Assembly (NCBI RefSeq): GCF_006345805.1
Contig: NC_043002.1
Coordinates: 18,476,001 to 18,540,000 of the forward strand
Source: Octopus sinensis
Lineage: Eukaryota
DNA: 64,000 nt
Reading direction: 5' to 3'
The stretch's first letter is position 1, and every line of letters starts with the position of its first letter. Below are positions 1-64,000 of the stretch, in pieces. The notes beneath the pieces were generated by a model. It made no database searches. It was not told the DNA's origin and saw only the letters and a list, made by a program, of their open reading frames with translations. The position numbers and the translations under genes were made by a program.

Positions 1-309
1 AGGATTAGTGTTAGGGGGGGAAGGGTATCTTTTTTTCTTCACAAATGTAAATAAACCCTATCTGTTTCTTAAGCGAGTGATATATTCATACGGCACAGAA
101 TGCTTTTTAACTCAATGGACGTCATTGATTGGTTGAAATTGCAGAAATTGAAGAAAAAAACAACAAATATCTTACAAACTATAGAATTTTCTCAATAAAG
201 CCAAGAGAAAAAGATGTTTTATAAACACATTCTACCAGTATACGAAGTTTAAAATGTTTTAGCTACCTAGAAATTATGTTAAAAACTGCCGTTCAAACCG
301 AAAAGATCC
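1..309. mobile_element. MITE (GG-terminal, Merlin-like family M1), cut by window start
   Basis: Ends in AAAAACTGCCGTTCAAACCGAAAAGATCC, the same TIR as 10833..11131; the body is the reverse complement of 563..~890. Confidence 0.8.
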
Positions 310-562
310 GAGTTACCTGTATCACGAGTTTTCACGCCGGGTGTCAAAATGCCGGCATCATGACTACTGCCCAATACTCTGTGCATGGGCACACAGTAAA
401 GGCTGTAAGAAGTGACATGAAAAGCTGCACCTGAGAGTATAAAACCGTGGCCAGCAGGAAGTATGCGCTAGGTTCTGGAGCCGTCTTGATGCCGTGGTGG
501 AAGCTGAGTAGAGGTACTTTGAGTAAACTGTTATCTCCCAGCCATAATATAGTTGATGTTTT

Positions 563-992
563 GGATCTTTTCGGTTTGAATGGCAGTTTTTAACATAATT
601 TCTAGGTAACTGAAAAAATTTTTAATTCGTATACTGGTAGAATGTGTTTATAAAACATCTTTTTCTCTTGGCTTTATTGAGAAAATTCTATAGTTTGTAA
701 GATATTTGTTGTTTTTTTCTTGGATTTCTGCAATTTCAACCAATCAGTGACGTCCATTGAGGTAAACAACATTCTGTGCCCTATGAATATGTCCCTCGTT
801 TAAGAAACAGATTGGGTTTATTTACATTTGTGAAGAAAAAAAGATACCCTTCCCCCCACCCCTAACCCTAACCCTAACTAACCCTAACCATAAAACAAAT
901 TGAAATGCAATAGATCGATACTAGGGTCATAATTATGGGTGCCAATTTCATATGACACCGCTAGAAAAAACTGCCGTTCAAACCGAAAAGAT
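563..992. mobile_element. MITE family M1, near full length, carries internal (CCCTAA)n
   Basis: TIRs GGATCTTTTCGGTTTGAATGGCAGTTTTT / AAAAAACTGCCGTTCAAACCGAAAAGAT; telomere-like repeats at ~860-890; TSD not clear in this copy. Confidence 0.85.
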
Positions 993-1273
993 ATTTTTTT
1001 GATTTTTTAAAATAGTTTTATTTTTGGATGGGTTGTTGTGTTTTCTTTTTATGCAAATTGTCAAATCCAACCAGAGCACACTGTACGTGGCACCCAAACG
1101 ATTGCGCAAAAACGTCTCCCACTCGTTTCAGATACGGTCTATACATTTAGTTGCAGTGCGCTTATGTCTTTCCATGAATTATTTGGGGGTTGAAATGGGT
1201 TGAAATAACAAAACTGAAGACGGTGCCGTAAATGACTAGGAGTGCAAAAAGATAGCAATTTAAGATAACTTAC

Positions 1274-15265
<13,992 letters not shown>

Positions 15266-15395
15266 GGCGCTGGAAAGACAAAACAGAAGAGTCAATTTTT
15301 TCCACATACAATTTTTCGTCACGGTTGTATTTTGCGATTAAATCACCAAGTAACATTTATACTTCACTTTGTTTTTAATAGATGTATTAATAAAG

Positions 15396-15765
15396 CAGTG
15401 AGTTGGAAGAATGGTAAACGCGTTGGGCACAATGGTTAGCGATATTTCTCCCGACTGAATTCAAATCCTGTTTCGGTCAAGTTTGCCTTTCATGCTTTCA
15501 GGATCGATAAAATAATGTTCCATTCAAGGACTGTGATCGATGGTATTGACTAACCTCGTTTCCTCAAAACTGCAAATTTTGTATCGATATATTTCTAATT
15601 TTAGCACAAGGCCAGCAAGTTTTAACTGGCACCTATTTTATCGACCCCGAAAAAATGCAAACGAAGCGGACCTCGGCAGAATTTGAACGCAGAACGTAAA
15701 GAGAAGAAAATGCTGCCAAGCAATTTCCCCGGAGTATTAGCTTTTCCACTAACTCACTGCCTTGG
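15396..15765. mobile_element. Two diverged SINE family A copies, tail-to-tail
   Basis: + copy ~15396-15600, - copy ~15600-15765. Confidence 0.7.
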
Positions 15766-15874
15766 TCTTGGGCCCAAATCAGAAACAAATCAGTTACCAA
15801 CTAACAATATCTCGTCCTGAGTTATTTACATTATTTACATTTGACGGATATTTGTCCTCATCTTGTTTGTTGTT

Positions 15875-15920
15875 AATACAACGTTTCGACTGATATACTC
15901 TCCAGCCTTCATCAGGTGTC
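15875..15920 (-). ncRNA. Minimal type I hammerhead motif (family D left arm)
   Basis: GACAC-CTGATGA-A-GGCTG(N10)CAGTC-GAAA-CG-TT-GTATT; core intact, one stem I mismatch. Confidence 0.75.
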
Positions 15921-15967
15921 TTGGGGAAATTTCGAACTTGGGTTCTCATTCCTAAGGTATTTTTCGA

Positions 15968-16031
<64 letters not shown>

Positions 16032-16034
<3 letters not shown>

Positions 16035-16562
16035 TAGTTTTATTTTTATAGCGTGCTTTCACTTCACTACCGAGCGCAGCTCTGTGTGCCTTGGGTATGT
16101 GCTGTGATTTGTTGTGATGCTCTGATGGTTATTGTATGGAAAGTGTTCTGCGTAGGATGTGTGCAGTGCCTAGTAGTGCAATTTTCTGTATGTTATATGT
16201 GTTTGTAAGTCCTGGTGTTTTTGTTATGTATGTGTCTGAATATTTTTTTATCATGCCTAATGCACCTACTATGATAGGAATTGTTTCTGTTTTCAGATTC
16301 CACATTCTAGTTACCTCTATTTCCAGGTCTTTGTATTTTGAGAGTTTCTCCATTTCTTTTAGAGACACGTTGTCATCTGCCGGTATTGATACATCAATTA
16401 GAAAGCATTTTTTTTCTTCGTGATCTCTGACAACTATATCTGGTCTGTTGGCCTTAATTTCTCTATCTGTGTGTATCGGCATATCCCAGAGTATGGTTGC
16501 TTTCTCGTTTTCTGTGACCTTTTCTGGTGTGTGCCTATACCATCTTTTTTCTGTTGTTATTC

Positions 16563-16563
<1 letters not shown>
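16032..16563 (-). mobile_element. R4/Dong-like RLE non-LTR retrotransposon 3' end inserted in (AAT)n
   Basis: ORF 16129..16482 has the RPDIVV...IDVSIP...EKLSKY RLE motif and ends ALLGTAHILRRTL; (TAA)n on both sides. Confidence 0.88.
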
Positions 16564-16633
<70 letters not shown>

Positions 16634-16768
16634 TCACTGCCTAAAATCGAACTCGGAACCTTGGGGTTAGTAGCCCGCGCTCTTAACCATTACGCCACGG
16701 CATATGGTGTAGTGGTTAAGAGCGCGGGATACTAACCCTAAGGTTCCGAGTTCGATTCCAGGCAGTGA

Positions 16769-16833
<65 letters not shown>

Positions 16834-16880
16834 TCGAAAAATACCTTAGGAATGAGAACCCAAGTTCGAAATTTCCCCAA

Positions 16881-16926
16881 TATATCTGATGAAGGCTGGA
16901 GGGTATATCAGTCGAAACGTTGTATT
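16881..16926 (+). ncRNA. Minimal type I hammerhead motif (family D right arm)
   Basis: TATAT-CTGATGA-A-GGCTG(N10)CAGTC-GAAA-CG-TT-GTATT; core intact. Confidence 0.75.
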
Positions 16927-17798
16927 AACAACAAACAAGATGAGGACAAATATCCGTCAAATGTAAATAACGTACGTAATTCCTCATCTCTTAAATATAG
17001 AACTGTATCTTCCGAGCTGCCATTATGAATCGTTCCTTGTTTTCATTCAGAAATGAGTTGATATATATTTTTGAACCATCTGTTCTTGTTCACAGTTTTT
17101 ATTGATTATTCTATTGAGCTTAGTCACCCAACACTTTTAATCCGCCTTTGACGTTCACATTTTCACATTGTTCTATATCTTGTTTCTATTCTTAACTCTG
17201 TTATGCTTGGGGAGGCGGAGTCGTTCCAATTTTTCTTATTGAGCTCATAACGCACATATGCACACATATATATACATACATCCGTTCATACACACACACA
17301 CACACACACACGCATACACACATGTATGTACGTATGTATGTATATATGTGTGTGTGTGTGGAACATCAGAAATGAAGTAATGTAGTGCAGAATTTGCTTA
17401 GTTTTCAGTTTTATTTGTGATACGCTGTCTTGTCTTTTCTCTTTCTGGGTGTAACGAAACTATTGAAGTAAACCAGTTTGTATTTTGTTTCGGAGTGTAA
17501 ACATTATATACACCTATGTGCATGGTTTTCTTTGACCATACCAAGACATTTGAATCCGCAAATTGTGCTGTGAAGCAATGAAGAAAGTGCTATCCAAAAC
17601 TGGCTACCACAAAAATCTAACGCAATGTGACAGATTTCCGTGAGCTTCCAAACTTCTGCCACAGAATAGTTTGAAGTAAGGTAGGAATATGTAGCTGCCT
17701 TAATTCTCTTTTCCATTTCTCGTCAACTGTAATCGACGTCGTTATGAACAAACTTACACCATACGTCCAAAATATCAACCATACTGATAGCAAACTTG

Positions 17799-18089
17799 GA
17801 GTGGCTGTGTGGTAAGTAGCTTGCTTACCAACCACATAGTTCCGGGTTCAGTCCCACTGCGTGGCACCTTGGGCAAGTGTCTTCTATTATAGCCTCGGGC
17901 CGACCAAAGCCTTGTGAGTGGATGCTGGTGTGTTTACATCTCCGTAACTTAGCGGTTCGGAAAAAAAGACCGATAGAATAAGTACGAGGCTTACAAAGAA
18001 TCCTGGGGTCGATTTGCTCGACTAAAGGCGGTGCTCCAGCATGGCCACAGTCAAATGACTGAAACAAGTAAAAGAGTAAAAGAGTAAGA
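17799..18089 (+). mobile_element. tRNA-head SINE family B, central deletion
   Basis: TGGCTGTGTGGT A-box, GGTTCAGTCCC B-box, ACCTTGGGCAAGTGTCTT CORE-like segment, GAGTAAAA tail repeats. Confidence 0.88.
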
Positions 18090-18611
18090 GTAACTAGCAG
18101 GTTATACACCAAAAACATCAACGACTGTATCGGTAATTGAACTCACGCTCTGCAGATGATACTACAGTAATTGCAACAGAAAAAAAACTTCAGGTAATTA
18201 CTTGCATTTTTTCCTAGCACATATGAGAACAAGGATATAACATAAAATAAAAGACCTTGCTTCAACAAGCACAATAAAGTGATCCGTTAATCGGGATATG
18301 CGGATGTATGATGAAAAGATGTATAGAGAGAGAGAACTTTCGATTTTTATATGATCACCTAGCACTTGACACAAATATTCTTTTCTACTTTAGGCACAAG
18401 GTACGAAATATCTTTCTCTCACACTGTACGCATTACATGCTACCAAATCCTGTATGAGCACTAATCCTGTTCCTCTTAGGTTAACGAATCTCTCGGGTTC
18501 TCTATTTTCTTTTGCTCTGCCTTCTTCTTTACAACATAAAGCGTGAATGAAGAAGTCAACTAACAAGACCAACCAAAAGCCACATCGGTTATTATTAAAT
18601 AGAGATTTAAA

Positions 18612-19140
18612 GCGGCGAGCTGGCAGAATCGTTAGCATGCAGGGCGAAATGCTTAGCGGCATTTCATCCGGCTTTACTTTCTGAGTTCAAATTCCGCCGA
18701 GGTCGACTTTGCCTTTCATCTTTTCGGAGTCGATATATTAAGTACCGGTTGCGTACTGGGGTCGATGTAATCGACTAGCCCCCTTCCCTTAAAAATATTT
18801 CGGGCCTTGTGCCGAGAGTAGAAACGATTATTAAATACAGGTTTTAAGACGGCGTGCTCGCAGAATCGTTTGCACGCCGGACAAAATGTTTAGTGGCATT
18901 TCATCTGGCCTAGCGTTCTGAGTTCAAATTCCGCCGAGATCGACTTTGCCTTTCATCCATTCAGGGTCGATAGAATAAGTACCAGTTACGCACTAGGGTC
19001 GATGTAATCGACTTAATACTTTTGCCTGTCCTTGTTTGTCCCCTCTATGTTTAGCCCCTTGTGGGCAATAAAGAAATAAGAATAAGTACCAGTTGATCCC
19101 TGGGGTCGACGTAATCGATTTAATCCCTGGCCTTGTGCAA
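18612..19140 (+). mobile_element. Two adjacent SINE family A copies plus a partial third unit
   Basis: Heads at ~18612 and ~18847. Confidence 0.85.
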
Positions 19141-19739
19141 TTATTAAACCATTATTAAATGCAAGTTTTAGTTATACTTTTAGCCTGCATGCATCAATTG
19201 GCTTCACTCCTTCATCACCTCTTATTCAAGACGTGATGGTCAAAACTGGAATGCATTTTGATCATAGGCTTGCCCAATTTCACTATTGGTCTTGGGTTTA
19301 ACAAAACAAAATCGCTCGTCATTTTCTATTTCCTTTTTTGCTTTTCGATTATTTTCCCGAAATAAATTTCGAAAATGGGATGCAGTGAATATATTTCCGT
19401 AATCTGTTGTGTTTGTACAGCCGATTAATTAAACAGATATCCGTCGTATGTCCAAATTTTTTTCTCATGAACTTTAAGTAGAACTCCCCTGATGAACGAG
19501 AGAGTATGAATGGCACCTAACGTCATATGTAATTAGCCTATGACAACAGTTGTCGTTAAAAGCCGTTCATCTGTTTTAGTATTCGCTATTCGTTTCAAAC
19601 CACTGCTAGGTACAGTCGGTCAGACATTCTGACTGCAGGATATATTAAGACATGCGTTTGTTGTAAGGATTCCCACGCATAGATTTATACATTCACACAC
19701 ACACACGTGCACACGCTTCCATCCATGTAAGTACACGCA

Positions 19740-19914
19740 CATACACACACACACATAAATACATAGATGCATACATACAAACATACATACATACATACAT
19801 ACGTACGTACATAAATACATACATACATACATACATACATACATACAAACATACATACATACATACATACATACATACATACGTACGTACGTACGTACAT
19901 AAATACATACATAC

Positions 19915-19959
<45 letters not shown>

Positions 19960-20005
19960 CATACATACATACATACATACATACATAAATACATACATAT
20001 GTACA
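19740..20005. repeat. (ACAT)n microsatellite
   Basis: Direct reading. Confidence 0.95.
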
Positions 20006-20039
20006 TACTTATATTTGGTCAGGATAAATGTTGCTATAT

Positions 20040-20545
20040 GGTTACGAAAAGAGGGAAAAGCTGTAAATCAGACTAGGAACATCTCCATCAATGACTCAAC
20101 CGTTTCCCCTCTATCTGATGAGGAATTTTACAGGTATCTAGGGTGGATGAAAACATATTTGACAGTGACACCTGTAACAAAACACGTGTCACTAAAGAAT
20201 ATTACAGCCGAATAAAGAAAATTTGGATTCAATAATACAGTGACCCACAATGTGTTTGCAATGCCAGTACTCATACCAACATTTGGGCTACTTGATTGGA
20301 CGCTTGATGAGATCTGAGCCATTGATGTGAAAACCCGGAAAATACTAACAAGCACACATAATTTCCACATCAACAGTGACGTAGACCACTTCTGCCTAAA
20401 ATGAAAACAAGACGGCAGAGACTTAACATCGATCCAAACTACCTTTGAATGTTGTATCATATCCATTTAGCAACATCTTTTAACCACCAATTGTCAAAGC
20501 GCATCCTTTGACCAAATTTGCATACATGAGGCTGATAACATCATA
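20040..20545 (+). mobile_element. R4/Dong-like LINE RT/thumb fragment, disrupted
   Basis: Reads EFYRYLG...NVFAMPVLIPTFGLLDWTLDEI*AIDVKTRKIL...FHINSDVD across frameshifts. Confidence 0.75.
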
Positions 20546-20978
20546 AGACTTTTTTAGTGTATTTTCATACATTGTACCTTCCATGTTCATATAGATATGT
20601 ATTAATGTGTGTACAGATATTTGTGCATATATGAAGGTATGTACATATGTATGTTTGTAAATATATACCTGTGCATATGAATGAATGAATGAATGAATGG
20701 AATCGATGTGTCAATGGATACAAGGAAAGAGAGACTATGGTTGTCAACCTAAATGGTTCACAATAAGCGTATAAATGTATGGCTAGTTCTAAGTTTGCAT
20801 GCATATGTGTGTATAAGAATGTAATAATTTATGTTTCCACTTAAGTATGTGTGCATATATGCACGTACGAATCCATCAACGTACGTGTCTGTATATATAT
20901 GTATGTACCGGAGTAAACACATAAATGTGAAACAAGGTGGAAGAAAGAGTACTCAAATACCAGAGGTAGAGTAATATG

Positions 20979-21136
20979 CTTTATTTAAAGCAGCAGAAAA
21001 TTCAACAAAACCTGTTACTCTGAGTTTCCCGTTGCCGTTCATCGGACAGTTCATTCTAGCAAAAACTGTCCGATGAACGGCAACGGGAAACTCAGAGTAA
21101 CAGGTTTTGTTGAATTTTCTGCTGCTTTAAATAAAG
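20979..21136. repeat. Perfect 73-bp inverted repeat (12-nt spacer), each arm with a hammerhead-like motif
   Basis: Arms 20979-21051 and 21064-21136; CTGT-CCGATGA-ACG GCAA CGG-GAAA-CTC A GAG-TA-ACAG. Confidence 0.88.
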
Positions 21137-21250
21137 TATGTATGTATGTGTATGTATGTATGTATGTATGTATGTATGTATGTATGTATGTATGTATGTA
21201 TGTATTTGAGTACTTCATATGCATGTATATAGGTATCAATGTATGTAGGT

Positions 21251-21838
21251 AAGGCAGCGAGCTGGCAGAACCGTTAGCACGCCGGGCGAAATGCGTAGCC
21301 GTATTTCGCCCGTCGATACGTTCTGAGTTCAAATTCCGCCGAAGTCGACTTTGCCTTTCATCCTTTCGGGGTCGATAAATTAAGTACCAGTTACGCACAG
21401 GGGTCGATTTAATCGACTTAATCCGTTTGTCTGTCCTTGTTTGTCCCCTCTATGTTTAATCCCTTGTGGGTAATAAAGAAACAGGTATTTCGTCTGCCGC
21501 TACATTCTGAGTTCAAATTCCGCCGAAGTCGACTTTGCCTTTCATCCTTTCGGGGTCGATTAAATAAGTACCAGTTACGCACTGGGGTCGACATAATCGA
21601 CTTAATCCGTTTGTCTGTGCTTGTTTGTCCTCTCTGTGTTTAGCCCCTTGTGGGTAGTAAAGAAATAGAAATAGATATTCCATCTGCCGCTACGTTCTGA
21701 GTTCAAATTCCGCCGAGGTCGACTTTGCCTTCCACCCTCTCGGGGTCGATAAATTAAGTACCATTTGCGTACAGGGGTCGATCTAATCGACTGGCCCCCT
21801 CCCAAAAAATTTGGCCTTGTGCCTAGAGTAGAAAAATC
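21251..21838 (+). mobile_element. SINE family A tandem trimer
   Basis: One headed unit plus two head-less units restarting near TATTTCGTCTGCC. Confidence 0.9.
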
Positions 21839-21904
21839 GATGTAAGTATGAATGTATACATGAGTGTGTACGTATGTATGCATGAATCGGTTATATAAGC
21901 GTGA

Positions 21905-21937
<33 letters not shown>

Positions 21938-22107
21938 TGTATGTATGTATGTATGTATGTATGTACGTACGTATGTATGTACGTACGTATGTATGTACGT
22001 ACGTATGTATGTAGACGAAAATTTAGATATATTTATCTTGTTTCAGTCAGTATACTGCGGCCATGCTGGAGCACGGCCTAGAAGATTTTAAGTTAAACTA
22101 ATCTATG

Positions 22108-22393
22108 TACAGTTCTATATTTAAGAGATGAGGAATTATGTACATTATTTACATTCGACGGATATTTGTCCTCATCTTGTTTGTTGTTAACACAACGTTT
22201 TGGCTGATATACCCTCCAACCTTCTTCAGGTATCTTGGAGAAATTTCGAACCTGGGTTCTCATTCCTAAGGTATTTTTCGATGTTGTTGTTGCTGTGGTT
22301 GTTGTTGTTGTTATTGTTCAGGTCACTGCTTGGAATCGAACTCAGAATCTTGGGGTTTGTAGCCCGCGCTGAACAACAACAATAATAATGATG

Positions 22394-22435
<42 letters not shown>

Positions 22436-22603
22436 TAATAATAATAATAATATCGAAAAATACCTTAGGAATGAGAACCCAGGTTCGAAATTTTCATAAG
22501 ACACCTGAAGAAGGCTGGAGGGTATATCAACCGAAACGTTGTGTTAGCAACAAACAAGATGAGGACAAATATTCGTCGAATGTAAATAATGTAAATAATG
22601 TAA
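22108..22603. mobile_element. Family D palindromic element, copy 2 (centre deleted)
   Basis: Left arm with partial head to ~22370; the spacer and second head are missing; right arm tail intact. Confidence 0.85.
22500..22545 (+). ncRNA. Minimal type I hammerhead motif (family D copy 2 right arm)
   Basis: GACAC-CTGAAGA-A-GGCTG(N10)CAACC-GAAA-CG-TT-GTGTT; full stem I, one stem II mismatch. Confidence 0.75.
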
Positions 22604-22629
22604 TCGGAGTACCTTTTCCTCCTTTTTTT

Positions 22630-22980
22630 AAAGCCTGGTTCTTATTCTATCGTTCACTTTTGCCGAACAGCTAAATTATGGGGACGTAAACACACCAACA
22701 CCGGTTGTCCAGCGGTGGGGTGGGTATATGCACAGACACAAACACATACACACGCGCGCACACACACACACACAGACACACACACATACAAACACGTAAG
22801 CAAACATACACACACCTGCAACACGCTTCTTTCAGTTTCCATCTACCAAATTCACTCACAAGGCTTTCGTCAGCCCGAAACTGTTATAGGTCCACTTGCC
22901 CAAGGTGCCACTCAGTGGGACTAAAACCAGGAACCATGTGTTTGGGAAGCAAGCTTCTTACCACACATTCACGCCTCATA
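22630..22980 (-). mobile_element. SINE family B
   Basis: Head near 22975, central (CA)n. Confidence 0.85.
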
Positions 22981-22996
22981 TTAAAGTTCATTAAAC

Positions 22997-23396
22997 AACC
23001 GGCAGTATCGCCCGGCGTTGCTCGGGTTTGTAAGGGAAATAACTATATAAGCATTTTTAGAGAGTTATAGCCAAAAAATAGCAAAAAAAATGTATTAAAA
23101 ATGGAAAAAAATTGATGGTAATTTTTTTCAAATCGTTGACTCATCGTAGACATTTTTAGAGAGTTACTTCCCTTATATAATAGCGAAAAAAATGCATTAA
23201 AATGGAAAAAATGATGGTAATTTTTTTTTTTAATCGTAGACTCATCGTAGACGCGCGCTAATACCCAGAGGGGCTCGATATGAATCACGACTATAAGATA
23301 CCCGGTTTTGGTTAAACTGCACCGCAAAATGTGGGAGTAGTTAGGAATCTAAATCGTAGGAGACAGACACACAACTTGACTTTTATATATAAAGAT
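22997..23396. mobile_element. Helentron/HINE (DINE-1-like) non-autonomous element
   Basis: Starts GGCAGTATCGCCCGGCGTTGCTCGGG (short hairpin), has a ~99-bp internal tandem duplication (23052-23250) and ends TTTTATATATAAAGAT. Confidence 0.65.
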
Positions 23397-23804
23397 TACA
23401 CTCCAAACTATTATAGATATCAAGATATTGAACTTACATCTGCCGATGTTGTCTTGTGCGTCGTTGTCGATGTTGTAATTAATATTATTGCTGTTAGCGA
23501 CTGATAGACTTTTGTGGTCCGGTCTTGTTACATACAACCTTAATAGCCTGTTGTTGTCCTTAAAGAAAGTAACTGTGAACTAAAATACCTTGTCATGTCT
23601 TCAATTTGGAGAATTGTAACATATGGTGTCTGTTCACTGCTTAAGAAAACAAGAGTCTCCCTCTCTTTCTCTTTCTCTCTTTCTCTCTTTTCTCTCCGTT
23701 CCTTTTCTCATTTTATTGCTTTTTTTCATTTTCTCAACCTTTCATTATTAAGTCGATATTTGTACATACACACCCACACGCATGAACACATTAGCGCGGA
23801 TAAA

Positions 23805-23852
<48 letters not shown>

Positions 23853-23886
23853 TGTGCTGTATCCAATATTTATTATTATTATTATT

Positions 23887-24334
23887 GAGTGAGAGAGCAT
23901 TGCATGCCATCAAAGTGACACTGGGGTAAAATATACGAAGCCCAGTATACCCATCATGACTACCCGTCTGATAAGGGTACACCAGGCACATGCATCACAA
24001 CCATATGTGCGCGACATGGTGATCTCATATCAAGATAAACAGCGCATGACCTTGCAGATGGGGCTCAGTTAGAATTTTCTTCAGGTTGAGTAACCCATCC
24101 CACTCAAAAGGTCCCTGAATAAGGGTTGTTTAAGGATGTTGAATGAAACACCCATGTTCTCAGAAGTAAATTATTCAAACGCCAAAGAATCCCTCTCAAC
24201 ACATGGCTATGATGCTCCCCCACTACTTCTGCTCGTGATCAGAGATGCACATGCTCAACTGGTTAAGGTCAAACAACTGACAAGCAAATCTGTGGTATCG
24301 AGCAGAATATTTGCTGTAGCCCATCTTTTATACC
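23887..24334. mobile_element. Interspersed repeat family F in (TTA)n
   Basis: Reverse complement of 48619..49078. Confidence 0.85.
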
Positions 24335-24335
24335 A

Positions 24336-24398
<63 letters not shown>

Positions 24399-24426
24399 CA
24401 TTATTATTATTATTATTATCGCCTTT

Positions 24427-24787
24427 GGAGGCGCAATGGCCCAGTCATTAGGGCAACGGACTCGCGGTCATAGGATCACGGTTTCGATTCCCAGACCGGG
24501 CGTTGTGAGTGTTTATTGATTGTGGCTCCGGCAGGGGTTGGTGGTGAACCCTGCTGTTCTCTTTCACCACAACTTTCTCTTACACTTTCTTCCTGTTTCT
24601 GTTGTATCTGTATTTCAAAGGGGCCGGCCTTGCCACACTCTGCGTCACGCTGAATCTCGCCGAGAATTATGTTAAGGGTACACGTGTCTGTGGAGTGCTC
24701 AGCCACTTGCACGCTAATTTCACGAGCAGGCTTTTCCGTTGATCAGATCAACTGGAACACGCGTCGTCGTAACCGACGGAGTGCCAT
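24427..24787 (+). mobile_element. tRNA-head SINE family C (different 3' half)
   Basis: GGAGGCGCAATGGCCCAGT head, GTTTCGATTCCC B-box. Confidence 0.85.
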
Positions 24788-24789
24788 CA

Positions 24790-25320
24790 TTATTGCCTTT
24801 GCACAGCTTGTAACGCTGGAGATGTACTACAGTGTCAGCTGTTCACTACCAGTGAACTAAGGTAACACCTCTTATTTTCCGAGCACCTTCCAGAGTATTC
24901 GAGCGGTTCCAAGCAATGCTGTTTTCTGCAAGTGATCGACCCTTATTGCAGCCCCTATTTGTTCCATGTACTTCTCGAGATCTTTGCTCACTGTTCGCGG
25001 GGTTCTGATAATTATTGGTACTACTGCTACCTTTTTCATCGACCACAACTGCTTAACTTCCCAAGCTAACCTGTCATATCTCTCAACTTTTCTTTCTTCC
25101 TTATCGCATACCTTGTTGTCAGCTGGGCATACTATATCTATGATCCAGCATAGTTTGTTTTCTTTCTCAATTAAGACTATGTCTGGCTTACTGTTCTCTA
25201 TCTCATGGTCGCACTGAATCATAAAATCCCATAGGATCTTTGCATTTCTATTTTCGACGATGCCTTCAGGTTTGTGGTCGTACCAATTTTTTGTTCTGTG
25301 AAGTCCATACTTCTTGGAGG
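24790..25320 (-). mobile_element. R4/Dong-like RLE LINE 3' end
   Basis: KILWDFMIQCDHEIENSKPDIVLIEK...IDIVCPAD...TALLGTARIL, followed by a 3' UTR. Confidence 0.88.
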
Positions 25321-25431
25321 AGGAGGAGGAGGAGGAGGAGGAGGAGGAGGAGGGTGGTGGTGGTGGTGGTGGTGGTGGAGGGGGAGGGGGAGGGGGAGGA
25401 GGAGTGCTGTTGGATTCCGACAATGGCAATG

Positions 25432-25636
25432 TTGTATCTGACGAAATGCATAGCCGTATTTCGTCTGTCGTTACGTTGTGAGTTCAAATTCCGCCGAGGT
25501 CGACTTTGCCTTTCATCCTTTCGGGGTCGATAAATAAAGTACCAGTTACGCACTGGGGTCGATGTAATTGACTTAATACCTTTGTCTGTCCTTGTTTGTC
25601 CCCTCTATGTCTAGCCCCTTGTGGGCAATAAAGAAA
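25432..25636 (+). mobile_element. SINE family A, 5'-truncated
   Basis: Family-A core and tail. Confidence 0.85.
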
Positions 25637-25698
25637 AAAAAAATATATATATATATATATTATATATACATACATACATACATACATACATACATACA

Positions 25699-25729
<31 letters not shown>

Positions 25730-26104
25730 CTACGCCTATATACGTGCCTGTTATTTTACGTATATCTCGGCAATTTTCCTATCATGTGTATATATGCGCA
25801 TAACAATTTCCAAACAAAATATACATTTGCAAACTCTCAAGCTTCATTAAATCAAGGTCACTCTTGCACAATTTAAAACAGAGTTATGCTGTATACATAA
25901 AGACCCAAAAATCAATAAATATGAAACTGGTGGTCACTGCAAGAAAGCCAAAGAGAATTCATTATTTGTGAGGGGGGAAATACTTCATAAAAATTTTAGT
26001 CCTCGGGTTAATAAATGTGTTTTCACCAGGCACCACCGTCTGAGGATTGTTCGTCGACAGGGACACGAAACTCTGATAATTCGAATGATGGAATCATACC
26101 CTGT

Positions 26105-26326
26105 ATTTTTCTTTTCTTTTACTCTTTTACTTGTTTCAGTCATTTGACTGCGGCCATGCTGGAGCACCGCCTGTAGTCGAGCAATTCTACCCCAGAACTT
26201 ATTCTATCGGGCTCTCTTGCCGAACCGCTAAGTTACGAGAACGTAAACACACCAGCATCGGTTGTCAAGCGATGTTGGGGGGACAAACACAGACACACAT
26301 ACATATACACATATACATATATATAT

Positions 26327-26421
<95 letters not shown>

Positions 26422-26667
26422 ATATTATTAGAGACAAAACCACTATTTTGCAAAACAAACAAGGAAAGACTTAATCAATACATAAAATTTTAATAAAAAG
26501 TCAAAAAATTTATTTATTAAAATTTTATGTATGATTAAGTCTTTCCTTGTTTGTTTTGCAAAATAGTGGTTTTGTCTCTAATGATATTATATAATATTTT
26601 ACTATAAAATTGGATTAATCCTAAATCTGATTTTTTCCCTGTAAATTTGGATTTATTCCCTAATATT

Positions 26668-26703
<36 letters not shown>

Positions 26704-26852
26704 CGGGCTTCTTTCAGTTTCCGTCTACCAGGCTTTGGTCAGCGCGAGGCTATAGTAGAAGACACTTGCCCAAGGTGCCACGCAGTGGGACTTAACCCGG
26801 AACCATGGGGTTGGTAAGCAAGCTACTTACCACAGAGCCACTCCTACGCCTA
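26105..26852 (-). mobile_element. SINE family B, full length, with a foldback inside its central (TA)n
   Basis: Tail 26105-26330, head half 26700-26852. Confidence 0.85.
26417..26592. repeat. Foldback with ~77-bp inverted arms
   Basis: TTAGAGACAAAACCACTATTTTGCAAAACAAAC... mirrored at ~26514-26592. Confidence 0.88.
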
Positions 26853-27611
26853 TGAATTATATATGAAAGAGGAGTGTGGAGAAAAAGTGTGATCATGTGT
26901 CTGGATTTTTTCTGAGTGTATTCGTATAGGTACATGAACATAACATCAATAAGTCATGTGAATTAATTCGTTGAAACCTATATTCTGTATTATGTTCAAT
27001 ATTTTATTCAGTGTTGTCCAGAGACCAAACACAATATGCCACCACCTAATACTCGAATGAAGTAACAACAATCGACACCATACAAGATTGTTATCGACCC
27101 TCACCTCTTGCTGTTTTGTCCACTATTAATCTTTATTCGGCAGACTTGTGATCAAAGGTGTTCAACTCCTTGTTCATCTCGTATATTACATATACACACA
27201 CACACACTTACACTCACACACATACACACACGCACACACATTTCTTTGTAGTAAGTGATTATATATTGAAAGACATGCAAGAAAAAGCTGCAATAAACTG
27301 AAATTTGCCTCTTAGAGAAGAAAAACAGAATCAACAAATGGTAGTTGTTAGCTATCTTCAAACATAAAAGATGATAATTTCAAGAAATTAAAACACAGTT
27401 CTAAAATAACAGAATTTTTATGCTCGGCAGAAAAAAATCAAATCTTTGTTATCAAACAAGGCAACAACCTCAGACTCGTTCAGCTCTTAATAGATCTCAA
27501 CAAAAAGGTAAATTCACTACAGGTGCTTGTGTATGTATGCATGCATGTATGTATGTATGTATGTATGTATGTATGTATGTATGTATGTATGTATGTATGG
27601 ACTCTGTACAA

Positions 27612-28118
27612 ACGTCAGGTAAGGGTCCTTGAACGTTTTCATCAGAGATGTCTCAGACACATTCTCAATGTTGGCTGGACCTAAAAAATTCCAGACACAC
27701 AGGTCCTAAGGACAGCTGATATATTGAGTATTGAGGCGATGGTGCACAAGCACCGGTTACGTTGGATTGGACATCTTATTAGAATGAAGGATAGCAGGAT
27801 TCCTAAGCAGATGCTCTATGGAGAAACCAAGGCTGCGATTTAAGGACTGTGTCAAGTCCTCATTAAAGGCCTGTGATATGCAGGACACTGACTGGGAGAA
27901 CAATGCCTGTCATCGACACAGATGAAGGAAGCAGGTTAAGGAGGGATCGACACTTTTGAGAGAGCACATATCCAGCATAAAGAATTTAAGCGAGCTGTGC
28001 GAAAGCGCACGGCTCGTATAGTGAATGGGGAAAGCTTGGTCTGCAATGTTTGCAGTCGTGTATGCTTGTCAAGAGCAGGGCTCATTAGCCACCAACGGAG
28101 CCGCAAATGCAAAATATA
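27612..28118 (+). mobile_element. RTE-clade LINE 3' end with C2H2-like finger
   Basis: LERFHQRCLRHIL...RLRWIGHLIRMKDSRIPKQMLYGE...CNVCSRVCLSRAGLISHQR, with stops and frameshifts. Confidence 0.85.
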
Positions 28119-28231
28119 ACGATGTACATAGAATCTCAGTGTCTAATCAGGATACTGATGTCGAAATATGCGTTTTGAAATTATACTTAGTTCATAAAGA
28201 GGTTTGTTTGCATTGCTAGTCTCCTTGAACT

Positions 28232-28603
28232 TTGATTCAAGCGTTTTCATATATGTATCTATTCAAACAAGAAGAGAGGTTCACAATTAAAATCAACTTC
28301 ACTTGTGTTTCGGAGGATCTAATTTATGTTATAACTTGTTCAGGTTGTGGACATAACTATATAGGACAGACAAGTATGGCACTTAGACGGAGAACCGCAC
28401 TGCATAAGGAACAGATCCGTTTCCCACAGTACAGACAGATTCCTTTGAGTGAACACTTAGGTAGATATGCAGGTAATATCCAACCAAACTTCACAGTTTT
28501 CCCCATCTGCCAGTGCAAAGAAGCAATTTCTGTACAAGAACGTTTGAATAAAGAAAATTTATTTATCAAAAAATACACAAAACGCCTAAATACGAACGCA
28601 TAA
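28232..28603 (+). mobile_element. Penelope-like GIY-YIG endonuclease fragment
   Basis: LIYVITCSGCGHNYIGQT..L.RR...H motif and C-terminal E..FI...LN. Confidence 0.88.
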
Positions 28604-28863
28604 CCAATTTTGGTCACAGCATATATTTTAATTTATATTCACATACCCATCACTGTATCATCTCAATACTTTAGGTTTTGAGTTATTGTATATATATTTA
28701 TCCTTCCCAAAAAAAAATGAGCAATTACTTCCCCTGTCCAAAATAATAACAACCACCAATTAATTACCTCCTTAGATTTTTCTACTTGTTGCTTTATTCA
28801 CAAATTCCCATTACACATAGACTAACATCTTCGCAAGAAAATACGAAATTACAATAATTTAAA

Positions 28864-28896
28864 TGTCATGATTAGCGAAAGCGAAACCAGTCGACA
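28864..28896 (+). ncRNA. Decayed minimal hammerhead downstream of the GIY-YIG ORF
   Basis: TGTC-ATGATTA-GC GAAA GC-GAAA-CCAG-TC-GACA; stem I intact, core mutated at two positions. Confidence 0.5.
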
Positions 28897-29041
28897 AACA
28901 CAATACTGTTTCACTTATAAAATATATTTTAAAACATATTAAAACTATGTAAATTGTTTGCGTTTTCCTCCTTTTATTTTATATATATTTGCATTACACC
29001 TCACTACGTGGGGATAATCTAAATTCTCCTCCCCTTTTTCT

Positions 29042-29095
<54 letters not shown>

Positions 29096-29708
29096 GCATA
29101 CATACATATATGTATATACATAAATATATGTATATACATAAATATATATATATATACATATATATATATTATATAACTTGGTATAAGAGACAAAAATTTT
29201 GATAATAATTTTTGTTTTATTTACATCAACATAATAAATACATAAATACATACAGAGATATAATATAAAATTACAAGACAAGGAACATATTTATATATCA
29301 TTTAGAAAGAAATAAGGTTATATGAGATAAAAATGTACATGAAAAGCGTAAATAAATAAAGTTGATATTTCGATTAAAAATCAAATTAAATTTAAATTTA
29401 AGGTTAAAAGACGTTGAAATAAGGATTAAAAGTTATAAAATACATCGGCAGTTGTTGGAAATCCTAATTATGGATTTAACAGTTTAGAAGAGTTCCGAAG
29501 AAATGTTTTATATGAAGCAATTCGGTAGCCGTTTCTGGAGGCGATTAGTCAGCAGGTATGAATCCTTTAGATTCCCATTGAGGTGTCCTCTTCATCAGGA
29601 ATAAAGAAATTGATAATTAATAAAGTTTGAAGACATGTAAGAGAAAAGAAAAGAAAGGAAGGAAATTTTTGGCTGCATTACGTTAATCGTCGGCTACTCC
29701 ATCAGATA

Positions 29709-29942
29709 TTTATTTCTTTACTACCCACAAGGGGCTAAACATAGAGAGGACAAACAAGGACAGACAAACAGATTATGTCAATTATATCGATCCCAGTGCG
29801 TAACTGGTACTTAATTTATCGACCCCTAAAGGATGAAAGGCAAAGTCGACCACGGCGGAATTTGAACTCAGAACGTAGCGGCAGACGAAATACCACTAAG
29901 CATTTCGCCCGGCGTGCTAACGTTTCTGCCAGCTCGCCGCCT
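29709..29942 (-). mobile_element. SINE family A, full length, 14-bp TSD
   Basis: TACTCCATCAGATA at 29695-29708 and 29943-29956. Confidence 0.93.
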
Positions 29943-29998
29943 TACTCCATCAGATACTAACCACTTTTACGATGATTAGGCTTATATACGAAGGAAAC

Positions 29999-30129
29999 CT
30001 CTAGTGAAGGATGGTGGGAGAATTAAAAAAAAACGTCTTGTGAAGGATGATGGAAGAATTTTAAAAAGGCTCTAGTGAAAGATGATGGAAAAATTAAAAA
30101 AAGCTTTATTGAAGGATGACGGGAGAATT
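29999..30129. repeat. Minisatellite, ~35-bp period, ~3.8 copies
   Basis: Unit ~CTCTAGTGAAGGATGATGGAAGAATT(A)n. Confidence 0.85.
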
Positions 30130-30499
30130 GCGCTTGCGAGCAAGCGTGTGTGTATGTATGTGTGAGAGAGAGAGAGAAAGTGTGGGTCGTGAAAGTATTT
30201 TTATTTCATGACAAGTTTTAGACATTGGGCTGCAGACGTTGTTGAGTAACACCTTCATGAGTTTAGTCAACTATACTAACAGTAGAACTTGTATTTGTCT
30301 AAGCTACATATTTTATTGGTCAGTGTTTGTAGAAGTGACAGCATAATCAATTACATACACACGTACATATGTTTGTGGGAGTGTGCCTGTGCGTGCGACT
30401 GTGTGTTCTAATTTTCCTTTAATAAGCAGAATGCACCTTCACCCGAATTCGAAAAAGAGCTAAACTTATCAGTAATTACACTAGTATTAAGCAGTAAAT

Positions 30500-30583
<84 letters not shown>

Positions 30584-30913
30584 CAATACATTCGTGTTGT
30601 AGAACATATGTAAACAAACATGCTTTTACATACTTATCAAATATATTATTAATCGATGCGTCGAAAAATTTTCCATTGATTTTTGCTAACAGCAGTTTAA
30701 ATGATTTCGTATAGTTACCTCTGGTGTTGGATGTGCTGTAAATAGAACGCGTGCCATTTTAATGTAACAAATCAATGTCTAATATAAACAGGAACAAGCA
30801 GCTCTGCTGGTGTAATAAGCTGCAAAGCAGAAGTATCGTATAGTATTATGGTCAAATGTTGATATAAATTATTACATGGATTGGACATATCTAAATATGA
30901 GCGCACGCACCGA

Positions 30914-30968
<55 letters not shown>

Positions 30969-31035
30969 GGACGTTGCACCAATGCCTGTAGGAATGACAC
31001 ATAAACTTTCATAGGTGTGGCTGTGTGGTAAGAAG

Positions 31036-31603
31036 GCGGCGAGCTGGCAGAAATGTTAGCACGCCGGGCGAAATGCTTAGCGGTATTTCGTCTGCCGTTA
31101 CGTTCTGAGTTCAAATTCGACCGAGGTCGACTTTGCCTTTCATCTTTTCGGGGTCGATAAATTAAGTACCACTTACGCACTGGGGTCGATATAATCGACT
31201 TAATCCGTTTGTCTGTCCTTGTTTGTCCTCTCTGTGTTTAGCCCCTTGTGGGTAGTAAAGAAATAGGTATTTCGTCTGCCGCTACATTCTGAGTTCAAAT
31301 TCGGCCGAGGTCGACCTTGCCTTTCATCCTTTCCGGGTGGATAAATTAAGTACCAGTTACGCACTGGGGTCGATATAATCGACCTAATCCGTGTCTCTGT
31401 CCATGTTTGTCCTCTCTGTGGGTAGTAAAGAAATAGGTATTTCGTCTACTATTGTGTTCTGAGTTCAAATTCCACCAAGGTCGACTTTACCTTTCATCCT
31501 TTCGGGGTCGATAAATTAAGTACCAGTTACGCACTGAGATCGATGTAATCGACTTAAATCCCTTTGTTTGTCCGTGTTTGTCCCCTTGTGGGCAATAAAG
31601 AAA
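31036..31603 (+). mobile_element. SINE family A tandem trimer nested in a family B head
   Basis: Units restart after GTAAAGAAATA at GGTATTTCGTC; TAAGAAG duplicated at 31029-31035 and 31604-31610. Confidence 0.9.
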
Positions 31604-31734
31604 TAAGAAGCTTGCTTCCCATCCGCATTTTTCCTGCCTTCAGGGTCACTGGACAAGTGTATTCTGCTATAGCTGACCAATGCTTTGTAAGTAGATTTGG
31701 TAGACAAAATCTCAAAGATAACTCGGCGTACGAC

Positions 31735-32251
31735 TGGCTGCGTGGTAAGTAGCTTGCTTACCAGCTACATGGTTCCGGATTCAGGCCCACTGCGTGGCAC
31801 CTTGGGCAAGTGTCTTCTACTATAGCCTCAGGCCGACCAAAGCCTTGTGAGTGGACTTGGTAGACGGAAACTGAGAATCCCGTCGTATATATGTATATAT
31901 GTGTGTGTGTGTGTGTGCGCGCGCGCGTGTGTGCGTGTGGGTGTGTGTGTGTGTGTGTATGTTTGTGTGTCTGTTTGTCCCCCCAACATCGCTTGACCAC
32001 CGATGCTGGTGTGTTTACGTCACGCGATGTTGGGGGGACAAACACAGACACAAACACACACACACATATATATACATATACATATATACGACAGGTTTCT
32101 TTCAGTTTTCGTCTACCAAATCTACTCACAAGGCTTTGGTCAGCCCGAGGCTATAGTAGAAGACACTTGCCCAGGGTGCTACGCAGTGAGACTGAACCCA
32201 GAACCATGCGGTTGGTAAGCAAGCTACTTAGCACACAGCCACTCTTGCGCC
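31735..32251. mobile_element. Two SINE family B copies forming a ~250-bp-arm inverted repeat
   Basis: + copy from 31735 and - copy to 32251; the arms meet across a 31-nt spacer (31993-32023). Confidence 0.85.
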
Positions 32252-32263
32252 TATATATATATA

Positions 32264-32307
<44 letters not shown>

Positions 32308-33089
32308 CATACATACACTCATATAAACACACGCACAAACATACATACATACATACATACATATATACATACATACATACATACATACATACATACATAC
32401 ATACATACATACATACATACATACATACATACATACATACATACATACATGTTGTAACACGATTCATCTTTAAATTCTTCATTTTTCTTTTAAAATCATA
32501 TTACGAAAATCAAGTGTCGATTTTCACTCTTCTACAATTGAATTTTTGCCCATTGTCGTGAAAGATCGTCTATATTTGAGGAATGTTTTCGACAGATGTC
32601 CTCGATTTGAAACCCTGGTATTAATCATGGCACTAGATACGATTCACATCAAACAAAATCTTCCCACAGATCAATTGCAACATCAAAAAAGTCTCTGTAA
32701 AGTGGTTTCATTTTTTTTTCCAGAAATGAAAAAGATTTTCGCATAAGCATGTTATTTTCTAAAGTTTTGTTTAAAACTTGCGATTAATCACCAAATGCTT
32801 TAACCGTACTTTTACTCTAGCACGAATAGATCGCTCACCAAATGACGTGGTGTGATGTGATTATTATTACGCTGAATATCAAGGTAGCTGACAAGCGCGC
32901 AGTTTTAAAAGGTTGGTTTTTTTATTAAACATGCGTTTATGTGAACGTATGTAAAAAATGAAATGCAGTTAATTCTCACACCATCCAAACGAGCTATAAA
33001 TATTTGCAACTTATAGGTAAAGCTTAGCACAATCTCAAACAGAAGTGTGTGATACAAAAAATATTTCTTTAATTTATAGTGTTAATACA

Positions 33090-33430
<341 letters not shown>

Positions 33431-33696
33431 ATGTAGCTTCGTATTTAAAAAAGGAAATAACATTTGGGTGTTGTCATTGTAAGCTGGGAAAATCAATATG
33501 GCGTTTAAAAATTTCTTAAGAAGTTTATTGATCAGAGAGCTTTGCAATTGTATTTGTTGATTACTGCTATTCGTATTTGTGAATTCGATAAACTAAGTAC
33601 CAGTTGTGTATTTGGGTCGATATTATCAACTGTATCTGCCAGGAAATCTGTGACTCTATGACGAAGTTTGAAATCGATACTGACGCAAACTAAACT

Positions 33697-33941
33697 AGAA
33701 GCTCTATCTGCGACGATTTCATCTCAATCGAAGGAGAGGGGCTTTTTCCGTCAGGGTTGCGGATCTGTGGAATAAGCTGCCGGACGAGATAGTGAAGATG
33801 CCGACGACCGCTCGGTTCAAAGTCTCCCTTGACCACAAATGGCCTGAACTCTTTGCATGAACACCACCCTGTACATAACTCCATGCCCCCCTACATGGCC
33901 TTCCTTTTGCTTTTTGAGCCAAAAAATTAACTTAATTTAAT
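33697..33941 (+). mobile_element. CR1-group LINE 3' end
   Basis: Plus frame AFSVRVADLWNKLPDEIVKMPTTARFKVSLD (cf. FFSxRVxxxWNxLP motif), followed by a short 3' UTR. Confidence 0.8.
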
Positions 33942-35129
33942 TGCAAAAGGTTTTCAAACAGGTGAGATAGGATCGAGCTAACACATAATGAAGATGCTCC
34001 ATCCGTGACCACTACGTCATTTTGCATATCAGGGTCAACATGATATATGTTTTTACAATGATAATATGATGGTAGTCATCATATTATCAATGGCGATGCA
34101 AAATAGTAGGAAGGTAGCTTGGAAGGCTGCGTAGTAAAGTGAGAATGACCACACTTATAATAATATATATTTCTTGTATATTTCTATAACATCGAACAGT
34201 TGTATTTATAAATGCACTTGGAATTAATTAAATTAAAATACATACTTGTTATCGTGTATGCAACAATTTAAAATTTTCATTACATGAAATAGAAATAGTT
34301 TAAAATATGATAATTGCCCGTAGTTGTTATTGGCAGAACAAGCCGAAAACGGGAAAACACTTGTCAAAGAACCGAGAGAATTCCGTGAAACATTTCGGGT
34401 TGTTCTGAACTGAAGTTCAATACCCAAGCTTTTTATAACTTTTAGCAAAGCTTCTAGAACTTTCGATGAAACTATTTAGTAAGATTTTCACACAACTTTC
34501 TTTCAAGTATACCGCTTTAATTGGTCACATACCAGCGAATCAGGTTCACGTAAGCGTTCATTCCTTTTAGAGCAATACAATTAATTTCCCATAATTCTTA
34601 ACTTATATGAATGTGTGATTTGAACTGTTCTTTCTACCAGGTCGAAAACCCAAATACCTTTGGCTCGTGAAAGGTACTGTTATTTCTATTGCTTGTTCTC
34701 AATCTTCATCTTGATCACAGGAGATCAAAATCAAGGTTTGTTTCAGGTGTTGTTGCATGTGTAAAACAATTTTCATGTTTGATCCTATTACTGATGAAAA
34801 CTTTCTAAAAAAAAGACAATGCGTTAACAAATGCCTTAACTATAGCGCAGGGCCGACCGATACCTTGTGAATTTGGTAGAAGGAAACTATGCGGAAGCCC
34901 ATCGTGTGTGTGTGTTTATGTTTAGTTACAATAAAAACAATTTTACGTTAATCTGAGAGGTTACTGTATACTTTTGTAGAATAGAGGTTTATGTTTTAGA
35001 TAATATTGTTGTTGACAGTGACTTCGAAGTTTCAGTCAATTTGGGTTCAGTTCCACTGCGTGACACTTTGGACAAGTATTTTCTACTATACCTTCGGGTC
35101 GACCAACGATTAACAACGATTTTGGAACA

Positions 35130-35690
35130 AAGAGACAGTCATTGTCGCAGTGGATTGAATGATCGTCGCAGACACCAAAAAGCACGTCAGAGCTTCTCAA
35201 AGATGAACGAGATGATGATCGCTATTTTTTTCCTTGAGTTAAAGAGAATCCTTAACAGTAAGTTTCTTTCACATTATCAGATGATCAATAAAGAGTTTTA
35301 CTTGGATCTCCAAAGACATTTGAGAAAGGTCGCCAAGGAAGAGACTTGTATTATGGACAAATGAAACTTAGATGATGTACGATGATTGTGCACACAGGCA
35401 TCCGTCAATCTTTATCCATGACACTGGAAAATCATGAAACAATTCTCGTTTTCTCCGCCAATAGTCCTAGCCATCAGATTTGCCTCCTGCGTAGGTTTTT
35501 GTACCTAAAATTGGAATCCAAGTTAACCAGATCAGGAGAACTGAAGACATCAAGGAAAAGAAAATCTATTGTGAGAAATGGGTGTGATTCTTGAAAATGT
35601 GTTTAATGGCGTGTTTCAAACGTGGCAAACCAGTCGAGAGCTGTATATCAACAGTGCAGTATCCTATTTTGAAGAAGATATTGCTGATTA
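35130..35690 (+). mobile_element. Mariner-like transposase remnant
   Basis: KARQSFSKMNEMMIAIFF...INKEFYLDLQRHLRK resembles the mariner catalytic region; heavily decayed. Confidence 0.5.
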
Positions 35691-38129
35691 AATTGTAAAG
35701 AAAGCAAACAATGTTCGATTTGTTTTACAGAACTCATACTTACATTCATATATAAACATACGTTCGTACACAAACAATTACGCGTGCGTGTGTGTGTGTG
35801 TGCGCGCGATCGCGTGTGTGTGTGTGTGTGCGCGCGCGATCGCGTGTGTGTGTGTGCGCGTGTGTGTGTGTGTGCGTGTGTGTGTGTGTGTGAGTGCGTG
35901 TGTGTGTGTGTATGCGCGCGTGTGCGTGTGTGAAAATTCTCGAATCATCGATCAAGGAGACCGACATTTGCGTTGCTCGATTGAAGGCTAAATGAGATCC
36001 GGGTCTTTGATATTAAAACACGAAAATAACTGCCACCAGAAATTTTTACATCGATAATGATATTGATTGCGTATAATGAGGGCAGACGTTTAATACTGAT
36101 CTAAACAGCTTTGGAATGTCATATCATTTCACTTGTTTGATAACATCTGTTAACCACCGAGAGTCATCGTTTGTCGATGAATCAAGAAAAGATGTTTGAA
36201 GCAACCAGTAACAACAGAAAAAGAAATTGGTTCCTCTGAACGTTTTCTTTGACTGGTGGATGACCAGAAATTAAAAGATAAATGCCCACAGAGGTTTTAC
36301 AACTATATCGCATCAAAATATCAGAAAACAGACGTTCTATCGATCAGTAAAACGTCTGTCAGTCTGTCATCTGATGTTTTGTTGTATGACCGTTGTCAGA
36401 AAATTTCAAAGTATCAACATACGCTGTCACACACCAACAATGATCTTATTAATACTAGTGAAGAACTTGTAGAAATTAACGATGTCACATGTTGGTAAAT
36501 GGTAATACAAAATGTTCTGGTCACGGAGTAAAAGTTATGCGATATGTAAGAAGAGAAATCTAAAGTTTCAGGTAGAACTCTTTGTTGGTGAGAAATGAAA
36601 AGTTTACTAATGTTGAAAGGTAAATAAACTAGAAGTGAATGGGAGGGGAAATTATTATAACAGCAAAGAATAAGGAAGAAATCAGGAGATGTGATAAGAA
36701 CTGAGTTGCTCCCTGATTTGTCTCCCCCTATACACACATGTTACCTCTCTCCCTCTCTCTTTCTCTCGTCCTCTTCCTCCTCTTTTTCCTTCTCTTTCCC
36801 CTGTATTCTCTATTATAATAATTTTCTTCGTCCTCACAATTCTAGTTTTCTATTTTCTTGTATCTCTGGTAAATATTTCCCACGAAAATATCCTATCCAA
36901 AACGTTTGATGCTTATTGCTTCCAACATAAGATTTATTCCACTGTTTGAACAGATTTTGCATAAAAAAAGGGGGATTGTAATGAATGATGGCCACGAACC
37001 ACCAAACATCAGCCACTCATTTAATATATTGCCACGGAACATGATCTTCAGTGCTAAAAATATTATGAAAATAAAACTAAACGTGGGAGAAATTGTGCAA
37101 GTGTTTGCGGAGAGAGTTTATTATTGAAACGGTTTATCAAGTTACAAAACAGTATTTAAATCTGAAGCTAAAAGTTTTCATTTGAAAGATATCAGAAATT
37201 TCGATTTGAGATTGTGTGTTAAAACTAAAGAATTTACACTTAAAAACTCATTTCAGCCGTTAAAAACACAGAAACGCTATTAACTTCACTTGATTATTTA
37301 TTATTTGATGTGAAAATTTTCGTCGCGCGATCTGCGACCTAGTAACTGACAGAGGAAATACCAAAAATATATGAAACTACTTTATTGAGTATGAAGTGTT
37401 ATAAAGAAGACTATAGATTTTATATTTCAAATAAAATTTTAATTTTAAATATAAATTGTAGAAATACAGGATATTATCTGATTTTACTAAAACTTAATCA
37501 GTTTTAAACTGACATCTACGAAATTTGTATGTTATTAAAACTTTCATTTCAAGTAATTACAAACTACAGACGTTGCAATTATTTTAGTCATTCTTTTACT
37601 TGTCTCAGTCATTATACTACGGCCATGTTGAGGCACTACCTTGAAGGATTTAGTTGATCAAATCTGCCCCAGTACATTTTTATATAAGTCTTTGTTGCAC
37701 GCTTTTTTCGAACTGGTGGGTGACGGAGATGGATACAAACCAACACCGATTATTAAGCGGTAGGACAAATGCAAAGACATGCACACAGACTTACACGCGT
37801 ATATGTTTATATGTAGGAGAGGAAAAAATAATAAGGCAGGCAGAATGCTAAACTGAAAGTAAATTTTAATAAAAATGGGTGCATTAAAAATTAAAAAAAG
37901 AGAAATCAAACCGACTTTCATTGCAAGGCAAATTTTCAAGATTTGGAAGTTCAATATTATTCCATGGAAATACTTCTTTGGAGGATTAGGATGCATGTGT
38001 TTTAGTGTAATGTTTTGTTTGAAAAGGTTGGATGTTATGTGTCAAAACAGGAAATGGGGTAGGAGTTATCCAGTTCCAGTGAATCAGGCGAGACAATTCT
38101 GTGGATTTTATACTCTTTAATTGGAATGC

Positions 38130-39720
38130 TGGATTTTTTTGTCAAACAAGATGCTTATATCTATTTTTTATCAGACAGGATGCTAGCAAAAGGAATACGG
38201 TCACCGTAGAGTTTGCATATTAAGAAGCGTTTGGAATTTTTCAATAAAAAGATTCTCCTGGTTGATTCTTTCTTGTGTAGAGATTCTGTCTTTATATTGA
38301 TAGAAAGGGAATATATGAAATTTGGGATGTTTATTTCTAGCGCAAGAGTCTATGTGGCTACTGAGTTGAATTTGACGGTATTGTGGGAGATTTATCTGTT
38401 CTTTATGGACTGCTACTCTTCTGCGTAAAGGAAGGCTCGTTTGTCCGATATAATTGTGTTGGCAACCAGAGCATGTAAGAATCTAAATGAGGTTCTCGGA
38501 GGAACAAGAGAAGTTGGTCTTGATTTTAAACTTTATTCCTTGTTTGAAAGTAAATTCAGAGCCTTCAAGTAGACGGGAGCAGGTACCACAGTTAGAGCAT
38601 GCACATTTTTTAACTGATGTGGGTGTATGTGGTGTGTGAAGTTTAGCATTTTTTAAGAGTTTTTTCAATGATTTATGTTGCCTTTTGTATTTAAAGATTT
38701 TATGTGTATTCATTTTGGGGGTCTGTGAGCAGTAAGAGGAGGTTTTGTATGATTGTGGTGTATGCTTCGATGTTATTTTTTGGGGGGGATGTATAGAAGT
38801 ATTTTGAGGTTGGATGTGTTAATGTGTTGGGTGGTTTTCAGTGTATTATTGTCGAGTTCCTTGGCACGTTTTATTCCAGAGTCTATGAGTGTAGAGGGAT
38901 ATTGGCGTTGTGATAGTGTTTTTTTTTTTTGAGGTCTTGAAAACTGTGTTTTGGATGGCATGAACTGAAGAGGAGGTATTGTTGTGATTCTGTAGGTTTG
39001 TGGTAGATGTCGGTTGTGATTTGGTTGTTAGGTGTTTTTATAATTAGGAGATTAAGAAAAGGGAGATGATGTTTGCTGAATTCCATAGTGAATTGAATAT
39101 TGGGATGTATGTTGTTAAGTTTGGTTTTGAATTCCAGAAGTTTTTCATAAGATTCTTTCCATATGAAGACACAATAATCTAAGTATCTTTTCCAGTTTTC
39201 CATTAAGTATATGTGGAAAAGGTGTCCAAGTTTCTGGCGTGATATCTCATAAAGTGATAGATCGAAGAAACCCATTATGAGGTTCGCAAGGACTGGTAGT
39301 GTGTGTTTTCGAAGAGGAAGTAATTGCTTGTCAGAATGAACTTGAGTGATTCCGTAATGAAGGTCTTGCTAACGTGGTTAGGAAATGCTTCTGGGTGTTT
39401 CTTTTGCCAGAAATCAATTGCCTCAATACCATATTCAATCTGAACGTGAGAAGAGAAACACCACCAAATTATCGAGTGATTAATCACATCCTGAGCTTAA
39501 AAGACTGTAGCAAAGAGTTTAACATCAAGTACAACATACTAGAAATTTTGTAGCCAAATACAGAAGGAACCAAATGATGTGACATCTGCCCAGCTGAGAA
39601 GGTCCACATTTTCTGGATTACAAGAATCTTTAATGCATACTTAAATACTAATTCTGAAATCTTGACAAAATGAAAATGCTTCAACAACATTCAGCTTAAT
39701 ACTTGAACCCACCACAACTT
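38130..39720 (-). mobile_element. Penelope-like element remnant (RT C-terminus plus GIY-YIG)
   Basis: LNNIHPNIQFTME...LPFL...TDIYHKPT...YLLFSSCHPKH, then CSNCGTC...FSCSSENLI, on broken frames. Confidence 0.85.
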
Positions 39721-40128
39721 CCTACAAACCAGACAGTATTATTCTACATTAGCCTATTTAGAACTCAATAAAGTCACCCGAACATTGTGCAGCTCTAGCA
39801 TGATAAAACCCAAGTTTCCCATCGAGTAGTTGCTCCTTTTCTTTGATTTATATTTTTACTCTCCTCATTTCCTCCGCTCTCTGTTTTCTTGATCGTTCTT
39901 CCCCGCAGCCGCCATATTCACCACCTTTTCCACTTTCGCTGCATCTCAAATCTACGTTCTTCTTGACTCCAAAATAATATACATGGGTCTATATAGATAA
40001 TCACCTGTACTCTCCGTAATGTATGTGACTTTGCTTCGAAGTCAGTAGTCAGTATAACACAAAAAGAACCAAACTTTCAATATTGTTGTTATTGTTGCTT
40101 ATCCACATAGTACATATGTTGATAGTAC

Positions 40129-40328
40129 CTATTTCTTTACTATCCACAAGGGGCTAAACATAGAGAGGACAAACAAGGACAGACAAACGGATTAAGTCGA
40201 TTATATCGACCCCAGTGCGTAACTGGTACTTAATTTATCGACCTCGGCGGAATTTGAACTCAGAACGTAACGGCAGACGAAATACGGCTACGCATTTCGC
40301 CCGGCGTGCTAACGTTTCTGCCAGCTCG
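40129..40328 (-). mobile_element. SINE family A with central deletion and 13-bp TSD (1 mismatch)
   Basis: ATGTTGATAGTAC (40116-40128) / ATGTTGATAATAC (40329-40341). Confidence 0.88.
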
Positions 40329-41174
40329 ATGTTGATAATACTGTTAACATGTTAAATGTATGATTAAGCACACTTAACGTCAGTGGTTTGTTTGAGAGGT
40401 GCCTTCACAGCGCATGAATCCGTGTTGTGTCTTCATCATCTGAAATTGACATTTGATTGCCGTCTTGGTTTTAGGTCAGTACAAACCTAACTATTCGCTC
40501 GGTACTTATTTTATCCACTCCACAAAAGCGATATCGGTAATCAACAAATACAAGGTACTACTACAGAGTTCTCAAATCGATAGACTTCTAACAGTTACTT
40601 TTAAACGCCATATTGATTTTTCCCAGCTTACAATACAACACCCACATGGATCTACGTTTTATCTGTCTATAAAAAATTACTTCTACGCCTCCAATATTTT
40701 ATTATTTGCCCATAAGTGACTGTTTTTGAGAAGATTCGACAAAATCTTTCGACAGCGAATACCATTTCTCTCCTTGATACCTTGATTATTTTGTAAGAAA
40801 CTCAAGACAATATTTTTAATGACTTGAGAAGGAATTATAATATTCAGAAACATCTGACAAGCATCTTCTCTTAATTCAGAGACAGATTATATGCAAATTT
40901 CACAGTTATCTAGAATTCATGTTATTTGTATTTGAGGCAATGTAAAGGTGAATAATGAGAACAGCAAAATGCTTTCTATTTTCACTCCCTTTTGGTGAAA
41001 AGCACAATCCTTTGTTTGCCTGTAAGCCTCACTTTACCTTCACTATCCATAAAAAGCTATTTTTAATCATTGTAACACAACCACACTGCAAAACTGCCTT
41101 CTACTGCTTTAACCACTCATATCAACATCAGTATTTATTCAATTTATTTCAATTTTATATTTATTTTACCAGTA

Positions 41175-41507
41175 TCATTTTCTACTCTATGTACAAGGCC
41201 CGAAATTTAAGGGGAGGGGCCAGTCGATTAGATCAACCCCAGTACGCAACTGGGACTTAATTTATCGGACTCGAAAGGATGAAAGGCAAAGTCGACCTCG
41301 GCGGAATTTGAACTAAGAACGTAAAGAGAAACGAAATACCTATTTCTTTACCGCCCACAAGGCGATACACACAGAGGGAACAAACAAGGACAGACAAACA
41401 GATTATATCGACCCCAGTGTGTAACTGGTACTTATTTAATCGACCCCGAAAGGATGGAAGGCAAAATTAACCTCGACGGAATTTCAACTCAGAACGTAGC
41501 GGCAGTG
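41175..41507 (-). mobile_element. SINE family A tandem dimer
   Basis: Junction ACGAAATACC|TATTTCTTTAC at ~41331-41351. Confidence 0.85.
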
Positions 41508-41550
41508 AGAGACATACATACATACATACATACATACATACATACATACA

Positions 41551-41586
<36 letters not shown>

Positions 41587-41608
41587 TATATATAATATAT
41601 ATATATAT

Positions 41609-41639
<31 letters not shown>

Positions 41640-42231
41640 CATCATGAGCTAATAACTAACGGAAATAATGGTCTTTCAGTGTGGCAACGAAGGTTTAGTT
41701 ATCTCTCTGTGTCTGAGTGTGTGTATGTTTATGAATGTGTGTGGTTGTGTGTACATCTGTGTGAGCACGCGAATATATGTTTATGCGTATGAATGTGTGT
41801 ATATTTTATATATTATACATATATATATATATATATATATATATCTATATATATATATATATATTATATATATATATTATATATATATATATACATAGGC
41901 ACTTGTATGTATGTATGTATGTATGCATAAACGGCTAACCTTTCGTTGCGACAACGAAAGACCAGTTGCTTCCGTTAATTCCTTGATTGTGAGAGAGCAC
42001 ACAGAATGTGAAGTTATAGGCGGAAGTAGTTACGATTCTCCCGGCTTCTGCACGTCTGCGTCCACTACTGAAACGCTGACGGTGTCTAAGTGGCGTAGTT
42101 TTGGTGTTTTTTCATTCAAATGTATGTCCTCGTTATCCAGTTTGGTGAAGAGAGGCACTAACTCATTAAAAAGAAGCAAGAGACCATATATATTTGCATA
42201 CGTGTAAGCACGCAGATAGTTTTTGCACACG

Positions 42232-42268
<37 letters not shown>

Positions 42269-42271
42269 CCA

Positions 42272-42341
<70 letters not shown>

Positions 42342-42419
42342 TATATACATATACATACGCATATATATGTATGGATATATATATATATAATATATATATA
42401 TGACCGCGTTAGTGCCGTT

Positions 42420-42600
42420 GGCGATTTTTTTTCCTCCGTCTTCCCTTCTCTGGATCTTTCCTTTTCCTATATTTCTGATGAAGAGCTCCACTCAAAACGT
42501 TAAACCCTCCTTCTTTCCTTCTTTCCTGAGCGTCCATAATACTATATTTGTTCCACGTCCTCGCGTTGTTGTGTTTTCTGTTTATGTTTTCATGTTTGGA
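42420..42600 (+). mobile_element. Short hammerhead-bearing repeat (Penelope pLTR-like); ribozyme core mutated
   Basis: TTT-CTGATGA-A-GAGC TCC ACTC-AAAA-CGTT-AAA at 42472-42505; homologous to 61915..62075. Confidence 0.7.
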
Positions 42601-42616
42601 TTAACTTTAACTATAT

Positions 42617-42681
<65 letters not shown>

Positions 42682-42949
42682 GTATATGTATACACGTAGT
42701 TTGATCAACAAGTATCTGGAGTGTAGCCATAGTCGTATTCCACTATACTTCCGCACTTGTACACGTTTACACTCATACACACATCACATCTCAAAAATCT
42801 ACATACGATCACTATCTCATATATGTCGACCTCTTTTCGTTACCTTTTCCCTATAGAATCTCGTTCTTGCCTAGCTTTCAACCACAGGCCAATTTTTTTT
42901 TGTTTTGCTTTTTTTCTTTCCTTTTCTCCCTCCTTCTCTGCTTGTTTCT

Positions 42950-42987
42950 TTCTTCTGATGAAAGATTAATGTCCGAAATATTAAGAA
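42950..42987 (+). ncRNA. Minimal type I hammerhead motif, weak stem II
   Basis: TTCTT-CTGATGA-A-AGAT TAAT GTCC-GAAA-TA-TT-AAGAA; perfect 5-bp stem I, palindromic AATATT stem III. Confidence 0.6.
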
Positions 42988-43360
42988 TCTTTTCTTCTTT
43001 TGAGCATTAAGCTAATACAGCGCTTGTTAAACGTTGACCCTTCTGTGTTCTCTGTTTCTTCCATTTATTGCTCATTTGCAATCTAGTTTTAACGCTTTCG
43101 TGGACATAATATGTGCATCTGTATGTGTCTCTATGTATGTGTATAAGTGCACATATATACAAATGTATGTATATATACGTACACAAATATACTCTTCTCG
43201 TTAAAGAAGAATAAATTTCTACTCCACCATATGTATTGAGTAATCCTTCAATTTAGTGTAAAAAAATATTGTACCATAAAACACACACATACACTCATAA
43301 ATATACATGCATACTTACAATATACATACATACATATATATATGTATATATATATATATA

Positions 43361-43411
<51 letters not shown>

Positions 43412-43458
43412 TATATATTTGTGTGTGTGTGTGTGTGTGTGTAGAAGTAGAAAATGGG

Positions 43459-43545
43459 GATTGTGAAGTAAATAAGAGTTTATTATTAACGAAAAAATTA
43501 TGCTCGATTTGTTGTTAATAATAAACTCTTATTAACTTCACAATC
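43459..43545. repeat. Hairpin with 32-bp arms (1 mismatch) and 23-nt loop
   Basis: 43459-43490 vs 43514-43545. Confidence 0.85.
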
Positions 43546-44057
43546 TCCATGTCCTTCTTCTTCCTTTATATGAATATAAGCTACCTATTATTTTAAGGAA
43601 ATCATTTCCCCCAAAAATATTAGGTATTGAACCTATGTTTCTCTGGATGCCACCATCCCTTCAGACAGCCGACAACTGTTGAAAGGACATTCTTTATGTT
43701 TTCCATTTGTTTCTCTCGCTGTTTACGTATTAAACTCATTCGTTTTCGTACTTCATGTTGTTTACTGTTGGTGACGTCATGTACCCATACATGCATACGT
43801 ATATATATACACACATACAAACAAACATATATATACATATATATTATATAAATATTTTACATATTATATATATACATACATACACACATATACATATATG
43901 TATACACACACAAGTATATATTCTTCGTTGAATGAGAAGCACCTGAACGTCTTCTTGCATTCTTCCCCATCAGTTGGTATTCTGGCGTTAATGATGATTC
44001 GCTGAAATACTTGGGTACTTCCCCACCATTCTATCACCGTTTCTGTTGGTCACAGGA

Positions 44058-45850
44058 GATAGAACTTCAAGTCAAATTAGATGCCACTAGATACTCTTTC
44101 AACCAAGCGCCTAGGTGTAATACTTTATCTATATTCCCAAAGCAGTAAACGGATAAATTTGGACAGGTGTTGTGTTTCTTTTTGGAATAGGTGCTGTGTG
44201 TTTCTTTTTTACACCAGTGTATATGTTTCTTTTTGGAATAATAACCCTCCTGAGATAGAACCATATATCTTTCAGATCATTCAGTTTGTATTGCTTTCAT
44301 ATGCGTGTAGTTATGATACAGTAACCACATACTGTTGACAATCATCACCATAGCTTTTTCAGTTGAATTTGCGTGGTATTTGATACATCAGTATGACAGT
44401 AAATATCAAACTACTTCATCTTGCTGATATTTGAACAGTTTACCATCATAAGAACGCTCCAACGTCTGATATTGTAATTTTGTTATAAAGCCATTCTCGA
44501 CGTGAAGGCGAAAATTGTCTTTACAAGAGGCACTTGTAAACATGATGTTGAGATTTGTTTAAAGCTGAGATATGTTTGACAGATAATTCTGTCATTTAAA
44601 CTGGAACCAAACTAGCAAGAAGAAATTTACAAATATGCCTACTGCTTTCTTTTTCTGAACATATGGAAACAGTCGCTATTTAACGAAGCCTATCTTTTCT
44701 AATAAAAACAATGGTCTAATAAACGCACTCTGATTGCTATTAAAATGCAGCATTCATGGGCCCGAGAACAGGGGTGCAAGTGGTGCAAGTGCACCCCCTA
44801 GAACTTTTGCAGAGTGCAGAACCAAAATTTGCAGCCCTATTTATTTTCCTCGGGTTTAGAAAACGGTAAATAAAAAGTGATGTGTAAAAAGTAGCTTGAA
44901 GTTGGGTTCCTTCTCAAAGAGCAAAACACAAAAATAACAAAAAAAAATAGACCTTTTTTGTAAATATTTTTGGACCTGGGTTTGCAACCCCTAAGCAAAT
45001 TTCATTCCCGAGCCAGTGGCAGCATTAAAATTAACTTTTACTTTGTAACTCAAATGCAAGCTTGAAGATAGAACTTCAAGTCAGAATACGTACAACCCAG
45101 ATAGACGCTAATAATAAGCATTACTTTCGATACTCTTTCAACCAACCATCTAGGAGTAATACTTTATCTATCTCCCCAAAACAGTAATACCTTGCGGATA
45201 AATTTGGACAGGTGCTGATGCTGTGTGTGATATCTTAACCATTGGATATGCAATCTATACTTTCTATCACGTCGTGTACGTTTAGGAACAGCCTTAACTC
45301 TAATCTTTTAATACGTATTTCATGTTTTTGCACTGAAAAGACGTAGCCTTCTAGATGAGATGAGATGTTGGTATCACAACTCCCCGTGAAGCTATAAATC
45401 ATGCCAATGATTAATTGTCAATGTTGGTATTCTCCAGCGATGCGTAACTTTCTGCTGGAATGAGTATTTTCTTCACCACGTTTATGTTAAGTAAGTTAAA
45501 CCAGCTATCCGTGCTTCACATGGAACAGCTGTACATTCGGATTACCTGCTGAGTAGTTCTTCATTTAATTCAACTGCGTTATTCATTTCTCTCTTTTCTG
45601 TTATCTAAGTGATATTATGTGACACTCAAAGGCCGTCTGGATTGGCCTTATGCTTCTGTAGCCATCCCTCCGTTTAACATAGATCCTGCAAGCGTCACTA
45701 GTGATGTGGAAGTTACTAGGTTGTATCCTTCTAGATTCGATGTTTAATTTAAAGATCTCTTCAAATGTCCATTCTAGTATCCGAAATGTTAGTACACTGG
45801 TCCTACCAAAAGCATTCTGAGTGACGGTCACATTGATTTCAGACAGCACT
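44058..45850 (-). mobile_element. Decayed RLE LINE (R4-like) pieces, partly duplicated, interrupted by a MITE
   Basis: ORF 45601..45849 reads LEWTFEEI...FHITSD..RIYVKR...FECHIISLR; STCPNLSARYY-type segment at ~45067-45212, duplicated at ~44058-44170. Confidence 0.6.
44755..45018. mobile_element. hAT-like MITE with 8-bp TSD
   Basis: CA...TG termini, imperfect 14-bp TIR (10/14); GCAGCATT at 44747-44754 and 45019-45026. Confidence 0.8.
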
Positions 45851-45946
45851 GATGTCTATATATATATATGTGTGTGTGTATACATGTGTGTGTGTGTCTG
45901 TGTGTGTGTGTCTGTGAGTGTGTCTGTGTCTGTGTGTCTGTGTGTA

Positions 45947-45984
<38 letters not shown>

Positions 45985-47680
45985 TGTACGCGCGTGCGTG
46001 TACAGTAGAAGCCCTTATTAAGACGACTTTGAAATAGAGTCTCTTTAGTTTGCAGTAATCAGCTGATAACTTAGGTATATGTTAGAAGTGTCCGTGGGTA
46101 GACATATGTGTACTTCCCCCCATTTAACTTACACTAGATCCATTATTTTAGGTCATCCATAAAAGGATATTGTGAAGTTAATTTCTATATATACGACAAT
46201 TATGTCTCAAATTAAATGCTTGTTTTATCTAATCTTGCGCTCAGGCTGCTTTCTTTTAGTGACACATATTCGTTGATTCTCGACATCTGGTGTTCAAGTT
46301 GTGAATTTTTTGCACCTGACTGTTTTCACAATCGTTTCTAGTTGACGATGTCAGTAATAAAGCATTTAATAATGGACAAGTTTTAAAATCATTCCACGAC
46401 TCTGTAAATCAGATCATCTCCTCCAATAGATTTCTCACTCTGCCGAAGTCATAACATTGAGAAATGATTTGATAAAATCTTGTTCGACAATGGATGACAT
46501 TTGCTTCCCAAGTGCCTTTATTCTTGATTATTTTATTGCAAAATAGACATTGTTCCTAAAATAAAGTGTAAGCAACAGAAGCAGCATTGAATTGAAATAA
46601 CCATCTGTAAGCTGTACTTACCGTAAATACACCATTGCAAGACTTGATGCTATAGTTTGCAAAATGTCTGCGAGAAAACTTCTTCACAGATATATCTTGT
46701 TAAAAACACAATATATTTTGGAGTAAGACGAGTATCGTCCTAGCAGCGACTCTCATGAACATCAAACATGTTTTTCCCTTCTTGGGCCTAGTCAGTGACA
46801 AATACCCGATTGACTCGTTCCTAGACGGAATATGTCACATCCGTCATATAGCGATCATCGAATAGCACATTCACAAACATTGCGCACAGCTTGCCGAGCG
46901 TAAATAAACTCAGTGTACGCAATTGAAACAGCATTAAATTATAAATGCCATCTGTGTATCATATTCAGCAAATACACACCATTGACAGGGATGACAAGCT
47001 CCAAGAAAGGCGAAACGCGTCTGACGTTCTCATGATTCACTGCTGTGGCGATGTTTGTCTCTTTCCGATACATATTGTGTTGAATTTTTGTTTGTGAATT
47101 ATAATGTTGCTGTACTATCAATAAAGAGATGACTTTCGGTTTCAAATCTAGTGAATTGTAAGACAGCATTTTTTGGTGAGGACAGGAAACTGTGATGCCG
47201 AGCACTTAGTGAAAACACTTTTCTACTGGAGAAAGCAGATTGTCTTTAGCCGAGATCAGAATTTCTGATATTCTTACAATCACAGAATAAGCATTTCTAA
47301 ATAACATGCATTGCACAAAATGAAATACACATTTTTATGCGTACAAAAATATGGAGTCGTAGAGTAAATTATTTTTCACTGTGGGGCTCAAAGTCTATAA
47401 AGCTATAAATGTTAGTATGTAGAATATTAGATGATAAAGAGTTCCCTGGATGGAAAAAAAGTAGCACGTTGACCACAGGACCCAAACCTACTTTTTTGTA
47501 AGAATGACAGACACGCCAACCATTACACCAAAGCAACGCTTCAAATTTTTTCATCCAATTTAGAAGTTTTGTTCTTATCGGGGCGGATTTTTTCTCATTG
47601 GCAAGATGTTTACATGGTAAGAATTCAGAAAATGAAAGAGATATGAAGTAAATTGATTTTTGACAGTGAAACTGTAAGTA

Positions 47681-47760
47681 CAGTAGAACTTCGTTTTACG
47701 AATGCCTCTCATCACGAACAAATCGGTTTACGAACAAGTTTTCTGACATAAAATTGTTAG
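47681..47760 (+). mobile_element. Single pogo/Tigger-like transposon end
   Basis: TA|CAGTAGAACTTCGTTTTACGAA...; partner end not found. Confidence 0.4.
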
Positions 47761-48553
47761 TCGATGGTTGTTTCGAATTGTATTTTGTCAATTGTGGAAA
47801 TGGAAGTTGTACGGAACCCATGTCTGACAAGTATAGAAGTCTTCAAACATTGTAGCAGGGAAGACGTATCGAACACTACTAGGTGTCGCCTCTTGAAGCA
47901 GGTAGCCAGGAATTTGTAGGCCCCTTGTTTTCCTTTTTAATAGTCCTCAATGCTACAATGGCCTCGATCCTTTTTGAGACATGAACGTTAGGAAATTAAG
48001 AAAGGAAATTGGTTTACAAATTATTCAGAGACATTTCAAAAGAAAATTGAAGCTACATGCATATAAGACACAAATAGAATAAATATATTATAAAGACCAG
48101 AGAGTCAAGTTAGTACAAGTGTGTTTTAATGATCCACTTATCAATAACTTGTTCATCTTTTGCCTCACCGATTTTCCGACTCATCACCTCATCGCTCATC
48201 TGCGCATGTCCAGTAAAAAGTTGCTTCTACCTCAATTAATTTTGTTCATTAAAGCTTTCTTGAAGCTGGTGGCCATCTTCACCGATATTACTACGCTGTA
48301 CATGTAAATAAAAGAAAAATACATTTGGAGAGAGTCAACTGAATGATAAAATAGTTTGAGCAATTGAAGTAATACGTGGGTCTGGGACTTTGTGTGTATG
48401 TGAGTGAATGCTTGTATTTGAGAAGGTATACGTAATTAAAAATTTGAGTGAACTGTATGTAACAACTGGGATTGTTTCTTGTCGTAGAAATAGTGTAGTC
48501 ATTGAGGATTTTACCCAATTTTAATAATAATAATAATAACAATAATAATAATA

Positions 48554-48618
<65 letters not shown>

Positions 48619-48619
<1 letters not shown>

Positions 48620-49078
48620 TTGTCTTGGTATAAAAGATAGGCTACAGCAAATATTCTGCTCAATACCACAGATTTGATTGTCAGTTGTTTGACCTTAACC
48701 AGTTGAGTATGTCCCTTAGTGGCTGACGATATGTGCATCTCTGATCATGAGCAGAAGTAGTGGAGGAGAATCATAGCCATGTGTTGAAAGGAATTCTTGG
48801 AGGTTTGGATAATTCACCTTGGAAACATGGGTGGTTCGTCCAACATCCTTAAACAATCCTTATTCAGGGACTTTTTGAGCGGGAAGAAAATTCTAACTGG
48901 GCCCCACCTGCAAGGTCATGTGCTGTTTATCTTGATATGAGATCACCATGTCGCGCACATATGGTTGTGATGCATGTGCCTGGTGTACCCTTTTCAGACG
49001 GGTAGTCATGATGGGTATACTGGGCTTGGTATATTTTACCCCAGTATCACTTTGATGGCATGCACTACTCTCTCACTC
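48619..49078. mobile_element. Interspersed repeat family F, longest copy, in an (AAT)/(ATT) tract
   Basis: Reverse complement of 23887..24334 with an extra internal segment. Confidence 0.85.
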
Positions 49079-49162
49079 AATAATGATAATAATAATAATA
49101 ACTGTAAACCACAGCAAAATTCATAGAAAGAAAAAAAGAAAAATTCAACGATGTGACCATCA

Positions 49163-49215
<53 letters not shown>

Positions 49216-49267
49216 AGTATGTGTGTGTATCATTTTTCTATCAGTAATAAAAAATAAAACAAGGTGA

Positions 49268-49756
<489 letters not shown>

Positions 49757-49789
49757 TAACAATAACAAATAGTAAAAAAAATGAAAATA

Positions 49790-52700
49790 ATAAAATCAGT
49801 GATGATAATAATAATTATGAAAGGAAGCGGTTGGAATCTCCCCATGTCCTGATTGATGATATATCTAGTAATGGTGTCACGATAAAAACACTGGTAATTG
49901 CGCAACCTAATAATCGCTACCTCATACGAATGACAATGAAAAAACAAAATATTGTGAATAGCGGTGGTAATGAAACTAAAGCCCTTGATGGTGACAGGGT
50001 TGCGCCCAGCAGGCTCAGAGATACTGGTCTGACTCCAGCCTGTCGTTATTCAGCAAGGGACCAGCACACACGGCGTAGATGGGACAAACAAGTCAATGCT
50101 GTGGTTATGGAGTGTTACGACCTGAGCAACCCTGTAGACGAAAATGGTGTTCTTATTAGGGGATACCGACAACGTATTATGGAGAGAGAGTGAGGATTGT
50201 TTCAACTCACGGAATAAAGATTATGTGATCAAACTAGAGCAATAAGAAAAAAAACGTTGGCTCACAGAAGTAGAGCTCGAGGCTATCAAAAGACGGGTAT
50301 TGGATAACAGCAACAGTAAGAACGATAAAAATAAAGTTCTTATTGATAAAATTAATCTCATGGCAGAAAACAGAGGTGAGATCTCTAATAAACCACAAGA
50401 AACAGTGATAGCTTGTCAATGAGAGACAAATAGATGGTCTGGAAGAAGACAATGAAACTAATGGTGATATGACAGATGGGCAAAAGACAATCTACGACAG
50501 AATAAAGGCAAGGCTACAGGAGAACGATAGCGACATTATTTGCAACCTTAAAAAGGTTGATGGGTGGAAATTGAACCAAGAAACGAACAAATGTGAATGA
50601 AATACATCAGAACAAAAACCATCACAGAAACAAATAATTTGATCAAGGTAAGTATTGTTATAGCAGAAAATATGGGTGTTGATGTCATATAAAAAAGAAA
50701 AGATCCATAGTGGAAAAGAAAAATACAGGCGGGGTTAGACATGTTCTCGAAAAACATTTCTGTGTTAGACCGAAAAGATAAGGGCGGGGCTTAAAAGCAA
50801 ATAAAAATACAGAGCACTGAACAGGAAATATGATATTGAAGGTAAGGGCCTGAAAGTGGTAATGGAGAAACTGAAACAGCGCATCGCTGCAAAGAAAGCA
50901 AAAATAGTAAAATACAACCAAAGAAGGAAGGGATACAAGCAGAATAGGTTATTCAGAGAAGATCAGAAGGGATTTTACAAAGAAGTAAATGGAGTGTGTA
51001 CAGATGAAAAGTTGATACCAGATAGCATTGAAAACCAAAAGTTTTGGAGTGACATCTGGAGCAAAGACAAGGAACACAATAAGGATGCTGAATGGTTGCA
51101 AGAACTGAAATAAACAGTAGTCTGTCCAAAACAGGCAGAACTACTCATTTCAGTTTGGGAAGTAAAGGAAATCAGCAACAAAATGGGAAACTGGAAGGCC
51201 CCAGGACCAGACGGAGTTCAAGGTTACTGGATAAAAAGATTTGGTGAATGCCATGCATGAATAGCTGCACAACTCAACATCCTGTTAAATACCGACCAAG
51301 TAACACCAGAGTGGTCGACAATGGGTTGGTGCTATGCCTGAAAAACTTCGAAAAAGGCAATACGGTAGACAATTACAGGCCGATATCCTGCTTGCCACTT
51401 GTGTAGAAATTATTGACTAAAATAGTCGCAGTTAATATACGAAAAAATGGAGTCCTGCCACATGAGCAGAAGGGTTGCAAACGTAAGAGCAGAGATACCA
51501 AGGATCAACTCCTGATAGACAAAACTGTACTCAGAGACTGCAAGAGGAGGAAAACTAACTTAGTTATGTCATAGATCGATTATTGTAAGGTGTACGATAT
51601 GATCCCACATTCTTGAATTATGGAATGTATGAACCTATTTGGTATTGCATCAAATGTTGAGCGATTGCTTGGAAAAAGTATGGTGAAGTGGAGGACGGAC
51701 CTGACAGCATACGGAAGAAGTTTAGGGAAATAGAAATCAGGAGAGGCATCTTCTAAGGAGACTGCCTGTCCTCACTGATCTTTGTACTGTGCTTGATACC
51801 ACTAACAGTGATTCTGAGGAGAGCAAAGGCTGGGTGTGTATCAAAGAAACGCCAACATAAAGTCAACCATTTATTACTTATGGAAAACTTCAAACTTTAT
51901 AGTAAAGATGAATCTCAAGTCAGTTCCCTCGTTGATACGGTGCATACTTGCAGTACTGATATCAGAATTGAGTTCAAACTAAAAAAGTGTGATGTGTTAG
52001 TCTTGAAGAAAGGCAAATATCAAATGTATGGACGGGTCAGCGATACCGTTGGGGGAGGTTATGAAACAAATAGAAGAGGTGGGCTATAAGTACTTGGGGA
52101 TATTTGAAATTGATAAATTGATGGAGAAAAAAATGACAAAAATATTTAAGGTGGAGTACTTGGGCAGACTGAGACGGATCCTTAATTTGAAATTAAACGG
52201 ACGGAATAAGATTGAAGCGATCAACACCTGGGCGGTTTTACTCCTTAGATATAGAGCAGGGGTGATCGCATGAACAGTAGACGAACTAAACAGCTTAGAC
52301 AGAAAGACAAGGAAGTCGCTAACTAGATATAGGATATTCAATCCAAAAAGTGACTCAGACAGACTGTATGTAGAAAGAAAGAGAGGAGGAAGGGGACTGT
52401 TTGGATGCGAACACAGCATTAGAGCAAATTAAAACAACATAACGTGGTATGTAACAAATGTCTCAGAACTGCTATTATTGGAAGTAAGAAGGTCAGGCTT
52501 GTGCAGGATGGAAGATTGCAAAAATAAAGCACTGTGCAAGCACTTGAGAATGAATCAAACTGAAAATAGGCGGATAAAGAAAAGAATGCATGGACAACTT
52601 CACAGGGATGTTGAAGATAAAACAGACACAGAAAAAAGATGGCTATGGATGAGTAAAAGTAATTTAAAAATGGAAACGGAATCTCTAACCTGTGCTGCCT

Positions 52701-52930
52701 AAGAGCAAGCGTTAAGAACCAATTACATCAAATACAGAATAGAGAACACATCAAATAAGTGCAGAATTTGTAGACAAAATGGGGAAACAGTCTGGCATAT
52801 TACCAGCCAATGTACGCCACTAGCCCAGAAAGAATATAAGCGATGTCATAATATAACAAGGATTGTCCATTGGACACTTTGCAACAAGTATGGACTTGAC
52901 AGAGCAAAAAAGTGGTATGAAAGGCATGAA
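49790..52930 (+). mobile_element. Near full-length decayed R4/Dong-like RLE LINE
   Basis: N-terminal RRRWDKQVNAVVMECY, RT motifs ([43 protein letters not shown]), CCHC finger KCRIC..ETVWHI..C; many stops and frameshifts. Confidence 0.92.
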
Positions 52931-52949
52931 AGGAAAAAATGTACGGCCA

Positions 52950-53690
52950 GTTTGCAAGAGATGAGAACGCCAAGACAGATACAGGTGGCTATCAATGAGG
53001 AGGAGTGACCTGAAGATAGAGACAGATACATTCAGCCCAGGAACAAGCGTTGATAACCAATTATATGAAGCGCAGATTTGACAACACTACCGATAGCGAC
53101 AAATGCAGAATGTGAGGTAAGAGGGGTGAAAGAGTATGGCACATCGTTAGCGAATGCCCGAATACAAACGACACCATGACAATGTGGTAAGAATGATCCA
53201 TTGCGAGTTCTGTGGAAATCACGGCCTACAAAGAACAAAGACGTGGTATGAAAAAAACCACACAAGGAGTCACCGAAAATCAGAACTGCAAAATCCTGTG
53301 GGATGTAATGATCCAGTACGATCACCTGACCAGACATAGAAAACAGGACATTGTTGTGGTGAATAAAAAAGAAAGAACATGTATGATTATCGACATAACA
53401 TGTCCCGGTGACAAAAGGATTAATATGAAAATCGAAGAAAAAAATAAACAACTACGACGATTTAAAGTGAGAAATACGAAGGTTGTGCTCAATGAAGAGA
53501 GTAGACGTGATACCAATAGTAATTGGTATACGGGGACGTATCAGCATTCAGCTACCAACATGGTGAAAAGGATTGCTTAGAACTGCAAGAATTCATCGCA
53601 GGGTTCTTGAAGCATGACCAGTAAACAAGTGTCACCTTAGTCTGCTGGCTGTGGACAGCTAATACTTCCCATCATACCCAGCAAAATGAG
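52950..53690 (+). mobile_element. Second R4/Dong-like 3' fragment (CCHC plus RLE plus 3' UTR) abutting the first
   Basis: Repeats the EQAL-TNY/CCHC region with a different sequence, then ILWDVMIQYDH..RKQDIVVV..IDITCPGD. Confidence 0.85.
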
Positions 53691-53717
53691 CTGTGAGTTT
53701 TCATATACTAATAATTA

Positions 53718-53922
53718 TAACAATTCTCTCTACTATAGATACAAGGCCTGAAATTTTGGGAGAGGGGACTAGTCGGTTACATCCACCCCAGTGTTTCACT
53801 GGTACTTAATCTACCGACCCCGAAAGGATGAAAATCAAAGTCAGCCTCAATCAGAACTTAGCGACGGGCTAAATACCGCTAAACATTTCGTCTAGCGTGC
53901 AAACGATTCTGCCAGCTCGCCT
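53718..53922 (-). mobile_element. SINE family A, diverged
   Basis: Family-A core and head on the minus strand. Confidence 0.8.
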
Positions 53923-53954
53923 CCTTTATAATAATAATAATATTAATAATAATG

Positions 53955-54036
<82 letters not shown>

Positions 54037-54174
54037 GTCTTTTTTATTCTTACTAAAAGGCTTCAGATCATAAAAAATATATTAAAAAAAATAAATAGAT
54101 TATTTAATACAAACGGTAAGACTCTTTAGTAAAGATATAGACATGGAATTTGGTATAGATAAGTGTGAAATATT

Positions 54175-54402
54175 TATTTCTTTATTACCCTCAAGGGAGC
54201 TAAACATAGAGGGGACAAACAAGGGGATCAAGTCGATTACATCGACCCCAGTGCGCAACTGGTACTTGTTTAATCGACCCCGAAAGGATGAAAGGCAAAG
54301 TCGACCTCGGTGGAATTTGAACTCACAACATAACGACAGACGAAGTACCGCTAAGCATTTTCGCCCGGCGTGCTAACGTTTCTGCCAGCTCACCCCCGCC
54401 TA
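54175..54402 (-). mobile_element. SINE family A nested in the LINE, 16-bp TSD
   Basis: ATAAGTGTGAAATATT at 54159-54174 and 54403-54418. Confidence 0.92.
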
Positions 54403-54996
54403 ATAAGTGTGAAATATTAGTCATGAAAAAGGGTCGGGTAGTCAACAGTGAAGGCGTCCAATTACCAGATGGCCAGACATTAAAATCATTAAAAGGAGAG
54501 AGTTGTAAGTATCTAGGAGTATTAGATATCTAACAGAGCACTAACTATAGAAAGGAAAACGAAAACTGAGAAGGAGTACATCAGAAGGGTGAGAAAGCTA
54601 ATGAAGTCAAAGCTAAATGGTCCGAATTTGTAGATTGGACAAAATCTGAATGAGCAAGTCTACACAGAAGTAAGAAGAAATTCAGTACAAATAGAGGACC
54701 TCTCTCAAGAACAGGAGTAGTAAGATTATACTTACCTGGAAAGGTAAGATAGAATAGGGTTAATATCAGTGTAAGACTGTGTGGTGTTAGCTAGAGTAGA
54801 TGTAGGTAATAGTGAAAGAAATTTAAGAGCTGCTAGAGTCACAAGACATAAGGAAACCAAAAAGCCAAATGAAATTAAAACCCAAGAAAGGAAGAAGGAT
54901 ATCAGACTGGCAAGAGAAGACTTAACATGGTAGATTCCCAAAGATAATTGCAGCAAATAGTAGCAGAGAGATATGATTATGCTTGCAGAAATACTG

Positions 54997-55080
54997 TTTA
55001 CATTATTTACATTCGATGGATATTTGTCCTCATCTTGTTTGTTGTTAACACAACGCGTCGGCTAATATACGCTCCAGTCA
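54997..55080 (-). mobile_element. Family D tail fragment
   Basis: TTACATTATTTACATTCGATGGATATTTGTCCTCATCTTGTTTG..., cut inside hammerhead stem II. Confidence 0.8.
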
Positions 55081-56013
55081 GCTAGAGTAGATATAGACTC
55101 CTATGTAGGTAATAGTGAAGAAAGCTTAAGAGCTGCTAGTGTCACAAGATATAAGGAAACCAAAAAGCCAAATAAAGTTAAAACCCAGAAGAAACATTAT
55201 CTGTCAGGCAAGAGAAGACTTTTCGTGGTAGATTCCCAAAGATAATTACAGCAAATAGTAGTAGTGAGACATGATTATGTTTGCAGAAAGAGAAGCAGAA
55301 AAGGGAGGCAGAAAGTTTGTTAGTAGCTGCACAAGATCAAGCATTAAGGACTAATTGGATAAAAGCCTAAATAAACAAAAACCAGGTAGATTCCTAATGT
55401 CGGTTATGTAAATCAAAAAAAGATAGTGCTACTCATATAGTAAGTGAATATAGCATGGTGGTACAGAAAGAATACAAGAATAGTCATGACAACCTAGAGA
55501 GCATAATCCACTGGGAATTATGTAGGAATCTAGGATTTTACGATAATGATAGATGGTATGAACATGAACCTAGTAAATTAGTAAAAAGTAAGAAAGATGT
55601 TGTGGGACTTTAACATTGAGATGGACAGAGTAATAGAAACTAGAAGTCTTGATTTAGTAGACAAAAAGAATAAAAAGTACCATATAACTTTACAGTTCCA
55701 AATGATGAGAAAGTCAATATGAGAGGTATAGAAAAAATAGCAAAGTACTACGATCTAGCCATTTAATTACAGAGACTATGGGAACTATTAGTAACTATCA
55801 CTAAGTATTTGAACAGATGGACATGGAAAATAGGCATAAAACATAGTCTTGTGCAACTCCAGAAAAAAGTGTTATTAGGGACAGTTAGAATACTTCGGAG
55901 AGTTCTTGGCATCTAAGATTACTTGTTGTAACCCGATGTTAGGAATTTTTCCAACAGTCTAATCTGTTGTGCGTATATAAAATAATAATAGTAATAATAA
56001 TTTATATACTTAC

Positions 56014-56762
56014 CTTGATATCTCCGCCTGACAGGAACACTTCAGCCACCAATAAAGATCCAGCTATAATCATTCCAATGAGCAATATTATCAAAGGGCC
56101 AGCAAATAAAGTGATGTTAAGACCGCTGAAGATGTTGTCATGTATTGAAGTGATTTTATCAAAGTATGCTTGACTGTCCATGAAGACTTCCCAAAAGATA
56201 GTCGTGTGACATTCACCCAGCATCCATTTCTTATGTATTTGTTCAATAATATCCATTTCTTTTAGGCTAATAATAGCATGATTTACCTCATTACTCAGTA
56301 AAGAATTCTTCTGCGTGACAAAGGAATAAGAGTGATCTCCTATGTCTCCGACTACCATAAGGTCACAGGGTTTTTGACTAACTAAAAATTCAGCCAGATC
56401 GCCTTCCATAATATAGGCATACATGCCATTTGATTCTCGCACCCTTTGCAAACCTTCCTCTGTTGACGATGTCAAAACACTTTGATCCTTCATGATGTTT
56501 TCATAAATATGTCTTTCCATAGCAACTGATGACCTTTTAAAATAACGGAGAGTTGAACCTGATTTTAAGGCCCCATAACGGACTTCACTTTGTTTGGCCA
56601 TTTCATAAAAAGTTGTGAATGGTAGAAAAGCATTCTTTGGTCTGTTTGCCAGTAAGTGCGCTGCCATGGAACCGATGTAAAGAACCAGTGTTACCAAGAC
56701 GAATATCCACCAAAACACGCTGAGTGTTCTTCCAGAATAAGACCGAGGCGCAATACGATATC
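56014..56762 (-). CDS. iGluR-like exon: M3, S2, M4
   Basis: Acceptor ATTTTTAG, donor AAG|GTAAGT; encodes [19 protein letters not shown]... Confidence 0.93.
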
Positions 56763-58782
56763 CTAAAAATATATATATATATAATTATGAATATGAATAT
56801 ATGAGTACCTATGTATGTGTTCGTGATAAATATATGTGTGTGTATGTGTATGTATGCATATATATATATATATAAATTTACATGTGTGTGTGTATTTGGG
56901 TGTCAACCAGAAACGGTCAGAAAGACACGAAACGCCGCACCATTTGACTTTTGTTGGCAAAGTATGAACTTCCGGAGCTGATGTGATGAAAGATTTAAAT
57001 TAATTTAATTTATTTCAATTTATTTTCCCCTTTATTTCAGTATGACTAAATCATCCTTTTAAAACGACTGAAACTGGAAGTTTACTTTCTTTAAAATGTT
57101 ATTAATACATTTTCCAAGATAAAATTTCCAAAGCATTTTCTTTTTTTTCTATTCTTAATGTATTTTTAAATGTGTATGTATATATATGTGTGTGTGTGTG
57201 TGTATGTGTGTGTGTGTGTACTTGTATGCTTGTATGCACATATAAATGTGTGTGTAGGTAAATATGTATGTGTGTATGTATTTATAATCACAAATCAGGC
57301 TGTTATAGGTGGTAAGAATTCATTTATATGAGATGCTACACATACATATCCATATTACAATATGAAGATAGATCTTTACAGCTGTTTCAAAGATTCAGTG
57401 ACTGGTTGAGGCTATAATGCATATCATGCAAAAAGACGTACATAATGAGGTCATACATATACACAGCAAGTAAACATAATTATTATGAACTGGCATGAAA
57501 CATGATACGTTAATATTTTCAAGCAGGATACTCCGAATATTTTCATCAGAAGGATTAGTGACAAATGCAATAGTAACAGGTCACATTTTTATGATAATAC
57601 ACAGGCATCACTAAACAGAAATTGAAATTATAGGAAATTTCTTAGAACATGAATTTGTAAAAGTAGTTCCAGACGGTAAAGTTTTTAATATTGCTTTCTT
57701 TTAGTACTTTTAGTAATACATACCAAATACCTAGTTGGTAAGCAGCTTTCTCCATTGTAGTATAGATACATAAGTATAGCTAAAAGACTGTATCTAACAT
57801 ACATACATACATACATACATACATACATACATACATACATACATACATACATTCATTCATACATACATACATACAATCATACATAAATGCATACATACAT
57901 ACATACATACATACATACATACAATCATACATAAATGCATACATACATACATACATCATACATACATACATCATACATACATACATACATACATACATAT
58001 ACATACATACATACATACATACAATGTGGCTAGATTACAAGAAAGCCTTTGATTCCGTTCCCCACTCATGGAAGCTAGAAGCTCTTCAACTTCCTAAAGT
58101 TCCAGTGAGAATAGTCAAAGCCATAGCTGACCTGGCTTCATCGTGGACCGCCATCTTGAAATTAAACCTGATATAATGATTTAGGATAGAGGAGAGAAAC
58201 TGTGTTGTGGAAATTAGCTGCCCAACGGATGTAAACGTAAAGCTGAAGATCAGTGAAAAAGAGAACACCTATGCTGAACTATTGAGAAATCTATAGTTAC
58301 TTTATTCAGATTACCAGTTCAGGTTTATACCTGTAATTATTAGGGTACTTGGATATGTAACACACTGACTAAATACCAATCTTCAGAAATGGGAGTTACG
58401 ATTCAAGAAAATTCTTCTTATAAATGTTTTGCTTGTATCAGGTACGTATATATATATAAAGTGAGGGAGGAAGAGGAGGAAAAGCATTTCTCTTAAATGT
58501 GCACTGAAAACATGTATGCGTTCTCGCTGTGCCTTTTTACCAAAGTTTTTCTCATATTTCCATGCAAGTTCCTTTCCATTTTTTCCTTAACAGTTATGTT
58601 CCCAAAGCCACCATTAAAATTTGTAGAGCCTTCATGTTGATGTATGAGATAAAGTGATGTAGGCTTGTGTTGTTGCGTCGAACCTTTGAAAGTCTGATAT
58701 TTTGATAATGCGTATGAGGATTTTACTATAATAATGATAATAATAATAATGATGAAATAATAATAATAATATAATAATAATA

Positions 58783-58828
<46 letters not shown>

Positions 58829-58855
58829 TATGATAATAATGATAATAATGGTAAT

Positions 58856-58936
<81 letters not shown>

Positions 58937-61815
58937 CGATACGAAATTATAGAAAGGACCTCGGTAAAGAAAATACAATTAATTTTATAGACAGTTGTGT
59001 TTTAGATACAGCATGCACAATCTTACACAGTTACAAACATGCGCACATAACTGAGCTTTTAATTTGATAATGGACTTGATAATTAAGACTGGTCTGGACT
59101 GGATTGGTAAAATGCATTTGCATACTTTAAGAATGTGAGTGAACAAATAGTAATAAAAATGAAAGGTAAGTGCCATCATTGTGACACAGCATCACTTACC
59201 TTGCCACATGAATGTACTGAAGGTGAACCAAAAACTATTCATACAATTAAAACTGCTACGTTTTTCCGAATCAACATCCACGTCCGACGTGTTTGTCCAT
59301 TCATACGGACTAATTCGACCGATTATTGCCAGAAAGCTACCGGTCAGTACATAAGCTAATATGATGAAACACCAAACAGGAGTTGTGAATGGTTTTAAAA
59401 TAATGAAAAGTCCACGTGTCACTTGTGTCAGCTTTGGTTTTTTAATAACGATTTTATATCCAGAACTTAGAAATGGAAAAGACATATCCACATGTCTCAA
59501 ACGGTTTGAATCGAGGGTAAGAGGAGCGGCAGCGATATCAGCATGCTGAAAAGGAAATAATTACTTCCTTTAGAATGGAAACTAGACCAAAATCTATTGG
59601 TTTGACTTCAAAGATGATGCTAGAGGTTATTAATTTTAAGAAAATATGAATGAGTACAGTTTCTTGTATTTGAAACCGAAATCGCATTATCAGGGAGCAA
59701 ATAGCACATTATATTTCTTTACTGCCCACAAGGGGCTAAACATAGAGGGAACAAACAAGGACAGACAAAGGGATTAAGTCGATTACATCGACCCCAGTGC
59801 GTAACTGGTACTTTATTTATCGACCCCGAAAGGATGAAAGGCGAAGTCGACCTCGGCGGAATTTGATCTCGGAACGTAACGACAGACAAAATACGGCTAC
59901 GCATTTCGCCCAGCTCGCTGCCTTAAGCAAATAGCACATTACATCGCATCGGGAGTTTTAACATCATTTTTTTGAAATTTTAAATGTAAGTTTTAAATAT
60001 TGACAAACTGGGACCTAATCTTATAATTGCCTGGGTAGGCTAAATATATTCCTTTTCCAATAGCATTAGTAAAGTAAATGAAATAAGATGACTAATTAAT
60101 TTAAACATCGTCTAAAGGATATAAAAATGTTATTTAAAGAAAATATAAATGAAATTTTTTCTTGGGGTTTAAATTTCCATCAACGAGGTACTGCTGAGGG
60201 ACTAAGGAGTTCACTTTGTAACTATGTGTCTTTTGGGGTACGATCACAGCATTTGATACCTTGTGTAAATGTGTCTTACCAATGCCTTGGATCAACCAAA
60301 GTCTTGTACAGAAAATCGACCAGTTCAACTTCACCCACTTCCTTCTGGGAGATTTGAGCGGGGCCTATTGCGTTTCAAGTATTTGATCCTGGTCTCCTTA
60401 ACTTTCGTAATCAAACCTTCTCGAGGTTGCCTAAAAAGGGTCGTGGACGCCGCGCTTCTTTTTTTGCTTACAAATCTATTAAAAATAAGTTTCTATTTGT
60501 TTAATAGAACAAAAGTCTGGAGATGTTTCCAAGAGAATAGGAACATCCATTAATTATTATTACACTATAGTACTGCCCATTATATGACGGGTAACTTTGG
60601 AAGTATATTGATGGTAATGCTGTCTTTACTTCTCAAACAACAAATAAATAAATATTAGATTATTTTCACTTGACACAAGAACAAATTCTACTAAGCATGG
60701 TATAATTTTTATCCTTTAGTCAGGAGAGAAGGCAGTGTCCAAGAACTGCTACCGGATCTCAGATGCAAGTGGATGTGGGGAGGAAGGTGCATTCAAACAG
60801 GAGACCTCTCCCGAATGCTTGTAATATTAAACCGACCAAAGTAGGCTATTACAGGACTTGAATTTTAAGAGCCGGAACAAAAACTGCAAGGCATCCGGTT
60901 CGATAATTTGCAGTTCCACCAATCCACAGACTTACATTCATATCTTTTGAACGACCATGAGAAGCTGACTGAAAAAATTATCCTCGACGGGATTTGAACT
61001 CAGAGTGCAAAAGAGTCAATACAAATACTGCAAAGTATTCTGCCCAACGCTTTAATGACTCTGCCAATTCACTGCTTTATCGTGTCAGACAAACGTCGAT
61101 GAACGTACAAAGCTAAGGTGATGCGCTGCAAGGTACCAGGATTTTCGACTCGAGTCAAATATAGCAAACTGCTGCAAATCGCTGTTAGAATATCCGTACA
61201 GGTGGAGTCTATCCCGGTTAGTTTGTATGGCATCTAGTTGTATAAGTTCTAATTATGAAGTCAGTCTCTGAAGAAAGAAATGTGGATAACTGAGATGGAT
61301 GAAAATGGTTCACCCATTTCATACCATATGTTCTTGAAACGGCCGTAAGAATTTGAACTTTCACTTGATTTACCAATCGATTCCTCTTAAAATCATTGCG
61401 AACCATTCTTTCATCCATTTGGTAATTTAGATTCATGCAATTATGACCTTGCATGGATAATAACTTTCTCATAGATTCCAAACACAGACGTACAAGTTCA
61501 TACTATATCATGAGAGTATAGCTATGTTTTGTATTTCATATCGTATTTACATATTTATATTTACGCGTATTTTTATGAAGTATTCCGATGTCGGGAAATA
61601 TACTGACGAGATGAACTCTGACTCCTGAAATTTATTCTCTTCTCTTTATATTAATATTTATATTTCATGTTCTATTAATTAGGACGCTAATGAGTTGTTC
61701 TGTACAGGGAGATAATTACCTTTCTATCTGATTATATACATTATACATATATATCTATGTATGTATGTATGTATGTATGTATGTATGTATGTATGTATGT
61801 ATGTATGTATGTATG

Positions 61816-61896
<81 letters not shown>

Positions 61897-62163
61897 AAAA
61901 AAATACAAACACAAAAAAAAACAACGCGAGGACGTGGTACATGTAAAGTATTAGCAGATGCTCAAGGAAGGAAAGAAAGGTGGTTTAACGTTTCGAGCAG
62001 ACGCTCTTCTTCAGAAACAGAGGAAAGTCCAATAGAAAAGGAAGACAGAGCCCCAGCCTCCTGACTGACTTTGGAGTACCTAATTCGCGGAATTCTCTCA
62101 ACCATCGGATTACATTACCTTTTTCATTCGGAATACGCCATTTCTGCACGTTGATTGTGAATC

Positions 62164-62200
<37 letters not shown>

Positions 62201-62486
62201 GTTAGAGACATTAGAGACATATGCATCAGAGCGTTATCAATATCTTTTTCAGCGGATAAAGATATATTTTCAAAGTAGTTTCAAGTCGCCTTACCCCTGA
62301 TACAACTTCTCCAATCATTCCGGTCCAGTTTCCATCTTCATCAATATGTCCAAAGCGTCCGTCTTTCACTAAGTTTATGTCAAAGGTCACATTCATTAAT
62401 GGAGCCATCTGAGCTAACATGTCAACTATGTAGCCATGCTGTTCTCTTCCGCTTTCATGCTTTTCTTCCATGTAAAAGGGAGGAAT
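56014..62486 (-). CDS. Divergent ionotropic glutamate receptor / IR-like subunit, 3 exons, partial at both ends (429 codons)
   Basis: Exons 62486-62295, 59545-59200 and 56762-56014 with GT-AG sites and matching phases (0,1). S1 [22 protein letters not shown]...R..VDMSFPF; M1; M2 SFWF; M3; S2 [18 protein letters not shown]...C; M4. Confidence 0.93.
58023..58400 (+). mobile_element. RLE LINE fragment with RT start fused to the endonuclease (large internal deletion)
   Basis: [15 protein letters not shown] joined to KPDIMI...VEISCP.D.NV...EKENTY...IPVII. Confidence 0.75.
58730..58933. repeat. (AAT)n microsatellite
   Basis: Direct reading; similar tracts at ~48520-48618 and ~53930-54035. Confidence 0.95.
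59200..59545 (-). CDS. iGluR-like exon: end of S1, M1, M2
   Basis: Acceptor TTTCCTTTTCAG, donor G|GTAAGT; encodes [25 protein letters not shown]...[13 protein letters not shown]. Confidence 0.93.
59712..59925 (-). mobile_element. SINE family A with 16-bp TSD
   Basis: AGCAAATAGCACATTA at 59696-59711 and 59926-59941. Confidence 0.92.
61983..62018 (-). ncRNA. Intact minimal type I hammerhead motif
   Basis: GTTT-CTGAAGA-A-GAGC GTCT GCTC-GAAA-CG-TT-AAAC; all stems pair; lies within a pLTR-like repeat at ~61915..62075. Confidence 0.8.
62295..62486 (-). CDS. iGluR-like exon: S1 first half
   Basis: Acceptor TGTTTTCTCCAG, donor GGG|GTAAGG; encodes IPPFYM...[18 protein letters not shown]...[23 protein letters not shown]. 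Confidence 0.92.
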
Positions 62487-62759
62487 CTGGAGAAAACAAA
62501 AACAACCCATTAAGCAAGAATATAAAGCTGTCGAGTAAAAAGACACAGAATTATGTAACCGTCACCTAATTTGTCAGTTACATGGGTGATAATGTACAGG
62601 AAGCAGCAGATAGCTTCAGATTTATAGTCTTGGTAAACGTTTCATTAACAAACTCACAGTGTGCATTGATTTAAACCCTATTGGTAACTGAAAAATAAAA
62701 CGATGAAACATTAGCAGCATGAAGGCGCCATTATTACTTAAATTAATAAGCGTCACACT

Positions 62760-63034
62760 CATTTTAGTCATTAGAGTGCGGCCATGCTGGGGCACCGTCT
62801 TGAAGGGTTTTTATTTGAAAGAATAGAACAAGTTTGGTGCTTAATCTATCGGTCTCTTTTTGTCGAGCTCTTAAGTTACGGAAATGTAAAGAAACCACCA
62901 CCAGTTGTTAGCGGTGGAGGAAGACAAACACAAACACAAAGACACATACACACACACAAACACACACACGCATGCCCGCACACATACACACACACACACT
63001 CACCCGCACACATACACACACACACACACACACC

Positions 63035-63091
<57 letters not shown>

Positions 63092-63250
63092 CGGCAGCGG
63101 GCTCTTTTCGGTTTCCGCCTACCAAATCCACTCACAAGTCTTTGATCGGCCTGGGGCTTCAGTTGGCAACAATTGCCCAAGATGGTTCTGGGACAGAACC
63201 CAAAACCATGTAGTTGAGAAGCGAGCTTCTAACCTCAAGGGCATGCCCAA
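62760..63250 (-). mobile_element. SINE family B, diverged, full length
   Basis: Tail near 62770, central (CA)/(TA)n, head near 63240. Confidence 0.8.
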
Positions 63251-64000
63251 ACCCATAAAAGATAATCAACCACGCCGAGACGCGAAAACGCAACCTTCTG
63301 ATTCGAAGTTAAACGCTTTGTGCCGCACACTGCATTAAAGATAATGATTCAAAATTATTTTGAAATTAATTGAAATGTCGCTATTTGGAAATAAAAGTTT
63401 AATTTCAAATTCTGGTATTTATATTAAATCATATTGAATTAGAGATTTAATCAGAGGACAAGCTGTAGATATGAAGTATGGTAACAACCTAGACATGCTT
63501 GTCTTACTAGGTCTCCTCAATATATTTTTTATCAGTATTTATCAGGCCCTTGATAACAGACATAAACATTTTAAATGAAGTATTTTAGTTCACTATCTTA
63601 AGTACGTTAACACCAACACTTAATTTCTCATGCTGAATATGTAAGTTGGTAATTTCCCCTCTCTCACTCTCTCTCTTTGTTAAAATTATAATTGTTTCCG
63701 ATTTAGATACAAGAAATGTTGTTAATGAGTAAAAGTAAATAGCATACAATTTATTACAATGATTCAGACAGATTTTATACTAGGAAGTAATATGAATAAA
63801 GTTAAATACTTTAGTGTAAATAGTACTATAATCTTGCTACTTTATATCATCTTTATTACATGCAGTAATTGAGATGGCTTATATTTGGAAAACCGCTTCT
63901 GTTTCCACGATTTTATAAACCCTTCCCCGCTAAGCCAGATATCAGCACAAAAGCTTCTAATGTGAATGTCAGTTGCTAACAAAGGATTCACACCTCGTTC

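What the first reader, a model, noticed from the sequence alone, without database searches (positions are those of the whole stretch)
56014..59545. iGluR-like subunit with a normal ligand pocket but rewritten gate and filter
Seen: S1 APLTLDSNR (Thr and Arg), S2 GST and YAYIME (Glu) are retained. The M2 tip is FMWQG (TGG codon at 59206-59204) and M3 reads [10 protein letters not shown]. Established: AMPA/kainate receptors have FMQQG/LMQQG (Q/R site), and SYTANLAAF is the most conserved iGluR motif. Inference: glutamate-like binding is possible, but permeation or gating is altered. It may be non-conducting, an obligate heteromer partner, or a chemosensory IR-like subunit.
Basis: partly seen in the sequence, partly recalled or inferred. 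Interest (0 to 1): 0.7.

Follow-up and report, generated by a model that had tools for sequence, protein, structure and literature searches.

The report
Octopus IR-A type variant glutamate receptor
This is an intact octopus gene for a short glutamate-receptor relative that keeps a normal amino-acid binding pocket but has an unusual pore; the whole molluscan "IR-A" family, already catalogued as candidate chemoreceptors, shares this pattern.

Summary
On the minus strand, TGG at 59206-59204 puts Trp at the AMPA Q/R site (FMWQG). M3 reads LYIGSMAAH instead of SYTANLAAF. The glutamate-contacting residues (Thr, Arg, Ser-Thr, Glu) are all present.

The window is Octopus sinensis chromosome CM016864.1. 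The gene is XP_029637908.1 ("glutamate receptor 2-like", 496 aa). Four of its six coding exons lie in the window. The signal peptide runs straight into S1, so there is no amino-terminal domain. A tandem paralogue lies about 35 kb upstream.

The protein belongs to the molluscan IR-A clade of variant ionotropic receptors. It is 31-40% identical to published IR-A sequences and scores about 140 bits higher on an HMM of that family than on AMPA or kainate HMMs.

The "rewritten" pore is a family trait, not a one-off. Among 72 ATD-less relatives, 32 have Trp and 28 Leu at the Q/R site, and 52 keep four or fewer SYTANLAAF residues. Of 94 full-length relatives, 82 keep eight or nine.

The octopod M3 is under strong purifying selection (dN/dS 0.03), so it is neither an error nor decay.

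The likely function is an amino-acid-sensing tuning subunit with non-canonical permeation. This is untested.

The parts
62295..62486 (-). Coding exon 3 of 6 (192 nt). It encodes the first half of S1, IPPFY...GEVVSG, including the aromatic lid residue Phe in DGRFGH (Tyr450 in GluA2).
   Evidence: AG acceptor and GT donor read directly. tblastn with P0001. Identical to XP_029637908.1 residues 49-112.
59200..59545 (-). Coding exon 4 (346 nt, ends in phase 1). It encodes the second half of S1 (APLTLDSNR), pre-M1, M1, the M1-M2 loop and the M2 pore helix up to FMWQ-G.
   Evidence: Splice sites cag|CATGCT and CAAG|gtaagt. tblastn.
59501..59527 (-). S1 ligand-binding motif APLTLDSNR. Pro72, Thr74 and Arg79 correspond to GluA2 Pro478, Thr480 and Arg485.
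59318..59392 (-). M1 transmembrane helix ([25 protein letters not shown]).
   Evidence: AlphaFold2 helix 119-142, pLDDT above 90. Alignment to GluA1.
59204..59206 (-). TGG codon: Trp178 at the Q/R site at the tip of the M2 re-entrant loop.
   Evidence: Sequence read, alignment to GluA1/2, coordinates. Trp occupies this site in 32 of 72 ATD-less relatives.
56014..56762 (-). Coding exon 5 (749 nt). It encodes the rest of the selectivity filter ([11 protein letters not shown]), M3, the M3-S2 linker, S2, the S2-M4 linker and M4, and ends ...GGDIK|gtaagt.
   Evidence: Splice sites. tblastn.
56755..56757 (-). CGT codon: Arg182 at the +4 filter position (Asp590 in GluA2).
   Evidence: This position is acidic in 85 of 94 full-length relatives but in only 11 of 72 ATD-less relatives.
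56656..56682 (-). M3 gate motif LYIGSMAAH in place of SYTANLAAF. Correspondences: Thr617 to Ile, hinge Ala618 to Gly, Ala621 kept. Just downstream, Thr625 becomes Leu and Met629 becomes Pro.
   Evidence: GluA2 gate and hinge residues from PMC9068512. dN/dS 0.03 across this block against O. bimaculoides.
56608..56646 (-). M3-S2 linker [13 protein letters not shown], three residues longer than in GluA1/2. The insertion is shared with IR-A relatives.
56551..56562 (-). S2 motif SGST. Gly248, Ser249 and Thr250 correspond to GluA2 Gly653, Ser654 and Thr655, the contacts for the gamma-carboxylate.
56401..56421 (-). S2 motif YAYIMEG. Glu299 corresponds to GluA2 Glu705, which contacts the alpha-amino group.
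56122..56208 (-). S2-M4 linker insertion ([29 protein letters not shown]), roughly 15 residues longer than in AMPA receptors.
   Evidence: Alignments. Low AlphaFold2 confidence at 367-392.
56035..56109 (-). M4 transmembrane helix.
   Evidence: AlphaFold2 helix 396-430.
48236..48295 (-). Coding exon 6. It encodes the short cytoplasmic tail RSNIGEDGHQLQESFNEQN and the TAA stop. The EDGHQLxxSF motif is conserved in Argonauta and Sepia.
   Evidence: tblastn. Acceptor tgtacag|CGT and stop codon. Sequences.

Best explanation
The window holds exons 3-6 of Octopus sinensis XP_029637908.1, an intact gene that is the downstream member of a tandem pair.

It encodes a 496-aa variant ionotropic glutamate receptor of the molluscan IR-A clade. 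The layout is: signal peptide, S1, M1, M2, M3, S2, M4, short tail, with no amino-terminal domain. These points are shown.

Inferred mechanism:
- The Venus-flytrap domain keeps every residue that holds the alpha-carboxyl, alpha-amino and gamma-carboxyl groups of glutamate. It probably binds L-glutamate or a similar amino acid.
- The subunit probably acts as a ligand-specifying "tuning" subunit of a tetrameric channel. Because it lacks the assembly domain, it probably works with an ATD-bearing co-receptor such as IR25, with its paralogue, or with both.
- The pore is not a decayed AMPA pore but a different, conserved design. It has a Trp at the Q/R site and Arg instead of Asp at +4. The M3 gate has Gly at the hinge and more hydrophobic gate residues (Ile and Leu in place of Thr617 and Thr625).
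- This design predicts no polyamine block, low Ca2+ permeability, and low or altered conductance.

By analogy with gastropod and bivalve IR-A genes, the likely setting is peripheral chemosensation.
For: Identity:
- The 448-aa conceptual product equals residues 49-496 of XP_029637908.1, and the window DNA matches assembly GCA_006345805.1.

No ATD:
- The annotated N-terminus is a signal peptide followed 13 residues later by S1.
- Sepia mRNA contigs carry in-frame stops upstream of the ATG of a 501-aa ORF.

Family placement:
- Pfam finds Lig_chan and Lig_chan-Glu_bd.
- The AlphaFold2 model has pLDDT 81.6, and its best Foldseek hits are AMPA receptor LBD-TMD structures at about 1e-32.
- Bit scores are 483 on the invertebrate ATD-less HMM, built without cephalopods, against 342 (AMPA) and 326 (kainate).
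- Published IR-A sequences fall in the same family; BarIR-A.1 is 100% identical to P0104.
- The window protein is 31-40% identical to IR-A sequences and 23-26% identical to IR-C sequences.

Pocket:
- Thr, Arg, Ser-Thr and Glu are all present.

Pore under selection:
- Against O. bimaculoides copy B, the M3 block shows 9 synonymous and 1 non-synonymous change (dN/dS 0.03). Exons 5 and 6 together give 0.26.
- The two paralogues differ at 50 of 446 residues but at only 2 between M1 and M3.
- Both motifs are identical in Argonauta.

Family-wide pore pattern.

Relatives in sensory tissue:
- Gastropod IR-A genes are enriched in antenna and lip (PMC12837371).
- Bivalve tentacles and Aplysia rhinophore express IR-A genes (PMC11682238).
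- The same paper reports IR25 expression in Sepia suckers and olfactory organs.
Against: - There is no expression or tissue information for the octopus gene. No octopus transcript contig for it was found in the protein collection; only Sepia whole-larva RNA-seq was found.
- No IR-A receptor has been recorded electrophysiologically, as far as the held literature shows.
- The protein fails the original criterion for IRs, which is loss of at least one glutamate-contacting residue.
- My distance tree places the ATD-less group next to the AMPA class with weak support (bootstrap 0.14-0.46). It contained no IR25, delta or NMDA sequences, so the link to the IR clade rests on published trees.
- Four Trp side chains at the filter tip could occlude a homomeric pore.
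- The consequences for permeation are extrapolated from AMPA and kainate receptor work.
Confidence: 0.55

Rival explanations
1. It is a non-conducting binding protein in the manner of vertebrate kainate-binding proteins. It binds glutamate with an intact clamshell but passes no current of its own. It would act as a buffer, a scaffold, a modulator of other iGluRs, or a metabotropic-style signaller.
For: - The architecture is the same: about 50 kDa, no ATD, intact pocket and non-canonical pore.
- Fish and frog "glutamate receptor U1 / probable glutamate receptor" proteins were retrieved as homologues. They have Leu at the Q/R site and a degraded M3, CYFANFYAM.
- A bulky Trp ring plus Arg at +4 could close or repel cations from the filter. 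This is inference.
Against: - M1-M3 is the most constrained part of the protein. That is hard to explain if the pore has no role beyond membrane anchoring.
- Vertebrate KBP-like proteins score best on the kainate HMM (390-417 bits). They do not score better on the IR-A family HMM (371-400 bits), so shared ancestry is not supported.
- The hinge and the two gate alanines are compatible with a gate that can open.
Confidence: 0.2
2. It is an ordinary neuronal glutamate-gated channel subunit, an AMPA-like receptor that merely lost its ATD. It would form homomers or heteromers with canonical octopus GluA subunits at synapses.
For: - The best matches among solved structures are GluA1/GluA2, at about 1e-77 and 33-37% identity.
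- The glutamate pocket is complete.
- The NCBI name is "glutamate receptor 2-like".
- The NJ tree puts the ATD-less group next to the AMPA class.
Against: - Octopus has a separate canonical AMPA-type gene (P0102, 907 aa) with Gln at the Q/R site, Glu at +4 and an exact SYTANLAAF.
- The window protein scores 140 bits lower on the AMPA HMM than on the IR-A family HMM.
- The ATD, which directs AMPA subunit assembly, is absent.
- The LBD evolves quickly for a synaptic receptor: dN/dS 0.26-0.57.
Confidence: 0.15
3. It is an artefact or a decaying duplicate. The odd motifs would reflect assembly errors or relaxed selection on a redundant tandem copy.
For: - It is one of two tandem copies.
- dN/dS between the paralogues is 0.54 overall.
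Against: - The reading frame is open with canonical GT-AG splice sites at every junction in the window.
- The motifs are identical in independent assemblies of four octopod species.
- dN/dS is 0.03 over M3 and 0.26 over exons 5 and 6 against the orthologous O. bimaculoides copy.
Confidence: 0.03

Closest known systems
Molluscan IR-A clade of variant ionotropic receptors. The clade classification is attributed to Andouche et al. 2021, Chem Senses, and is applied in PMC12837371 and PMC11682238.
   Same: - ATD-less proteins of about 450-520 aa.
- Mostly Trp at the Q/R site (xWQG).
- The same three-residue insertion in the M3-S2 linker (PF.TF) and a long S2-M4 linker.
- 31-40% identity, with HMM scores far above those for AMPA or kainate models.
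- The tandem paralogue XP_029637805.1 and the O. bimaculoides model XP_014783750.1 are in the reference list used for that classification.
   Different: - Many gastropod and bivalve members keep a near-canonical M3 (AYTANLTAF, TYVANLTAF). The octopod clade has LYIGSMAAH, with Gly at the hinge.
- The window gene itself (XP_029637908.1) is not in that list.
- No cephalopod member has expression or functional data.
Insect and protostome Ionotropic Receptors in the original sense (Benton 2009; Croset 2010, PMC2924276): tuning IRs working with IR25a or IR8a co-receptors.
   Same: - No ATD, as in tuning IRs.
- An iGluR-derived LBD plus pore.
- Published trees place molluscan IR-A with IR25 in one well-supported clade (PMC11682238).
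- Tandem duplication, with the LBD diverging faster than the pore.
   Different: The defining LBD criterion, loss of one or more glutamate-contacting residues, is not met. Thr, Arg, Ser-Thr and Glu are all retained. Dependence on a co-receptor is unknown.
Vertebrate kainate-binding proteins (chick and frog KBP, goldfish GFKAR, Xenopus "glutamate receptor U1"). Their properties are stated from my own knowledge; the held literature on them is sparse.
   Same: - About 50 kDa with no ATD.
- Intact agonist pocket.
- Non-Gln Q/R site (Leu) and a degraded SYTANLAAF.
   Different: - They score best on the kainate-receptor HMM and not on the IR-A family HMM.
- They lack the M3-S2 insertion.
- They join the invertebrate group only with weak bootstrap support.
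- This is probably an independent loss of the ATD.
AMPA receptors (GluA1-4), the closest solved structures.
   Same: - LBD-TMD fold.
- 33-37% identity.
- All agonist-contacting residues, the S2 disulfide cysteines, and the M1 and M4 sequence patterns.
   Different: - No ATD.
- The filter is Trp-Gln-Gly-Tyr-Arg instead of Gln-Gln-Gly-Cys-Asp.
- The gate is LYIGSMAAH instead of SYTANLAAF.
- Both LBD-TMD linkers are longer.

Membership tests
iGluR superfamily | A bipartite S1/S2 periplasmic-binding-protein-like domain, interrupted by a pore module (M1, re-entrant M2, M3) and followed by M4. | tested here: met
   Pfam: PF10613 at 2.8e-26, PF00060 at 4.2e-27, PF00497 at 1.1e-10. The AlphaFold2 model has the expected helices. 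Foldseek matches GluA LBD-TMD structures at about 1e-32 over about 440 columns.
Molluscan IR-A clade | Sequence membership: closer to named IR-A proteins than to any other class. | tested here: met
   HMM built without cephalopods: 483 bits, against 342 (AMPA) and 326 (kainate). BLASTP to published IR-A sequences gives 31-40% identity, E 1e-59 to 1e-92; to IR-C it gives 23-26%, E 1e-15 to 1e-19. BarIR-A.1 is identical to family member P0104.
Molluscan IR-A clade | No amino-terminal domain, with only a short segment before S1. | tested here: met
   XP_029637908.1 has 48 residues (signal peptide plus 13 aa) before the first in-window exon. The Sepia mRNA contigs have upstream in-frame stops. Exons 1 and 2 lie beyond the window end.
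Molluscan IR-A clade | Expression in chemosensory tissue. | not testable with these tools
   Reported for gastropod IR-A genes (antenna and lip; PMC12837371), bivalve tentacles and Aplysia (PMC11682238). No octopus data were found.
Ionotropic Receptors in the original sense (Benton/Croset) | A divergent LBD lacking one or more residues that contact glutamate. | tested here: not met
   Definition from PMC2924276. Thr74, Arg79, Ser249, Thr250 and Glu299 are all present. One Argonauta paralogue (P0003) does meet the criterion, with SHSAD at these positions.
Ionotropic Receptors in the original sense (Benton/Croset) | Monophyly with IR25a/IR8a and the other IRs. | not tested
   My tree held no IR25, delta or NMDA sequences. 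Published ML trees report a well-supported molluscan IR clade that includes IR-A (PMC11682238). IR-C sequences score slightly better on the IR-A family HMM than on AMPA or kainate HMMs.
Ionotropic Receptors in the original sense (Benton/Croset) | Function requires an ATD-bearing co-receptor (IR25a or IR8a). | not testable with these tools
   Needs co-expression experiments.
AMPA receptors | An ATD, Gln or Arg at the Q/R site with an acidic +4 residue, and a SYTANLAAF gate. | tested here: not met
   No ATD. Trp at the Q/R site and Arg at +4. Three of nine SYTANLAAF residues are retained. The canonical octopus AMPA-type gene P0102 has all three features.
Vertebrate kainate-binding proteins | Common descent with chick, frog and fish KBPs. 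| tested here: inconclusive
   Fish and frog KBP-like proteins score 390-422 bits on the kainate HMM and 371-400 on the IR-A family HMM. NJ joins them to the invertebrate ATD-less group only at bootstrap 0.19-0.41.
Vertebrate kainate-binding proteins | An ATD-less protein of about 50 kDa with an intact agonist pocket and a non-canonical pore. | tested here: met

The most novel reading that the evidence does not exclude
IR-A receptors may be an ancient family, so far seen mainly in lophotrochozoans, of ATD-less receptors that still bind glutamate-like amino acids but use a different pore design. That design has an aromatic Trp ring at the filter tip, frequently a basic +4 residue, and in cephalopods a rebuilt M3 gate with a glycine hinge. 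If so, ligand binding would produce something other than the classical cation current: anion or very low conductance, or conduction-independent signalling. The same logic might then explain the long-unexplained vertebrate kainate-binding proteins, which reached a similar architecture independently.
Probability: 0.2. Interest if true: 0.6.

Novelty: new member of a known kind. Interest (0 to 1): 0.35.

Why it matters
The gene itself is ordinary: an annotated member of a catalogued family. Three points may still be useful.

- **Pore and ATD go together.** Across 166 relatives, loss of the amino-terminal domain goes with loss of the canonical filter and gate motifs, while the agonist pocket is kept about as often as in full-length receptors.
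- **Surveys under-sample this group.**
  - The main metazoan iGluR phylogeny discarded sequences with fewer than four SYTANLAAF residues.
  - An oyster iGluR survey reported only proteins of 794 aa or more.
- **It is a convenient test case.** Octopods carry a gate sequence held constant by selection, and a tandem pair with the same pore but different ligand-binding domains. That makes them convenient for asking by electrophysiology what a Trp-lined iGluR filter does, and whether IR-A receptors are amino-acid chemoreceptors.

Tried and rejected
1. I first treated P0001 as the orthologue in another species and computed dN/dS from it. It proved to be the tandem paralogue in the same genome. I redid the analysis against O. 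bimaculoides.
2. I looked for the first two coding exons at 62.5-64 kb with tblastn and blastn and did not find them. Synteny with the paralogue places them beyond the window end, and the annotated gene starts about 6.6 kb past it.
3. I searched the literature on kainate-binding proteins. The library holds almost nothing, so KBP properties are stated from memory.
4. I considered membership in the vertebrate KBP family and did not adopt it.
5. The NJ tree with 200 bootstraps resolves the cephalopod clade (bootstrap 1.0) but not the deep nodes, at 0.14-0.46. I did not rely on it for class placement and used HMM score contrasts instead.
6. An apparent internal duplication with frameshift in exon 5 of O. 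bimaculoides copy B is a 10-N assembly gap with overlap, not a lesion.
7. Andouche et al. 2021 and the supplements of PMC11682238 are not held. The published clade label for the octopus paralogue could not be read directly.
8. A search for SYTANLAAF together with cephalopod terms found nothing relevant.


Full report
**What is in the sequence**

The feature lies on the minus strand of a eukaryotic, repeat-rich region with about 35% GC. Reading the DNA gives four exons with canonical AG/GT boundaries:
- 62486-62295
- 59545-59200
- 56762-56014
- 48295-48236, ending in TAA

Together they make an uninterrupted 448-codon frame.

- APLTLDSNR at 59527-59501
- FMWQG, with TGG at 59206-59204
- LYIGSMAAH at 56682-56656
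- SGST at 56562-56551
- YAYIMEG at 56421-56401

**Which gene it is**

The 448 residues are identical to residues 49-496 of Octopus sinensis XP_029637908.1, "glutamate receptor 2-like". The window DNA matches assembly GCA_006345805.1, chromosome CM016864.1.

The two missing 5' coding exons lie beyond the window end. They encode a signal peptide and 13 residues. The mature protein therefore starts at S1 and has no amino-terminal domain.

A paralogue, XP_029637805.1, is 89% identical. It sits about 35 kb upstream in the same orientation, and its introns and 3' flank are collinear with the window's.

O. bimaculoides also has two tandem copies. Its annotated model is a chimera of both, because of assembly gaps.

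**Alignment to known receptors**

The best solved relatives are AMPA receptors, at E about 1e-77. That alignment gives these correspondences:

| GluA2 role | GluA2 residue(s) | Window residue(s) |
|---|---|---|
| Q/R site | Gln586 | Trp178 |
| +4 filter site | Asp590 | Arg182 |
| Gate motif | SYTANLAAF | LYIGSMAAH |
| Gate | Thr617 | Ile |
| Gating hinge | Ala618 | Gly |
| Gate | Ala621 | Ala (kept) |
| Gate | Thr625 | Leu |
| Gate | Met629 | Pro |

Gate and hinge assignments are from PMC9068512.

The M3-S2 linker is three residues longer than in AMPA receptors, and the S2-M4 linker is about 15 residues longer.

The agonist contacts are present: Pro478, Thr480, Arg485, Gly653, Ser654, Thr655, Glu705 and Tyr732 in GluA2 numbering. 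So are the S2 disulfide cysteines. Tyr450 is Phe and Glu402 is His.

An AlphaFold2 model (pLDDT 81.6) has the expected M1, pore helix, long M3 and M4. Its best structural matches are GluA LBD-TMD structures.

**The motifs are real and under constraint**

FMWQG and LYIGSMAAH are identical in:
- the paralogue and its O. vulgaris counterpart;
- both O. bimaculoides copies;
- two Argonauta genes.

Sepia esculenta larval RNA-seq contigs encode a 53%-identical orthologue with FMWQG and LYIGCSVAH. Upstream in-frame stops confirm its short N-terminus.

Selection estimates:
- Against O. bimaculoides copy B, exons 5 and 6 give dS 0.145, dN 0.038 and dN/dS 0.26.
- The 48 codons around M3 carry 9 synonymous changes and 1 non-synonymous change, dN/dS 0.03.
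- The two O. sinensis paralogues differ at 50 of 446 positions but at only 2 between M1 and M3.

The pore is therefore the most conserved part of the protein, and the ligand-binding domain the most variable.

**Family placement**

Homologues from two database searches fall into two kinds: proteins of about 450-520 aa with no ATD, and full-length receptors of about 900 aa. Source names show the full-length ones to be AMPA-type and kainate-type.

The window protein scores as follows:
- 483 bits on an HMM of the invertebrate ATD-less proteins, built without cephalopods
- 342 bits on the AMPA HMM
- 326 bits on the kainate HMM

The ATD-less family has a published name. Supplementary sequences labelled IR-A in a gastropod IR survey (PMC12837371) are members of it:
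- BarIR-A.1 is 100% identical to P0104.
- PcaIR-A.3 corresponds to the Pomacea member.
- The window protein is 31-40% identical to IR-A sequences and 23-26% identical to IR-C sequences.

The octopus paralogue and the O. bimaculoides model appear in that paper's reference list.

Published trees place IR-A with IR25 in a well-supported molluscan IR clade. IR-A genes are reported in gastropod antenna and lip, bivalve tentacles and Aplysia rhinophore.

**The pore pattern is a family trait**

Counts from 166 aligned sequences:

| Feature | ATD-less (n = 72) | Full-length (n = 94) |
|---|---|---|
| Q/R site | Trp 32, Leu 28, Gln 5 | Gln 71 |
| Acidic +4 residue | 11 | 85 |
| SYTANLAAF residues kept | 4 or fewer in 52 | 8 or 9 in 82 |
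| Complete Thr/Arg/Ser/Thr/Glu pocket | 38 | 61 |

"Normal pocket, rewritten filter and gate" thus describes ATD-less relatives in general. What is specific to cephalopods is the actual M3 sequence.

Published surveys under-sample this group:
- The main metazoan iGluR phylogeny excluded sequences with fewer than four SYTANLAAF residues (PMC6307864). That filter would remove this clade.
- An oyster iGluR survey reported only proteins of 794-1224 aa.

**Relation to vertebrate kainate-binding proteins**

Fish and frog "glutamate receptor U1 / probable glutamate receptor" proteins share the architecture. However:
- They score best on the kainate HMM.
- They lack the M3-S2 insertion.
- They join the invertebrate group only with weak bootstrap support.

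I read this as convergence, not shared ancestry. The deep tree is not resolved.

**Likely mechanism**

What is shown: the gene is intact, lacks an ATD, belongs to the IR-A family, keeps a complete pocket and has a constrained non-canonical pore.

What is inferred:
- It binds glutamate or a similar amino acid.
- It works as a tuning subunit of a heteromeric channel, possibly with IR25 or its paralogue.
- Permeation differs from AMPA receptors: no polyamine block, low Ca2+ permeability, and low or altered conductance.
- It acts in peripheral chemosensation.

The main alternatives are a non-conducting binding or modulatory protein and an ordinary synaptic subunit. Neither is excluded, because no functional or octopus expression data exist.

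**Verdict**

The gene is a new member of a known, catalogued but functionally uncharacterised family. Interest is moderate to low for the gene itself. It is somewhat higher for the family-wide link between ATD loss and pore remodelling.

Noticed in passing
window 10281-10751 (-) and 14381-15322 (-): These are exons of a second ion-channel gene. One ORF matches Pfam TRP_2 (E 2e-21), and an upstream ORF carries ankyrin repeats. Together they look like the N-terminal part of a TRPC-type channel, downstream of the IR-A gene on the same strand.
   Followed up: partly
L001 (O. sinensis CM016864.1, about 18.58-18.60 Mb) against window 45889-64000: The tandem paralogue is collinear with the window gene through introns and at least 2.4 kb past the stop codon, at 76-95% identity. 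Synonymous divergence between the two O. sinensis copies (0.11) is lower than between either copy and either O. bimaculoides copy (0.145-0.185). That suggests gene conversion or independent duplications.
   Followed up: partly
L009 (O. bimaculoides CM046606.1), copies at 2696-12579 and 35775-51770: The annotated O. bimaculoides proteins XP_052824974.1 and XP_014783750.1 join exon 4 of the upstream copy to exons 5-6 of the downstream copy. The locus contains 14.5 kb of N, including a 10-N gap inside exon 5.
   Followed up: yes
P0003 (Argonauta hians, 496 aa): One Argonauta paralogue keeps the identical FMWQG and LYIGSMAAH pore but has changed four of the five pocket positions (Thr to Ser, Arg to His, the S2 Thr to Ala, Glu to Asp). 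That is the classical IR signature. The other copy and the Octopus genes keep the pocket.
   Followed up: partly
P0006 (Logan RNA-seq contigs, probably a decapodiform cephalopod): A cephalopod paralogue has Arg at the Q/R site (FLRQG), a still more divergent M3 (MYFACMIGE) and an altered pocket. Whether the Arg is genomic or produced by RNA editing is unknown. The octopus TGG codon contains no adenosine, so A-to-I editing cannot recode it.
   Followed up: no
window 48239-48295 (-): The short cytoplasmic tail has its own exon. Its acidic motif EDGHQL(Q/R)(E/D)SF is conserved from Octopus to Argonauta and Sepia. It may be a trafficking or interaction signal.
   Followed up: no
window 56122-56208 (-): The S2-M4 linker carries an aromatic-rich insertion of about 15-25 residues ([15 protein letters not shown]). 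Related sequences occur in other IR-A proteins. AlphaFold2 gives it low confidence and a small hairpin.
   Followed up: no
window 58024-58176 (+), 24872-25429 (-), and many sites such as 59712-59925, 54167-54397 and 3270-3711: The introns and flanks are full of mobile-element remains:
- a weak reverse-transcriptase fragment in intron 4 (RVT_1, E 0.003);
- a retroelement-like ORF at about 25 kb;
- a SINE-like repeat of about 150-230 bp, present in more than 20 copies in the window and also in the paralogue locus.
   Followed up: partly
window 58640-58950 and 56790-57300: Intron 4 holds long simple repeats, (ATT/TAT)n and (CA/TA)n. These create spurious ORFs of poly-Ile and of His/Thr/Tyr-rich repeats.
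   Followed up: no
P0094 (Lineus longissimus, 989 aa): A nemertean protein matches the query in two separate stretches and is twice the usual length. It may be two IR-A units fused in one gene model.
   Followed up: no
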